IMG/VR virus record: IMGVR_UViG_3300025012_000043
Coordinates: 1-64,000 of that record
DNA length: 64,000 nucleotides
Strand: one strand, 5' to 3'
Source: a virus
Notes under the pieces: generated by a model
What the model was told of the DNA's origin: nothing
Seen by the model: the letters and a program-made list of their open reading frames with translations, nothing else
Database searches by the model: none
Shown: positions 1-64,000 of the stretch, piece by piece
How positions within the stretch are numbered: the first letter of the stretch is position 1
How the letters are laid out: each line of letters begins with the position of its first letter
Program-made: the position numbers and the translations under genes

Positions 1-474
1 ACTGACACGCCAATGGCCAGAAGTTCCATAACCAAAATAAGCAGCTTTCGGGTTTCCTGCCCCCGTCCATGTGTTCTTAACTTGAATCCCGGTAGATCTT
101 CCGTATGGAAAGCTCAGCTGTACTACACTGGGATCCGCATCTGGGTCGGCATTGACTACGATTCTATATTTCGTATCGCTCCACACCCCTGCATGGCGAG
201 AAGCGGAATCTGTTTTTATATCCACATACCTTGTCGCGTCGGTGGTCCATTCAGTGGCCCATTGACTAACAGGAGTCGTATCGGCGGTATGATTTGCATG
301 AGACGACATGCAAATGAATTCAGCGATTTCATCAGCGGTGACTAAATTTCTGGCCTCAGCCGTCATGGCCGCATTTAAAGAGGCATATGCGGCATTAGCA
401 CCAGACAGAGCCGTAGTCGTACCGTTCCCGCCAGCGGAATCGGGATCAACATACCGTGTGATGGTTGTCGCCAT
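1..474 (-). CDS. Partial (runs off window) putative virion/tail-associated protein, beta-rich, possibly beta-helix
   Basis: My translation from ATG at 474: MATTITRYVDPDSAGGNGTTTALSGANAAYASLNAAM...WTTDATRYVDIKTDSASRHAGVWSDTKYRI...; open to position 1; T/A/G-rich; not in the ORF track because it is truncated. Confidence 0.6.
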   Translation of the reverse strand, partial: MATTITRYVDPDSAGGNGTTTALSGANAAYASLNAAMTAEARNLVTADEIAEFICMSSHANHTADTTPVSQWATEWTTDATRYVDIKTDSASRHAGVWSDTKYRIVVNADPDADPSVVQLSFPYGRSTGIQVKNTWTGAGNPKAAYFGYGTSGHWRVS

Positions 475-812
475 CTACTCAGCCCCCTGCAAACTTCCAG
501 GAGTGCGAACGTAGATCATTTTGCGTCCAGAATCTATAAATCCAACTATATCTGAATTATTTTGTAATCTTCCCATAGTTTTTTGCATAGAATCCTGTAT
601 TCCTAATGCTTCTGTAACTCCAGAGTGTACGCAAGGGAACTAACGGCGTAAATTAAGGGCATATCTATTCTCCCTAGGTAGTGATATTTATGTGCTTCCG
701 ATAAATCAAGCCTATTTGATAGTACCAAACAGGAGAGAGAAAAGAGTACATCACTAACATAAATCCCATATCAGTAAGGCACAAATTATTTTCATCTCCT
801 TTCAATATTACT

Positions 813-2438
813 TTATATTTCTTTTAAAAATTCAGTAAATCTGTCTTGTGTCTTGCCCCAACATGGTACCCCAGTTTCGATTTTCCATCCTTTACAAGAT
901 CGTTGGGATCTAAACTGATCTTGACTCCACCTACTTTCAGTCAAATTCTTAGTATGTCTAATATCTACATTTGGGACTTCGGACCAATACGCTTCAGGTT
1001 TAAAATGATCCACCCCATTTGGTGGTGAATGAGTACCTGGTTCAAATCCCATCTTTCTAGAAAACCCTTCAGCTTCAACTCTTTTAACCCTTTCCTTATA
1101 ATGTTGGATTAAAAGATCTCTATATGCACAAAGTCCAGAAGTCTGTTTTGTGTAATAAAATAATGCTCTACCAGTATTACTGTCCACTTTCCATACATTC
1201 TCGTTATAGTAATAAGTATCTTTTTTAGGAGGGGTAAAGTCAAAATGGCTTGGATGATATAAAACATCATGTTCACAGAAATATATAATATCTGCAGTAC
1301 TTGCTTCTAATGCGGCCAAAATTTGTTTAAACATAGTTAAATATCCACGCTCCAAGGGGAGACAGATATTTTTCCCAAAATTGATGGGCTTTAATGAAGC
1401 GGATACGATAGGTAAACCTATCTTGTTTAATTGTTCTTGTACCTTATTGGCAATTGTTGAGTCTAAGTGATTGTCTGTATAATAAATAATACCCTTTGTA
1501 ACTCCTGCTACATTTGGGGCCTCCCAATCAGGTACTGGGGAAAATTTATTTATCAACCATTGTAATGGATATTTAGCTTTTGGCCAACGATTTTCATGCC
1601 ATAAAAATCGCGAATGTCCCCTAGCTTTCTCCACATCTTTGCCAGATAATGGGTAGGGGAAACTAAACCCACCCTGTGTCCTAAACATATGCGCGAACCA
1701 GGTTCTTTTATTAACAACCTGCCTCCCACCAGATAACCAAGATTTACATGCTAATTCGGTGCCCATTTGCCCCCATGACCCATGCCTTTCATCCATCCCA
1801 TCTATCTCCCAATACCGTTCACGTGGCATCATCCAACAAGCCCCAATAGAAGACATGACATCTGTAATCTCTCCTTGAGCCTCTGGCCTAGTCTTATATG
1901 CACCCCAATATTGAAACTTTAAATTTCTATCAAACCTAGCATAATCTGAACATCTATTCCATCGGGGTTTCCATACAACCACCATCTCAAATCCAGATTC
2001 AGCCTGGCATTTCTCACATTTTAAAGGCTCTGGGCCTTGATATATACGATTTCCACAAGCAAGGCACGACCAACTGAAAACATGAAAGTTATACATGCGT
2101 GGTATCGTTGTGGTCTTCATATCTAGTATGTTATCTAAATAAGGAGTCATTAACTTAAGATCAAAATGACGATCCACTCCACAGTGCGCATCAAGCTTCA
2201 TCACAAAGTTTGACTTAGACTCTCTCGCAGCCAAATTAGTAGCAGCACGTTGTCCTATGGATGTGTCCTTATAAATTAATCTCACTCGTGGGTCTTTGGG
2301 TATGTCTGGTATGGGGATAGTATACCCATCTAATACCGCGATAATTTCAGTATCCCCTCCAATGTTTTCAAGAATATCTTGTATTGTGCGGCCTAAAAAA
2401 ATTTCATTACGACTTGGGATAAGTATGCTTAAATTCAT
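813..2438 (-). CDS. Two-domain glycosyltransferase (N-terminal GT2/GT-A with Zn-ribbon insertion, C-terminal second GT-A-like domain)
   Basis: LSILIPSRNE start, KLDAH DxD-like motif, CLAC..CEKC insertion; C-terminal IIYYTDN...EHDVLYHPSHF resembles the neighbouring ORF 2439..3107. Confidence 0.85.
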   Translation of the reverse strand: MNLSILIPSRNEIFLGRTIQDILENIGGDTEIIAVLDGYTIPIPDIPKDPRVRLIYKDTSIGQRAATNLAARESKSNFVMKLDAHCGVDRHFDLKLMTPYLDNILDMKTTTIPRMYNFHVFSWSCLACGNRIYQGPEPLKCEKCQAESGFEMVVVWKPRWNRCSDYARFDRNLKFQYWGAYKTRPEAQGEITDVMSSIGACWMMPRERYWEIDGMDERHGSWGQMGTELACKSWLSGGRQVVNKRTWFAHMFRTQGGFSFPYPLSGKDVEKARGHSRFLWHENRWPKAKYPLQWLINKFSPVPDWEAPNVAGVTKGIIYYTDNHLDSTIANKVQEQLNKIGLPIVSASLKPINFGKNICLPLERGYLTMFKQILAALEASTADIIYFCEHDVLYHPSHFDFTPPKKDTYYYNENVWKVDSNTGRALFYYTKQTSGLCAYRDLLIQHYKERVKRVEAEGFSRKMGFEPGTHSPPNGVDHFKPEAYWSEVPNVDIRHTKNLTESRWSQDQFRSQRSCKGWKIETGVPCWGKTQDRFTEFLKEI

Positions 2439-3107
2439 TTACATATACTCCTTCCATAGTGTTTGTCCGTCGCCCCAAGGAGGTAATTCATACTTCACAA
2501 TATCTGTCTTACGTACCATCCTTCGTTTCCCCATTGATAATCTATGATTAAATGTAATAGTTGGTGCATCTAAATATACCCTTTCCATTTTTACTGATGG
2601 TATTCTTAGCGGCCCCTCATATTTCCCTGGTTCACCAAAATATTTAAGCATATTGGTGTCTGAAGATTTATATTTATCAAACTTACTCTCTAAAGTATTG
2701 ATCATCGCCTGGGTAGGCGCAATGCACATTCCAAATATGGTTCGTAGTCTCCAAAAATACCTACCATCTTGATTTAGTCCCCATCTATTGGTATCATAAT
2801 AAAACGTATCATCGCTTGGTGGTATAAATTCGAAATGACTAAAACTATACAAATAATCATCTTCTGCACAAGCCATAAACTTTGTTTTTACTTCACGTGC
2901 TCCAATAAGTACCTGTGTAAATAAACTATACAATCCTACTTCCATTTTACCAACGCATATATTATCTCTCAAATTAATTGGCTTATGCGATACACTAATA
3001 ATTCTCAATCCTTCAGTCTTCCGTAATAAATCACCACGAATACGTTCAGCAGCAACATCATTAATTTGATTTGCAGTATAATAAACTACTGTAATATCTG
3101 GATTCAT
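2439..3107 (-). CDS. GT-A-like glycosyltransferase domain protein
   Basis: ITVVYYTAN, AEDDYLY DxD-like motif; paralogous to the C-terminal half of 813..2438. Confidence 0.65.
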   Translation of the reverse strand: MNPDITVVYYTANQINDVAAERIRGDLLRKTEGLRIISVSHKPINLRDNICVGKMEVGLYSLFTQVLIGAREVKTKFMACAEDDYLYSFSHFEFIPPSDDTFYYDTNRWGLNQDGRYFWRLRTIFGMCIAPTQAMINTLESKFDKYKSSDTNMLKYFGEPGKYEGPLRIPSVKMERVYLDAPTITFNHRLSMGKRRMVRKTDIVKYELPPWGDGQTLWKEYM

Positions 3108-3844
3108 AGATCTACTACATTGATCAATTTATCTTTGTTGTCTTCATACCACTCATATGGAATATCATGAGTACCATCTGGTAAATTATGTTTTTTCTCT
3201 TTAATAAATGGTATACCCATCGATTTACAATTTTTAATATTCCTATCTTTAAAATACTTGGGACCAAGATATCTATAATGAAGCATTTTTAGTCCAATAT
3301 TTTTATATGTAATAATATTTCTAGAAGGTAAACATTGATGTCTCCCAGGAGTAAAAGTAATTTGGATCGCAGGATCAAATACCACAGTCTTAGTTGACCA
3401 CCTATCTGCCCATCCCATCTTAATTAAATCATACAACTGTCCTTTAAATTTCCAATGAGGAAATTCTGTGGAATGCATGGTATACCCAGTACATCGTATT
3501 TTTTGTATCCCTTTCTCTCTACATTCCGATAAAAACTGAACAAGATTTGGGTGATAAATGAATTCATCAGCATCCACACACATCACCCAATCAGCATATC
3601 CACGGCTAATAAGTCTATACTGAGGCCAAAGACTTTGCACATAATACATATCATTAGCACCATGATGAGTTAATCCTAAAAGAACAACTTTTGGATGCCT
3701 TGCTAACATTTCTCTGGTACCATCATCACTCTGGTCGTCCCATACAAATATTCTATCAGCAAATTGCTCATAATGACGAAGAAAATACGGCAATATCTTA
3801 ATCTCGTTCCTCATAACACTATAAACATCAATCTTGAGAGGCAT
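3104..3844 (-). CDS. Glycosyltransferase family 2-like protein
   Basis: MRNEIKILPYFLRHY, DDQSDDGT, WVMCVDADEF motifs. Confidence 0.85.
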   Translation of the reverse strand: MPLKIDVYSVMRNEIKILPYFLRHYEQFADRIFVWDDQSDDGTREMLARHPKVVLLGLTHHGANDMYYVQSLWPQYRLISRGYADWVMCVDADEFIYHPNLVQFLSECREKGIQKIRCTGYTMHSTEFPHWKFKGQLYDLIKMGWADRWSTKTVVFDPAIQITFTPGRHQCLPSRNIITYKNIGLKMLHYRYLGPKYFKDRNIKNCKSMGIPFIKEKKHNLPDGTHDIPYEWYEDNKDKLINVVDL

Positions 3845-4163
3845 GATTGATCTTTATTTCTGGGAATGTTTTTGATAAAGAATTTATCCTATTCTTAATC
3901 TCAATTCGATCCCTATTTTTATTACGTATAGCTAGGGCTCTTCTACCAACTTCCTCTAACCCTAATATGCCTTCTTTGCCTTGTCTAATATCCGACTCTA
4001 ATGTCCAAATATCTGCGTTTACTCGTAATAAATCAAATAGATCATCATTGATGGGGCATTCCTTGGCATACGCCTTCAATTCTTTCCTCACTTCTGCCCC
4101 ATTTATCCATTTTAATAATAAAATAGAAAAACGATCTTGAATATCAGATAAAAGTACCTCCAT
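3828..4163 (-). CDS. Small helical protein of a family often found in glycosyltransferase clusters (DUF6165/DUF4254-like)
   Basis: DRFSILLLK...VNADIWTLESDIR...RALAIRNKNRDRIEIKNRIN pattern. Confidence 0.5.
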   Translation of the reverse strand: MEVLLSDIQDRFSILLLKWINGAEVRKELKAYAKECPINDDLFDLLRVNADIWTLESDIRQGKEGILGLEEVGRRALAIRNKNRDRIEIKNRINSLSKTFPEIKINHASQD

Positions 4164-4843
4164 TAAATACCTCCTTGCCTAGACAGTGTAGGATTCTTGT
4201 CAAGACACGCCCTACACATCCTAGGTAGAGCTCTATAGGTACCCTCATCATACCATCTAATCCGTGCTCTCTTCTCCATCCACCTAGTATAAAGTATCTC
4301 CCAATCAGTATTACATATACTACCAATGGCCTCTTCACATCGCCAATCACCACAACATAAACACCAATTACCAAAATTATCTATTAAAATCTCCCATCCC
4401 GAGCCCCTACCACACCAACCTCGCTCCGACATTTCTGAATATAGTTTACCTTCACCTGTATTAGTTTCTATTCTGTTGTCAAGTTGTGCACCGCCTTCAT
4501 AATCACTTATTTTTACTATATCAAAGTCTGAATAATCTCCTTTTATTGAAGTAGTCAATTGAAATGGTTGAAAAGGATCTTCTATCTTTATTTGTTGCTT
4601 TAAAACTCGAATTCGTGGAAGAACTAATATAGGTTCATTATACATATGCCAAAGGATGATCCCACGGAATCCTTTAGTTCTGCACCATCTCCAAAAATCT
4701 AATATTATAGAATCAGAAATAATGATATTTGATGTAGAAAATTTATATCTTTCTGGATGCCCTATTGGGCATCTATCCGTATGCATTTTAATATTAGGAC
4801 AAACACGATTGATCTCAAAAGTAAGATACCTAATCGTATTCAT
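4163..4843 (-). CDS. Radical SAM-like protein with SPASM/twitch domain and atypical cluster motif
   Basis: FEINRVCxxxxxHxxxCP in place of CxxxCxxC; YNEP motif; C-terminal C...IDNFGNWCLCC...IGSI...CRAC. Confidence 0.65.
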   Translation of the reverse strand: MNTIRYLTFEINRVCPNIKMHTDRCPIGHPERYKFSTSNIIISDSIILDFWRWCRTKGFRGIILWHMYNEPILVLPRIRVLKQQIKIEDPFQPFQLTTSIKGDYSDFDIVKISDYEGGAQLDNRIETNTGEGKLYSEMSERGWCGRGSGWEILIDNFGNWCLCCGDWRCEEAIGSICNTDWEILYTRWMEKRARIRWYDEGTYRALPRMCRACLDKNPTLSRQGGI

Positions 4844-4845
4844 AT

Positions 4846-5511
4846 TTAATACCTATCCGGTCCTTTTACCCAAAAAAACGATCGCATTTTTTCGCGTTTT
4901 TCTCCTGGATTGACTGCATTAGTGCCTAATAAAAACCAAGGATTAATATGATATGCTTCTGTGAATGCACGCACTGCATATGTTACCTGCATCGGATCAT
5001 GCCATTTTTGCTCTGAAGAATAAGCCATCTTAATCCAATCATGTCCACTAATTATCCCACCAATACGTACCTTTTTACTCCACTCTGCTAAATCATTAAT
5101 TACATACTCAAGTCTATGATTGCCATCAATATATACAAAATCTAATGAGCCATCTTCAAAATCTTTTACTGCATCCATACTTAATTTCCTAACAATCTCT
5201 ACATTATACCCTCTAAGTCTTGTTAATGCATTATTCATTAGATTATCAACATAAGCCTGATCTAAATGTTTCCTATATACATCAAAAGAAAGCCATGGAT
5301 CAACACAATAAAGTTTTAAATTAGGATTAACTTTACATAATGTAGCTGAATATTTACCTTCTTCAACCCCGATTTCAACGCCCCTAGTAAATCCCAATTC
5401 ATTAAATACTCCTGCAAGAGTTACCCTGTCAGTATTTGGTATTTCAATCGGCAACTTCGCCTTCCATAAGTGAAGGGTATACTTTTTGACTATATATTTT
5501 AGTGTATCCAT
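4846..5511 (-). CDS. Class I SAM-dependent methyltransferase (Methyltransf_24-like)
   Basis: GVEIGVEEG, VDPW, DFVYIDGNH, GGIISGHD motifs. Confidence 0.88.
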   Translation of the reverse strand: MDTLKYIVKKYTLHLWKAKLPIEIPNTDRVTLAGVFNELGFTRGVEIGVEEGKYSATLCKVNPNLKLYCVDPWLSFDVYRKHLDQAYVDNLMNNALTRLRGYNVEIVRKLSMDAVKDFEDGSLDFVYIDGNHRLEYVINDLAEWSKKVRIGGIISGHDWIKMAYSSEQKWHDPMQVTYAVRAFTEAYHINPWFLLGTNAVNPGEKREKMRSFFWVKGPDRY

Positions 5512-6397
5512 TCAACAGCCTCCTCGATGTAGAAATCAATTTAATAACACTACGCTCAACATTGTGCTCTTGTAAAATAATCTCTCTATTAATTTTACCA
5601 TGTATGGGATCATACTTATTTATTTCATTGATTAAACTATTTACATCAAATTGATATTTACACATACTCCCACAAAAATTATGAGTACGACTTTCCCAAT
5701 ATACATCATCTATAAAATATCCATCTCCAACACCCTTATCAAAACTAATCACAGCCCTACCACAAGACATTGCCTCTAATATGGCTCGTCCAGACCCGAT
5801 AACAAGATCTACCTCATTAATATCTTTTTCTATGGAGTATGCTCTACCATAAGGTGAACCAACAGCTTTAAACTCTAGATCTAAAATCTCACAAGCTTTT
5901 TTAATAATCGCATATGTCTTCCATTTTTTCCTATTACTAATAAACAACACTTTCTTTAATTTAGTACTTATTTTACTAGTAGGACTAAATAATTCAGTAT
6001 CTACAAAATCTCGTAATATTGCTATATTTATTGGTGAGATGCCTTTAGACACTAAATTATTAAAAGTCTCTTCATTTATTGCGGTATATAATTCAACCTC
6101 TATATCTGGTGGCTGTTCACCATTTGGTTCTACGCCATGCGCTGAAAAAATCATTGGAACATCGGGAAAAGCCTCCCGCATTACATGCACACAATCTCTA
6201 TGTTGCCCAATAATAATGTCTGGCTTATCAACCTTACTAATGTCTGTATATGTGTTCATATTAACAGCTAGTTTCCCAGACTGTGGACTAAATATCTGCA
6301 CAACATGCCCACGCTTTACTAGCTCTCGATAAAGAGTAAGTGTATATGTAGGTACACCTGATAAATCTAATGTGAAACTACTTACTAAAAATTTCAT
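5444..6397 (-). CDS. GT-B fold glycosyltransferase (GT4-like)
   Basis: SGVPTY...L...GH.V N-terminus; DFVDTELFSP; DLVIGSGRAILEAMSCGRAV. Confidence 0.8.
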   Translation of the reverse strand: MKFLVSSFTLDLSGVPTYTLTLYRELVKRGHVVQIFSPQSGKLAVNMNTYTDISKVDKPDIIIGQHRDCVHVMREAFPDVPMIFSAHGVEPNGEQPPDIEVELYTAINEETFNNLVSKGISPINIAILRDFVDTELFSPTSKISTKLKKVLFISNRKKWKTYAIIKKACEILDLEFKAVGSPYGRAYSIEKDINEVDLVIGSGRAILEAMSCGRAVISFDKGVGDGYFIDDVYWESRTHNFCGSMCKYQFDVNSLINEINKYDPIHGKINREIILQEHNVERSVIKLISTSRRLLNGYTKIYSQKVYPSLMEGEVAD

Positions 6398-6873
6398 AAC
6401 GCAAACTCTCCGAACAATTCTTTGGCCCTACTATTTCGAGCTAAAATGGCTTCATCTTTCGATTTAAAATACCCAATATGTACTTTATTACATCTATACA
6501 CAATACTAGCTTGCCATACAGCGTCTCTTTTACTCCATACAATACCCTTATATCCAGATGATGAATTTGTACTTATCTTACGATTGCCTTGATTTTGCGA
6601 ATGCGTACAAATACGAAGATTAAACCGCTGATTATTTAATCCGTTACGATCACGATGGTCAGTCTCATACCCTACGGGCGTTTGCATGATCACCCTATGC
6701 ATTGCAATTGAGGTTCGCTTTCCCGATTCTAATATAATATGTGTGTATGCATAATAAGTATTTGCTCCTCTCATTGCAGACCACTTATATCGATTAAGCA
6801 TTTCAAAATCTTCATCATCAACCAACGCTACTTTACCTTGTGATAACTGGATCTCTTTCATCCCCAGCCACAT
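6394..6873 (-). CDS. HNH homing endonuclease with C-terminal AP2 domain
   Basis: ALVDDED, MHRVIM, DHRDRNGLNNQRFNLR, SGYKGI..WQASI..HIGYF. Confidence 0.9.
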   Translation of the reverse strand: MWLGMKEIQLSQGKVALVDDEDFEMLNRYKWSAMRGANTYYAYTHIILESGKRTSIAMHRVIMQTPVGYETDHRDRNGLNNQRFNLRICTHSQNQGNRKISTNSSSGYKGIVWSKRDAVWQASIVYRCNKVHIGYFKSKDEAILARNSRAKELFGEFAL

Positions 6874-7760
6874 TCTTTTCTTTTAATAGGGATTTGTTCG
6901 CGCCAATCCACTGGCCAAGTTGGTACAGGTGAGAATTTTTCAATCAACCATTCTAGATCATGGACTCTCTTGTCCCATTTATTCCCGGTCCAAAAATCTG
7001 CACTATATAATGTCCCCTCAATCATTTTACGCTGTGAAATATAATACCCACGCCCATATCGCTTACCCTTATGTAAATGTGCATACCATGTTTTCTTGTT
7101 TATTTTTACCTGGCCACCACCTAGCCATGTCTTATTACCAATTTCTTGAAATTCTTGTACGAATGTACCGTATCCCACTTCACTTAACCCACCAAGAAAA
7201 TTAGTGAAATGATTTTTAGTCATACACCAACACGAACCCTGGCTACTCATCTCATCATCAAGTAAAATATGCTGCCTAGTCCGAGCCCTCTCGTTCCAGA
7301 CAGACCCATGCATTCCTAATTCATTTGGTTTAGCCCATGGCCAACTAAGAAAATGGTAGTCTATAGGAGATTTCTTATTTGTCACATCAATAATCCAATT
7401 TTCAGCATCTAACGAACGACGTCTTGGCACTACCACCCAATTATCATCACATTCAGCTTTGAGCACTTCATCAAACCCTTCATCGAGCATACAATGTCCG
7501 TCTGCTTTTATAAGATACTTACCAGTTGCAGCAGCCGCAGCAGCATTAATACCACCACGCATACCTATAACTACATCTCCATGAAGTATAACTAAATTTG
7601 ACCGCTCTTTTAATGGTGGATCTGGCCAATACCCATCAAGGTAAACCACTACCTCAAATTCTCCTCGTGCCTTATTAAAAACATCATCAACTGTCTTAGA
7701 TAAAAATATCTCTTTATTACTAGGTATGAGAATACTTACCTTATCCATTAATCCCTCCAT
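6858..7760 (-). CDS. Glycosyltransferase family 2
   Basis: VSILIPSNKE, KADGHC; paralog of the N-terminal domain of 813..2438 (shared GSCW, GG..K.NKKTW.AH, WLIEKFSPVP.W). Confidence 0.85.
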   Translation of the reverse strand: MEGLMDKVSILIPSNKEIFLSKTVDDVFNKARGEFEVVVYLDGYWPDPPLKERSNLVILHGDVVIGMRGGINAAAAAATGKYLIKADGHCMLDEGFDEVLKAECDDNWVVVPRRRSLDAENWIIDVTNKKSPIDYHFLSWPWAKPNELGMHGSVWNERARTRQHILLDDEMSSQGSCWCMTKNHFTNFLGGLSEVGYGTFVQEFQEIGNKTWLGGGQVKINKKTWYAHLHKGKRYGRGYYISQRKMIEGTLYSADFWTGNKWDKRVHDLEWLIEKFSPVPTWPVDWREQIPIKRKECGWG

Positions 7761-8142
7761 CTATCTTGTGTGTTTTCCATATAATACATTTTTCTCTATC
7801 CACTGGCCGTTGTTCTTGGTAAAAATGTGGTTGACCAGTCGAAGTCCTTACACCCCATATAATTTTTATAATATTATTATCGACGAACCCAATACCTCTA
7901 GATATGGGTACTTCCCCACCACCAGAGAGTAATGTGCGTTGATGCGCCTGCCAATATGCTTGTGCATGTGGCTTTAATGCTATTGTTTTAGAACAAATGG
8001 TCAATCGTAGATTAGTTAAATATAGACCATTACTTCTACATAACTCCATCAATCTGAGCCACGGTGAAAGTTCATTTGGTGCCCAATATTCTACAACGGT
8101 GGTACCATCACTCAAATTTGCCAACCACGCATCTTGACTCAT
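7741..8142 (-). CDS. Hypothetical phage protein
   Basis: Co-oriented, overlaps the next gene; WLANLSDGTTV...SPWLRL..LC...LYLTNLRL. Confidence 0.7.
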   Translation of the reverse strand: MSQDAWLANLSDGTTVVEYWAPNELSPWLRLMELCRSNGLYLTNLRLTICSKTIALKPHAQAYWQAHQRTLLSGGGEVPISRGIGFVDNNIIKIIWGVRTSTGQPHFYQEQRPVDREKCIIWKTHKIDGGING

Positions 8143-8187
8143 AATTTCCCCAATTGACCATAATATGGTGTTGGTAACTATTACAAA

Positions 8188-8484
8188 TTAAACCTTGCCA
8201 AATGCTGTCGGTATGGCCTTTTTTATTGTTTTACTATTCAGCCCATATAATCTAAAAGCCTGCTCCATTGCCTTGGGACTAGCGTACATAGCCTTACCCA
8301 ATCTCTCAGGAGATAACACACTAGGCTTTGGTTTAGTCTTTTTTGCTATATTAAAAATTTTGGCGATACTTTCTGCTATACCTTCTTGGACTAAACAATT
8401 TGGGACACTCTTGCGTGTTTTGGCTAATGCAGCATGTATGCCTATAGTAAATGGAAATAACATTATATTACTCCTTGCCACCAT
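8188..8484 (-). CDS. Basic hypothetical protein, putative internal head protein
   Basis: Lys-rich; VQEG and IAES motifs; overlaps the stop of the upstream gene. Confidence 0.5.
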   Translation of the reverse strand: MVARSNIMLFPFTIGIHAALAKTRKSVPNCLVQEGIAESIAKIFNIAKKTKPKPSVLSPERLGKAMYASPKAMEQAFRLYGLNSKTIKKAIPTAFGKV

Positions 8485-9457
8485 GTTTTTCTTTCATCAT
8501 CTTCATTTTTTCCATTACACTCATATCCTTTTCATCTTTCATACCACCCTTTTTCATCTTACCATGCATAGCCTTCATATCTTTCTTTTCGTCACCAGTA
8601 TCATCTTTATCACCCTTACCATTCTTTAAAAAGTCTGGTAATCCCTTTTTCTTGTCTTTTTCTTTAGCTTTAGCTAAAGCTTCCTGCGCGGGAGTCGTTC
8701 CATCTTTCTCGGTGCCCTTACCACCATCTTTCTTGTCCTTTAGCTTAGAGAAATTAAATGGGGCAGCTTCATACACTGACTTCTTAGGCTTCTTTAGCCC
8801 CCAAGCAGTAAGACCAGCAGCGCCCAAGGTACCACCACCAACAAGTGCGGCACCATAAGGATTAGCCTTAGCAGTATTGGTAACACCCCTACCAACAGCA
8901 CCAGTATTGGCCTTTAACGCCCCAAACTTAGTTTTTCCAATACCTCTATATAACTTATTCCTGGGTCCAGCTGCCTTAGCAATATCTTTCAAATCATTGA
9001 CAACATTACCGGCCTGTTTAACTGCCTTTAATCCCTTAACTTTAGCCAAAAGCCCTGCTACAGTGCTACCAATACCTTCTTCAACATTTTCAATAGCTGA
9101 TTCAGCAACCTTCTTCTTACGTAAAGCGTTAGCAACCATGGCACTATATGTGGCCCCACCACCAACAATAGCACCTGTAGTACCAGCTTTGCCCATATTT
9201 TTCATTAGCCGCTCTAACACTTTAGTGGTCATCTTGGGATGCTGTTTTAGTGCTGTTTTTATTGAATTACCAGTTTTAGCAGTACGTGCACCTACTTTAA
9301 TGAGCGGAACAGTCGAACCAACAAGTCCACCTACAACCATACCAGCAGCAAGTTTGCCACCCAATGGGCGTTTCTTTTTGTCTTTTATATCTGCTTCCTC
9401 GATATTACCAAGTGAATTCTGCATATCTGCTTCAAAAATCCTAGTAAACTTGTCCAT
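8468..9457 (-). CDS. Lys/Gly-rich protein, putative internal head (ejected) polyprotein
   Basis: AAGGAG RBS; low-complexity K/G/A segments separated by IFEA, IEEA, VAES, VEEG, VYEA. Confidence 0.65.
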   Translation of the reverse strand: MDKFTRIFEADMQNSLGNIEEADIKDKKKRPLGGKLAAGMVVGGLVGSTVPLIKVGARTAKTGNSIKTALKQHPKMTTKVLERLMKNMGKAGTTGAIVGGGATYSAMVANALRKKKVAESAIENVEEGIGSTVAGLLAKVKGLKAVKQAGNVVNDLKDIAKAAGPRNKLYRGIGKTKFGALKANTGAVGRGVTNTAKANPYGAALVGGGTLGAAGLTAWGLKKPKKSVYEAAPFNFSKLKDKKDGGKGTEKDGTTPAQEALAKAKEKDKKKGLPDFLKNGKGDKDDTGDEKKDMKAMHGKMKKGGMKDEKDMSVMEKMKMMKEKHGGKE

Positions 9458-9485
9458 TTCTTATTTCTCCTTTTTAGTTAATGCT

Positions 9486-10079
9486 TTAATAGTATTCCAA
9501 AGTAGAAAATATCCCAAAATTTGTTTTTTCTCCTACACTTAACGGCGAACATGATATAGCCACATACCAATAATGATCAGTGCTTGCGGTTTTATCACCC
9601 AAATCCAACCTTTGTCCTGGATTATCTCCACCAGTTGTACTGCCATTATTAATCGATGTCCAAGTAGTGGCACTAACTCCTTGTTCAAATGCATACACTT
9701 GAATGTCTGTTGCGAAAGTAGTGATAGTCGTCCCGTCGTATATTCCTATCCTTCCATTTTGCACGGCTATAGATTGCGCCCCACCAGATAAATAAACTCG
9801 AACAGTACACTCAGTAGCAATTAAATTTGTATCATTTAGTGTTTCTGTGCCACTTCCACTATCAAACTGCCCACCAGCAATATATTTAACATTCCTATTA
9901 TGATTAGTAGTGCATGCATCACCACCAGCCCCAGAAATATGTGTGGACGATTGATAGGAATCTACTGCTACCCTATCACCATATGCAGCACCATAGAACC
10001 CAATAAGTTGCCCCACAGATTGCAGCGAGGTCCACGAAGGTGATGTTCCAAAATAGCCCTGAAAAACTAAATTAGCCAA
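9486..10079 (-). CDS. Putative virion structural protein (beta-rich)
   Basis: AGGAGG RBS with TTG start; G/T/S-rich composition typical of structural proteins. Confidence 0.55.
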   Translation of the reverse strand: MANLVFQGYFGTSPSWTSLQSVGQLIGFYGAAYGDRVAVDSYQSSTHISGAGGDACTTNHNRNVKYIAGGQFDSGSGTETLNDTNLIATECTVRVYLSGGAQSIAVQNGRIGIYDGTTITTFATDIQVYAFEQGVSATTWTSINNGSTTGGDNPGQRLDLGDKTASTDHYWYVAISCSPLSVGEKTNFGIFSTLEYY

Positions 10080-10094
10080 TCAACCCTCCTATCA

Positions 10095-10664
10095 TTAATA
10101 CTCAATACCAACCAATATTGCACCATTCAAACGTCCTCCGTCCTTCTCAATTCCCACCCTACCTTGAGCACCCCAGGTTATCGTTCCCGTTCGTAATAGT
10201 TTTGCCCTAATTTGTCCTTCAATCTGATTAAGTCCAATAACCCCATAATAAATACCACCATGTATTTCTCTATCAAAGCCCCAAAAAGGAGTTGACTCCT
10301 GTCTATATTCCAAACCACCTCTTAAAACATTATCCTGCCCTGGTTTAAGTGTTGCAAATACTGTTGTATTCCCAGAGTGTTTGGGAACTTGGCCAAAAGC
10401 AATGGTATTATCTGGTGCATCTGGTATCTTTGAAGCAGTCGCCAATTGTTCTTTTGGGAAAAATTCTATTACTGCTCCAGTTGGAACTAAATACGGCACT
10501 GGCGTAACTTTGTCTTTCCATTTGGGTTCGTAAACGGTTTGCACCGATGTTGGCCCAGGGATGTAAATTGGAGGCGCAGTAGGCGTCAACCAAATGTACA
10601 AACCAAATGCAACAATCCCAATAAACAATAAAATATATGGGATTAAAACATTTACTTTTGGCAT
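10095..10664 (-). CDS. Membrane-anchored protein (N-terminal TM helix, C-terminal beta-strands)
   Basis: LIPYILLFIGIVAFGLYIWL TM segment, Pro-rich linker, C-terminal GAILVGIEY. Confidence 0.6.
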   Translation of the reverse strand: MPKVNVLIPYILLFIGIVAFGLYIWLTPTAPPIYIPGPTSVQTVYEPKWKDKVTPVPYLVPTGAVIEFFPKEQLATASKIPDAPDNTIAFGQVPKHSGNTTVFATLKPGQDNVLRGGLEYRQESTPFWGFDREIHGGIYYGVIGLNQIEGQIRAKLLRTGTITWGAQGRVGIEKDGGRLNGAILVGIEY

Positions 10665-11200
10665 TATAAATCTCCACTTAAATATATTATTGCAAGTTTA
10701 TTAAATTTCTCGTCTTCTATAATACCAAGTTTAGTATTACAACGAGTACACAATAACCCTCTAATTTTCCCAGTAATATGATTATGATCTACGTGAAATC
10801 TACCAATTCCACCTAGTTTATCAGTGCCACAAATAGCGCAAACATACTCTTGATCCTTTAACATGGTATCATACTCCTCTAAAGTAATACCATAAGTGCG
10901 TTTTAGGTGGGCTTTCCTCGCAGATAACTTGCCTTTAGGGGTTATATTATATTTTCTCTTCCCTTTTCTCTTTATCTCCTTGCCTTCTGGTGTGTCTCTA
11001 TATTTCTTATTACTTTTTCTATTTGTCTCCTTACCCTTTGGTGTAGTCTTATACTTTTTAACTGCTATATTATTACAAGTTTTACACCAAGAAGTTAGTC
11101 CGCTCTTGTTGTAGTTATTTTTATTGAATTCTGCCTTGGGTTTTTTCACTCCACATTTAGTACAGAGTTTCATAAGGACAGCCTTTGTGGGTAAAGTCAT
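10664..11200 (-). CDS. Endonuclease VII-like homing endonuclease with N-terminal Zn finger and 17-aa repeats
   Basis: YGITLEEY..ML..Q...CAIC...VDHNH.TGKIRGLLC..CN..LG. Confidence 0.88.
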   Translation of the reverse strand: MTLPTKAVLMKLCTKCGVKKPKAEFNKNNYNKSGLTSWCKTCNNIAVKKYKTTPKGKETNRKSNKKYRDTPEGKEIKRKGKRKYNITPKGKLSARKAHLKRTYGITLEEYDTMLKDQEYVCAICGTDKLGGIGRFHVDHNHITGKIRGLLCTRCNTKLGIIEDEKFNKLAIIYLSGDL

Positions 11201-11493
11201 TGTTTATTCCCTGTTTCTTTGGGTTGATTATTAGTCCCAACATTAATTTTCATATTATGCACAGCAAAATAAAGAGCACTTGCTGCACCCGTAATTGCTA
11301 GTGCATCTCCCGATGTAAATATTATGGCCCAATATATACCAATCTTTGGTATTGTAAGGATACACCCCTGAAAAATATACTTAAATAAAGCAATGCCCCA
11401 TGCACACACAAGAATCGTTGACGTTTTAGAGAACATACCATTCTTAGTAAAGAGCCGATTACTACGTACGATATCCTTTTGAATTACATCCAT
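11197..11493 (-). CDS. Small membrane protein (holin-like candidate)
   Basis: Two or three hydrophobic segments in 98 aa. Confidence 0.45.
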   Translation of the reverse strand: MDVIQKDIVRSNRLFTKNGMFSKTSTILVCAWGIALFKYIFQGCILTIPKIGIYWAIIFTSGDALAITGAASALYFAVHNMKINVGTNNQPKETGNKQ

Positions 11494-11498
11494 AAGTA

Positions 11499-11651
11499 TT
11501 AACCTTTCTTAAACTTTGCTATTACGCCAACAATTGTAGTTTTAATCTGTAATGCTACTTCTGGAACAAACCTATTCAATAACCAATACCCGCCACCAAA
11601 TATAACCACCACACCTACAATAAACTGAAGTATGTTTAAAAATATATCCAT
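11499..11651 (-). CDS. Small 50-aa membrane protein (not in ORF track)
   Basis: MDIFLNILQFIVGVVVIFGGGYWLLNRFVPEVALQIKTTIVGVIAKFKKG*; GGAGGG RBS; fills the gap between neighbouring genes. Confidence 0.65.
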   Translation of the reverse strand: MDIFLNILQFIVGVVVIFGGGYWLLNRFVPEVALQIKTTIVGVIAKFKKG

Positions 11652-11661
11652 AATCCCTCCC

Positions 11662-12018
11662 CTAAAGATCAATTTTACGTTTTATTATTAAATAAAGCAT
11701 TATAAACCCAATACTATAAACCCCAGTCCACAATATCTGCACCCATAAATAATGGCTATTTAATTCACAAAATATACACATCTGTACAAACCATGCAATC
11801 GCATTAGCGCCCAATATAACACTAGTTGTTACCATTGATGATAATAACATAACCATCGCGAAAGCAATATTAGACGGATGGCTCCTAAAAACTTTATAAT
11901 ATCCACGTACCAATATAACTCCAACCCATATAACCATTACATGAACTAGCATACTAAATATCTGGGCAAATGAAGCCACAGTAAAAGGATATGCTAATAT
12001 ACTATTCATAAAAATCAT
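11662..12018 (-). CDS. Multi-pass membrane protein
   Basis: Three hydrophobic helices, basic C-terminus. Confidence 0.55.
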   Translation of the reverse strand: MIFMNSILAYPFTVASFAQIFSMLVHVMVIWVGVILVRGYYKVFRSHPSNIAFAMVMLLSSMVTTSVILGANAIAWFVQMCIFCELNSHYLWVQILWTGVYSIGFIMLYLIIKRKIDL

Positions 12019-12044
12019 CCATTAATACCATATTGACACCTCGA

Positions 12045-12416
12045 TTATTTAAGATCATTAACTTTATCCTCTAACCGTTGATGATCAGTTTTTGCATTTG
12101 TATCTACCCTTTCTACTTTATCCACAATGTATCGATGATCAGCAATATTGGCATCTTTTAATTCTCTCATGCTCTGCGTAACTTCACGAACAACCTCTGT
12201 ATTTGAACTAACCACCCTACTAACCTGTGCCGTAATTTCAATGACCTTATCAGTCATCTGATTTAAGCGTTCTTCTCTTGCAACATCTTTTATTGTTTGT
12301 TTATTTTTGTCTATATAAAAAATGTACACCAAAAAACCAATCCCTATCAATACCAGCCCAACCAAACCATATTGTATGATTATTATTCGTATAGTTTCCC
12401 ACATACCCACTCTCAC
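12045..12416 (-). CDS. TM + coiled-coil protein, BhlA/UviB-like holin candidate
   Basis: QYGLVGLVLIGIGFLVYIFY followed by REERL and a coiled coil. Confidence 0.5.
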   Translation of the reverse strand: MRVGMWETIRIIIIQYGLVGLVLIGIGFLVYIFYIDKNKQTIKDVAREERLNQMTDKVIEITAQVSRVVSSNTEVVREVTQSMRELKDANIADHRYIVDKVERVDTNAKTDHQRLEDKVNDLK

Positions 12417-12784
12417 ATATAAAGGTTATTTATAAGATGTGTCGTAGAAACTCCTGGCGTACGAGGTAATCGTATTTCATTTGACCATACCTCTGGACGC
12501 ATCTTATTTTGATCTTCTCCCTTAATCCATATATCTGCAATCTGCAAATATGGAGTCATATCCATAGTATCAATAACAATAACTTTATCAACTAAAGAAG
12601 TAATCGCTTCTATACGCTTTACAATCGAATCAATTGGACGCCCAGTGCCCTTTTGCACCATCACCCAATAATCTGTCATCACACCAACAATAAGATAATC
12701 ACACAATCCTTTGGCCCGCTCAAGGAAAATGCGATGCCCTTCATGAAAAAGATCCCACACTCCAACAGTAAAACCAATTTCCAC
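12413..12784 (-). CDS. Cytidylyltransferase (glycerol-3-phosphate cytidylyltransferase TagD-like)
   Basis: GVWDLFHEGH (HxGH), LIVGV.TD, RTPGVSTT signature. Confidence 0.9.
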   Translation of the reverse strand: MEIGFTVGVWDLFHEGHRIFLERAKGLCDYLIVGVMTDYWVMVQKGTGRPIDSIVKRIEAITSLVDKVIVIDTMDMTPYLQIADIWIKGEDQNKMRPEVWSNEIRLPRTPGVSTTHLINNLYM

Positions 12785-13299
12785 TATGACCTTACCATAT
12801 TATTTGCTTGTTCCCACCACCAACTTACTTTCGCTTTAGACACCTGCCAATCACCATATCTAACAGTTAAATATTCTTCAATAGGAAATGGTATACGTAA
12901 CTCAATATCTCTAATCGTAATCATCTTAGCATTATCTATAAGATGTGCTGGAACTAATAACCTACCATATGGGTTTATATTTACTAAATTATCAACCTCA
13001 CGATGATAAAAATAAATGTCAAAAATAATGTCATTTTTAATCAAGGCAAGTTGTGAAGGTATCCCAGATATTAATTGTTTTACATGAAACCTAAACCCAG
13101 CATTCATATATCTTTTCTCAATCTCTTCAATACCAATACCTTCAACTTCTACGTCAATATCTGTATCCTTAAATAAAAATTCATCATCTAGTCCATTCCT
13201 ATGGATACCAAGTGCTGTACCAGCAGAAACCCACCAATTTGTCCCATCTAATAATTGTACTCCCTCTTGTAATGTCTTGAGCGCCATTACCGGGTCCAT
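12784..13299 (-). CDS. LicD/fukutin-family nucleotidyltransferase-fold phosphotransferase
   Basis: AGTALG.HR......DTDIDV, FDIYFY, IPFPIEEYL..RYGDW. Confidence 0.82.
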   Translation of the reverse strand: MDPVMALKTLQEGVQLLDGTNWWVSAGTALGIHRNGLDDEFLFKDTDIDVEVEGIGIEEIEKRYMNAGFRFHVKQLISGIPSQLALIKNDIIFDIYFYHREVDNLVNINPYGRLLVPAHLIDNAKMITIRDIELRIPFPIEEYLTVRYGDWQVSKAKVSWWWEQANNMVRS

Positions 13300-13308
13300 T
13301 TAATGTCC

Positions 13309-13590
13309 TTATTTGTAAATTACATAAGAAAGCTTAAGAGCCGTACCACCACCAGCTATGGCATATATTTCACTAAGATCCCCATGAGCATGCCATTCAA
13401 CCATATCACCAGGCTGCAACCCAAAACCATTAGTACCATCAGTTGCAACATCACTCTTACCTAGATAAATAGTATTCGTCCCATCTAGGTTATGGAAAAC
13501 AGCCTCTATAAATGGATCGGGAGTAGCACTTAAAACATCTGCAGCGGTAATACCAATACTTACCGTATTAACCTTAAAATCATACGCCAT
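13309..13590 (-). CDS. Small beta-rich protein, possible capsid decoration protein
   Basis: GGAGG RBS; N..TNTIYLG..V....GF.L.PG......YAI pattern; first gene after the major capsid gene. Confidence 0.5.
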   Translation of the reverse strand: MAYDFKVNTVSIGITAADVLSATPDPFIEAVFHNLDGTNTIYLGKSDVATDGTNGFGLQPGDMVEWHAHGDLSEIYAIAGGGTALKLSYVIYK

Positions 13591-13656
13591 CGTGGGCCTC
13601 CAATAACACCATTACTTATTGTATGATATACAAATAATATGCATTAAACTCAATAC

Positions 13657-13698
13657 TATTGAGGGTAGGTAGGATATTAACCCCACCTACCCTCAATA
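13657..13698 (-). terminator. Stem-loop after the major capsid gene (terminator or mRNA-stabilising hairpin)
   Basis: Perfect 14-bp inverted repeat TATTGAGGGTAGGT / ACCTACCCTCAATA, extendable to 18 bp with G-U pairs on the minus-strand RNA; weak U tract. Confidence 0.7.
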
Positions 13699-13717
13699 AC
13701 TAATTACATTTTACTAT

Positions 13718-14740
13718 CTAATTGATTGAATCGTATCCACAGTACCAGGTCCTGTAATCAGTGAGGCCCTTTCCCCAAACAATCCGGACCTTGTACCGAA
13801 TTTGGTCACGTTCAAATGCTGTACCAAGATTCCCATCCTGTACAAAAAGATCTGGTTCCTTCTTGCCATTGAGGAAACCAACCTCAATAGTATCATACTG
13901 TGCAGGATCTGCAACTAAATACCACTCACTAGCGTTAAGCCAGGGCACAAACAGTGGCTGCAACTTCCCTGCGAAAAAGTTACGAGAAGTTGGCTGTACT
14001 GCCTGAGTTGTACCAGTGAGTGTGTCTACCGCCACACCGGTAGTTGGTAGAACTCCAGGATTCAACAGCTTCCATACCTTGATCTCTTGCTGTGGGGAAC
14101 ACACAAGAAACTTGGGTACGATGCGGATTGGGTATCCCTTAAGGTCGGTCTGTCCAATCATCGCATTATAAGCAGTCTGAAGTGCTGCTTCTGAAAGTGC
14201 GACGTTCATGGTAGCTGGAGCATTGGCGTGGCTGGCATTACTAAAAAGGGCCACACCATCATAAATGGTAGGATTACCACGGATGAAATTCCAGATATCA
14301 TAGTCAATTGTACGTGCAGCTGCACGTCCAAAACGCTGTGGCTGTTTCTTGATCTCAGCCATATCATCATTAATCAGTGCTTCCCAAGACACACCAAACA
14401 TGCGGCCAAACTTTTTAGGCGCGTACCGGACTTTCTCGTCTTGCAGCGAGGAATCCTTATATTCCCCGTGCTCTCCAACCTCTAGGAGGTTATCAGATTC
14501 TGAGAAACGAGTCCGTGTCTGCTCTTTGAAATCCTTCAGATTACTAGTTTCACTAACAACATTAGTCCATGTTGAAGGATATTCCGTATAACTCTTTAAC
14601 ATCACCTTGTAAAGCGTATTAGCCATGATAGCCGGAAAATCTGTGGTAGACGCGGCTTCCTGAAGTAACCGCGAATACATCCCACTATCAAGCTCTGCCT
14701 GAGCAGCCTCTTGCAAACTTTTAATTACGTGGACACCCAT
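13718..14740 (-). CDS. Major capsid protein (HK97 fold, Mu gpT-like)
   Basis: STTDFP, DFK, L..VGEHGEY, KFGRMFGVSWEALINDD, GRAAART, DG.ALF...H.N, PKFLV, WYL.ADP, EVGFLNG..EP; AAGGAGGG RBS. Confidence 0.92.
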   Translation of the reverse strand: MGVHVIKSLQEAAQAELDSGMYSRLLQEAASTTDFPAIMANTLYKVMLKSYTEYPSTWTNVVSETSNLKDFKEQTRTRFSESDNLLEVGEHGEYKDSSLQDEKVRYAPKKFGRMFGVSWEALINDDMAEIKKQPQRFGRAAARTIDYDIWNFIRGNPTIYDGVALFSNASHANAPATMNVALSEAALQTAYNAMIGQTDLKGYPIRIVPKFLVCSPQQEIKVWKLLNPGVLPTTGVAVDTLTGTTQAVQPTSRNFFAGKLQPLFVPWLNASEWYLVADPAQYDTIEVGFLNGKKEPDLFVQDGNLGTAFERDQIRYKVRIVWGKGLTDYRTWYCGYDSIN

Positions 14741-14769
14741 CTATATTCCCTCCTTGTCTATTCTATTAC

Positions 14770-15270
14770 TTATGTTGCATCAGTAATATTGCTATTAGCA
14801 CGAGTTACAATCTTGCACTGAATATATGCAGTTCCTACGGTAGTTCCAAATCCCTTTGTAGAACCAAGTGCAACACATTTACCAATTCCTACATCACTAC
14901 CAGCAGCAGCACCACGATTATTAACTGTAGTACGTGCGCCTTCCTGTTCACCAGCCACTGCTGCAGTGGTGTTATCAACTGCCGCGATAAAAACATCATC
15001 ACCAAGAATAAAGGTGACACCACTTGCAACCGCAAACTCAAATACGCCCTGAGTCTGATAAACACAAGTAGTTGTAATGTAATTGGCCGCATCGGCAGTC
15101 GCAGAACAAGTGTTCATTGAAATCCCATCGATACCAGTAGCATTACCTGCTGGGGCTGCACCTACTCCACCAGCCGATAAATAAATTGGAGTACCAGTAT
15201 AAATCTTTGTAACACCACTCGCCACAGCAGCCTGTAGCGTAACACCATCTTGGACAAAATTCTGAGCCAT
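14770..15270 (-). CDS. DUF2190-like capsid cement/decoration protein
   Basis: MAQNFVQDG N-terminus, GVFEF, position between protease and capsid genes. Confidence 0.7.
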   Translation of the reverse strand: MAQNFVQDGVTLQAAVASGVTKIYTGTPIYLSAGGVGAAPAGNATGIDGISMNTCSATADAANYITTTCVYQTQGVFEFAVASGVTFILGDDVFIAAVDNTTAAVAGEQEGARTTVNNRGAAAGSDVGIGKCVALGSTKGFGTTVGTAYIQCKIVTRANSNITDAT

Positions 15271-15299
15271 CTTTTATTCCTCCTTAGTAAGATCCGTGA

Positions 15300-16541
15300 T
15301 TACTTTTTCTCTTCAAGAATTCCAAAAAGATTGTCGAGTTTGGTCTGCCGAATTTCCTTGGTTATCTTATTATTGCCATCACCAAGCCCTCGGACAGTAC
15401 CCTTTGGAGTAAGCTCTTCAGAAATCTCGGCAAACATAGTCTTAGATTCCTGTATGATTGCATCCATCTCATCTGGGTCTGATCCAATAAGAGAAGCCAG
15501 CAACCGTTTCTTCATTGTAGCAGGAAGCCCAGATTCCTGCAACTTCTTCTCTGCAACTGCCTTAGAAGTTACAGCGATAAGCTTCTCTTCAAGCTCTTCT
15601 ACTTTCTTGCCAAGATCCTCATTAGCTTCCTGTGCCTGAGTTGCAGCCTCTGCAAGTAGCTGGATCTGCTCATCACGCTCAGCAAGCACCTCTACAAACT
15701 CTCCCATATTAGCCTCCTCCAGCTTCTCAGTACCCTCAGGAACCTCTGCCTTAGCAACACTTTCAGTTACATTGGTATAAACTTCTGCAGTCTCACTCTC
15801 AACAAGATCAACAAACTCATCGATGAGTGACTTAGTATGTTCAGCCATTGCATCGATCGCCGCAGTTGCCTCAGCAAGAGCCTTCTCTCTAACACCATTA
15901 CTAATCTCTGCTACGATCTCTGGATTGGACTCCATTAACCCCTTTAGCGTAAGCTCTGTAGTCATCCCTTTCTCCTCCGTTACCTCTAAAATTGAAATAT
16001 CTGATTCATGAACGACTTGAATGTGCCCACCAGCTGACGCATCTGGAACAAAATCTACAGAATGCGGCTTTACAATGGCTTCTACAACATTTACTACATC
16101 ATCACCAATCTTCCCCATACGTGTTTTACCCATAGCATTAATGGATAGCCCAATTTCATTAAGCCAACCATTAGTATGGGCCTCATGTACCTTTTCCCAT
16201 AGGCCACTATCTCTAATCCCTATTTTTGCGCCGATCCCCTTCTCTTCAGGAATGTAATAGGATTCAAGAATGGTACCTACCCAATCCCTAAATGAACGGG
16301 CTGCTTTTCCCGTGGCTTCGGGAGATCCTGGTACAGGATGATCTACGTACATCTTCTTACCAATAAATAGTGGAGCCGCTGACTCTAAGCATTCTGGAGT
16401 GTAGTAATTCTTTCTTTTACTGAGTCCCGACTTAATTAATACCGCAGTGATAGTTTTCTTATCCACATCAACCTGAGGTGTGCCCTCAAATAACAGGATG
16501 TCCCCAACCATCTCCGTTTTTTGATCTACCTTTTTAGCCAA
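15300..16541 (-). CDS. Prohead protease / scaffold fusion
   Basis: G.S..KNYY, YVDHP, IGLSINA, SVDFV..ASAGG protease motifs followed by an acidic coiled-coil scaffold. Confidence 0.85.
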   Translation of the reverse strand: MAKKVDQKTEMVGDILLFEGTPQVDVDKKTITAVLIKSGLSKRKNYYTPECLESAAPLFIGKKMYVDHPVPGSPEATGKAARSFRDWVGTILESYYIPEEKGIGAKIGIRDSGLWEKVHEAHTNGWLNEIGLSINAMGKTRMGKIGDDVVNVVEAIVKPHSVDFVPDASAGGHIQVVHESDISILEVTEEKGMTTELTLKGLMESNPEIVAEISNGVREKALAEATAAIDAMAEHTKSLIDEFVDLVESETAEVYTNVTESVAKAEVPEGTEKLEEANMGEFVEVLAERDEQIQLLAEAATQAQEANEDLGKKVEELEEKLIAVTSKAVAEKKLQESGLPATMKKRLLASLIGSDPDEMDAIIQESKTMFAEISEELTPKGTVRGLGDGNNKITKEIRQTKLDNLFGILEEKK

Positions 16542-16609
16542 CGCAACACCTCCATAGAAATAAACCTGTCATATGAAAAATGATAAATTATATCTAATTG
16601 GACACAATA

Positions 16610-19600
16610 TTACACACCATACATTTGATGTGCAAGTAAACGTATCCTACTTAAAAATGCCTCACTATCTATCGTCTCACCAACAAACTGATTAATGGGC
16701 ACATGAACAAATTTATATTCACCATACGGGCTTAATATATCTTTAATATTCCCACGAACTGATGTGGCAATATCACTAACCTTATCTTCTCCGATCCGAC
16801 CTATCACCTTATCCCCAGGAGTTAATTCATTCTTCATATTAGCCAACACCTGTTTAATGGATCCTTCTATTTTATTAATAGCCTCAACATATTTCTCCCC
16901 ATATCCAGCTGGATTACCTTGCCCAACCTTAAGCACCCCAGTTTTAATTAACTCATCAATCTTTGATGGGAGTGAAAATGGGCTCATACCCTGCACACGC
17001 ATTAATGCATTTGATATCATCCCCCTATTTTTTAATGAAACATCCTTATCTTTAAGTGTAAATATATATTCATATATATTCTTATCTGGTGTAGCTGAGA
17101 CTTTTTTGATAACCGCCTGTCTTTTCTTAATATCGTCAAGCTTTTTAGATGACATTTTATCAAATGATATAGTAGGTGACGTTTCAACAACTCGGCCACC
17201 GATATTAACATCTATAGATACAAACCTAGATATATCAACCCTTGGGTCTGCCTTTTTCCACATGCCTATTAATTCTTCCTTGGTGGCATTATACATCATA
17301 CCATCAGGCCCAATAGTAATATTATTAATCTCTCTAGTTGGCCATCCACCAATGCCAACACGCATCCCCTGTGGGGTTATCTCAATTACACGAATAGCTT
17401 CTAAATCACTAGCAATACTAGTAGTGGAATCAATATAAAATTTCTTAACTACCGACTTAATTGTTGGATTATGCAATAAGTCTAATAATATAGTACGTTG
17501 GTTTTCTGGTAATCTTAATAATCTACCTTTAAATGCCTCATCAGTAAGTAATATTTTAGCCGAAGAACGCTGGGTACCCATTAATTTGCCGTAAATGTCT
17601 AGAACTTCTTTTTTGCCTAAGACATCCTTTTCAGTATCTCTAACAGTGGTATTAACTAAATCCTGTATTCTATATAATCCATCGTCAGCAAAACTAGTAG
17701 AATTAAATATACTATTACTAATATGATTCTTATTTCTCATAATAGGTCTCAGTCTAGCAGCAATGGCTTCATCTTCTGGTAAAGTAATAATGTCTTTGGC
17801 TAATTGTTGAAATATTTCAGTTCTATGAACAATTGACATATCGGCTAATGGTGCTACTCCCTCTACCCCAATATTAAACCATGGATCAATGGCCCTCATA
17901 AACTCACTCTGTAAAAAGCCACTATTTTCTTTTACTTTTTTATTGCGCATACCAATAGCCTTAGTATATGCTTCAGCGATAGCTGCTTCACTGGTATCTC
18001 CAGCTGCAACCTTACCCCATACCGCACGTTCTTCTTCAGCCATACCACTCAATTTAGTTATAAGTTTATTATTAATAAATTTGCCACCTAACATATTCCA
18101 CCAAAAACTAGCTTTATTAAATGTTTTAGTACTAGCTACTCTATTAATTAATGCCTGCAATGGCCCAGCCTCATTTGGATCAATCGGAATAAGTCCATTA
18201 ACTGATCTATTAAATGCTTCAGTGACTGAATTTTTAATGATACCACCAGGCCCAAACATCAGTCTCTTCCACGCAAGACTACTAATAGTTGTCATTGCTT
18301 TCTTTGGAGAATTCCATATATCAAATAAAGATGAATAAACCTCACTATTAGTAAACGTATTAAACATTAATTGTCTTACACTATTTGTTGCCATATCTTT
18401 CGCAAACACTTTGCCCACATTTTTACTAGCACTAACAATAAGTGCCTTTTTATCTATGGGTGCATCAACCCCAAATACACCTAGTGAATTAGCAAGATCA
18501 TGTTCATCACCAACCATCATTTGCCGGATATCAAATGGCTGCTTATTAAACCACATGATCCAATCTTCATCACTAATAGTTCCATCAGGCTTTATGGGCT
18601 TTATTAATTTACTAAGCCCATCACCAAACCCAGCAAAATCATCTGGCCCTATATCAAATTTTGCTCCAATGGGGACTCTTGGTTTGCGTGGTACTTGCTC
18701 TAATTCTTCTGCTGCAGAAGATATAGATTTAAACCATGGACGATATGTACATCTACAATTTGGATGTCTCGGCAATTGAGGACGTGGTTCTTCTGGTTTA
18801 TATAATATTCCATGGGTAGCCCTACAATATTTACATGTTCTTGAATCATTAATGGCTGTATATTCAAAATATCGAATCTGATCAGCATTATCAATATAAT
18901 TAGACATAGCCGACTGATTAAATGCCGTATACCCAGCATCACTAATCATCCCCTCAAGATCATCTGCAGCACGAGCATATGCCCCACGAACTTCATTAAC
19001 CGCTCCACCAACTGCCAAAGACGGCATGACGCCTTGTGCCATTTTTCTATTCATATCATTACCGGCCTTATTAACTCTACCAAGCAATCTATTTAAAACC
19101 GTATCGGCACGCTTGTCAAATATAGTATTCTGCCAATTGTCCCCTTCTCTTTCAATTTTATCCCACATAGCCATGAACTGTGGTCCAGTCATGTCCCATG
19201 GTAAAGGCTGTGCTACTGCGGCAATCTGATTCAATGAATCAGTGGTCGCCCTAGCACTTAATAAGTATGCCCCAGACGATGCCGCATTAACAATATTCTT
19301 AATCCCAGATAAAGTCCTTCTCGTCTCTTCACCAAATATCATCTCTGCAGTATTGGCTAAAGTGGTGCCTTGCTTAATCGCCGTATTAATAGCAAGTTTA
19401 CGCAATAATGACCCAATATCACCACGACCACCAAAATATTTAACAAATTTGGCCCCCTTTTTATAATAAGATTTGGCCGTGGCGGCATGCGTATATAGTT
19501 CTTTAATTGAATCTTCCGATACACCATTAAGTAAGCTACGCATGAACCCATTTATTGATCCTTGTACCTTATCTATGCGCACAACAGCTTCCTTGACTAT

Positions 19601-22600
19601 TTTATTCGTAATGACACCAGTGGCCACTACAGCACCAAATGCCTTATTTAAAGCATTGAGTTGCCATTCATTTGGTATACGCTCACGCATTACATTGATA
19701 ATACGATCTATCTTGTCCTCCATAGTTGTTTCAACAATCTTACCAAGTGTATCACGTATAGTTATATTGTCCGCATAAATGAATGAAGCCTTTAAATATT
19801 CTTCCAATAACTGCACTTCAGTTGGAGCATCACTTATATATCCTTTAAAGGGATCGCGCCATGATATATCAGAAAGCTTGCTCAATGATTGGGTTGGGTC
19901 AATAACCCCATTAATAATTGGAACAAATTGCCCGCCACTATCTTTGGTGATATCAGCAATCCCAATATATTTATATAATGGGATGCCACCATCTTTACTC
20001 ATTAATTTATATGCTTCCTTAAAAACGTTGTCATCCTTAAAATCTAATAAAATATTTGTTTCCTTGGATACCTTATTAGCTATATCCTTGCTGATTTTAC
20101 GCAAAATACGCATACGATCTTCAGTAAGCGCAGTAATATCTACCCCTTCATTAAATTTACTAACCAATTCACTAATTGGCACCCCATTACCAGATAAATT
20201 AGTAGTATATATCATGCGCTCATATGTATTAGCTAATTCTTTAACAAGATTAACATTCATAGATATCTTTTGAACTCTATTTGGGATCCTTATATCCTTA
20301 CCAACTTTTTCAACCACATCAACCGCACGCTTATATGCACCAAGTAACCCTTTTGCATTGGTTAGTTTGATAACCTCTTTAGTCAAAGCATCCGACTGAT
20401 TATAATATACCATGTTTTCAATCAACATTACTTCAGCTCGATATTTCGCTATTCTTGCACGAATATGAGCTAGGTCAGTCTGGATCTTTATATCCTTCAT
20501 TAGCGCCTTTACTTCTTCGCCAAGACTATTCTTAACTATATTCCGCTTTATTTCTCTCTCAGCATTTAAAAACATATTCCTTCTGTCTGCCGTAATAGTT
20601 TTTAATATTCTAACCTTATCTGCTTCAGCATTTGGCTTACTTGAATCATATCCTTTTTGTACCAATTCAGATAAAACGTCATTATAAACATCTCTTTTAG
20701 CTTTAGTGACCTCTGGTATATGCAATCTATCTAAATATTCACGCATTGACTGAATTTGCTGATCAGACATCTCAACAAAACCAGCTGGTAGTGCATCTAA
20801 TTTCTTTTTATGGTCTTTGATAGCCTCCATTAATTTAGAAACAGCAGAATCTCTATCCATAGAGATCGGTATTTTAATATCACCACTATCAAAATACCCA
20901 ACTTCGATTCTATACCTGGCCATGATATCCCCGGCCATTTGCTCGCCATTTGGTATTGAGTATGAGTTTAATATAGACATCTCATCAACTATGGCTTGCA
21001 TTGCATCTATAGCAGAAATATTATTAGCATGCATAAGAGCATACATATGTTCTACACTAGGTCGTAATCTTACATTATCCTTAAATTTATCCCATAATTT
21101 TGGCAAAAATTCATTAATAGAAATAGAAAATTTAGTCGTTATCCCATTAATATATTTTAATTCATCGTCAGTCAATGGTAACGTTATTGCTATATTTTTA
21201 AACTGTTGGATATTACCTGTATAAAACTCCGTATTTTTACCAACCCTCATCTTAAGTGCGCGTTCTATATTTATTATTCTTGTTTCAATAGTAGATAATG
21301 CACCACGGGCGGTAAAAAGATCAATATTTAAAGCTTCTATCTCACCAGCATCTAATAATATATCAAGTTTACTCAAACGGTCTTCTAATGATTTAATTTT
21401 TTCAATAAACTCCATCTTTTGGGCTACCAATCCCTTAATACGTAATCCTTTTTCATTAATCCCCCCCTTTAATTGCATATTTAAAACATAAAATGTCTCC
21501 TGATATTTTCTAAACCCACGCTGTGACGCCTCATTCAATCGTCCCTGTAATGTGGTAATTTTCTCTCCATATAATTTCTGCAATATAACATCATTTGTTT
21601 TTTCAAGTTCCACTGAAAATTTGTCAATCTGATGTACAATACGGCTCATTTCTGTATCATTGATGGGCCGCAGAATCTGATCAATCTCTATTTTAACCTC
21701 CGTATCTAATATCCCACCTGCATCTTTATACCATGTATGTAATATTTGCTCAATGCTCATATCCCGTTGCATCATAAGCCCAAAATTATGATATGTAGAA
21801 TTAATATATTTAGCCCCCATAAAAATATCACTTACTTCATCGAGTTCAGCTATCAATTTATTATACTCATTTTTATATTCATTCATCCATTCACTATTAC
21901 TCATCTTTTTACTCTGTTCAAATAGAATACCAAGCCTATCAAATATAGCTATTTGCCTAGAATTCATTTTAATATGTAGTCCAGCATCACCTATGCGATT
22001 AAGCTGCTCAATCAATTCTTTATATTCAGCCCAGTCTTGTGGACTAGCTGCCTTCCCAACGATAGTAAGTTTTTTCTGTAGTGCTACCATTTTATTTAAT
22101 GATTCAGTTTCATCTATCTGTTTAATATTTACAGGAGTACGTAACAATTCTTGTAATCGCTTAATCTCACCTAATATTAATCCTGTTTCAGTTTTATTAC
22201 CCTCTGCCTTCCGTAATGCCCTATATGCAGAAGATAACTGCATATCAATATTAGAAGTTGATAAAATATCGTATTTATCAACGAACATCTTACCACGTCC
22301 TTCAATTATAACCTTTCTACGTTCAGTAAGATCATTCAAGTCCACTAATAATTGATTAACCTTGTTCTGGTCATTAATCTTCCTAGCTTCTTCTATCTCG
22401 CCCCTCAATCTTTTCATTTTCTTATCAAAAGCATCAATCCCAGCGATAATAATACCAGATATATATTTTTGTTTATTGGGTAAAGAAGTACGGACCAGAT
22501 TATTTTTCAGCGCAATAGTAATATTAAGCTCATCAATAACTAAATCAATATTCTTAATAATTTCTTGATTAGTAGCTGTAACCTTTTCTTGTATTGGCCG

Positions 22601-25600
22601 CATCATTCTTTTAAATATATGTACTTCATCAAGCTTTGGCAAAGAATGAGTTAGATCATCAATGACTGAATGGATCGATTTTAATTCATCTGTTAATTCA
22701 TCCACAGTATGTAATACAAATCCACCATATGATGACCGCTCAGCAATCCTAATTGCTGATGGAGTATCCTTTTTTGCTAGCCCATTTAATTCGGCTCTTA
22801 ATTTCTTTAATATTTTATCTGCTGTCTTGATCCTATTATTTATATGTGGTGTACCAAGTTTACTTTTTAATTTGCCAATATACCCACCTAATTCATAGGG
22901 ACCCGTACCAACTAATTTCTTTATGGCTATATTTAATCTATTAATCCTAGCTAAACGCTTATCAACACTCATTCCAGTATTAATAATATCATTATTTATT
23001 GACGACAAAACATTATATAACTCTATTTGCCTCAAAATCTTTCCAGAATCTACCATCATAGCATTTAAAACATTGTCTTGGTTATATAATCCCTTAAGCT
23101 TATCAATTATATCTGATACTATACCAACTCTATCTATATCAACCTGTATCAAGCGTTTTTCAGTTATATCTTTGGTTTCTAAATATATCTTATTTAACGA
23201 TTCAAGTTTTTCTTGGATACCTTTGATAGACTCTATAGTACTACCATCAGATAATTTAACGCGGATCATCCAATCTTCTATAAATATAGGAGGCTTGGGT
23301 TGCCCGCCTATCCTAGGCTTAATCTTAAGATCCGCACTAACAAATGGGATGCCAACTAGCTTGCGCTCATACATAGCTATTTTCTCTAAAACATCATCAT
23401 ACAATGATGGCTTATATTTATAAGAAGGGCTTACTGCATTGCTTATAGTATTTAATATAATTAAATCTAATGCCTTACTAATTTTAGATATGGTTTCTGG
23501 CTCTGAGAATTTTAATTTTCTAAAATCTGGTACCCTACTATCTTGTATCCCAGCCTTTTCTAATATATCTATAATGCCATGCATCTTTTCTTCTAGAACC
23601 GTAGCGACATTACCTATATCATCAATAGTATATTCTTTACCATCAACAACCCCAATAGACCTAATATTAGTCTTGGCACGCAATAATAAACTTTCAATAA
23701 ACAACTTCCTGTCCTTATTCCTGCCCAATAATTGTTCTAATATAGGTTTTTGCTCATATCTACCTGCTATTTTTTTAATGTCCTCACCAATAGTCCCGCG
23801 AGTCAAGAAGTCTACAATAGACTTTGGATTTAAACTAATTTGTACACCTTGTGGAGATGGACCATTAATCCTATTAAATATGTCTGATTCATATTTAGAT
23901 ATTCTCTTCTTAATCCTTAAAACTTGCTCATGCACCTTACCATATTCAGTTACTTTCTTTTGATAGATTTTAAACCATTCATCACTTCTTATTAAAACTT
24001 GGTCATCTACACCAGCAGCCCTTAAAATATTTAAAAATGTTTCTTGCACCCCACCAGTGGTTTCATTTAATAATTTTACCCATTCATCCGGATTAACCTT
24101 CATTTTCTCTTTGGCTATATGTGTAACTTCAACGGTTTGGTCTAATAATTTCTTTAAACTAATACTATTCAATTTGTCATAATATTGCATATATATCGCA
24201 CTTGGGTCATCAACAATCTTGGCGTCAACGACAATATTAAATCTATCTTTCAATATGATCCGTAGGGCCATAGCAACTAATCCACGACTATCATAGCTGG
24301 GATTAATTAATAAATTACTGTATATTTTTCTGTCAGCATTATAATTTTCAAATAAATATTTCTCTATCCCACCTAATGGTTTTTCATGCAATACCTTTAA
24401 TATCCTAAATCTAGGCTCAATCAACGCAAAATTTGGATCATACATTACTTGATTACTGGCAATGACTATTCTGCCATCATCTAAAGCATATGTACGTATA
24501 TACGATTTAAGCATGTCATCCTTATATTCAAATTTGGGCATGACACGTACACTTTCCGACCAACGCTTTAAATCATTAAATCTATCGAATTCTACACCAG
24601 CCAATGTTTTTTCTCGTACTAATAAATTTCTATATTCTTCTGCCTCTTTTTGTGTTAGCCCACGTTGTAGGCTGGCGAACGGTACCTCTATTGATCCTGT
24701 GGCCAAGGCTGATATAAATTCATAGGTACGCTCACCCATATATCTACGTAAAGCACCAACAATATTTCTACCATAATGATCTTTAGATATACCAGACATA
24801 CCCAACAATGAATTTGACAAATCAAAGGCAAATTCGTCTAATATAATACCATGCTTTTTAGCGACTTGTCGTAAGGCTGCGGTAAATACTGGCGAATCTA
24901 TATTAATCAACAATGCCTTATTAAGAGTCTTCCTTGCTCGCGGCAAATTCCACCCAGCGACTTTAAATGTTGAATTAATGTTAACCCCAGCACTACGTAG
25001 GTATTTCTCTAATTCAGTAGCTACCTCTCTAGATGTTTTAACATTATAATCCTTAGTTGATTTTAAAACACCATCGACTATACCAAGTATGGCCTCACCT
25101 AAATCATTTTGTGGTAGGTATCTATATAAAACATCACTTTCAAGATCTTTAAATATTCTTGCCCTTCTGGCGTCACTAGTAGTACGTACTATCTTAAATT
25201 GTTGATCAACCTCATCAATCTTTTCCCATTCCTTGGTTAACATTTCTTTAGCTAATGATAAGTGTAAAAAATCCAACACGGTTTCCTTAAATGGGACGAC
25301 TTTAGATAGATGCACAATATCATCACTACGTACCGAGAAAGCCTTCCCTACCAATACTAATTCTTCTTGTATTGTAAGCTGCATATCTAATTCTGTTTGC
25401 TTCCTAAATAAACTTTTGATCTTTCTCTCTAGATTGCCAATCTTTAAATTATCTTTAATCTCATTCGCATTTTCTCTAATAAGAACTTTATATGCTGCAT
25501 CACGCTCAATAATTATATTATTCAATTTAACCCTTAAATCATGAGCCTTGGTCTCTGCTTTGGTGATATTGATCTTCAAGATTCCTTTATCAACATTGCG

Positions 25601-28600
25601 GGACAACAATGTTAATAGTTTAAACCTATCAACCGATACAACATCAAAATTATCAGCATATCGTACAGTCAAATTCTCAACCAGATCTTTAAGCGGCCCC
25701 TTTATCTGCCCTGGATCATAGTCAACTACCATTGGAACTAATTTACCTAATTCTTCTGGTTTTGTTGATGGGACCATGACTTTCTGTGACTCTATGAAAT
25801 CAATCACATCCTTTAAAATAAACTGAACCCGCAATTCAGATTTCTGCTTTGCCGTCAATGATACTAATTTACTGGCTGATTTAGATATATCTTGTATCAC
25901 CAAACTAACATCGGTACCTAATTCTGCAGCCTTTTTAAATTCATCATTATATTTTTGATTTAAAAATATAAAATCATTAATACTTTTTGTGTTTAATTCG
26001 GCAATAATGTTGGCCACAGTATCTTTACTAACCTTTTTGCCGATAGCGATATCTGATATAAACTGATCTACTTCATTGGCAGCATTATTAAATTTACGAG
26101 CAAATTGTACTTGAATATACTTCTTCACATATATTTCAACAAGATTATTCTGGGCAATAGTTTCTATCTGTTTAGGTGGTAATTTGACAGCTTTAACCAA
26201 ATTGCTAAATACCTTTTTGAGAACCTCATAATCATGTTTAAGCATTGAAGCAGTATAAAATGGATCATGGACGCTTAATTGTCCTGTTAATTCGCCTACC
26301 TTACTTTTTAAGGCAGTGATCTGCTCCTGTAATTCAATTAAACGTCTAGTATATTTTGGTTCCATTAGTACTTTACCAGCATTTGCTAATACATACAATC
26401 TTTCAGATTGGACCACACCTAAATCATTTAGAGCCTTTGATAATTCATCGTATAAATCCTTCTTAACTTTCGTATCCTTTAATTTTTTAATATTAATCTC
26501 AGCAATTGATATCCCGTTACGTAATTTGGACACATTACGACGCAACAGAACTGGCCTAGACATTTCAATATCCAACTGCTCCTTCATGTCTTTTAAAGAA
26601 ATAGTTTGCTTATTTATTTGTTCATTAATATATGCCAAATTAGCCACTTTAACATCGTCATATTGTAAAACATTTTGTGCTAACCTATCTTCAACGACCT
26701 TCATATTTGCTTCATGGGCACTAATAATATCACGTATAATAGTAATATCATTTTCTAGTTTAGTAATCTCAGTTTGTACTCTACCAGCAATATCACCACC
26801 AGCCTTTGAAAACTCATTCTTCTTTATATCTAATATTCTATTCAATCTTTCTACCTGGTCATTTGGTTGAATCTTCATTGTGTATATATATTGTGCATCA
26901 TCGGCTATGACACTTGGCAACTGTTTGATTTTTAATACCACACTATCTAATTCAGCATTGAGTGTCCCAAGTAAATCAGTATGCCTGATTATCTCAGCGT
27001 CAATACGTTCGGCCCTAGGTAATTCCTTGATATTGCCAATATTACTCTCAATAACTACCAATCTATTACGAGCTGCCAATATCTCTTGATCTAACTTGTC
27101 AACACCAAGTGAAGTGGCCTTACCTACCATATTTCTTTTATTAAGTTCATCAAAATTATTTAATACATCATTAATATCTATAATTTGTTTATTGGCATCA
27201 TCAGTCTTTTCTTTGGCTAATTCGTCCAATCTAATACGTAATACGTACTTCATACGCGTAACTACTTCAGGATTAAAAAATGGTACGCCACCATTTAATT
27301 GTTGTATGATCTCTCTCGTATTTGCAGATATATCACCAGAAGTAGCAATATCGCTAAATATATGGGTCCATTTATTAATTATCTGCTCACGATTTCTATT
27401 TAACCCATCTAATTCTTCTTTAATATTTTTATATTCTGCGCGTAATTCACTAATCCCAGATTTACCAATGATCCAATTATATTCAGCCTTAAGTTCAATT
27501 ATTTTCTTCTTAATATTTTCTACTTCGCCATTTATTGTATCCTTAGTAGCGAATAAATTAATAAATTTAACAGGTGATCCATTGATACTATTCCAAAAAT
27601 CAGTAGTCTTAGGCAGTACTCTTGCCATTGATGAACCAATATTTGATAACCATTCTTTGGCAATAATATTCACAACATTACTACGTAATTTAAACCAGTC
27701 TGCTAGGTTTGACGAATCAACCCTAGGTAACATCATTTTATCAATATCTGAAATAAGCTGTGACTTGGTTGTGGTTAGTGTTACAAAATACCCATATTTT
27801 TGTTCTAATTTGCTTAATGTTTCTTTCTCAATATTTGTTAATACTGCTTTATGTCTTAATTTATATAACTCTTCACCACCTATAAATTTACCATTGTCAT
27901 TCGCAAACCACAACCATCTTTCATTAATGACCCCAAAAGCCCTAATTTTACTAGCTAAATCTTCTTCTCTCTTAATACTATTACGTAATAATTCAATCTG
28001 ATATAATACCTTATCTTGTAATGTTTTGTCATCCACTACACGCGCATATCTTAAGTCTATATCAATAAGTTGCCGTAACATGAAATCATTATATATTGCA
28101 TTCAATGATGGATTGAATATTAACGTTCTACTGTCCATATTAACAAAATGCGAGCGCATGGTTTTTAAAGCATCTAGCTTAGCATATAATTCAGTGGCTT
28201 TTTGGGGTTCTTTTGTAAGCGCCGCATATGCCTCTTTGATTTGTAAATCAATATATGATGATGATATGGATTGTACTGGGATACTTTGATCAAACCAAAT
28301 TGACACACCAAAGGCACTACCAATCTTTGTGGCTGAAGTTATGATACCATCAGTTTCTGGGATATATCCATATATATCTTTACCAGCTTCGCCCAAATAT
28401 TTGGTCTTAATATTGCTATATTTCTGCCATTTAATATTAATGCCTTCTATACCCTTTTCTCTATTCAGCCCAACTAATCCACCATAGAGTTGCCTAATGC
28501 CTTTTTGATACTCTTCCATAGCCATCTTTTCTATAACTTCCGACCCCATGGCATCTTGTATCTTATCTGTAAGAATACTTTTTAATTTCCCTTCTGCTTC

Positions 28601-31600
28601 ATTGATATATTCAATATCCTGATTGGTAAGCCCAATTCTAGATATCTCTTTATTCATTTCATAAAAAGAAGTTTGTATATCTCTGTCAATACTTGTCATA
28701 TCAGTAGTATATTGTGTTCTAGTTTTGGCCGATATTAATTCAGTAGCAGTATGGATCATTGAATTAAATGATATATCTTTTGGTAAAACGCCCTCAGCAC
28801 CAATTATCCTAAATCTATTCTCCATACTTTCAACGATTATTGAAAATTTGGCATCATGTGGTTTAAATCCTTTACCACTATTTAAAATTATTTGAGTATA
28901 TGGGTCTAATTCACCATTTATATTTCTAAACCCAAGGTTCATAGTACGTATATTATTATTCTTATCCACATATACAACAACAGGAAATTCAGCCGACTCC
29001 CATCCCTTTAATCTACCATCCGGTGCCTTGCTTCTTAGTATTTCAAATAATTTATCCCCTCCTTCTTTAACGACTCTACCTACTTGCCTACGTTTCTCTT
29101 CATTAACCCTACTGGATATCATTGGAGTAATCTTCTCAAGATTCTCAATACCAATATTGTCTATTTCGCTCTTCATAATAGACTTTTGTATTGGTGTGCC
29201 AATATCATCAACAATTACCCTTATTCTATTATATATATCTAATTGAGTATCTGGGTCTATAGCACTCTTAGTAATAGTACTAATATCATCAATATCATCG
29301 ACTGGTGCCTTTGCAATTATGGTTTGATATTTCCTAATCTTATTACCATCACGTGATATGTCATAATGATATCCAGACCCAATTATTGATGGCTTAGAAT
29401 TTATACCAAATAAATTAAAATTTTCAATTACACTTTTACGCTCTATATCAGATAGAGCATAATATTTATATAATTTTGGATAAACCTTTTCATCTGGTAT
29501 AAACCCACCAAACATCTTTGATGGAAATTCTACAACTAATGCATCAAGCCCCTTGGTACCGTGCGATATAATCTCTGCTTCAGTAATCAATGCATTAGCT
29601 TGAGCTGGTGTGGCATTTATAGGAATATGCAATTTATATACAGCCATCGCACCTACTCGATCTGGGAATAAAAATGCTCTGTCTCCCAATAACCCGAACC
29701 TTTTCATTAAATCAAATGGTAATCCTGGTGCTCCATCTGCTCCAGTTATTAATGACGGAGATATAACCTCTACAGTACTAACCATTTCACCTTTCATACT
29801 TAGAATGATGTGGTCAGTTGATAATCTAAAACCATCATCAATAATATTCTCACGCATAAACCTTTTAAATGGTATGTCAATTCTAATAGAATAACTCTTT
29901 AATCTTTGAATCGCTTTTTCTGCTTTATTGATGGTCTGATCAAGCTCTTCTAACCGAAAAGCAATAGCATCAACTATCATGCCAATGTGTCTATCAACAT
30001 CTCCATCAGATGCAAACTCAGCCTTAATTGATGGTAATATAATATCCATATATTTATGTGGATCTGATAAGGAAATCTCACCAGAAATAACATTAAATAT
30101 CTCTTCGTTTATCTTATTCTTTTTGGTTATATCAATAAGGGATGTTCTTTTCTCATGTAACTCTTGTATTTTACGTAATACAACCATTAATCTTGCTTTT
30201 TCAGAATTCCTACTATCTAACACTGATAAAACACTTGATACCTCACCGATAGCATCCGGATTGATCTTCCCAGCTCTAATGATACTAAAACCACCAATGG
30301 CATCATCGGCATATAAATCAGGGTTAGATGCATCAAATTGGGCAAACTTATCTATATCTAACTTTACAATCTTTGAACGAATATCTACTATATCATTTTT
30401 TAACAAAAGCCGGTTACGCTTAAACTGCTCCATATTAAGTATAGAAAGTGCTGATGCACTCTCTTCTATTATATCTGGTATTTTTCCAATATCTTTGGCT
30501 TGGTCTTCGGGCATATTAGAAGCAATAGCCGCAAACCTAGTCTCTAACTTTGAAAGTTCTTCAACTTTACTACTTAACTGCATTACAAGAACTTCTCTAT
30601 CATCTAATACTTTACGCAATAGTGCATTACTAGCGCTCTTTGTTTTATTCTCGGTGACCAGATTATGCCCAATAGACTCAAATAACTTTTTATTAGCATC
30701 TTTTACTCGTATTTTAACTTCAGAAAATATGTTACTTGCACCAGTATTAAAATGTTCTTCCTTTAGTTTATCTACATCTGCCAGATCAAGTAATACAAAA
30801 CGTCTTTGTTCAGTAGGTAAATATCCAAGACCACCCATTACAAAATCAACTGCTTCATCTAATTTCTGGTTATATTTTGCCCTTCCAGGGATATTCTCCA
30901 ATTCATCCAATTCTTTGGTAAATCCATTAACTTTAAACTTAAAATAATCATTTATTAATTGTTTTAGTTTATTACTATCTCTAATATTAGTAGCATCTTC
31001 CTTAATTAAATCTTCAATTCTATGTATGTCATATTCAAATTTACCAAATTCTTCTGCTGAACTGAATGGCCCATGAGGATGTAACAAATACAACATTGGT
31101 GGTTGTAATGTTTGGATCTCTGTCAAAATTGACGCCACACGACCACCTATTAACGTATCAAACCCATAATAAATTGGTGGGTCTTTAAACAAATTATTGG
31201 CCCCACCAAAATATTTAATAACATTATCAAGCTCTTTAGTTAGTGCCGCATATTCTTCTGGGGATTTGATCTTATCAATCTTATTTAATCTGGTCAATAA
31301 ACTACTAACTCTATCCATACTAATACCTTGCTCAAATGAACGATCAAAAAGTTTTGTGACGTCACGTATTTTAGTTAGTTGATTAAATTTGATTTCTAGT
31401 TCAACCCGTAATTCATCTAATATATATGAGTTAGTAAGTGATTCTAAAAATAACATCTCTTCTACTGGTTTAATTGAGGTATTGCCCTTAAGATATGAAC
31501 CAACAGCCGAATTTACTGATTTGCTGTTATTTTTGATCCAATCTAAAAATCCTCCATATGAATCTTTATAATTAATATGATATAATAATTTCTTTCTGGT

Positions 31601-33961
31601 CGCATCAATAGTTTCCGATGAAGCGCCTTTAAAATATGCTAAATCTAACTTCATAAAGGTACTTAAATCTTTAGCATTGTCTCTTGTTATATTAATATCT
31701 ATATCACTCAACCCCAATGAATATAGGATATTATTTAACGTAGTATTATTAGTAGCAACTTCTTGTATTATTAATTTACTAATATTCTTAATAAATTTAC
31801 TTCTTTGTATAATAAACTCGGTACCCTTATCTCCCGAGTTTAGATTTTTAAAAAGTTTCTTATCTATATTGGTGAATGCTCTTGCAGCCCTTCCTTTAAA
31901 TACTCTAACTAATTTTTGTGAATCATCAATTTCTGATAACATACCAGAAGTAGATACCATATTAATAGCATCTTGCTCATGTTTAAACCAATCGATCCTT
32001 GGACTAAAATGCGGGACCACCCACGTATAATCTCTTATTAATCTATTAAATTCGGCCCATGCATCAATACTAGACACAAACCTGGCTGAACCATCAGCCC
32101 TTTTAATACTTTGCCAATCAATGATTTTATCAAATTCGTCTTGTGATAATATGGCAGTTCTTATAGAAGTAATCAAACTTTCTTTGTATGGTGCCGTCCT
32201 TAAATCTACTCCCTGTCCACTAATCTTAAATTTCTTAACTATTTCCTCTATAGTAACTGGATCCTTTGGCCGCACATGGAGATTGATCCATTCCTCGGCA
32301 CTAGTATTAATTACACTAGGGTCCGCAACAACATTAAATGTTTCACTTGATATGCCATATTTAATTAAAGGATCCGGCTCAACAACATCACCCATAATAC
32401 CTGGTGGTATATCAAGATTTGATGCATTGACAAATTTATTTATCTCTTCTACAGCATCCATTAATATAGGCAATTGTCTTTCATCATCTAGTGATACCAA
32501 AGAAATATCTTCAATTCCAGTATAAGCCTCTCTACGAGCCTCCCTAGATCTAATTTGTGATCGTAATATAGCATCTTGAACAATATCCCCATTAGACTGC
32601 TCGCCTGCTCGTATGGCAATGTCATTATAACTAATACCAATGATATCTGGTCTTACATTATGTTTAATAGGTGATAATCTAACATCAACGTCATCCAAAA
32701 TATCACTAGCGATTAATCTCTTCTTAATTGACTCGGCCACTACTCCAGCTTGCATATTATCATCAGTATTCATCAATTGAATAAATTTGGGTCTTTTAGT
32801 ACTACGCTGATATGATCTAACTATTGCATCACCCATATCTTCACTAGATACATATTGTGATGCTCTACTAATAAATTCTAGATCATTAATATAATAATTA
32901 GATATATTACTATATCTCGCATCTATATATAATATATCAATATCATTTTTGAAGATTTGCTCTAGTACACCACTATCTTTAACTGGTGGGATATATGCTA
33001 TTGTTTTATTGCTAGGCTTGTGTTTTAATAATATGGCAAATGAATGATCATCAACTTTAATACGTTGCATAATAAAATCTTCAACTTCTTGTGTGGCGTC
33101 ACCAGACATCAGCCCAACATTGTTGGCTAATTTGAGCGCTTCACCTAATGGTAATAGTTTACCACTACGAAATTGCGTATAGATTAGCCCACTATCTTTA
33201 TCCATCCAAACATTTACTCTTGGGTTCTGTTTAATTATTTTAGTGGCTAATCTAGAATAAGCCACATCATTATTTGGCAGAACCAAATCTGTATAATTTC
33301 TACTAACTATAGTCGCACCTACTTCATCGAGTAATGTATTTAGTTGTCCTATTAAACGGCTACGTTCTTGTTGTATTTTTTGTGGTTCTGATTTTATGCC
33401 AGCATACGGATTAACACCAACTAACATTTTTGCTGGGGCGGTTATCACTTCATTAATCTGTAAAATCTTTTTATTTACATCTTTGATTTCATTTTGTAAT
33501 TTGCTAATCCTGTTAATCTCTTCAACACTCACTACTTGATTAAACCCAGCCTCAACAGAAAAAGCATGCATACTATTATTACCAACGCCAATGGAAAATC
33601 TTTGTTTACCACTATCAACAAGAATTTGGATACCATATCTATTACCTATACCACTAACACGTAATGCCTCGGTATTTGCACCATTAACAACAGGCTTCCT
33701 AACAATAAGGTCAGCTATTCTTTTATCTGTTGCGTCTATTAACGAATCGGCAGTATACCCGAGCGCGGCACGGTCTAATTGTACTACTCCCTCTTCACCA
33801 GCTATTGTCTTGTATTCAGAACGCAAATTCTCTAACTTAAGGTCTAGCTCTTGAATACGCTCTTGGGCTTCATCACTCCCGTCATTATTTACGAGTGCTA
33901 AATAGTGATCAGTATATGCCGCAACATACCTTTTTATAAACCCATTATGAGATTCTGCCAC
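16610..33961 (-). CDS. Giant (5783 aa) MuF/SPP1 gp7-like minor head protein
   Basis: Uninterrupted 17,352-bp ORF between portal and protease; GGAGG RBS and GTG start overlapping the portal stop; MuF motif YTAINDSRTCKYC..HG..Y.......PRHPNCRC at about aa 5030-5075. Confidence 0.85.
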   Translation of the reverse strand: MAESHNGFIKRYVAAYTDHYLALVNNDGSDEAQERIQELDLKLENLRSEYKTIAGEEGVVQLDRAALGYTADSLIDATDKRIADLIVRKPVVNGANTEALRVSGIGNRYGIQILVDSGKQRFSIGVGNNSMHAFSVEAGFNQVVSVEEINRISKLQNEIKDVNKKILQINEVITAPAKMLVGVNPYAGIKSEPQKIQQERSRLIGQLNTLLDEVGATIVSRNYTDLVLPNNDVAYSRLATKIIKQNPRVNVWMDKDSGLIYTQFRSGKLLPLGEALKLANNVGLMSGDATQEVEDFIMQRIKVDDHSFAILLKHKPSNKTIAYIPPVKDSGVLEQIFKNDIDILYIDARYSNISNYYINDLEFISRASQYVSSEDMGDAIVRSYQRSTKRPKFIQLMNTDDNMQAGVVAESIKKRLIASDILDDVDVRLSPIKHNVRPDIIGISYNDIAIRAGEQSNGDIVQDAILRSQIRSREARREAYTGIEDISLVSLDDERQLPILMDAVEEINKFVNASNLDIPPGIMGDVVEPDPLIKYGISSETFNVVADPSVINTSAEEWINLHVRPKDPVTIEEIVKKFKISGQGVDLRTAPYKESLITSIRTAILSQDEFDKIIDWQSIKRADGSARFVSSIDAWAEFNRLIRDYTWVVPHFSPRIDWFKHEQDAINMVSTSGMLSEIDDSQKLVRVFKGRAARAFTNIDKKLFKNLNSGDKGTEFIIQRSKFIKNISKLIIQEVATNNTTLNNILYSLGLSDIDINITRDNAKDLSTFMKLDLAYFKGASSETIDATRKKLLYHINYKDSYGGFLDWIKNNSKSVNSAVGSYLKGNTSIKPVEEMLFLESLTNSYILDELRVELEIKFNQLTKIRDVTKLFDRSFEQGISMDRVSSLLTRLNKIDKIKSPEEYAALTKELDNVIKYFGGANNLFKDPPIYYGFDTLIGGRVASILTEIQTLQPPMLYLLHPHGPFSSAEEFGKFEYDIHRIEDLIKEDATNIRDSNKLKQLINDYFKFKVNGFTKELDELENIPGRAKYNQKLDEAVDFVMGGLGYLPTEQRRFVLLDLADVDKLKEEHFNTGASNIFSEVKIRVKDANKKLFESIGHNLVTENKTKSASNALLRKVLDDREVLVMQLSSKVEELSKLETRFAAIASNMPEDQAKDIGKIPDIIEESASALSILNMEQFKRNRLLLKNDIVDIRSKIVKLDIDKFAQFDASNPDLYADDAIGGFSIIRAGKINPDAIGEVSSVLSVLDSRNSEKARLMVVLRKIQELHEKRTSLIDITKKNKINEEIFNVISGEISLSDPHKYMDIILPSIKAEFASDGDVDRHIGMIVDAIAFRLEELDQTINKAEKAIQRLKSYSIRIDIPFKRFMRENIIDDGFRLSTDHIILSMKGEMVSTVEVISPSLITGADGAPGLPFDLMKRFGLLGDRAFLFPDRVGAMAVYKLHIPINATPAQANALITEAEIISHGTKGLDALVVEFPSKMFGGFIPDEKVYPKLYKYYALSDIERKSVIENFNLFGINSKPSIIGSGYHYDISRDGNKIRKYQTIIAKAPVDDIDDISTITKSAIDPDTQLDIYNRIRVIVDDIGTPIQKSIMKSEIDNIGIENLEKITPMISSRVNEEKRRQVGRVVKEGGDKLFEILRSKAPDGRLKGWESAEFPVVVYVDKNNNIRTMNLGFRNINGELDPYTQIILNSGKGFKPHDAKFSIIVESMENRFRIIGAEGVLPKDISFNSMIHTATELISAKTRTQYTTDMTSIDRDIQTSFYEMNKEISRIGLTNQDIEYINEAEGKLKSILTDKIQDAMGSEVIEKMAMEEYQKGIRQLYGGLVGLNREKGIEGINIKWQKYSNIKTKYLGEAGKDIYGYIPETDGIITSATKIGSAFGVSIWFDQSIPVQSISSSYIDLQIKEAYAALTKEPQKATELYAKLDALKTMRSHFVNMDSRTLIFNPSLNAIYNDFMLRQLIDIDLRYARVVDDKTLQDKVLYQIELLRNSIKREEDLASKIRAFGVINERWLWFANDNGKFIGGEELYKLRHKAVLTNIEKETLSKLEQKYGYFVTLTTTKSQLISDIDKMMLPRVDSSNLADWFKLRSNVVNIIAKEWLSNIGSSMARVLPKTTDFWNSINGSPVKFINLFATKDTINGEVENIKKKIIELKAEYNWIIGKSGISELRAEYKNIKEELDGLNRNREQIINKWTHIFSDIATSGDISANTREIIQQLNGGVPFFNPEVVTRMKYVLRIRLDELAKEKTDDANKQIIDINDVLNNFDELNKRNMVGKATSLGVDKLDQEILAARNRLVVIESNIGNIKELPRAERIDAEIIRHTDLLGTLNAELDSVVLKIKQLPSVIADDAQYIYTMKIQPNDQVERLNRILDIKKNEFSKAGGDIAGRVQTEITKLENDITIIRDIISAHEANMKVVEDRLAQNVLQYDDVKVANLAYINEQINKQTISLKDMKEQLDIEMSRPVLLRRNVSKLRNGISIAEINIKKLKDTKVKKDLYDELSKALNDLGVVQSERLYVLANAGKVLMEPKYTRRLIELQEQITALKSKVGELTGQLSVHDPFYTASMLKHDYEVLKKVFSNLVKAVKLPPKQIETIAQNNLVEIYVKKYIQVQFARKFNNAANEVDQFISDIAIGKKVSKDTVANIIAELNTKSINDFIFLNQKYNDEFKKAAELGTDVSLVIQDISKSASKLVSLTAKQKSELRVQFILKDVIDFIESQKVMVPSTKPEELGKLVPMVVDYDPGQIKGPLKDLVENLTVRYADNFDVVSVDRFKLLTLLSRNVDKGILKINITKAETKAHDLRVKLNNIIIERDAAYKVLIRENANEIKDNLKIGNLERKIKSLFRKQTELDMQLTIQEELVLVGKAFSVRSDDIVHLSKVVPFKETVLDFLHLSLAKEMLTKEWEKIDEVDQQFKIVRTTSDARRARIFKDLESDVLYRYLPQNDLGEAILGIVDGVLKSTKDYNVKTSREVATELEKYLRSAGVNINSTFKVAGWNLPRARKTLNKALLINIDSPVFTAALRQVAKKHGIILDEFAFDLSNSLLGMSGISKDHYGRNIVGALRRYMGERTYEFISALATGSIEVPFASLQRGLTQKEAEEYRNLLVREKTLAGVEFDRFNDLKRWSESVRVMPKFEYKDDMLKSYIRTYALDDGRIVIASNQVMYDPNFALIEPRFRILKVLHEKPLGGIEKYLFENYNADRKIYSNLLINPSYDSRGLVAMALRIILKDRFNIVVDAKIVDDPSAIYMQYYDKLNSISLKKLLDQTVEVTHIAKEKMKVNPDEWVKLLNETTGGVQETFLNILRAAGVDDQVLIRSDEWFKIYQKKVTEYGKVHEQVLRIKKRISKYESDIFNRINGPSPQGVQISLNPKSIVDFLTRGTIGEDIKKIAGRYEQKPILEQLLGRNKDRKLFIESLLLRAKTNIRSIGVVDGKEYTIDDIGNVATVLEEKMHGIIDILEKAGIQDSRVPDFRKLKFSEPETISKISKALDLIILNTISNAVSPSYKYKPSLYDDVLEKIAMYERKLVGIPFVSADLKIKPRIGGQPKPPIFIEDWMIRVKLSDGSTIESIKGIQEKLESLNKIYLETKDITEKRLIQVDIDRVGIVSDIIDKLKGLYNQDNVLNAMMVDSGKILRQIELYNVLSSINNDIINTGMSVDKRLARINRLNIAIKKLVGTGPYELGGYIGKLKSKLGTPHINNRIKTADKILKKLRAELNGLAKKDTPSAIRIAERSSYGGFVLHTVDELTDELKSIHSVIDDLTHSLPKLDEVHIFKRMMRPIQEKVTATNQEIIKNIDLVIDELNITIALKNNLVRTSLPNKQKYISGIIIAGIDAFDKKMKRLRGEIEEARKINDQNKVNQLLVDLNDLTERRKVIIEGRGKMFVDKYDILSTSNIDMQLSSAYRALRKAEGNKTETGLILGEIKRLQELLRTPVNIKQIDETESLNKMVALQKKLTIVGKAASPQDWAEYKELIEQLNRIGDAGLHIKMNSRQIAIFDRLGILFEQSKKMSNSEWMNEYKNEYNKLIAELDEVSDIFMGAKYINSTYHNFGLMMQRDMSIEQILHTWYKDAGGILDTEVKIEIDQILRPINDTEMSRIVHQIDKFSVELEKTNDVILQKLYGEKITTLQGRLNEASQRGFRKYQETFYVLNMQLKGGINEKGLRIKGLVAQKMEFIEKIKSLEDRLSKLDILLDAGEIEALNIDLFTARGALSTIETRIINIERALKMRVGKNTEFYTGNIQQFKNIAITLPLTDDELKYINGITTKFSISINEFLPKLWDKFKDNVRLRPSVEHMYALMHANNISAIDAMQAIVDEMSILNSYSIPNGEQMAGDIMARYRIEVGYFDSGDIKIPISMDRDSAVSKLMEAIKDHKKKLDALPAGFVEMSDQQIQSMREYLDRLHIPEVTKAKRDVYNDVLSELVQKGYDSSKPNAEADKVRILKTITADRRNMFLNAEREIKRNIVKNSLGEEVKALMKDIKIQTDLAHIRARIAKYRAEVMLIENMVYYNQSDALTKEVIKLTNAKGLLGAYKRAVDVVEKVGKDIRIPNRVQKISMNVNLVKELANTYERMIYTTNLSGNGVPISELVSKFNEGVDITALTEDRMRILRKISKDIANKVSKETNILLDFKDDNVFKEAYKLMSKDGGIPLYKYIGIADITKDSGGQFVPIINGVIDPTQSLSKLSDISWRDPFKGYISDAPTEVQLLEEYLKASFIYADNITIRDTLGKIVETTMEDKIDRIINVMRERIPNEWQLNALNKAFGAVVATGVITNKIVKEAVVRIDKVQGSINGFMRSLLNGVSEDSIKELYTHAATAKSYYKKGAKFVKYFGGRGDIGSLLRKLAINTAIKQGTTLANTAEMIFGEETRRTLSGIKNIVNAASSGAYLLSARATTDSLNQIAAVAQPLPWDMTGPQFMAMWDKIEREGDNWQNTIFDKRADTVLNRLLGRVNKAGNDMNRKMAQGVMPSLAVGGAVNEVRGAYARAADDLEGMISDAGYTAFNQSAMSNYIDNADQIRYFEYTAINDSRTCKYCRATHGILYKPEEPRPQLPRHPNCRCTYRPWFKSISSAAEELEQVPRKPRVPIGAKFDIGPDDFAGFGDGLSKLIKPIKPDGTISDEDWIMWFNKQPFDIRQMMVGDEHDLANSLGVFGVDAPIDKKALIVSASKNVGKVFAKDMATNSVRQLMFNTFTNSEVYSSLFDIWNSPKKAMTTISSLAWKRLMFGPGGIIKNSVTEAFNRSVNGLIPIDPNEAGPLQALINRVASTKTFNKASFWWNMLGGKFINNKLITKLSGMAEEERAVWGKVAAGDTSEAAIAEAYTKAIGMRNKKVKENSGFLQSEFMRAIDPWFNIGVEGVAPLADMSIVHRTEIFQQLAKDIITLPEDEAIAARLRPIMRNKNHISNSIFNSTSFADDGLYRIQDLVNTTVRDTEKDVLGKKEVLDIYGKLMGTQRSSAKILLTDEAFKGRLLRLPENQRTILLDLLHNPTIKSVVKKFYIDSTTSIASDLEAIRVIEITPQGMRVGIGGWPTREINNITIGPDGMMYNATKEELIGMWKKADPRVDISRFVSIDVNIGGRVVETSPTISFDKMSSKKLDDIKKRQAVIKKVSATPDKNIYEYIFTLKDKDVSLKNRGMISNALMRVQGMSPFSLPSKIDELIKTGVLKVGQGNPAGYGEKYVEAINKIEGSIKQVLANMKNELTPGDKVIGRIGEDKVSDIATSVRGNIKDILSPYGEYKFVHVPINQFVGETIDSEAFLSRIRLLAHQMYGV

Positions 33962-35997
33962 TAATCATCCTCCGATAAAAATGCCTCAACTAGCTTATGT
34001 GACATCATTAGACGAGATTCTGTAACTGGTGCACGCTTTTTGGCCCTACTTGGTCTATTTAATATATCACTCAATACCATCTGTATATTACCAGCCTCAT
34101 TATTCTGTCCAGTTGGGGTTGGCATCCCTGGCATAATACCAGCACCAGGCCCAGCGCCAATATCATCTTGAGTAGGAGCCCCAGGCATAGGATTGACCCC
34201 ACCACCCAAGGCTGGATTATTAGCCAAACTAGCCTGTTGCTGCTCCATTTGCTTCATGGCTTCAGCGGTTTCTTGGGCTACTAGCTCTTTCTCCTTCTCA
34301 TAATCAAATCCAGCAAGTTTAGCCAATGTACGCTTAGATACTATCTTCATAGCATCAAATGCCTGGAATGCCATTGCCATATCACCAAGATTTTCCGTAT
34401 CAATCCTTGGGAAATGAATTTCAACTAAATCTACTGCATCTACTTCCTCACTCATCGTAATTACGACATAATCATTCATCATACCTTCTGCCTTAGCTGG
34501 GTCACCTCCATCAATGGGCATTTCGGGGGTCGGTGGCACACCAGGCATTGGGCGTCTACCGGCTGGCATACTGGTAATGTCATTACCAGGGATTGCCGCA
34601 GCTTCCATCACATTCTTTAAATATTCTTTAACGACCTTTGTAGTCCGCTTATTAACTATCGCCATCGTATTCGTATCGTATAATTCCCCCTCTTGCGTTA
34701 ATGCTAACGATGAAATATTAAGTCTCTTTGCGACTTTAAAACTATCAGGTAATTCACCATGCTCAGTTGCTGCCCACACTACTACCCACATAATACCATA
34801 TTTAAGCGCAAACTCCCACAATTCTTGCTGAAATTCCATGGAACGCAAAAATGGGAATTTTGTCCTGCCAGAATTCTGATAGTTAGATTTCCCCCCAGTA
34901 TCCCCAAGAATATCCGGTGGTAACATAGACCCAGTAGCAGACATGTTTTTAATTTCCGACAAATCAGATTGAACATCGGACCCCTGTATATTTGGGGTCA
35001 TAAAAGCGTACACCATATCATCACCATGGACAACAGTTGTATTTGGCCGTGGCGGTGACTTATGCTTTTTGGCTTCTTCCTGTATTTGTACTTTATTGGC
35101 CCCCTTCATGGTTATATCAAGGAAAAATGTAGACCTTGCTTTATTAATACCAGTACGCATCCTAAGAATATCTTTATATTCACGCAACCATGGTAAATGA
35201 TTTGTAAGTGTGGATAATCCTCTCCTACGATTGGTAAGAAGACTATTTTTAAAATGAAATACAAATACATCAATATTTTTTTCATCCATGCCAGCAATTT
35301 CAGCATTATCTGGCAATTTTACTTCTTTCTCTAACTGTGGATGCTGAATACAATCAATACTCTTATACCATATATCTTTCATTTCACTATTAATACTCAC
35401 ACCCTTGGCACCAGTTGCCTTAACATACTGGCGTCTGAAATAAACTGGTACGGCAACATCATCTGGATCAAATAAAATTTCCACAATTTCCTGAGGCTCA
35501 ATGTCTCGTAATGTAACCTTACCACTCTGTTTATCAACAAACAGCGCAAAGAATACTTCGCCATCAATATTATATCTATTGATATACATAGGGAAATGAT
35601 AAGGTATTTTATTGCGAGTTGATGTCCAAAATTCATCAATCACCTTTTGAATTTCTGGGATCTGCGATGTCACCCTTAGTCCCTTACCAGCCACAAATAC
35701 GGTCTTATAAAAAATCTCGCGAGCAGCAATTGGATTGGTCATTACGGCTGACCAAGCCATCTTACTTAATTCTTTGTGTGTATCAGATGTAAAGTCTCTT
35801 ATGGAATCATTGGAAGTGCCAATACTACGCCATCCAGCGTTCTCAGATTCCAATTCATTTAACATGCTAATCATAGTAGACTCATACAACTCTTTAGCCG
35901 CACCAACTGTGCGTTCTAAATGATCAACTGCTATCTCGGTATCTAATAATGACTCTTCTAGCTTTGTAACCCCAAACATTCTATTAAATATACCCAT
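33961..35997 (-). CDS. Portal protein
   Basis: Follows the terminase; NPIA, IDGEVF, I.P.EI.EI..DPDD, RRGLS.L, G.LP..ILGD...NY; Pro/Gly/Met-rich insert and tail. Confidence 0.85.
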   Translation of the reverse strand: MGIFNRMFGVTKLEESLLDTEIAVDHLERTVGAAKELYESTMISMLNELESENAGWRSIGTSNDSIRDFTSDTHKELSKMAWSAVMTNPIAAREIFYKTVFVAGKGLRVTSQIPEIQKVIDEFWTSTRNKIPYHFPMYINRYNIDGEVFFALFVDKQSGKVTLRDIEPQEIVEILFDPDDVAVPVYFRRQYVKATGAKGVSINSEMKDIWYKSIDCIQHPQLEKEVKLPDNAEIAGMDEKNIDVFVFHFKNSLLTNRRRGLSTLTNHLPWLREYKDILRMRTGINKARSTFFLDITMKGANKVQIQEEAKKHKSPPRPNTTVVHGDDMVYAFMTPNIQGSDVQSDLSEIKNMSATGSMLPPDILGDTGGKSNYQNSGRTKFPFLRSMEFQQELWEFALKYGIMWVVVWAATEHGELPDSFKVAKRLNISSLALTQEGELYDTNTMAIVNKRTTKVVKEYLKNVMEAAAIPGNDITSMPAGRRPMPGVPPTPEMPIDGGDPAKAEGMMNDYVVITMSEEVDAVDLVEIHFPRIDTENLGDMAMAFQAFDAMKIVSKRTLAKLAGFDYEKEKELVAQETAEAMKQMEQQQASLANNPALGGGVNPMPGAPTQDDIGAGPGAGIMPGMPTPTGQNNEAGNIQMVLSDILNRPSRAKKRAPVTESRLMMSHKLVEAFLSEDD

Positions 35998-36008
35998 TTA
36001 ATTACCCC

Positions 36009-36290
36009 TTAGACCGAAATATGACTATCAATATAGCATTTTCTATGATACTTTTGCGTCTCCCATTGATGATCTGGTGTATGAACATCACGTTGAATAA
36101 CTTTATTACAGTGTTGGCACATTTTAGTATCTGCAACACGTGCAGTATAAATAGCAGCATTCTTACGGCCACGGTTACGACGCATAATCCTTGCGCGTTT
36201 ACATCGACGGCCACAATAAACGGCGTTTTCATATACTGGGAAAAATGGCTTACTACAATTCTCATTAGCACAGATACGTTCTTCAGACAT
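36009..36290 (-). CDS. Small Zn-finger protein
   Basis: CANENC..F......YC...C and CQHC...YH..C. Confidence 0.65.
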   Translation of the reverse strand: MSEERICANENCSKPFFPVYENAVYCGRRCKRARIMRRNRGRKNAAIYTARVADTKMCQHCNKVIQRDVHTPDHQWETQKYHRKCYIDSHISV

Positions 36291-37074
36291 TAGATTTCTC
36301 CTTTTCTTTATTATATCTAATTTCTTTACGTCGAACTACTTCTTTACGTATATTATGATTCCAGCATAGATCCTGAAAACCAGGCGGGTAATTATTTTCA
36401 ATAATCCAAAGATACACACTTTTCTTTAGTTTCTTTCTATGTTCCGCACCATCATCATTAATGTGGTCTAAGGTTAGCATATCTAAATCCATAACCAAAC
36501 AATCTGGATATGCACATTGAGGATGATCAAATAACGAATAATGAGTTAAAATATCTATTTTAATCTTACGTTTACATTTGTCTTTTAATGCTTTTTTAAG
36601 ATTATGATTCCAACACAAATCCTGGAACCCTAATGGGTAATCATTTTCAATAATCCACTCATAAAGATGTCTACCAATTTTCTCTCTGTGTTTATTGCCC
36701 CCACCATTAATATGATCTAATGTAAGCATATCAAGGTCGGTTATACCACATCCTGAGACAGCACATATTGGATACTCACATATAGAATAATGAGCCAAGA
36801 CTAAAAGTTTGCGATTTTGCCGTTTTATACGTGATTTTTGCGAACGTGTCTTCTTATTTTTTGTATGTCTTATTCGATCACGTATTTTATTTTTTTCTTT
36901 GTCTCTTATACGTCTATTCTTTTCATATTTTAAAACTTCTTCAATATTTTCTTGCCGTCGCTGTTTACGAATAGCCAATATTTTAATAGCATGTTTGTGA
37001 TATGATTTCCTATTCCATTCATTAACTTTGTCTGGGTTCGCTTCTCGCCATTTACGATTTGCTGGTGTTATCAA
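36283..37074 (-). CDS. HNH-like endonuclease with tandem duplicated nuclease domain
   Basis: Two copies of C...C..DLDMLTLDHIN..G..HR....Y.WIIEN.YP.GFQDLCWNHN after a basic N-terminus. Confidence 0.75.
   Translation of the reverse strand: MITPANRKWREANPDKVNEWNRKSYHKHAIKILAIRKQRRQENIEEVLKYEKNRRIRDKEKNKIRDRIRHTKNKKTRSQKSRIKRQNRKLLVLAHYSICEYPICAVSGCGITDLDMLTLDHINGGGNKHREKIGRHLYEWIIENDYPLGFQDLCWNHNLKKALKDKCKRKIKIDILTHYSLFDHPQCAYPDCLVMDLDMLTLDHINDDGAEHRKKLKKSVYLWIIENNYPPGFQDLCWNHNIRKEVVRRKEIRYNKEKEKSNV
36352..36795. repeat. Imperfect intragenic duplication, 249-bp offset
   Basis: attatgattcca...ttttcaataatcca at 36352 and at 36601. Confidence 0.8.
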
Positions 37075-38855
37075 AAGTCAGCCATCCCCCATCGGTCGTA
37101 ATAACTTTTGTTTGTGGCTTCTTCATCCTCAGAGTAATATGCTGAAGCCGTCCCGAATGAAGCACTATTTATCATCGCACAAAGTAATGAATCAGGCCCG
37201 TGATCATTTTTCTTCAAGATGTTCCCATTTACATCTCTTCGCCAATTCTTAAGATCTTTGGCTAAAGTAGCCTTATACCTTTCTGGGATTCTTACCTGCC
37301 TACGTTCAAACTTCATACGCATGGCCCCGACACCCGCTTCTTTTTGTGTGGTAAAATTAATCGGACTGACCGATAATCCAAATTCTCTTTGTATGTGCAT
37401 GTTCTGAAATACATGTGAACTGTCTGGTAATACTTGTAATATATCATATCTCTTGGCAAGTTCGGCGACCAATTGATAACAATCAGTATCTGATGGTGAT
37501 GTCAATGAGTGATATGAAATGATATTAACATATTCATCTGCCATATATTGAGCAACCGTCATAGCTGTAGTACCAGCAGCCCCCCAGTCAATACCAAGTA
37601 CTGTTGCACCAAATCCTTTTTTATATTGAACATCCCTATCTGGACATATAGACATATCAACTTCATATGGATCTAAAACGAAAATGCCACGTCCGGGACG
37701 CCATCCCATATACTCAACTTCAAACGTAACTTTATCATTACGTCTCCATGCCTTACGTACCTCTTCAACTGGGAAATGCCCCCTACTAAGTCTAGCTTTA
37801 TGTTCAACTTTGTGTCCACATTTATCACATATCTTGCCTAAATCACCAGGCTGTCTCATTTTTACCTTGATGGCTGCACAACCATCTTTATACTTACATT
37901 CTGAGCATAATTCGGGGTAAATACACCCAGACGGCTTCTGGTCCAACCTAGTCTCATCTAATCTTTCTTGATAAGTAAACCGTGTCCATTTAGGCAAATC
38001 ATCTCTTGGTATATCAAAATTAAAATAGCAACCACACACCAGTTGACAATAAAGCTCATCAAATTCTGGTACGCATTTTGCACATTCACCTGTACATTCC
38101 TCACATACATCAAACGAATCCATTGCAATTTTCATGAAGCCACGGGCTTCAGCGTTGTCCCAGAAATCCTGAAAATCACCAAAAGCATGGTGAAATGTTG
38201 AGATGATCAAGTTAAATGGCGGCCTAGCCTCCTTGGTCATTGGCAATGCTTGTTTCATAAGCCCATCCGCCATTTCTGCGGCTTCGTCCAAGACCAATAA
38301 TCCCGGAGCTTTACGTAATGCTCCTAAATGGGGACCTCTCACGGCTTTTGCAGAACTAGCGACACAGCGTAAAAATGGTGTCGGTGCTGGTCCCTTTTTA
38401 TTAGTCATAGATAGTGTACGTTTATCAACAACACTGGCTACCTTTATGTCTGCATCAATATATGAACACACATACCCATAAACAATTAAAGCTTGGTCTT
38501 CTGATCCACCACATGAAAGGGCGTCAGCATCAAGAAAATACCACAATGCAAATTCAATCATTGATGCAAATAATGATTTACCGCCTCCACGAGCAGCGCA
38601 CATAATAATATCAAGACCATTTGCACGTGAACCCGTGTCAACACTTTCTCTTGCCATATGATATATCTTATTAAATACCCATTTTAAAATAGGCGGCAAT
38701 ACAAATCCATGAAACTCTTTAAAATATTCTAATGGATCATTCCTATATTTTGCACGTACGTCTGAATCAACATACGCAGTAAAATCATTAGCCAAATCAT
38801 CTAATGAAGTATATAGCCCTTTATTAGTACTATTATCTTCCAATATACCCACCAT
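37071..38855 (-). CDS. terL: Terminase large subunit with Cys-rich insertion
   Basis: Walker A AARGGGKS, Walker B LLVLDEA, coupling motif IST, nuclease GIDWG and NDHGPDSL. Confidence 0.9.
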   Translation of the reverse strand: MVGILEDNSTNKGLYTSLDDLANDFTAYVDSDVRAKYRNDPLEYFKEFHGFVLPPILKWVFNKIYHMARESVDTGSRANGLDIIMCAARGGGKSLFASMIEFALWYFLDADALSCGGSEDQALIVYGYVCSYIDADIKVASVVDKRTLSMTNKKGPAPTPFLRCVASSAKAVRGPHLGALRKAPGLLVLDEAAEMADGLMKQALPMTKEARPPFNLIISTFHHAFGDFQDFWDNAEARGFMKIAMDSFDVCEECTGECAKCVPEFDELYCQLVCGCYFNFDIPRDDLPKWTRFTYQERLDETRLDQKPSGCIYPELCSECKYKDGCAAIKVKMRQPGDLGKICDKCGHKVEHKARLSRGHFPVEEVRKAWRRNDKVTFEVEYMGWRPGRGIFVLDPYEVDMSICPDRDVQYKKGFGATVLGIDWGAAGTTAMTVAQYMADEYVNIISYHSLTSPSDTDCYQLVAELAKRYDILQVLPDSSHVFQNMHIQREFGLSVSPINFTTQKEAGVGAMRMKFERRQVRIPERYKATLAKDLKNWRRDVNGNILKKNDHGPDSLLCAMINSASFGTASAYYSEDEEATNKSYYDRWGMADF

Positions 38856-39372
38856 AGCTAAAATAATATTGTTTGTGATACTCTTTACACTTATCAGTCT
38901 TTCTATATTTTTCCGCCTGTTCCTTCATACAGATTCTACATTTCCTTCCACCGCTTGGGCGAATATAAGTATTTTCTTTAATAAATTTGTGTCCATTAAT
39001 ACAACAGATCTTGGCATTATTTATAGCCGCACGACCATTATTGTTCTCGATAGAATTTATTTGTGGCGTAACCTCTCTCAAATGATCAGGACGAACACAT
39101 GCGCGGTTTCTACACATATGATCCAATAAATACCCAAGCTTAATCTTTCTATTGTGGAAATACTCAAATGAAACTCTATGAGCCGGGTATTGTTTACCAT
39201 CAATTTTAAATTGGCCATAGCCACTACTATCTTTGCAAGCACCCCAATCCCAGCACCCAGTGGGACTACTGGATTCTATATCTATTTTATTAAAGAACCT
39301 TTTTTCTAAATCAATCATATTATTATTTGTTCCTATATTCGAAAAGCCCGCATACCCCAGCCATTGTAACAA
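38833..39372 (-). CDS. HNH homing endonuclease (likely start at MIDLEK)
   Basis: GCWDW...GYG.F...AHRVS, DHMCRNRACVRPDHL..VT...N, C.NGH.F...NTY....R.CR.C. Confidence 0.88.
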   Translation of the reverse strand: MLQWLGYAGFSNIGTNNNMIDLEKRFFNKIDIESSSPTGCWDWGACKDSSGYGQFKIDGKQYPAHRVSFEYFHNRKIKLGYLLDHMCRNRACVRPDHLREVTPQINSIENNNGRAAINNAKICCINGHKFIKENTYIRPSGGRKCRICMKEQAEKYRKTDKCKEYHKQYYFSYGGYIGR

Positions 39373-39862
39373 ATTTAAACCCTAATTCCCTTTCTACCTC
39401 TTCCTTTGTCCAATGATACAAATGTGCTTCATATTTATTACCCCATTTATTATTTGACCCTTGCTCAAACTTTTGCATGGGTAATGATATAATGATCCAA
39501 TTATAGATACTTACTAACCTATCAACTACTCGTATACAATCACTCTTTTGTAAATGTTCTAATACATCTCCCGCTATAACCAGATCTGCTATGGCATATT
39601 TATAATCAAAATATCTAATATCACCAATATAAATATCTTCATAACAGGCAAGATTCTGTTTAAATGTAGTTAAATATGGTGCCCAAATTTCAACGCCATA
39701 TATTTTGCAATTTGGTGCTATCTGCTTAAACATAGTACCATATCCACCAGCACCAACCCCAAGATCAAGAATTACATCTGGTATACCAATCCCTTTTACA
39801 TAATTCACTAATGCTTCTCTTGCTGCTGGATCACTAGATGGCACAGAAACCTCCCCTATCAA
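39323..39862 (-). CDS. Class I SAM-dependent methyltransferase
   Basis: ILDLGVGAGGYG, GVEIW, GDVLEHL. Confidence 0.88.
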   Translation of the reverse strand: MIGEVSVPSSDPAAREALVNYVKGIGIPDVILDLGVGAGGYGTMFKQIAPNCKIYGVEIWAPYLTTFKQNLACYEDIYIGDIRYFDYKYAIADLVIAGDVLEHLQKSDCIRVVDRLVSIYNWIIISLPMQKFEQGSNNKWGNKYEAHLYHWTKEEVERELGFKFVTMAGVCGLFEYRNK

Positions 39863-39878
39863 TAATTAGTACTTCCAA

Positions 39879-40643
39879 TTACTCGAAGGCATGTTCTACC
39901 TCATGATAAAATGATATATTTTTAAACCTCTCACTAATCGGGATCACATGTGGTCTCTCTTGAGTTCTCATAGACCACCTAATAACTTCGTCAGTTTTAC
40001 CATAATGTGGATTACCTGGCACTGCGGCATACTTTCTATATTTTGTGAGTAACAAATCAATACTCTTTAATGATTCAAAATGAATGGCCCACACATTATT
40101 ATGTAATCGCTGCCATGAGTACTTAAAATGTGCCCCAAAAATTACGTCGTTATTATAATAAAAATCCTCCAACCCAAGATGTGATTTCTTAAATCTAATC
40201 TCTGGTATGTTTCTAAATAGTCCTATTAATGGGTCTGGCCCTGTGTTATAGATATGATATATATCACTCGCCAAATGAAACTTGGGGAATGAATATATTA
40301 AATATCTATCTGTTTTCACTAATTGATTGATATCTTTAAAAAGGCAATCACACGCCAACGCATCTGAATCAGTCCAATAAATCCAATTGAATTGTGATTT
40401 CTCTATAGCAAAGTTCCGTTGAGCCCAAAATCCAGGCCAGGGATTATGAAATATCTTAAATCTTTCATCCTTTTCTGAATTTATGATATCTAATGTCGAA
40501 TCAGTACTACCACCATCAACGATAATTAACTCGGTCGGTCCTTCAATTGAATTCATTAATTTTTTCAACCAACGTACGGTCTGACCGATCATTTGTTCTT
40601 CATTCTGACAAATCAGGTTTAGTGATATGCTATTATTAGTCAT
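39879..40643 (-). CDS. Glycosyltransferase family 2
   Basis: NEE..I, ELIIVDGGSTDST, QRNFAI, W.YWTDSD. Confidence 0.88.
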   Translation of the reverse strand: MTNNSISLNLICQNEEQMIGQTVRWLKKLMNSIEGPTELIIVDGGSTDSTLDIINSEKDERFKIFHNPWPGFWAQRNFAIEKSQFNWIYWTDSDALACDCLFKDINQLVKTDRYLIYSFPKFHLASDIYHIYNTGPDPLIGLFRNIPEIRFKKSHLGLEDFYYNNDVIFGAHFKYSWQRLHNNVWAIHFESLKSIDLLLTKYRKYAAVPGNPHYGKTDEVIRWSMRTQERPHVIPISERFKNISFYHEVEHAFE

Positions 40644-41248
40644 ATTTTATACTCAAACCTATGACAATGAAACCCCTCTGCATACACATCATCTCCAGAA
40701 AGAAACGTACCCATATATCTATTTTGTGCTATTATACGACCAATAGATATACGATTAGTATTAACCTGTGATTTAAATATTTTCAATAAAAGTTCTTTTC
40801 TATTTTTATTAATACGGCTAAAAATATTTGGCACAAAATTATAACTTGACCCACTATGATATGAAAATAATATACGATCCTTCTTTCTGGATACTGAAAG
40901 CCCAACACGTGCAGCTCTTATATGATCTTGGTGCGTATCAAACTCATATGGCGCATATATAATCATTGGCGATAATATGTCTATCTGCCCAACCATTTCA
41001 TCAATAGTATACATCTTTGTAAAATATCTTATATGAATCTTATTACCACCCAATTTTGATAACACCATATCTTGTTCATGCATTCTAGTACTGGGGACTC
41101 CACCAAATTGATCATCAGAATTGGTAATAATACAATTAATATGGATATCTTTCTTATCACAATAGTTAATTAATACTCCACCACATCCTGCTTCAATGTC
41201 ATCAATATGCGCCCCAATAAAACATACTCTGTCCATTAGAAATTCCAA
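40640..41248 (-). CDS. PIG-L/LmbE family de-N-acetylase
   Basis: GAHIDDIEAGCGG, R..EQ, DTHQDH, F.SQ, YAEGF. Confidence 0.85.
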   Translation of the reverse strand: MEFLMDRVCFIGAHIDDIEAGCGGVLINYCDKKDIHINCIITNSDDQFGGVPSTRMHEQDMVLSKLGGNKIHIRYFTKMYTIDEMVGQIDILSPMIIYAPYEFDTHQDHIRAARVGLSVSRKKDRILFSYHSGSSYNFVPNIFSRINKNRKELLLKIFKSQVNTNRISIGRIIAQNRYMGTFLSGDDVYAEGFHCHRFEYKI

Positions 41249-41970
41249 TTAGGCGTATATGGGGCCTTTAGCTTGGCGGGTATACCAGCATAAACACCTG
41301 GTTCAGTAATGTCCTTAGTAACACAAGCCGCCATGCCAACGATGACATTATCACAAATAGATATGCCATTTCGGATAACCGCCCCAAGACCAATCCAACA
41401 GTTTTTACCAATCTCAGCCGACCCTCCAATAATGGCTCCCGTAGCAATCACTGTGTCTTGATCAATAAGACTATTATGTCCAATAGTACATCGTCCATCT
41501 ATTTTTACACCCATTGCAATAGTTGTAGAATCAAGTACTCCTCGCTCGACTAAAGTAAGTGCACCAACTTCAACACCTTCACCAAAGAAAACATTACCCA
41601 TGTGTTTAATTTGTACTTTACCACCCTTAGGCGAAATAGCAACATTGACACCTTCACTAATTACTGCCGTAGGATGGATAATAACATTTCTCATATATTC
41701 ATCTGGGGCTGGCTGACGGCCATAGTTAATTTTATTATGGATAATTGTAAATTCGTAATCAACATATTTTGTTGGATATAATTGAATATTTTCTGGTAAT
41801 ACTGGGAATTTAGATATATTAATATCATCAGCAATAATAACCAAAAGAGGGTTATTAAAAGAACGAACTCTGTCTAAATATTCTACCTTACGCGCAAAAG
41901 TAATACTATTAGGCTTAGGATTAAAAATTGAACATGTACGACTAAATTTTTGTGTGTTATACGCAATCAT
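41236..41970 (-). CDS. LpxD-like left-handed beta-helix N-acyltransferase
   Basis: Hexapeptide repeats; GNV..GEGVEVGALTLVERGVLDSTTI..GVKID..C.IGHN; VTKDI...GVYAGIPAK. Confidence 0.82.
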   Translation of the reverse strand: MIAYNTQKFSRTCSIFNPKPNSITFARKVEYLDRVRSFNNPLLVIIADDINISKFPVLPENIQLYPTKYVDYEFTIIHNKINYGRQPAPDEYMRNVIIHPTAVISEGVNVAISPKGGKVQIKHMGNVFFGEGVEVGALTLVERGVLDSTTIAMGVKIDGRCTIGHNSLIDQDTVIATGAIIGGSAEIGKNCWIGLGAVIRNGISICDNVIVGMAACVTKDITEPGVYAGIPAKLKAPYTPNWNF

Positions 41971-42536
41971 TTATTGCCTCCTATGGGAACGGCGTTTATT
42001 AATTCTTGCTCAACAACATTGATTGGCCTAGTATCCTCTACAATTATCTTCATTCGTCCAGACTGTAAAGCCCTCTTAAGCCCATCTAAACATTTCGGGC
42101 ACCCAGATACCACGCCTTTTACTATGTTAATAAATTGATTTTGGGTTGATTGGGCTAATTGTAGCCTAGTAATCGCATCCTTATCACTACCAAGTAGCTG
42201 TAATATCTGGCTACGTTGTGACTCAACTTCTGTGATTAATTTTAATAATTTGGATTTAGAATTAGTATTATCAACTGGAGTATTCTGATATAAAATCCAA
42301 GTTTCCTTTTTAACCAAATCAAGATTGTCTAGTGCGGCTAGGACATGATCGAGTTTTTTGTCTAATATGTCAGGATTATCTTGGATTTTTCTATCCAAGA
42401 TAATCTTATATTCAGCGATCACGTCGATAACGTCGCTAATATCTAACTTCATATCACGAGCTATTACGTAAGATGGTTGGAGTTTTAGTGCCCTATCCCA
42501 AATCTCGTCTTTGACTTCAATAGAAATAATAGGCAT
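41967..42536 (-). CDS. Putative terminase small subunit / HTH-containing helical protein
   Basis: First gene after an intergenic gap ahead of the packaging operon; N-terminal HTH-like IARDMKLDISDV; all-helical. Confidence 0.4.
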   Translation of the reverse strand: MPIISIEVKDEIWDRALKLQPSYVIARDMKLDISDVIDVIAEYKIILDRKIQDNPDILDKKLDHVLAALDNLDLVKKETWILYQNTPVDNTNSKSKLLKLITEVESQRSQILQLLGSDKDAITRLQLAQSTQNQFINIVKGVVSGCPKCLDGLKRALQSGRMKIIVEDTRPINVVEQELINAVPIGGNK

Positions 42537-42617
42537 TAGTTACCTCAAAATTTATGTTTAATTCCTGTGTCTTCAAAGAAAATAATATTCTATTATACAT
42601 ACGTAAATTGAATTACC

Positions 42618-43901
42618 TCATCTCCTTTTAATACGGCTACTGACATCATTGATGCCAGGTATATGAATCGTATAATTTGTTCTAGTCACTCTTAATCGAC
42701 AACTCTTAGAGTGGTATATTTGGAATGGTTTAGGTGTGAATAAAATACCACAGGCTGGATTCGCACACTTTATCTGGTTAACAACCTTAACTTTATACCG
42801 GGTCTTTTGTAAACTGGCCCTACGATCTCTACGAATGTCTCTACGCTTCTTTGTATATAATTTCACTCTACATTCTTCAATACAAAATTGTTGGTGCTTA
42901 TACCTGGTTTTAAATGACTTCCCACATACAATACACACCTTGTCATATTCTGGTATGTCAAACATATCCAAATCGATCAAAAATTTCTTGCGTATATTTG
43001 ATAGTCCCCACTTAATATACCTATTAACGGCCTGTGATGTAATATTGGTATGTGAAAACTTAATCGATCCACATCTTGGACAAGCATCAACCTTTTTAGG
43101 ACTGAAAAATACACACCCATCTCCTAGACACCTGTATGCTGATAAAATGTCTTTAATATCTTTTTGGTGAACACCCTCTATAAAATGTAACCATAATACA
43201 TCTCTCTGTCTTTTTGATAGAAACTTCTCACATTTAAGTAATTTTATTAACTTTAACCTAATTTCTGGCGTAACATATTTAGATCCAGATAATAATTTAA
43301 CTTTCATATTTTCAAATTCCCCCTCAACACTATCATTAATAACACCAGCTAGTACTGAGGCCATTTTCTTACACAACGTTAACGCATAACATTTATTTCT
43401 ACTCTTACATACACCACAATCTAAACCATTAATATGCACTATATCTTCAATTTTACCAACTGGTATGACCACATTTTGTTCGTCTTCATCAATATCAAAA
43501 TAATTAGTTAGTTTATGCTTGGCTATCTCAATTGCACTAGGATCATAAGCTATCTCTTTTCTAAACCCACTCTCTATACCATACTTAAACACCTGCCCCT
43601 TTTCAATCTGATCATAATTTTCACATGTATCTATATCACATCCCAGTACCCAATGTTCGTGCCCAAATGAACATCCATTAAATTTTGAACATCTGGCTTC
43701 ATTACACGTGCCATATTCACCATCATAATTTTGGTATAACTTATCCGGATCGCCAGCCATACATTCTGTGCCTATATCATGATAACATCCATCTCTACTA
43801 TATTTACATATATTATGCGTATGCGAATATAACAAATTCTCAATGTAGGGGCAGACTTTTGTACATTTGTTATATTTGGGGCAATTATTACAACCGGACA
43901 T
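42618..43901 (-). CDS. Cys-rich putative transcription regulator with sigma-70 region-4-like HTH
   Basis: LSKRQRDVLWLHFIEGVHQKDIKDIL...ITSQAVNRYIKWGLSNIRKK; multiple CxxC clusters. Confidence 0.6.
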   Translation of the reverse strand: MSGCNNCPKYNKCTKVCPYIENLLYSHTHNICKYSRDGCYHDIGTECMAGDPDKLYQNYDGEYGTCNEARCSKFNGCSFGHEHWVLGCDIDTCENYDQIEKGQVFKYGIESGFRKEIAYDPSAIEIAKHKLTNYFDIDEDEQNVVIPVGKIEDIVHINGLDCGVCKSRNKCYALTLCKKMASVLAGVINDSVEGEFENMKVKLLSGSKYVTPEIRLKLIKLLKCEKFLSKRQRDVLWLHFIEGVHQKDIKDILSAYRCLGDGCVFFSPKKVDACPRCGSIKFSHTNITSQAVNRYIKWGLSNIRKKFLIDLDMFDIPEYDKVCIVCGKSFKTRYKHQQFCIEECRVKLYTKKRRDIRRDRRASLQKTRYKVKVVNQIKCANPACGILFTPKPFQIYHSKSCRLRVTRTNYTIHIPGINDVSSRIKRR

Positions 43902-44577
43902 TAGGTTTATCCTTCTTATTGGCTAATTTTAAAGCATTCCATGATATAGGAAAATACTTAGAACAAATAATATTTATAGCCTTCGCATATTCTTGGATCT
44001 CTAATTGCGCATGACTATCTTGTCGTGATTCCCAAAAATAAAACGCTGCCTGTAAACTCATCCTACTACGTACAGTAGTATATAAACCATAGGGGATAAC
44101 TTGCCTAATATTTTCTACGGCCACGCCACGTTCCACCCATTTATTATAGAGACTTAAAGCTGAGGCATACGCAATATTTAAATCATCCTTAAATTCATCT
44201 TTATACTCTTCTAATACCTGCCCCTGGCCCCATTTTCCTTTAGGCTCTCTAGGCACTGGGCAATAAAATTCGTAAACCCGTTTATTTCTACCAGATTGTT
44301 CATTCCAATTTGTCCCATCTTCAACATTAGAAACACCAATTACATGTTTATAATATTGTTGACGTACACATAGTGGCATCTTCACTTCGACCCATATGCC
44401 AACGCTTCGAAATGGTGACGAATGACCTTCATTGGCTAGTCGCTCAATAAATCCTGGAGTTACAACCACTACTTCTTTAACAAATGAAGCTCGTGCACAA
44501 TTCTCAATATCGACATCAACCCCATCAATTCTACATATTTTAACATATCCATGATCTAATACTTTTATTAGTTCCAT
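43888..44577 (-). CDS. thyX: Flavin-dependent thymidylate synthase
   Basis: IKVLDHGYV, ARAS, GHSSPF, KH..G......WNEQSGR variant motif, R.DSHAQLEIQEYA. Confidence 0.9.
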   Translation of the reverse strand: MELIKVLDHGYVKICRIDGVDVDIENCARASFVKEVVVVTPGFIERLANEGHSSPFRSVGIWVEVKMPLCVRQQYYKHVIGVSNVEDGTNWNEQSGRNKRVYEFYCPVPREPKGKWGQGQVLEEYKDEFKDDLNIAYASALSLYNKWVERGVAVENIRQVIPYGLYTTVRSRMSLQAAFYFWESRQDSHAQLEIQEYAKAINIICSKYFPISWNALKLANKKDKPNVRL

Positions 44578-44843
44578 GTTTGGTTGTCTCCGACCGTTGA
44601 ATCCTCGTGTTTATTTGTGTGTTCTTTTTCCCAAAAGAAAATGGTATCCACAATTCTAGCAATAAATTCCACTCCAGGATGCCCATGTCTATACTTACCT
44701 AGACGACTAGAGATCGTTTCTTTTCCATCCCCACCTAAAATTGCATTAACTAGCATATCTATCCCACGCAAAAAATTAGATACACCATATCCTAAACTTT
44801 TAAAATATAAGAAAAATTTATCTCTAAATATCACAAATTCCAT
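44568..44843 (-). CDS. Conserved phage hypothetical protein
   Basis: D...NAILGGD..ETISSRLGK motif. Confidence 0.6.
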   Translation of the reverse strand: MEFVIFRDKFFLYFKSLGYGVSNFLRGIDMLVNAILGGDGKETISSRLGKYRHGHPGVEFIARIVDTIFFWEKEHTNKHEDSTVGDNQTWN

Positions 44844-44844
44844 C

Positions 44845-45294
44845 TTATTTCACCTTCACTCTAATACCAGTCATCCAATAATATTCAGACATTTGTGCTG
44901 GTGGTCTCGCCTCAGTCAAATAGTCCCACTTATTATGTTCTACAAATACCTGAATTGGTCCGTAAATATCAACCCCAAGTTTCAAATTATAGTCAATGCG
45001 TGCCCGTTCAAAATCCCAATCCGATCCTTTCCATGCATCAGGGAATCCATGCCCTACCACATCCGGAGTACGCCAGTTCTGTAAAAACCATATCTTTGTA
45101 TTCACATCAAATGTAACGCGTTTCCAAAATCTAATGCCTCCATCAGCCTCAAGTTTATATCGTGCCACCATATCTTGTATGATAGGTTCGTTGTGGGGAA
45201 TAGTAAATGCAGCACTTAATTCAAACTTCTCTAAATTAATAGCATGAGAGGAAATGGGCACCAATAAAATTAATAATATCAAGAATTTTTTCAT
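44845..45294 (-). CDS. Secreted/outer-membrane beta-strand protein
   Basis: Signal peptide MKKFLILLILLVPISSHA; alternating amphipathic strands, aromatic-rich. Confidence 0.55.
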   Translation of the reverse strand: MKKFLILLILLVPISSHAINLEKFELSAAFTIPHNEPIIQDMVARYKLEADGGIRFWKRVTFDVNTKIWFLQNWRTPDVVGHGFPDAWKGSDWDFERARIDYNLKLGVDIYGPIQVFVEHNKWDYLTEARPPAQMSEYYWMTGIRVKVK

Positions 45295-45650
45295 TAGTTT
45301 TTGCCTTTCTTTAAGTCATTAATTCGTATGTCTAGTCTATCTTTCTCTGCTTCTAGTTCACGCAACCGTTGTCTGGCCACACTATCACTTGGCCTCTGTT
45401 CAACTCTATCCTGTACTTTCCACATCTTTTCCTGTACATACGATTTTGATTGCTCTGCTTGGTAGATCAGTAATTTGGTATTAGCTTCAACGAACCTTTT
45501 ATCAGTGACATCAACATATGATTGAAAAGCACGTTCTTTGGCAAAATAAGCATTAACACCAAGTACTGATCCCACCAGCAAGGCAAGGCTAGCGACCAAA
45601 GCAATTGCACCCTGAAAATTAAAATATTTACCAAAATTAAACTGGGTCAT
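45294..45650 (-). CDS. TM + coiled-coil protein
   Basis: Single hydrophobic helix followed by a coiled coil. Confidence 0.6.
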   Translation of the reverse strand: MTQFNFGKYFNFQGAIALVASLALLVGSVLGVNAYFAKERAFQSYVDVTDKRFVEANTKLLIYQAEQSKSYVQEKMWKVQDRVEQRPSDSVARQRLRELEAEKDRLDIRINDLKKGKN

Positions 45651-45661
45651 TTGTATCTCCT

Positions 45662-47812
45662 TTATATTATACTAACATCATTTACTTTTTTAATGGTTAT
45701 AACATTATCAAACTCATCAACCAAATTTTTAAGATCAGAATGTGTAATAATCAAAATACGTTTAATCTTAGTTGATAAATATTTTAACACGTCTATTAAT
45801 ATTCTACGCTTACCATCATCTATCTTACCAATACCCTCATCTATCATTAAAATGTCTAATATATTATCTGGATTACGAACCCGCCATACTAAAAATAATG
45901 CTGCTCGAATACTTAAGTCTATCCAATACGCCTCTCCCCCGGAAAACCTAAATAATGGTAATATCTTGTCACCCTTCTTAACTAAAATCTTGAAAACATC
46001 CTTAGTACCCTCGCCAGATTTCTTTGGTTCCTTTAGTAATATTGCTATCGATACTTTTTGCCCACCATATTGTAATATATTGTTAGCAAATACCTCAATT
46101 TGGTCCTTCATAGCTTCAATTTGCATCGCTGGTACACCATTCGGGCCAAATGCCGACACCAATACATCATAAACACACTGCTCATTTACACACTCATTAT
46201 ATAATTTGGTAATCTTCTCAAGTTCGGCAAGTTTTTCAGTGTTTACCCTTATCATAGTCTCATTAGACGAAACAATACCTTGTAATTTATTGTTCTGGTC
46301 TTCTTTACTTTTTAAGTCGGCTTGGAATGAAGCGATATCAATAAGAAGTTTGATATGTTGATCACGCAACCCAATAATGATACTGGCCCCTTCTTTAATT
46401 TGCATTAATTCTATAGATATTGATGCATGCTTAATATTAGCATTATTCATTAAAGTATCTATATTATTTACATTAGCCTGAGCAGATTCCATTAATTCAT
46501 TTATATTATTACATTCAACCACTAATGGAGATATCTTGCCACACAAACTATCATATGAAGATTTAATATTAACATAATTACTTATATTATTCTCATATAA
46601 AATCACTTTAGACTGTAATTCGTCAATATCATGGCGTATACTTATGATCTCTGCAAATAATTGATCATGCTCATTTTTCATAGCAACAATTCTAGGTTGT
46701 AGTCTGTCACCACATAATGCTTCACACTTTACACTCAATATTGGGCACATATCACCGCAAGTACTTAAAGTATCTATTTGTTTTTTTAAGAAATCGATCC
46801 TAGTAATAAGCCCAGTTAAGCCTTCCTTTTTATTAATAAATACGGCCCTGTATGATACAAGTAATGCCGTATCTTTTTCTTGTTTATTTAGTATATCTTT
46901 AATATTGATCGAATTTATCTGGTTATTAATACTATCAACCTCTTTATCTATCGCAATTCTCCGGTCAACATACCCTTTTAATTGCTTTCTAATATTCCAC
47001 ATCTTTTGTGTATATTCTTCAATCTCTACCTTAATCTTTGATAAATTACTTAATTTCTCTTCTTCTAGAGCATTTTGAGTATTTATGGCACTAATCTGAC
47101 CAAATAACGATGCAGCATTGGTTTGTACGTTGGCTAGTATATTTTTGGCAATCTCTGTTTCTAGTATAAGGATATTGATTTTAATGTGTGTATCTTTTAT
47201 ATCACATAAAGCTTGCTCTATCTTGGTTGTTAAATCCTTACTATCGATATTATCAATACTAGTCTTATATTTTAATGCTTGTTGTTTAATCTCTAATAAT
47301 CTCTGTGACGCGATAGCTTGCTTTTCCTGCCATCTGTCCAAGCCAAGCATTTCAACAACCTTTTTTCTAGATTCGGTAGAAGTTAATTCGGAAAACGCTT
47401 TATCCTTGCCCTGTTGAAAATAAGCAGTCTTTATAAAAGTATCATATCCCATGCCAACTATATCATTAATTAATTTCTCCCCAGCATCCAAGGTAACGAA
47501 TTGTTGATTTGCGCCACACACATTAATATCAAGATTGGTGGTATTATTACCACGCCCCCGAGTAAGTTTGATTTGTTGAGGCAATGGAAATTGAACACTT
47601 ACTGACATATCTCCAGTAAGATCACGAATAAGATGGTCACCACCAGGAAATTCGGAGGTGCCACGTGCTTTACCCCAAACTGCATAAGTAACCCCTTCTA
47701 ATAAGCCTGACTTACCAACCCCATTATCACCACGGACTAAGGTCACTCCAGGGGGTATGTCAACGACAACATTATTCCCAAAAGCCAAAAAATTATTTAG
47801 TATGATTTGCAT
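45662..47812 (-). CDS. sbcC: SbcC/Rad50 (gp46-like) recombination ATPase
   Basis: GDNGVGKS, YFQQG Q-loop, coiled coil with CP hook, FSGGE, IDEG, ITH. Confidence 0.93.
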   Translation of the reverse strand: MQIILNNFLAFGNNVVVDIPPGVTLVRGDNGVGKSGLLEGVTYAVWGKARGTSEFPGGDHLIRDLTGDMSVSVQFPLPQQIKLTRGRGNNTTNLDINVCGANQQFVTLDAGEKLINDIVGMGYDTFIKTAYFQQGKDKAFSELTSTESRKKVVEMLGLDRWQEKQAIASQRLLEIKQQALKYKTSIDNIDSKDLTTKIEQALCDIKDTHIKINILILETEIAKNILANVQTNAASLFGQISAINTQNALEEEKLSNLSKIKVEIEEYTQKMWNIRKQLKGYVDRRIAIDKEVDSINNQINSINIKDILNKQEKDTALLVSYRAVFINKKEGLTGLITRIDFLKKQIDTLSTCGDMCPILSVKCEALCGDRLQPRIVAMKNEHDQLFAEIISIRHDIDELQSKVILYENNISNYVNIKSSYDSLCGKISPLVVECNNINELMESAQANVNNIDTLMNNANIKHASISIELMQIKEGASIIIGLRDQHIKLLIDIASFQADLKSKEDQNNKLQGIVSSNETMIRVNTEKLAELEKITKLYNECVNEQCVYDVLVSAFGPNGVPAMQIEAMKDQIEVFANNILQYGGQKVSIAILLKEPKKSGEGTKDVFKILVKKGDKILPLFRFSGGEAYWIDLSIRAALFLVWRVRNPDNILDILMIDEGIGKIDDGKRRILIDVLKYLSTKIKRILIITHSDLKNLVDEFDNVITIKKVNDVSII

Positions 47813-48150
47813 TATTGTATCTGCTTCCCATCAATTAATTTACTGGCAGAACACGCTTGGCAAATTTCAAATACAGCATTAGAACATTTTACACTATGGT
47901 TTACCATATTTCTAGACATTAACGCCACCATGTCACTAAGAATTTCATCTTTTAACGCTATATCATGCAATAATAATAAGGCACTTATACCAAGACATAA
48001 TTCGTAGGAATTATCTGCTACTTCTTTTAAAATAATCTCCTGTAAATACTTACACTTCATTGTAGGACACCCGATTTCTTGTCTATGATTATACAACGCT
48101 ATTACCTTTTCTTTAAACGCTGCTTCATCCATATAGGATATCCTTACCAA
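47812..48150 (-). CDS. Hypothetical protein
   Basis: Coupled between sbcD and sbcC; Cys-containing. Confidence 0.55.
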   Translation of the reverse strand: MVRISYMDEAAFKEKVIALYNHRQEIGCPTMKCKYLQEIILKEVADNSYELCLGISALLLLHDIALKDEILSDMVALMSRNMVNHSVKCSNAVFEICQACSASKLIDGKQIQ

Positions 48151-49171
48151 TAATTTTTACTCTATCAATTATATCATTTCCGTATTTATCTGACAATGTA
48201 TCACAATATGCCTGAAACATTTTCTCATCATCAGTTATATCTAGGCTTTTAAATTCTTTTTTGCCTGATATTTCATACTCTATTTTTAAATCATACGCAT
48301 CATGAACTATAGGACCAATACCTCTTTCATATTCTTCTTGGGTACAAGATACCTTTAATTTTACCATCTTATTACTAATAACCGGGTCTAATAAATAATG
48401 TTCAAGTTGCGCCATCTTAATTTCTGCTATATGTGTATCACGACACCCAAGCCACAAATTGGTGGCAGACATTGTGTCTGTATCAAATAACACAACACGC
48501 TTATCACCACTCTCTCCAAAATTTGAATTCCTAATGCCCCCGACATATAATGCGCGGGTACCAATATCTTGGGGCGAATGAATATCACCAAGAAATGCAA
48601 ACTCAAAAGTTGGAATTGCTTCTAATGATTTAATGGAGGGAAAATTCTTAGATTGATTGCTTATCATTCTACTATTATTAAACTTTGCTTCAACAAATGG
48701 TAGATGAGCAAACAACACGAATTTTATACCCATCATTCTTAAATCATTACATTTAAACTCAAACCATTCAACCGTATTAGTCCTACGATGTACTTCCCAC
48801 GGCAACATAACGGCAACAATATCATCTTTAATACGAAATGTTGATTGCATTGTATCATATAAAAATACATTACTATGCAAATCAAGTGTTTTTATTTCAC
48901 TTAATAAATTTCTATCATCTGACAAATCATGATTACCAGTTAATATATGAACTCTAGTCCAATAAGGGAATGACTCCAGGAATTTATGAAATCTTAATTC
49001 TTCTGCTCCGCCTTTCTGTATATCTCTACGATGATAGATATCACCAAGCAACACAACATTCTCACATCCGTGCTCATTAACAAATTTAATAATTTTATCT
49101 AAACACTCATCGGTGTCACTAACCCATTGTGAATCTAAATGAATATCTCCGACTATTAAAACTTTGGACAT
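48125..49171 (-). CDS. sbcD: SbcD/Mre11 (gp47-like) metallophosphoesterase nuclease
   Basis: GDIH, LGDIY, GNHD, FAH, GDIH motifs. Confidence 0.92.
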   Translation of the reverse strand: MSKVLIVGDIHLDSQWVSDTDECLDKIIKFVNEHGCENVVLLGDIYHRRDIQKGGAEELRFHKFLESFPYWTRVHILTGNHDLSDDRNLLSEIKTLDLHSNVFLYDTMQSTFRIKDDIVAVMLPWEVHRRTNTVEWFEFKCNDLRMMGIKFVLFAHLPFVEAKFNNSRMISNQSKNFPSIKSLEAIPTFEFAFLGDIHSPQDIGTRALYVGGIRNSNFGESGDKRVVLFDTDTMSATNLWLGCRDTHIAEIKMAQLEHYLLDPVISNKMVKLKVSCTQEEYERGIGPIVHDAYDLKIEYEISGKKEFKSLDITDDEKMFQAYCDTLSDKYGNDIIDRVKIIGKDILYG

Positions 49172-50247
49172 CAGGCTACCTCCCTAATTTCTGACGCTAC
49201 CTCACGATAGCTCTCGTGGCTGATCCCCAGCCCGGCAATAAGAGTGTTGATCGCAGCATTAACATCGCGATCATGAACCGTCCCACAAACGTTACACTCC
49301 CAGTACCTTACCTTCAAGCCTGATTTCCCTGTTGGACCAGAACGCGCCCCACAGGTAGAACAGGTCATGGTGGAAAACTTAGATGGCACTTCGATATACT
49401 CTCTACCGCCTGCACGGCATTTGTAAGAAAGCATTGATCGAAGTTGTCCGTGGGCAGCTGCTCCCACGGACTTGCCAAACCCTGAACGAGCCAAACCACC
49501 CAAATTATCCTTACTAATCGCAATGACTTGATTCTTGGACACTAATTCACGAGATATCTTATGATTTCTGTCCTTGCGCTGATTCTTAATCCTTTCATGA
49601 AGTCTAGCAACTTGTTTACGATTTATACCACGCTGGGCTTGGCCCAAACGGATTAAATTATTCTGTAATTCCTTGGGGTGTTCAATCTTTTCACCAGTTG
49701 AAAGTGTAAGTAAGGTAACATATCCAGGGTCTATACCAACCTGATCATCAGAAACATGAGGGATAACATTAGGTTGGGCATTTATATTTAAACACAAGTA
49801 CCAGCCAGAAGCCCGTTTAATAATGCGGCCTGAATTTATCTTGCCTTCAGGGATATCCTGTTTATGGAATTTTACTAAACCTAGCAATGGCATTCTAACC
49901 CTATTATTTAGGGGTGGTTTAATGGGGTCTGGAAATGGGATAGAATTTAACTTATTTCGACGGCCCTTAAATCTTGGCTTCCTAGAAATTTTCTTAAAAC
50001 AACGTTGCCAAGATAACCAAGTTTGATCTAACATGCCCTGTATAGTATGGCTGGGGATGCCAAGTTTGCCACTATGGCCAGTGAGTAAATTCTGAAATGT
50101 TTTTCGTGAATAATAAACCTTATCCCTGGCATCTAACTCAATTTTACGAATAGCCCAATTCCAGACAGAAGTAAGATGAAACAGCCAAGTATTTAACTGG
50201 GCCTCTTGAACCTTGGTTAACTTTAATTTACGTTGATATTGAATCAT
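49171..50247 (-). CDS. tnpB: TnpB-family RNA-guided nuclease homolog, no tnpA, atypical RuvC-II
   Basis: N-terminal KL..T..Q...L..W....VWN; RuvC-I VGIDPG; CSTC/CNVC Zn finger; RuvC-III HDRDVNAAIN; RuvC-II region reads IAISKDNL. Confidence 0.9.
   Translation of the reverse strand: MIQYQRKLKLTKVQEAQLNTWLFHLTSVWNWAIRKIELDARDKVYYSRKTFQNLLTGHSGKLGIPSHTIQGMLDQTWLSWQRCFKKISRKPRFKGRRNKLNSIPFPDPIKPPLNNRVRMPLLGLVKFHKQDIPEGKINSGRIIKRASGWYLCLNINAQPNVIPHVSDDQVGIDPGYVTLLTLSTGEKIEHPKELQNNLIRLGQAQRGINRKQVARLHERIKNQRKDRNHKISRELVSKNQVIAISKDNLGGLARSGFGKSVGAAAHGQLRSMLSYKCRAGGREYIEVPSKFSTMTCSTCGARSGPTGKSGLKVRYWECNVCGTVHDRDVNAAINTLIAGLGISHESYREVASEIREVA
49186..49236 (-). ncRNA. Putative omega-RNA-like structured segment overlapping the tnpB 3' end
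   Basis: Minus-strand hairpins GGCTG-GGGAT-CAGCC and GCTATC-GTGA-GGTAGC (GNRA loop); TnpB guide RNAs are known to overlap the 3' end of the gene. Confidence 0.4.
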
Positions 50248-50268
50248 TCTTATTTTATCGTAGTACTT

Positions 50269-50478
50269 TCATTTGTCGTTAAACGACACACGAATTTTAA
50301 TGCCTTCTTTTTTACCTAAAGAAATTAATATATCAGCTAAATCTTTAAGTGCAAATTGAATTTGGTCATGTAAATGATACCCAGTTGGTTTATTACATTT
50401 CTCATTTATATATCTTTTCATAACATCTCGTACATCAACATTAACTTCAATATTTGTGGTGACTGATACCATTGTCAT
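50269..50478 (-). CDS. Hypothetical protein
   Basis: Co-oriented, GGGAG RBS, fills the gap after dnaE. Confidence 0.6.
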   Translation of the reverse strand: MTMVSVTTNIEVNVDVRDVMKRYINEKCNKPTGYHLHDQIQFALKDLADILISLGKKEGIKIRVSFNDK

Positions 50479-50480
50479 GT

Positions 50481-53400
50481 CTACTCCCTAATTACCGCAT
50501 ATATAGTCTGCCCAACAATATCTGTTAACGCTTTGGCTATAGTATTATTCAATATATCGAGATTCACAATATCACCAACAACCTGCTTAATTAACATCCC
50601 CTCCATTTTTGATGGTTGCTTCATAAACCCAAGATTCTTGATCTTAATACCATATTGTGGCAATATTGGTTTACCAATTAATGTAAGCCCCTTGCCACGC
50701 TTACTACTGTATTTTACTATTGCCTTCAAAATAACTGGCGCAAATTTTTTGGCTAATGATGTCTTAATACACCCATAATTCACTCCACTAATAATCTTGT
50801 CATCTAAGTCTTCCGTATTAACATTAATATTCCTATCATGACATCCCTCTCGATCTATTAAAGAAACTGACCCAAATTTATTCCATGTTTGATCTTTCTT
50901 TGGATATATAACCTCAATCCCATTATTAATCCCATATATATATACGACTGATTGTGTTGGTAATGCTAGTGCCTTAGTAAGGGAGATGGCACCAACTGAA
51001 TCTGCTAATGCCTGATACAAATCCAATACTGGATCAACATCAAGAAGTCCTATAGTACCTGATTCATTTTCCAATATCTCAGCCGACTCATACTCTTCTT
51101 GCTTAACAAACCATGGCATAGTAATCATATTATTTGGTAGATCTAAACTAATCTGCCCATTCTCCATTGCTTTTTTATAGGCTGGCTTGTCAAATGCCCC
51201 AGATTCATTATATTTAATTGTCGCAGTTTTAATAGCTATACTCTTAGTACGTACATATTTCTTAATCTCTTGTATGTTTTTAACGATATCCTTCCTATTT
51301 AATGTGGGATCAAACAAAAACGCTCCAGCCAATGCTAATTGTGAAATCTGGTTAGATGGGACGCTTTTGTTACGATTAATAAAATCAGCAAAACATTTAT
51401 ATTCTCCATTCATCTCACGTTCTTTAATAACCACTTTAGCCGATGATTCACCGATTCCCTTCACAGAAGACAAGCCAATATAAATAGTATCTTTGAAAGC
51501 AGAAAATACTAGTTTTGACTTATTAATATTTGGCCTAGAGATCTTAATCCCCAATTTCTTACAGTCCGCTATTATAATTGAATGCTGGTCTGAATCAGTC
51601 ATTATAAGATTGGCGCACATAAATTCTGTAGGATAATTTGCCTTCAAATATGCGGTTATATAAGTAATAACACCATACGCCGCAGCATGAGCCTTCGGCC
51701 ACATATACCTTGCTGATGGCTTAATAAGCCCAAATATATATTCAGCGAATTCTTTTGTTTTGCCAAATCTAATAGCACTAGTTATAAATTTCTCACCCTC
51801 TTCGTCAATTTCTTTGACTAATTTTTTACCAACAACCTTGCGCAAATGATCGGCTTCGGCCATTGAATATCCAGCCACCCTACGTGCTATTTCCATGATC
51901 TGTTCTTGAAATAACATCATATAATGTGTAGGCGCAAGAACATCATCAATACATGGGTCAATTTTTGTCGGTGGCATCAACCCATTTTTAGTTCTTATAT
52001 ATTTCTCAGCCATAGACATTTTGATTACTTCATCATATGCCAAGGCCCCTGGCCTATATAAAGCATTCATGGCTATGATATGCTCAAATTCTGTAGGAAT
52101 CAATCCTTTCATCATATTTGTAAACCCATCACTTTCAGCCTGGAAAACACGACACGTATTGCCATCTTGTAATAATTTAAACGTTTTCATGTCATCAAGC
52201 GGAAGTGTATATGGGTCAATATTAACCCCGTGATTTTCTTTGATCAACTCACATGTGATCTTAATAATATCTAATGTTGTTAAGCCAAGCAAATCAAATT
52301 TAACCAGCCCTACCTTTGATGCGACATACATATCACACATAAGCGCTGTTTCTGACTCACTATTTACCTTAAATGTTGGTATTATATCACTAAACCGATC
52401 TTTTGAAATAATAACTCCCGATGCATGGATAGACACCGATTTAGGATTACCAGATAATCCCATAGCAAAATCATACCAGCTTTTATCAACACGTGGGGAT
52501 TTAAAGGCTTTCATCTTCTCCATAGCAGATATGATACTCTCTTCTTCTCTTTTGGCGGTCTCTTCAAATAACTCCTTGGGTTCCAATTCATCCAATGCCC
52601 CGAGATCTTTAATTAAATCATCTACTCGCCTACGATCTGGTTCTATTGCTCGGATGGCCTCACGAATAGCTAACTTAGTAGTCATATTATTAAATGTTGC
52701 AATCTTAGATACCTTGTCAGCACCAAAGATTGATTGAACTATCTCAATTACTTCTGGCCGCCGCCGTTGTTCAAAATCAATATCAACATCTGGAAGATCA
52801 ATACGACTGGGATTTAAAAACCTTTCAAACATGAGTTTATATTTAATCGGATCTATACCAGAAATCCCGAGAGCAAACAATACAAGACTACCAGCACTAC
52901 TTCCCCGGCCCGGTCCAATCAAGATCCCTCTTTTACGCACTTCCTTAATAACAATACCAAGGATTAGAAAGTAAGAAGAAAAATTGAGTTTCGAAATAAT
53001 CCCCAATTCATATTCTAATCTATCTTTGTACTCCTTGGTGGCAACCCCTCTAGTTTTAAGGCCCTCATAAGCAAGAGTCTTTAAATATTCATCATTGGTC
53101 TCTATGTTTGCAGGTAAGAACGACTTGGGTAATTCTGGCATATACTTACCCATTTTGAACTCTATATTATAATCTTCTAACTTTTCATAGATCTCCATGG
53201 TATTATCAAATGCTACCTTAGGAATATTTGACGCAAACTTCTCTAATTCACCACGAGTCTTCATATAATATTCAGCATTCAGAATAGCTGGCTTACTTAT
53301 GTCGTCTGGAAATTCACCATATACTACCCCACGTTTTCTATCTAAAATATGTGTACCAAACTGAAGTGATAACAGTGCATCCTGAACTTCAGCATCACTT

Positions 53401-54053
53401 TTATTTAAATAATGAACATCATTAGTAATAATCGGCTTAATATGAAACTTTTCTGCCATTTCTAACATAACATCTACCCAACCAGCTTGCATTGGTACGC
53501 CGGTTTCCATGACTTCCACATAAAGGTCATCTTTAAAAATTGATTTTAAACGAGATACTGTGGCCACAGCCTCATCAGCTTTATCATTATAAATGTCTCT
53601 AGCAATTAACCCGTGTAAACATGCAGTTGAACAGATAATGCCCTCACTAAATCTGGCAATAACATCTAATGACATTCTTGGCTTATAATAAAAATATTCA
53701 AAAGCATCAGACACTATCTTTATTAAATTTTGATATCCAATACGATTCTTAGCGATTAAAACTATATGCCCAAGTTTCTCTCTACCTTCAAATTTCCTCT
53801 CTTTTGATACATACCCCTCAATGCCTATGCCGCACTTCAAATCAAACTCTTTGCAAGCCTCGTAAAATGGAATGGCACCAAACATTGTGCCATGGTCAGT
53901 TAAACAAGCCCCCTGAAACCCAAGCTTCTTGGTATGCTCTACTATTTTCTTAGGTGATGTGGTGCCGTCCATCAATGAATAAAATGAGTGCTGGTGGCAA
54001 TGTATGAAATCTTGCATGTTATCCTTTCTTACTGTTTCTTCTTGCGTACACAT
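50481..54053 (-). CDS. dnaE: DNA polymerase III alpha subunit (family C), likely start MQDFIH
   Basis: PHP domain H.H.HS.YS.MDG, LTDHG, TNDVHY; GPGRGSSAGSLV; FERFLNPSR..LPDVDIDF; KFDLLGL; KAHAAAY. Confidence 0.96.
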   Translation of the reverse strand: MCTQEETVRKDNMQDFIHCHQHSFYSLMDGTTSPKKIVEHTKKLGFQGACLTDHGTMFGAIPFYEACKEFDLKCGIGIEGYVSKERKFEGREKLGHIVLIAKNRIGYQNLIKIVSDAFEYFYYKPRMSLDVIARFSEGIICSTACLHGLIARDIYNDKADEAVATVSRLKSIFKDDLYVEVMETGVPMQAGWVDVMLEMAEKFHIKPIITNDVHYLNKSDAEVQDALLSLQFGTHILDRKRGVVYGEFPDDISKPAILNAEYYMKTRGELEKFASNIPKVAFDNTMEIYEKLEDYNIEFKMGKYMPELPKSFLPANIETNDEYLKTLAYEGLKTRGVATKEYKDRLEYELGIISKLNFSSYFLILGIVIKEVRKRGILIGPGRGSSAGSLVLFALGISGIDPIKYKLMFERFLNPSRIDLPDVDIDFEQRRRPEVIEIVQSIFGADKVSKIATFNNMTTKLAIREAIRAIEPDRRRVDDLIKDLGALDELEPKELFEETAKREEESIISAMEKMKAFKSPRVDKSWYDFAMGLSGNPKSVSIHASGVIISKDRFSDIIPTFKVNSESETALMCDMYVASKVGLVKFDLLGLTTLDIIKITCELIKENHGVNIDPYTLPLDDMKTFKLLQDGNTCRVFQAESDGFTNMMKGLIPTEFEHIIAMNALYRPGALAYDEVIKMSMAEKYIRTKNGLMPPTKIDPCIDDVLAPTHYMMLFQEQIMEIARRVAGYSMAEADHLRKVVGKKLVKEIDEEGEKFITSAIRFGKTKEFAEYIFGLIKPSARYMWPKAHAAAYGVITYITAYLKANYPTEFMCANLIMTDSDQHSIIIADCKKLGIKISRPNINKSKLVFSAFKDTIYIGLSSVKGIGESSAKVVIKEREMNGEYKCFADFINRNKSVPSNQISQLALAGAFLFDPTLNRKDIVKNIQEIKKYVRTKSIAIKTATIKYNESGAFDKPAYKKAMENGQISLDLPNNMITMPWFVKQEEYESAEILENESGTIGLLDVDPVLDLYQALADSVGAISLTKALALPTQSVVYIYGINNGIEVIYPKKDQTWNKFGSVSLIDREGCHDRNINVNTEDLDDKIISGVNYGCIKTSLAKKFAPVILKAIVKYSSKRGKGLTLIGKPILPQYGIKIKNLGFMKQPSKMEGMLIKQVVGDIVNLDILNNTIAKALTDIVGQTIYAVIRE

Positions 54054-55077
54054 TATTAAATATTACATCCATAGTTTCTGGTAATAAAGTACTGGTTATA
54101 ATATTCAATTGTTTCTTTTCTATCGTATTCATGGCCTCCATAACCATTGATCTAATATTACCTGGAGCATGAATTAGTCCTGATATGGCATTATACCAAT
54201 CACGAGGCCGTTGCTCTTCTACTAATATACCATTTACACCATTAGTAATAACTTCTTGATATGGAACAATATTAGATGCCACTGTAACCGCACCAACCGC
54301 CGTATACTCTAACCATTTAATATTACTCTTACTCTTATTAAAAATATTGTGTTCAAGTGGTACTATACCAATATGTGGCTGAATAGATACCAATGTTTGT
54401 AGATAGTCTTTAACTGGTAACCAAGGTATATACTTAATACGAGTATCATCCTTTAGCCCTGCTGGTATCCATCCCATAAAAAACAATTTAATCTTATCAC
54501 CAAAGGTATCGAGTAACTTAATAATCGCTCCCTCTACACCCTTAAAATCATCAATATGTGAAGGCCCTCCAGCATATACTATGCGTATTTCTTTATCAAC
54601 ATTATATGGGCGCTGAGCAATAAAATTTTTGTCTAATTCAATCATATTAGGGATACAATAAATATTCCTATTATAACATTTCATTTGATTCTTTAAAAAT
54701 TCGGTAGAAACTATAACTGCATCCGCTGATTTCATAAAATTTCTAACATTTTGCTTAGCATTATTATCTATAAACTTATAGGCAGGATTTATGGGCCGTA
54801 CATTAAAGAAATCATCATCAGTTTCATATCCCACTATTGCACCAGATTCCTTTGCGGCATTCCATAACGGTTTAACTTTGTCCTCAAAATGCCTTTGGAA
54901 TATAATCATATCATAACAATACATATCAGCTATCTGTAATTCAGTAGCACAAACTATATGATATATATCAGTATTTAATTGTAAATACCAGGCTGGTAAC
55001 ATACACCGATAGTTTCCACAGCCTTGCCGATCGGAAAGCGTATATAACAATTTTCTTTTATTTACTCGCTTCCTCAT
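54019..55077 (-). CDS. GT-B fold glycosyltransferase
   Basis: GCGNYRC..P, YETDDD, ADAVIVST..L, GG.SH..D, IVPL....FNKSKSNIKWLEY. Confidence 0.85.
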   Translation of the reverse strand: MRKRVNKRKLLYTLSDRQGCGNYRCMLPAWYLQLNTDIYHIVCATELQIADMYCYDMIIFQRHFEDKVKPLWNAAKESGAIVGYETDDDFFNVRPINPAYKFIDNNAKQNVRNFMKSADAVIVSTEFLKNQMKCYNRNIYCIPNMIELDKNFIAQRPYNVDKEIRIVYAGGPSHIDDFKGVEGAIIKLLDTFGDKIKLFFMGWIPAGLKDDTRIKYIPWLPVKDYLQTLVSIQPHIGIVPLEHNIFNKSKSNIKWLEYTAVGAVTVASNIVPYQEVITNGVNGILVEEQRPRDWYNAISGLIHAPGNIRSMVMEAMNTIEKKQLNIITSTLLPETMDVIFNNVYARRNSKKG

Positions 55078-55600
55078 CCTTCTTCTCCTCAGGCCATATA
55101 TAATTAAGTATGGGCTCTATATCATCAGTAATATCTGTTGGTAATTTCTTTAACTGGGCCTTATCTACTACTGATAAACTTCCATCAAACCCATTAAATG
55201 AATCGCCAGTCCAAAAACTAACAGTAAATTTTTGTGATGGCGAACTATCGGAACCAAGTGTAGCAATAATTTTAACCTTGTCCGTGTTTTTATATAATTT
55301 ATTATTATTAGATAATTTCCATCCACGACCCAAAAGATGTATAAATATTTTTTCTTTCTCTATAACTAATACGGCTTTCTTAAATTGAACAGTAGGTGGG
55401 GATGGTAATATTATAGAGGGGACTTCTTCCTTCTTAGATTGCTTAATAGACACCACTTTAACATCTTGTTTCCTAGATATTTTCTTATCTGTCTTCTTGC
55501 CCCTATGCTCTTCACATTTATCTAAATATGGATTAAATTTAGATTTCTCAAATACTATACCACATTGAACACACTTTTGCTGTATTTTGGATGGCGACAT
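55058..55600 (-). CDS. Hypothetical protein with N-terminal Zn-binding motif
   Basis: CVQCG...C..H; co-oriented. Confidence 0.6.
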   Translation of the reverse strand: MSPSKIQQKCVQCGIVFEKSKFNPYLDKCEEHRGKKTDKKISRKQDVKVVSIKQSKKEEVPSIILPSPPTVQFKKAVLVIEKEKIFIHLLGRGWKLSNNNKLYKNTDKVKIIATLGSDSSPSQKFTVSFWTGDSFNGFDGSLSVVDKAQLKKLPTDITDDIEPILNYIWPEEKKDEEASK

Positions 55601-55623
55601 ATTCTCCCCATACGATTATTTAC

Positions 55624-55926
55624 TTATTTTATCGTATTAGTGGATTCATCTAAATACTGTGGTTTGATTGGTTTGTCTTCTGGGATCTCTTTATTCTTAA
55701 AAGCTTCCCAATTTAATACTGGCTTATTTAATGCTGCAACCATATACGACAAATCATTCTTTAATTCTTCTAATGTTTCACCATATGGTGACATATAATC
55801 CGTTGTAATGGCAGTAGGTACACCATCTTTATTATAATAAGTTTCATAAATAGCAAATTGCACATTCTCATTCAAACATTTGCCATGATAAGTGCGCTTA
55901 CGAACTACGCGGTAGTTCCATGACAT
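55624..55926 (-). CDS. Conserved phage hypothetical protein (start reassigned to MSWNYRV)
   Basis: WNYRV...AIYE.YY...G.P......P.GETLEEL..DL..M..AL.KPVL. Confidence 0.7.
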   Translation of the reverse strand: MSWNYRVVRKRTYHGKCLNENVQFAIYETYYNKDGVPTAITTDYMSPYGETLEELKNDLSYMVAALNKPVLNWEAFKNKEIPEDKPIKPQYLDESTNTIK

Positions 55927-55927
55927 A

Positions 55928-56152
55928 TTATTTAGTTTCCACATTAGGAGTTCCCTCAATAACATCAATCTCTAAATTAACAATTTGAATAACGGCTTCC
56001 TTGTGTCTATTAATCATCTCACCCACAATACGTTGAAAATAGGGGTCAATCAATCCTAGTGTCTGAAAAATACTTACTTCGAATTCCTTGAACTTCTTGT
56101 CAATCTTTGCTTCCATCTCTACCATATGAACCCTCTCTTTTGATTCAGTCAT
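55928..56152 (-). CDS. Hypothetical protein
   Basis: GAGGG RBS, operon packing. Confidence 0.55.
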   Translation of the reverse strand: MTESKERVHMVEMEAKIDKKFKEFEVSIFQTLGLIDPYFQRIVGEMINRHKEAVIQIVNLEIDVIEGTPNVETK

Positions 56153-56375
56153 TATTTTTACCCTCCTCGTGGGCTCCTGCCTTAGTTTTTGCCGTTGGTT
56201 TAATACTTAACAATGTTATTAACCTATCTAACTTTTCATTCGTACGTTGTAATTCTTTCATTTTTAAAACTTCTATCTGTATGCGGACTATCCCCATCTT
56301 AGCATTTTCCATATAAACTTCTGGTGAGTCAATGTCATCAATACTACTAACATCCCAAAGATTTTTAGCGCTCAT
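56145..56375 (-). CDS. Hypothetical protein
   Basis: AAGGAG RBS, operon packing. Confidence 0.55.
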   Translation of the reverse strand: MSAKNLWDVSSIDDIDSPEVYMENAKMGIVRIQIEVLKMKELQRTNEKLDRLITLLSIKPTAKTKAGAHEEGKNND

Positions 56376-56495
56376 TTATTCTCCTTTTTTAATAATGGGG
56401 TCTAATTTAATATTCACCTTATTCTTATTACGACTACGCTTATTGGATAAGCGTATATTGTACGGAGTCTTATATTTTGGATCGTCTTTAATCAT
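56376..56495 (-). CDS. Small basic 39-aa ORF (not in ORF track)
   Basis: MIKDDPKYKTPYNIRLSNKRSRNKNKVNIKLDPIIKKGE* fills the gap between nrdJ and the next gene. Confidence 0.4.
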   Translation of the reverse strand: MIKDDPKYKTPYNIRLSNKRSRNKNKVNIKLDPIIKKGE

Positions 56496-56496
56496 T

Positions 56497-59241
56497 TTAT
56501 TTGCAGCGACTCCATCCGCAAGCCGAGCACTCTATACACTTTGACATATGCACTACGGGATTTCCACACTCAGGACAAGCTTGTTTATATGTAATCGCTG
56601 AATCATGTTTATCCTTATTTTGAACCAATTTATTTTTATTCTCTTTTGCTCCTACATGAGTTTCTATCGCCACACATATGGCATCAGATAATGATGTAAT
56701 GGTACGCCCACCCTTATAGAAAGCCGTCTCCCCAGCGGAGATACCACGAAGTTGTTTCGTGATATATTTTGTAGACACACCACACCGCATAAGTAACGAT
56801 ACCAACCTACCAAGTGCTTCGGCTTCTGCTGCGATCGGTGACCCGGACCGCCCGGCCTTAATAATAACCTCACACAACCCAATATCATCTTCATTGACAG
56901 TGATTAGTGCGTCACCGAACCCAAAAGGTATCTCATATGTACGACCAGTTGGGGCCTCGATTCTAACTCTTGGCCCAAACCCACCATTCTGCTCAATTGG
57001 TTTGGCCTGTTGTCCGGAAGTCAAAACCTGCACACCCTTTGATCCATCACGATAAATAGTTACACCTTTACAACCAAGTTTATATGATAAACGATATGCC
57101 GCATCAATATCTTCTATTGTTGCGTCCTTCTTCATATTAATAGTCTTACTAATTGAATTACCAACATATTTCTGAAATGCTGCTTGCATACGTACGTGCC
57201 ACTCGGGAGCAATATCATGTGCAGTAACAAATATATACTTAATATCTTCTGGTATATTCATCTTCTGTACTGATCCATTGTGTTCATTAAATATGACATC
57301 AAATAGATCTGGGATATTTAAATTGCGTCTACGTATTTCCTCATCAAAATCGCCATGCAATTCACTCAATTTTTTATCGCCAAACGCCATACGATTATAT
57401 GCAACGGCGTATAAAGGTTCAATGCCTGATGATACACCAGCAATAAGAGCTATTGACCCAGTTGGGGCAATGGTAGTAACAATTGCATTTCTGCGGGCCT
57501 CACCAATCTTATCTAACTCCCAAGCTGGGAATATGCCTTTCTCTTTGCCTAATTCAATACTGGCTTCAATCGCACGAGTATTAATATACCCCATGATATG
57601 TTCTGCTTGCTCTAGCCCTTGCATTGAATTATATTGAATCCGCATCTTAATAAGTGCATCAGCAAAACCCATGACACCAAGACCAATCTTTCTGGTCTTC
57701 ATGATGGCATCTTTAATCTCTTGAAGAGGTTGTGGGCTAACATCAAGCACAGCATCCAAAAACCTAACAGCCAATGGTATTAACTTATTTAATTTTTCAT
57801 AATCCCACTCATAGATAACTACACCTTCTGAATCAACCTTTTTCTTTAGCATAGCAACAAGATTAATAGACCCCAATACACATGATTCAGAGGGATATAA
57901 TATTGTCTCACCACAATTTCGCCCAAACACACCACTAGAAACAACAAATTTACCATCTTTTTTGCTCGTTATTATCCCATAATTATGATTGTCATCCACA
58001 GTTATATTATATACATCATCATATCCATAGAATCCCACTGATTTTACTTTATGATTATAATATTGAACCGCCTCATCTAAGTTTTTATTATATTTATATT
58101 TATCTCTATGCCTATGTATATTGGCAACACTATTACTATTAAATGGCATTAAACTATCGCCTTCTTTTAACTCCTTAAGTTCTACCTTCTCACCATTACG
58201 CCTAATAAATTTGTGATCTGGTGTCGCAATAACCGTCGAATCGTCATCGAGTGTGAGCTTCCAAACTTCCTTCTTTTCTCCCGTAAGCCTAGGATTTTTG
58301 CCCCATTTGATCTCTACCTGTCCATTCTCCAAATTACGTGAATACACTGGCACATCATTACCCTCTTCAACTAATTGTCTAATACTAACCGCATTACGTC
58401 CATCAGCAACGGCAATTAGTGTATCTCCAACGACACATGGGTTTGATGCTCGCAAAATCCCAAGCGATGGCGTTGGATTGTCACGATTAACTCTATCAAT
58501 CCACAATACACCTGGGTCACCAATACGCCACGCCATCGACACAATCTTATCCCATACTTCTTTGGCATCTAATTCTCCGACTTTCTCTTTATTACCATAG
58601 ACAGGAAAATATAAATTATATTTCTTACCCTCGTCTCTTGCCTTCATAAATTCATCGGTAACAGCAACTGAAATATTCATATTCTGCGCAGCACCAGAAT
58701 GCTTCATATTAATAAATTCAAGAATGTCTGGATGATGGACAGATAAAATACCCATATTGGCTGATGGTCTAATACCACCTTGATCAACTACTGACATTGC
58801 ATCAGCATAAATTTTAATAAACTGAACAACACCACGAGTCTTATATCCGGTTGACTTAATAATAGTATCTCGTGGTCTAATATTAGACCAGTCCATCCCG
58901 ACACCACCACCAGCCTTTTGAATTAAGGCAGCCTTGCGATAAGTACTAAAAATATCATCTAATGAATCCTGGACATCCAACACAAAGCACGCTGGATAGG
59001 AACATCCATTCCCAGTACCAGCGTTTACTAATGTTGGGGTATTTGGTAAAAATTCTAGATTGGCCATCATGTTAGTATATGATTCAACCAATTCTTCTTT
59101 CTTCTTCTTGGGAAGCTCTTCACAACTGGCTATATCCTTAGCTACCCGTGAAAACAATTCCTCTGGCGTTTCATATGTAGACCCCTTTTTACGAAGGTAC
59201 CTTCTACGCAGTACCGTAAGAGCATTTTGGCTTAAGTGCAT
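56497..59241 (-). CDS. nrdJ: Class II (B12-dependent) ribonucleotide reductase with intein
   Basis: FLPNTPTL.NAG, ACFV, GGGVG, NP/CGE, C.LGSINL, R.IGLGVMG, TIAPTG, SSGIEP, GCKG.T.YRDG; C-terminal TSCPD-like domain and Zn ribbon; no nrdB in window. Confidence 0.93.
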   Translation of the reverse strand: MHLSQNALTVLRRRYLRKKGSTYETPEELFSRVAKDIASCEELPKKKKEELVESYTNMMANLEFLPNTPTLVNAGTGNGCSYPACFVLDVQDSLDDIFSTYRKAALIQKAGGGVGMDWSNIRPRDTIIKSTGYKTRGVVQFIKIYADAMSVVDQGGIRPSANMGILSVHHPDILEFINMKHSGAAQNMNISVAVTDEFMKARDEGKKYNLYFPVYGNKEKVGELDAKEVWDKIVSMAWRIGDPGVLWIDRVNRDNPTPSLGILRASNPCVVGDTLIAVADGRNAVSIRQLVEEGNDVPVYSRNLENGQVEIKWGKNPRLTGEKKEVWKLTLDDDSTVIATPDHKFIRRNGEKVELKELKEGDSLMPFNSNSVANIHRHRDKYKYNKNLDEAVQYYNHKVKSVGFYGYDDVYNITVDDNHNYGIITSKKDGKFVVSSGVFGRNCGETILYPSESCVLGSINLVAMLKKKVDSEGVVIYEWDYEKLNKLIPLAVRFLDAVLDVSPQPLQEIKDAIMKTRKIGLGVMGFADALIKMRIQYNSMQGLEQAEHIMGYINTRAIEASIELGKEKGIFPAWELDKIGEARRNAIVTTIAPTGSIALIAGVSSGIEPLYAVAYNRMAFGDKKLSELHGDFDEEIRRRNLNIPDLFDVIFNEHNGSVQKMNIPEDIKYIFVTAHDIAPEWHVRMQAAFQKYVGNSISKTINMKKDATIEDIDAAYRLSYKLGCKGVTIYRDGSKGVQVLTSGQQAKPIEQNGGFGPRVRIEAPTGRTYEIPFGFGDALITVNEDDIGLCEVIIKAGRSGSPIAAEAEALGRLVSLLMRCGVSTKYITKQLRGISAGETAFYKGGRTITSLSDAICVAIETHVGAKENKNKLVQNKDKHDSAITYKQACPECGNPVVHMSKCIECSACGWSRCK
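57916..58437 (-). mobile_element. 174-aa mini-intein in the RNR active-site NP|CGE
   Basis: Block A CVVGDT, block B ATPDHKF, block F DVYNITVDDNHNY, terminal GRN followed by +1 Cys; no LAGLIDADG domain. Confidence 0.92.
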
Positions 59242-59259
59242 CTATAGTCTCCCATCTTG

Positions 59260-59733
59260 TTATTCTGAAAATCCCGCTGTACTTCCGAAACCATTCTCAC
59301 CTCGTTCAGTCTTGGGCAATTCATCAACATATTCTATACGATATACAACCGATTGATGTAGCACTAACTGCGCCAGTCGGTCTCCCCTATTAACCACTAC
59401 ATCATATTTATTGGGATTCAATGCAAACACAAGCAAAGCGCCAGTAAAGCCCTCATCTATTGTCCCATCCATAATAAGTAACTTCTTTTTAGCAAATGTT
59501 GAACTACGAGGTCTGATTGATGCCCACGTTCCCCAGGGCAATTTTATACTAATTCCAGTTGGGATATTTATCATACCACCACTCGGGACAATAATTTTCT
59601 CTTCTTCAATACATACAACCAAGTCTAAACCTATATCACCTTCTCGGGCTGGCTTTAATACCGGGGGTATAAATGCCGCATTATCTAATACTTTTACCTG
59701 TAGCCTATTGCTCATTAAACTCTCCTCCTTCAC
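59260..59733 (-). CDS. dut: Trimeric dUTPase
   Basis: GDIGLDL, IPTGI, PRSS, GTIDEGFTG, GDRLAQL, TERGENGFGST. Confidence 0.93.
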   Translation of the reverse strand: MKEESLMSNRLQVKVLDNAAFIPPVLKPAREGDIGLDLVVCIEEEKIIVPSGGMINIPTGISIKLPWGTWASIRPRSSTFAKKKLLIMDGTIDEGFTGALLVFALNPNKYDVVVNRGDRLAQLVLHQSVVYRIEYVDELPKTERGENGFGSTAGFSE

Positions 59734-60217
59734 AAATATTCAATGACTCACCAAGCGTAAACTCCTCTGTGAGCTCTATAAAATTTTCAGCATTTATCTG
59801 CACAATCTTATTATTTAAAATATTCCCTAATTCTCTATAATTAGTAATCCATCTAGTATTAAATTGTTTGGCGACCCATTTCATATATACTGATATCTTT
59901 ACATCTGCGTCCGCGCACAAAATGACCGATTGATGTAATTTGTTTTTATTATCTATACACCACGAAACCTCTAACCACGTACCAACAGTTGGTATTCCAT
60001 TGATATAAACTACAACAATGTTGGCCCTTTCTAAGGCCAAACGATTAACATCAACTATATAATCTGGGTCCACATCACCCATTGGTATAAATGCCCTGCC
60101 TGGCATAAATAATGTAACATTTTGGTCCTTGTTAACTAAATTGTTAATTACATCATAATAAGCCAATTTATCGGTATTATTATCAACATTCCCCGCACAA
60201 TATACAGAGACTGACAT
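59705..60217 (-). CDS. Nucleoside 2-deoxyribosyltransferase / N-glycosidase-like protein
   Basis: VYCAG, F.P, N..AL..A.IVV, TVGTWLEV (catalytic Glu-like). Confidence 0.65.
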   Translation of the reverse strand: MSVSVYCAGNVDNNTDKLAYYDVINNLVNKDQNVTLFMPGRAFIPMGDVDPDYIVDVNRLALERANIVVVYINGIPTVGTWLEVSWCIDNKNKLHQSVILCADADVKISVYMKWVAKQFNTRWITNYRELGNILNNKIVQINAENFIELTEEFTLGESLNICEGGEFNEQ

Positions 60218-60769
60218 TTACTCCTCCATCATCCTAAGTAGTGTCATCACCCTATCAACCTCTGCCGAAGTATTCCCATTAATTAGTGACTCTAAAAACT
60301 TAATTTTATCGTGTCTAAGCATATTGAAACATATGTCTCTAATTTGTTGCATATTTGTTTCATCCTTAGTAATCCTCTTCATTATTACTTCAGCAGTATC
60401 ATAATCATCACGATTCCTTTTAATTAAGCGCCCAATCCGTTTAATCGCTGGCGCATCAATATAGACCACGCTCCATAAATATGCCTTGAGGTTCTTGCTA
60501 ATCCAGGTAACCTGTCCCTCTGTCCTAGGAACTCCATCAACCAATATAATTTCCCTATTCGTTCTATTAATGCGATCACTGATCCCTCCCATGATAGCAT
60601 CATCATTATAATAAAGATCACCATTAGCCAGATCCTTATGTGAATCAGCAAGACTTCTAACTATATCGCCAGATGAAATAAATTCTGCCCCAACTATGGC
60701 TGATACTTGTTTAGAAATGGTAGTCTTACCCGAACCAGCCGGACCGATTACCCAGAGAATTCGTCTCAT
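60218..60769 (-). CDS. Adenylate kinase-like NMP kinase
   Basis: GPAGSGKTT, ISSGDIVR, DGVPRT..Q, R.RDD. Confidence 0.85.
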   Translation of the reverse strand: MRRILWVIGPAGSGKTTISKQVSAIVGAEFISSGDIVRSLADSHKDLANGDLYYNDDAIMGGISDRINRTNREIILVDGVPRTEGQVTWISKNLKAYLWSVVYIDAPAIKRIGRLIKRNRDDYDTAEVIMKRITKDETNMQQIRDICFNMLRHDKIKFLESLINGNTSAEVDRVMTLLRMMEE

Positions 60770-60808
60770 TATATACCCCTAAAAATTTATACTATACCCT
60801 TTGTATCG

Positions 60809-63454
60809 TTACACATATGTTGGTATAATATTTGTGTCTATATTAATCTCCTTACCAAAATTTGCTGCCTCTCCAGCCCTAAGCGACCCAACATTAGGGT
60901 CTTTATCATAAAACACATCAATCATTATATCAGAAGGTCCCATTCTAACCTTGGCTATATTCATTGTAATATTGCCACGTTTTCCACCAAATCTACCAAT
61001 ATCATCTAATGATTTTTTAGTAAAAATAACGACCTTGGCCGCGTCTTGTGATAATTTGTACGCACCACCAACCCCCTCAACTGATCCAAACGCTTCTGAT
61101 TTATCTTTATTCTGTTGTGCAACGGTAACAATACACAACGGATCACGAGGATTCATTGCTCTATTTTGTAATAGTGAACTAGCAACATCTAATACTTCCC
61201 ATTTCTTCCCTACTTTATTATCTGATTTAATTAATTGAACATAATCAATAAACACATGTTTACATCCAAATTTTAATCTATGATATTCAATGATGCCCAT
61301 GATCTCTGAAATAGTAAAATTATTTGGCACTATAACATATCCAGGAGAAGAACGAAGCCGATTATATGAATCCATCATCTTTTGCCATTCTACTGACCCT
61401 TGAGGATACTTCCCAAGCCTAATCATCGTATTTGAAAGATCACAATCAATAGATATCATTCTTGTCCAAATGTCATCCCTAGACATTTCAGCAGAAATGA
61501 ACAATGATGGTTCCTGTGATATGGTGATGACATCATTAAACCAATTTACGGCGACAGATGTTTTACCAACACCAGTATGCGCGGCTACCATATGCACATA
61601 TCCTAATTCCAACCCAGACCAAGCTGTATTAAGTGTCGCCCATCTCTCAGATAATGGTGTACCAAGAATCGCCTTGCCGGATTTAGACCGCTCTATGTAA
61701 AGGTCTGAGAACCTATCAGCTAGATCTTGTGTTGATGATGTAACCATAGTATTTCTACGATCATTAATCTCAACTATTGAAGCACGATGTTCCTGCATGA
61801 TAACATCTACTGGTTTGTCTATATCCATAGACTCTGCCAATAATTTCGCCGCCACCTTGCTAGCACTACGTCGCATATGCAATTCTTTAATCTGTTGAAT
61901 ACAAAACTCAACATCTAAATTATGTTTCTGTAACGTTGCCCAATATTGTTGCAATGGTTTTTTAATGGTACTTAGTAAAATTTCTTCAGATATGGTGCTA
62001 TATTTCATCAAACATGAACACACAGTCTTATATAGATCTGAATTATTACGTACATAAAATTCGTGCTCAGCGATCTCGTGCCTGACAGTATAGGCAAATT
62101 CCTTATCTTCGACCATTAATTTAATAATAGTACTCTCGGCTTCCTTATTATGTATGTCCCTTGGATTTGACGAATATGTGATGAAATAATCAAGCGCATT
62201 ACAAATATTATACTTGATCTCTATATATTTAGATGCCATCTCACGATAAACCGTACTAAATTTATTAATATATTTACACACTACATCCAAGAATTTTATC
62301 TCTTCCGTTAATCCAGGTACCACACTATAAGCATTATCAATATAGAAATGGATGGGATGTACACTGGCATTAATATATTTACCAATCCCATCGGCCCCAA
62401 ATTCTTTCAATATCTCATCTGGATCTCCGCCCTGCAATACAACAAATGATACAAATATATTACCATATATAGTAAACTCATCAGCGATTTTTATCAACTC
62501 TCTCTTACCTGGCTCATCACCATCTGGTATTAATACTACTTCATTAACTTTATATTTAGACAACGCCCCAATTAAAACTGGTGATAGAAATTTAGACAGA
62601 CCACAAGTAGCTATTGTATTTTTAAGCCCGTGTGAATACATCTGTAATAAATCAATTTGTCCTTCTACCACGTTCAATTTATAATTATTATTTCTCAATT
62701 CCTTTCTAGCTAAATTAAGCCCATAAATCGAAGTCTCATCATACATCTGAGAACTTGATGATGACCCGACATATTTAACACTACCAGAAAATGGTCTTGT
62801 ATAAAATTGTGTGGCGTGTCCACTACTATTAAACACTGGGAATACTATGGCATTATCCCACATCATTGGATTACATAAATCAATGTCCTTCAAATCAGTG
62901 TATGGTATGGTAGTACCAAGTTTCCTAGTAATGGCTTCATGTAACCACTGGGTGGATACCGTATACCCTATCTTAAATGTTTTTAGGGTTTCAATATCAA
63001 TCTTACGTTCATTTACCATAAAAACAGATGAATCACCCAAATCCCCGAGAAGCGCTTCGTGGCATACTTCAACCACAGCATCATAAATTTTAGAGTGGAA
63101 GATGTGACGGGAGTCTTGCGAGGAATCGAGGAAGGGGGTTAGATCTATATTATATCGTTCAGCAAGTAACTGAGTGGCCTCAATTACTTCAACACCCTCA
63201 GCAAACTGTACGAAGTCAATCGCATTGCCGCCACGTTTACATCCGAAACAGTAAAAATAATGTTCACTTATTTCACCCGTAGTATTTACTTTGAACGATG
63301 GCACACTCTCCGAATGAAATGGGCAACAGAAGGCAGAATTAACACCCTGTACCTTACCATCTTCTCCAGTGTGCTGTTTGACCAACTCAATCAAACTTAC
63401 CTTATTTAGAACTAAACCTATAGCACCAGTCAGATTAGTTAAACGTAATCCCAT
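60809..63454 (-). CDS. DnaG primase - DnaB helicase fusion
   Basis: CHC2 finger CPFH.E..PSF...CFGC; TOPRIM VEG.ID and PDGDEPG; helicase AHTGVGKTS, SAEM, FIDYVQ, QDA, KVRMG. Confidence 0.93.
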   Translation of the reverse strand: MGLRLTNLTGAIGLVLNKVSLIELVKQHTGEDGKVQGVNSAFCCPFHSESVPSFKVNTTGEISEHYFYCFGCKRGGNAIDFVQFAEGVEVIEATQLLAERYNIDLTPFLDSSQDSRHIFHSKIYDAVVEVCHEALLGDLGDSSVFMVNERKIDIETLKTFKIGYTVSTQWLHEAITRKLGTTIPYTDLKDIDLCNPMMWDNAIVFPVFNSSGHATQFYTRPFSGSVKYVGSSSSSQMYDETSIYGLNLARKELRNNNYKLNVVEGQIDLLQMYSHGLKNTIATCGLSKFLSPVLIGALSKYKVNEVVLIPDGDEPGKRELIKIADEFTIYGNIFVSFVVLQGGDPDEILKEFGADGIGKYINASVHPIHFYIDNAYSVVPGLTEEIKFLDVVCKYINKFSTVYREMASKYIEIKYNICNALDYFITYSSNPRDIHNKEAESTIIKLMVEDKEFAYTVRHEIAEHEFYVRNNSDLYKTVCSCLMKYSTISEEILLSTIKKPLQQYWATLQKHNLDVEFCIQQIKELHMRRSASKVAAKLLAESMDIDKPVDVIMQEHRASIVEINDRRNTMVTSSTQDLADRFSDLYIERSKSGKAILGTPLSERWATLNTAWSGLELGYVHMVAAHTGVGKTSVAVNWFNDVITISQEPSLFISAEMSRDDIWTRMISIDCDLSNTMIRLGKYPQGSVEWQKMMDSYNRLRSSPGYVIVPNNFTISEIMGIIEYHRLKFGCKHVFIDYVQLIKSDNKVGKKWEVLDVASSLLQNRAMNPRDPLCIVTVAQQNKDKSEAFGSVEGVGGAYKLSQDAAKVVIFTKKSLDDIGRFGGKRGNITMNIAKVRMGPSDIMIDVFYDKDPNVGSLRAGEAANFGKEINIDTNIIPTYV

Positions 63455-63503
63455 CCAGATACCTCACTTAATAAGATAAATACTTATCGCTACAAAAATC
63501 AAT

Positions 63504-64000
63504 TTAACTACTCGTCCCATAATAAGGTACATCAACCTCGAACATTTTACCTAGTTGACACATATCACACTTCCATTCCCATGAAAGATGTTCCTCCACT
63601 GGAATCCAAGTATTCGTCCAATAAAACCCAGGTTCTAATAAACCAGACTTAGGGTCGTAATCTTTACCAGTAGGTAATACACGTTTGTGAGATTTGTCTT
63701 TGATTTTTAATACCTCCTCTTGGTTTGGAGGGGGGTTAGGAGGAAGTACTAAAAACGAATCTACTACTTTTGGATCTACTGCTATGGATCTACTAAAATC
63801 GGATCCGGATTGTTTTCCGGTTATTGGCCCGGATCGCTTTCCGGTGTCAGGCCCGGATCGCTTTCCGGTTCCGGAACCGGATCCTTTTCCGGAAGGTTGT
63901 TCTTGCTTAACGTCTTCATCAAATGTTTCTTTCCATAAAAACTTATATTCATTATTATAATGTTTTAATCTATTAATGCCACTAGGTGGGATAATTTTAA
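63504..64000 (-). CDS. Partial putative replication initiator (lambda O-like architecture)
   Basis: My translation: KIIPPSGINRLKHYNNEYKFLW...SGKGSGSGTGKRSGPDTGKRSGPITGKQSG...PPNPPP...GTSS*; open from the window edge; directly upstream of the primase-helicase. Confidence 0.55.
   Translation of the reverse strand, partial: KIIPPSGINRLKHYNNEYKFLWKETFDEDVKQEQPSGKGSGSGTGKRSGPDTGKRSGPITGKQSGSDFSRSIAVDPKVVDSFLVLPPNPPPNQEEVLKIKDKSHKRVLPTGKDYDPKSGLLEPGFYWTNTWIPVEEHLSWEWKCDMCQLGKMFEVDVPYYGTSS
63805..63893. repeat. Four iteron-like direct repeats, 24-bp period (putative origin)
   Basis: CCGGATTGTTTTCCGG (63805), CCGGATCGCTTTCCGG (63829, 63853), CCGGATCCTTTTCCGG (63877); each is CCGGA-N6-TCCGG. Confidence 0.8.

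Follow-up and report, generated by a model that had tools for sequence, protein, structure and literature searches.

The phage DNA analysed here was found to contain a single gene of 5,783 codons which, judged by independent assemblies, natural SNPs and diverged relatives, is a real gene under constraint. We interpret it as encoding the phage's own, and only, minor head protein of the MuF/SPP1-gp7 type, enlarged about fifteen-fold, which would be recruited by the portal and serve an internal role, structural or in ejection; our confidence in this interpretation as a whole is evenly balanced. By analogy with SPP1 gp7, its location is probably inside the capsid. The sequence and structure databases contain nothing like ~95% of the giant protein, some 5,500 residues.

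The giant gene and its neighbours

The first-pass annotation had described one 17.35-kb ORF filling 27% of the window, that is, of the whole analysed stretch of 64,000 nucleotides. This description was confirmed: positions 16610-33961 (minus strand) form a single open frame of 5,783 codons with a GTG start and without an internal stop. The gene made up 27% of the window; its share of the 112.6-kb record was 15%, and that of a 178-kb relative (G001) about 10%. The gene order was TerL, portal, giant gene, a 413-aa scaffold/protease-like gene, a 166-aa gene and the major capsid protein, with the following features:

37071-38855: TerL (gene-order annotation)
33961..35997, minus strand: portal gene, 678 aa (phrog_10963, E 2.2e-32; 79% identical to the G001 portal)
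33959..33975, minus strand: ribosome-binding site (GGAGG) and the GTG start, which shares a base with the portal TAG (TAGTG), read directly
16610..33961, minus strand: giant MuF gene, 5,783 aa, 653.8 kDa (~654 kDa), pI 8.6
15300..16541, minus strand: scaffold/protease-like head gene, 413 aa (phrog_29592, E 1e-9; 84% identical to G001)
13718..14740, minus strand: major capsid protein, 340 aa (phrog_4523, E 6e-74)

The portal stop and the giant start meet in the sequence GGAGGatgatTAGTG, in which the portal TAG and the giant GTG overlap by one base (TAGTG) and GGAGG lies 7 nt upstream. The same TAGTG overlap was observed in G001, and these results supported the earlier proposal that the gene is translationally coupled to the portal through a GGAGG ribosome-binding site. 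On the downstream side, a 68-nt gap separated the giant gene from the 413-aa gene, whose G001 orthologue gave a weak scaffold match. Since the 413-aa gene matched only a scaffold/protease-like profile (phrog_29592), it was not a proven protease. The first-pass annotation had placed the giant gene in the usual MuF slot between portal and protease; the portal-adjacent position was retained, but the protease identity was not, the downstream gene being only scaffold/protease-like.

The phage itself is a groundwater/soil, long-tailed phage, with a gene order indicative of a non-contractile tail and a genome put at ~180-190 kb. Its tail module is known from G001 and lies, in this phage, beyond the end of the 112.6-kb record. 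In G001, a major-tail-like gene (phrog_807, E 7e-10) was followed in tail order by two small ORFs and by the genes of a 1,674-aa and a Prophage_tail-like 724-aa protein, and the 1,674-aa product was the tape-measure-like protein of this standard tail module. The Pfam Sheath, PhageMin_Tail and Baseplate_J profiles gave no match in G001, which is not evidence of absence. The portal-TerL region had no blastn match among GenBank phages, and no paralogue of the giant protein was found elsewhere in the 112.6-kb record or in G001.

Because a separate tape-measure-like protein is present, the giant protein was not considered to be the tail ruler. It resembles tail tape-measure proteins in being long, helix-rich and, outside its zinc site, cysteine-free, and in keeping its length more than its sequence; however, its gene sits in the head module and carries MuF. 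A match of aa 2386-2705 to phrog_167 (E 7.6e-11) was not repeated in the G001 orthologue; with the separate tape-measure-like gene also in view, it was rejected as a tape-measure relation and regarded as a compositional or coiled-coil match.

Domain content and composition of the giant protein

The sole recognisable domain of the giant protein was a MuF/SPP1-gp7 domain at aa 4989-5075, within the region (aa 4900-5080) where the first-pass annotation had located it, and it was detected by Pfam, NCBIfam and PHROG alike. The Pfam profile PF04233 scored 36.5 bits at aa 5008-5073 (cut-off 29.6; E 8.9e-9), the NCBIfam profile TIGR01641 (phageSPP1_gp7) matched aa 4989-5075 (51.4 bits against a cut-off of 39.65), and nine PHROG head-morphogenesis families matched the same stretch. 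The profile match was repeated in the G001 orthologue, and the giant protein was the only match over the MuF family cut-off in both the 112.6-kb record and G001. The protein was divided into the following parts:

19580..33961, minus strand: N-terminal orphan extension, aa 1-4794, non-repetitive, cysteine-free, without transmembrane segment or family match
28262..30064, minus strand: best-conserved extension block, aa 1300-1900, with 85 of the 510 four-lineage invariant columns
18632..19579, minus strand: canonical MuF module, ~aa 4795-5110, equal to a whole ordinary 300-aa MuF protein
18743..18946, minus strand: MuF (PF04233 / TIGR01641) profile match, from Pfam and NCBIfam
18749..18835, minus strand: CxxC...H...CxC zinc-type motif, aa 5043-5071 (CKYC...HG...PRHPNCRC)
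16613..18631, minus strand: C-terminal extension, aa 5111-5783, conserved in all lineages

Ordinary MuF proteins of 300-500 aa aligned to the module from their residues 12-50 to about residue 300. The zinc-type motif lay about 87% along the protein and was followed by 712 aa, in agreement with the earlier reading of the signature and of some 700 aa beyond it. The earlier view that the large extension precedes MuF was likewise borne out: among the best 150 HMMER matches, the 144 ordinary MuF proteins all had at most 662 aa between their N-terminus and the domain. AlphaFold models covered two segments, aa 1150-2100 and aa 4790-5783. In the latter, the pLDDT was 76-93 at aa 4949-5079, and a Foldseek search of this model against BFVD returned minor capsid/MuF models (E 1.9e-5 to 1e-3, probability 1.00) in a table that gives no aligned ranges.

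Exactly four cysteines were found in each of five proteins (the giant protein and the four relatives described below), all within the MuF zinc site, compared with ~113 expected. In this phage group, cysteine was absent from the 1,674-aa tape-measure-like protein, made up 0.15-0.74% of the portal, capsid and scaffold proteins, and reached 1.3-3.4% in most replication and sugar enzymes (0.8-1.4% in SbcC-like proteins). The cysteine exclusion common to the giant and tape-measure proteins mildly favoured a structural internal or ejection role. Cysteine poverty is common to all virion proteins here, and it thus supported a virion protein, not specifically an ejected one.

The composition of the giant protein (I 10.3, L 9.1, K 8.8 and D 7.2%) agreed with its earlier description as I/K/D/L-rich. 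The accompanying description as helical/coiled-coil held in part: the two AlphaFold segments were helix-rich, but alpha/beta domains were also present and the heptad periodicity was patchy. The low-confidence model of aa 1150-2100 (pLDDT 47, 4 sequences) was ~55% helical, with 11% strand. Within the aa 1300-1900 block, alpha/beta domains were predicted at ~aa 1384-1567 and 1654-1724; the conserved alpha/beta domains of aa 1380-1760 carry invariant D/E/H/K/R residues and may be catalytic. At the C-terminus, aa 5519-5783 (nt 16613-17407) formed a confidently predicted alpha/beta domain, with pLDDT mostly 83-96.

Searches of two orthologues against Pfam, NCBIfam and PHROG recovered MuF alone. PDB was searched with the sequences of aa 1-5000 and aa 4801-5783 and with profiles of the aa 1300-1900 block, the MuF region and the C-terminal tail, but no meaningful match resulted; the top-ranking one was the portal chain 8qqn (E 0.029), which aligned to the MuF stretch. 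For aa 5111-5783 and its relatives, Pfam and PDB sequence searches were negative; two segments gave no usable ESM Atlas match, and the aa 1300-1900 block had no relatives among shorter proteins, in PDB or in the Atlas. Word-index protein searches (whole protein, shorter proteins and aa 1300-1900) returned nothing beyond the protein, fragments of it and a single relative. In GenBank phages, tblastn gave MuF-domain matches only, with nothing for aa 1-3000, and GTDB species genomes contained no relative of the giant protein. The extension had been called unexplained at first pass, and this assessment stands, with Pfam, NCBIfam, PHROG, PDB and tblastn resolving no characterised family.

A motif scan found no Walker A, DEAD, DPPY, HExxH, DxDGD or GDD motif in the giant protein, which was consistent with the earlier statement that RNA polymerase (DxDGD), methyltransferase and helicase motifs are lacking. 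Self-BLAST at E 10 revealed no internal repeats. The [ILV]xE[ASG] cleavage motif was not enriched, occurring 21 times versus 18.2 expected, with one site conserved. As to transmembrane segments, no 19-aa stretch exceeded 1.41 on the Kyte-Doolittle scale in any of the five proteins; with this maximum, hydrophobicity gave no support to the suggested trans-envelope conduit in its classical membrane-inserting form.

Relatives, divergence and integrity of the frame

At least ten independent assemblies (JGI, ENA and Logan) gave the same length of 5,783 aa with 0-4 amino acid differences. Six of nine natural SNPs in the gene were synonymous, and four further runs were free of indels. No RNA data set was among the sequencing runs listed. 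Four diverged full-length relatives of 5,741-5,912 aa were identified, with 21-48% identity, so that five lineages in two deep clades each carry one open frame of 5,741-5,912 aa (>17 kb); the clade B proteins are known from Logan contigs only. Members of one clade were collinear over their whole length, and members of different clades were collinear in blocks. Across all five proteins 400 columns were invariant, and across four lineages 510; the zinc motif lay 693-716 aa from the C-terminus in all five. Nothing was found in favour of an artefact, be it a wrong assembly or a fusion of several genes through sequencing errors; one weak joint, 25963 to 29026, occurs in a single low-depth contig of one run, with only 25 bases on the shorter side. 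The agreement of the JGI, ENA and Logan assemblies, the absence of indels in the four further runs and the frame kept open over >17 kb in four diverged orthologues reduced the probability of such an artefact to a negligible level. The single giant ORF of the first-pass annotation was thus upheld against a joining of genes.

In three pairwise comparisons, the giant protein was 37-46% identical versus 79-81% for the portal, and its 41% identity made it the most diverged gene above 300 aa between this record and G001. The MuF block was its best conserved part, with 62-79% identity within clade A and 38 of 100 columns invariant at aa 5001-5100. On these comparisons, the fast divergence of the gene would fit a host-facing or a loosely constrained structural protein.

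Possible roles of the giant protein

MuF proteins are a known route for loading extra protein into the capsid via the portal. To our knowledge, the MuF cargoes described so far are small toxins or recognisable enzymes, fused C-terminally. In the reading that we prefer, translation of the giant gene would follow directly on that of the portal gene through the observed overlapping stop and start, and the MuF module would bind the portal at procapsid assembly, bringing a few copies of the 654-kDa chain into the head. The remaining chain would be a structural internal protein, forming a core associated with the DNA end or the portal, and this core could leave via the tail with or ahead of the DNA, helping to start infection. 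The packaging, docking and ejection steps are proposed because of the analogy with SPP1 gp7, which enters the procapsid in few copies via portal binding and is dispensable for assembly, although SPP1 virions without gp7 are only ~25% infectious (PMC6316719). The giant protein resembles SPP1 gp7 and phage Mu gpF (gp30) in its MuF domain over curated cut-offs, its gene following that of the portal in a Mu/SPP1-type head module and its single MuF copy, and its procapsid entry would likewise be expected to proceed by portal binding. It differs in being ~15-19 times longer (5,783 aa versus roughly 300-400), with ~4,800 aa before and ~700 aa after MuF that have no known relatives. An ejection would require the 654-kDa chain to cross a tail of ~250 nm, which counts against it, and we know of no precedent for such a passage in long-tailed phages.

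Other large capsid-internal proteins that are ejected, besides the virion RNA polymerase gp50 of coliphage N4, include P1 DarB and T7 gp16. The giant protein resembles these three as a very large single chain with a presumed location in the capsid and a presumed release at infection, and proteins of the N4 gp50 type are a precedent for giant proteins passing a phage tail. The N4 protein has ~3,500 aa (PMC13434306), and the giant protein is ~1.65 times as long. It showed no RNA polymerase, methylase or helicase signature in motif, profile or PDB sequence searches; N4 has a short tail and its polymerase has no MuF anchor, whereas the giant protein belongs to a phage with a long non-contractile tail gene order. 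A more specific proposal, conceivable though on the unlikely side, is that it represents a new class of giant single-chain capsid-internal "pilot" proteins of long-tailed phages, which would be tethered by MuF to the portal, threaded through the ~250-nm tail at infection with or ahead of the DNA, and would then build or line an envelope passage or coat the entering DNA end. Short-tailed phages divide this job among several separate ejection proteins. If this proposal were true, the conserved length would reflect the distance to be spanned.

It is unlikely, in our judgement, that the giant chain serves assembly alone, as an internal core or size-determining scaffold for a large capsid (~180-190 kb genome) that is anchored by MuF at the portal vertex and is then either cleared away by the head protease or retained as an inner body, with no role in the host cell. 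Such a function would suit a helix-rich protein of non-enzymatic appearance whose family is classed as head-morphogenesis, whose gene directly precedes the scaffold/protease-like gene, and whose length stays within ~1.3% (5,741-5,912 aa) at 21-28% identity, as for a ruler, with length and order kept while the sequence diverges fast. However, SPP1 assembly does not need gp7 (PMC6316719), the phage carries a scaffold-like gene besides the giant one, and the cleavage motif is not enriched; the 400-510 invariant columns and the defined alpha/beta domains suggest more than a spacer. A function outside the virion, with the MuF domain as a relic in a protein that forms some structure inside the infected cell or works in its cytoplasm, would accord with the lack of relation between most of the protein and any virion protein family. 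We consider it very improbable, given that the protein is the sole match over the MuF cut-off, that the MuF block is its best conserved part (62-79% within clade A; 38/100 columns invariant), that the gene is translationally coupled to the portal, and that its cysteine content is like that of virion proteins and unlike that of cytoplasmic enzymes of the same phage group.

The extension might instead consist of successive enzymatic or anti-defence domains, highly diverged, that reach the host together with the DNA, as in polyvalent proteins, and are perhaps cut apart by the head protease; we regard this as rather unlikely. Polyvalent proteins are typically mosaic, whereas the giant protein showed no domain gain, loss or shuffling, being collinear within clades and in collinear blocks between them. 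They share with MuF polymorphic toxins, and presumably with the giant protein, the use of MuF as the virion-targeting part of a larger late-gene protein (PMC5576092, PMC5512222). In polyvalent proteins, which are encoded among virion and late genes as the giant gene is, MuF is a hub domain, and gigantic chains occur, with lengths of up to 12,242 aa in a plasmid-encoded case (Iyer et al. 2017, PMC5512222). The fast evolution would fit an arms race, the conserved alpha/beta domains carry invariant charged residues, and the poor AlphaFold model (aa 1150-2100, pLDDT 47) may hide enzyme folds. Nevertheless, for two orthologues the Pfam, NCBIfam, PHROG and PDB sequence searches matched nothing beyond MuF; the motif scan detected neither Walker A, DEAD, HExxH and DPPY nor polymerase motifs; and [ILV]xE[ASG] was not enriched, with one site conserved. 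With 712 aa after its zinc motif, the giant protein has the C-terminal extension of 100 aa or more that characterises MuF polymorphic toxins (Jamet et al. 2017, PMC5576092). Unlike such toxins, the giant protein has its bulk N-terminally and no toxin or enzyme domain detectable by sequence, and no small (<150 aa) immunity-type ORF lies directly downstream, the next gene being the 413-aa scaffold-like gene; its architecture is fixed across lineages. The cysteine exclusion, the collinearity and the lack of catalytic signatures indicated that the protein is probably not an enzyme array. The suggestion of a multi-effector anti-defence polyprotein was therefore disfavoured by the lack of enzyme domains and catalytic motifs, of domain shuffling and of cleavage-motif enrichment, and a multi-enzyme "polyvalent" effector was judged less likely than a structural or ejection role.

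This phage lineage spends ~10% of a 180-kb genome on one MuF protein, ~95% of which has no database likeness, and the order and length of the protein are kept across deeply diverged relatives. Its ~5,500 conserved, unclassified residues are a rich target for structure determination. If packaged and ejected, the giant protein would be, as far as we know, the largest protein delivered by a tailed phage and a test case for the crossing of a long tail by very large proteins; should it instead form an internal core or ruler, it would bear on how large capsids are sized.

The giant gene, its MuF domain and its copies

The ORF listing and translation revealed a single open frame of 5,783 codons at 16610..33961 (-), starting with GTG and encoding a protein with a computed mass of 653.8 kDa and pI of 8.6. 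All genes of the window's head module were located on the minus strand.

Head module of the window, in gene order
37071-38855, minus strand: TerL, first in the module
33961-35997, minus strand: portal (phrog_10963, E 2e-32)
16610-33961, minus strand: giant MuF gene, between the portal gene and the scaffold/protease-like gene
15300-16541, minus strand: scaffold/protease-like gene, 413 aa, next after the giant gene
between the scaffold/protease-like and major capsid genes, minus strand: 166-aa gene
13718-14740, minus strand: major capsid protein (phrog_4523, E 6e-74)

The first-pass annotation had placed one giant ORF in the MuF slot between portal and protease. The frame was indeed uninterrupted and lay directly after the portal gene; on the other side, the 413-aa product could be described only as scaffold/protease-like. 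The predicted start overlap was recovered as well: the junction is GGAGGatgatTAGTG, in which the portal gene's stop codon shares one base with the GTG of the giant, and the same TAGTG overlap was present in the 178-kb IMG/VR relative G001.

The MuF domain of the giant protein is real. Pfam PF04233 matched aa 5008-5073 (E 8.9e-9, exceeding the gathering score), TIGR01641 (phageSPP1_gp7, NCBIfam) matched aa 4989-5075 with 51.4 bits (cut-off 39.65), and nine PHROG head-morphogenesis/minor-head families matched at the same position, within the aa 4900-5080 interval where a profile hit had been anticipated. The CKYC...HG...PRHPNCRC motif occupied aa 5043-5071 (nt 18749-18835), at 87% of the protein's length as first reported, and was followed by 712 aa. 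Nowhere else in the whole 112,589-bp record (G000) did a MuF match exceed the family cut-off.

An assembly artefact joining several genes had been named as a possible explanation for the ORF. The 90%-identity cluster contained ten full-length members of 5,783 aa from JGI, ENA and Logan assemblies, each with 0 to 4 differences from the copy in the window. The window's phage DNA was detected in groundwater, soil and sediment, in 20 runs belonging to 16 studies, and contigs from four further runs carried nine SNPs in the giant gene (6/9 synonymous) and no indels. The equal lengths across three assembly sources and the indel-free contigs ruled out an artefact. One low-depth contig from one groundwater run joined 25963 to 29026, skipping 3,062 bases; the shorter side of this joint was just 25 bases and it was absent from every other run, so it is probably itself an assembly artefact.

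Relatives and divergence

A word-index search identified P0003, a full-length relative of 5,910 aa with 44-48% identity to the giant and collinear throughout. A portal-based IMG/VR scan found G001 (178,008 bp, CheckV 92% complete), whose giant gene (152186-169708, 5,840 aa) represents a third lineage, with 41% identity to the window's giant and 36-38% to P0003. A second clade, P0024 (5,912 aa) and P0025 (5,741 aa), emerged when the last 1,200 aa were run with HMMER exhaustively against 1.84 billion representatives; Logan contigs were the sole source of both proteins. These two shared 45% identity along their entire length and 21-28% with the window's giant, in collinear blocks.

Collinear blocks of P0024/P0025 on the giant protein
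aa 224-473
aa 808/902 to 2137/2565
aa 4029-4107
aa 4769-5596

Invariant positions numbered 510/5,783 over four lineages and 400/5,783 over five, with peaks at aa 1300-1900, 3000-3200, 4000-4100 and 4900-5200. Of the best 150 HMMER matches, the remaining 144 were ordinary MuF proteins of at most 1,153 aa, in which the domain began within 662 aa of the N-terminus, most often at 130-250; in the giant it lies at aa 4989-5075, with the bulk N-terminal to it, as had been claimed. By these alignments, the part of the giant equivalent to an entire ordinary MuF protein is about aa 4795-5110.

In three pairwise comparisons, portals shared 79-81% identity and giants 37-46%. Between G000 and G001, no gene longer than 300 aa had diverged more than the giant (41%), whereas its neighbours retained 77% (TerL), 79% (portal), 84% (scaffold) and 84% (capsid). 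Its order and length were kept despite this fast divergence.

Composition and predicted structure

Each of the five proteins contained exactly four cysteines, all within the MuF CxxC...CxC site. At the 1.95% Cys of the remaining ORFs in G000, about 113 would be expected in the giant. In this phage group, Cys content was 0.15-0.74% in portal, capsid and scaffold proteins, 0% in a 1,674-aa tape-measure-like protein and a 329/338-aa protein after the head genes, 1.3-3.4% in most replication, nucleotide and sugar enzymes, and 0.8-1.4% in SbcC-like proteins. Cys content thus sets virion proteins apart from most enzymes, and by its low value the giant has particle-protein chemistry, notably that of the tape-measure-like protein, the single one known to pass through the tail tube. 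Unfolded substrates exported through narrow channels (flagellar, type III, autotransporter passengers) are typically cysteine-poor. Record-wide in G000, virion proteins had 0.74% Cys or less and most enzymes mostly 1.3% or more; the 329-aa protein (window 8468-9457), like the G001 tape-measure-like protein, had no Cys and no family match.

AlphaFold2 was applied to aa 1150-2100 and 4790-5783, with about 3,850 residues outside these windows. The former (pLDDT 47, four sequences only) was modelled with about 55% helix and 11% strand, including alpha/beta stretches of moderate confidence at about aa 1380-1500 and 1660-1730, and a fold search with it returned generic helical hairpins and nothing else. 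The latter reached an overall pLDDT of 66 with 40 sequences.

Confident parts of the aa 4790-5783 model
aa 4949-5079: MuF module, pLDDT 76-93
aa 5179-5249: helical part
aa 5519-5783: C-terminal alpha/beta domain, pLDDT mostly 83-96

Foldseek against BFVD matched predicted phage minor capsid/head-morphogenesis structures (E down to 1.9e-5, probability 1.00), and structural searches of the PDB gave no specific match. Heptad periodicity was patchy, so the giant is not one long coiled coil; the "helical/coiled-coil" description held in part, as the aa 1150-2100 model was helix-rich but also included alpha/beta stretches.

The extension remained as unexplained as initially described. Pfam, NCBIfam and PHROG detected no domain other than MuF in the window's giant or its G001 orthologue, apart from one PHROG tape-measure match (phrog_167) at aa 2386-2705 of the former, which was treated as compositional since it was missing from the orthologue. 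No PDB sequence relative (profile searches included), ESM Atlas match or relative among GTDB species genomes was found; matches in 50,697 GenBank phages were confined to the MuF domain, and focused word searches for shorter relatives returned nothing but fragments of the giant itself. No internal repeats, no paralogues in G000 or G001, and no transmembrane-level hydrophobic window in any of the five proteins were detected. Walker A, DEAD, HExxH, DPPY, DxDGD and GDD motifs were absent, in agreement with the earlier report of no RNA polymerase, methyltransferase or helicase motifs.

The phage and the proposed role of the giant protein

G000 is a 112.6-kb fragment (CheckV 76%) syntenic with G001 70.6-178 kb. 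The G001 tail module falls in the part missing from G000 and follows siphovirus order.

Tail module of G001, in order
major-tail-like protein, 195 aa (phrog_807, E 7e-10)
two small ORFs
tape-measure-like protein, 1,674 aa, Cys-free
724-aa protein with a weak Prophage_tail match

This order indicates that the phage is probably long-tailed and non-contractile, with its own tape-measure-like protein, separate from the giant. If the usual tape-measure scaling of 0.15 nm per residue holds for the 1,674-aa protein, the tail would be about 250 nm long.

The replication genes included a DnaE-type polymerase, a primase-helicase, SbcCD and an intein-containing ribonucleotide reductase (56497-59241, class I/II-type large subunit; splicing domain PF14890 at aa 277-421). 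Within the replication operon, a TnpB/Cas12f-like gene (49171-50247, OrfB_IS605 and TNB domains) came shortly after the DnaE gene and directly before the SbcD-like phosphoesterase gene; it had no BLAST match in G001, whose DnaE and SbcD orthologues are separated by about 200 bp. TerL was 594 aa in the window (36009-38855 region) and 984 aa in G001 (146893-149847), with 77% identity over 478 aa, and the adjoining 263-aa ORF (36283-37074) had its best G001 match at another place in that genome. These features suggest that one terminase gene, here or in G001, carries an intein or a mobile insertion. Beyond the window, a 349-aa protein (G000 88529-89578) shared 89% identity with part of a 733-aa protein (G001 89339-91540), which could reflect a fusion, split or intein difference. 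Glycosyltransferase and methyltransferase genes were numerous among the late genes (813-7760, 39879-41970, 54019-55077), and the G001 tail region encoded a 727-aa protein uniting GT2, GT9 and methyltransferase domains.

The concepts of MuF-anchored cargo and of giant polyvalent proteins are not new. Our literature search found no description of MuF proteins at the 5,741-5,912 aa scale, with the bulk N-terminal to MuF, wholly without recognisable cargo domains, with a fixed architecture across two deep clades, or with total Cys exclusion.

Previous studies have reported that SPP1 gp7 enters the procapsid in few copies via portal binding, and that assembly proceeds without it, although gp7-less virions are only about 25% infectious (PMC6316719). 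MuF-fused toxins are presumed to be loaded in this way (PMC6316719, PMC5576092, PMC5512222). By analogy with gp7, and considering the gene position and Cys chemistry, the favoured reading of the giant is a portal-recruited internal virion protein, which would enter the procapsid through portal binding. A polyvalent enzyme array is less favoured: the residues outside the folded windows leave room for diverged enzyme domains, but enzyme signatures are absent, the architecture is fixed, and order and length are preserved although divergence is fast. The main rival to a structural or ejection role is an assembly-only core or ruler. Collectively, the sequence features favour a structural or ejection role for the giant protein over an enzyme array.
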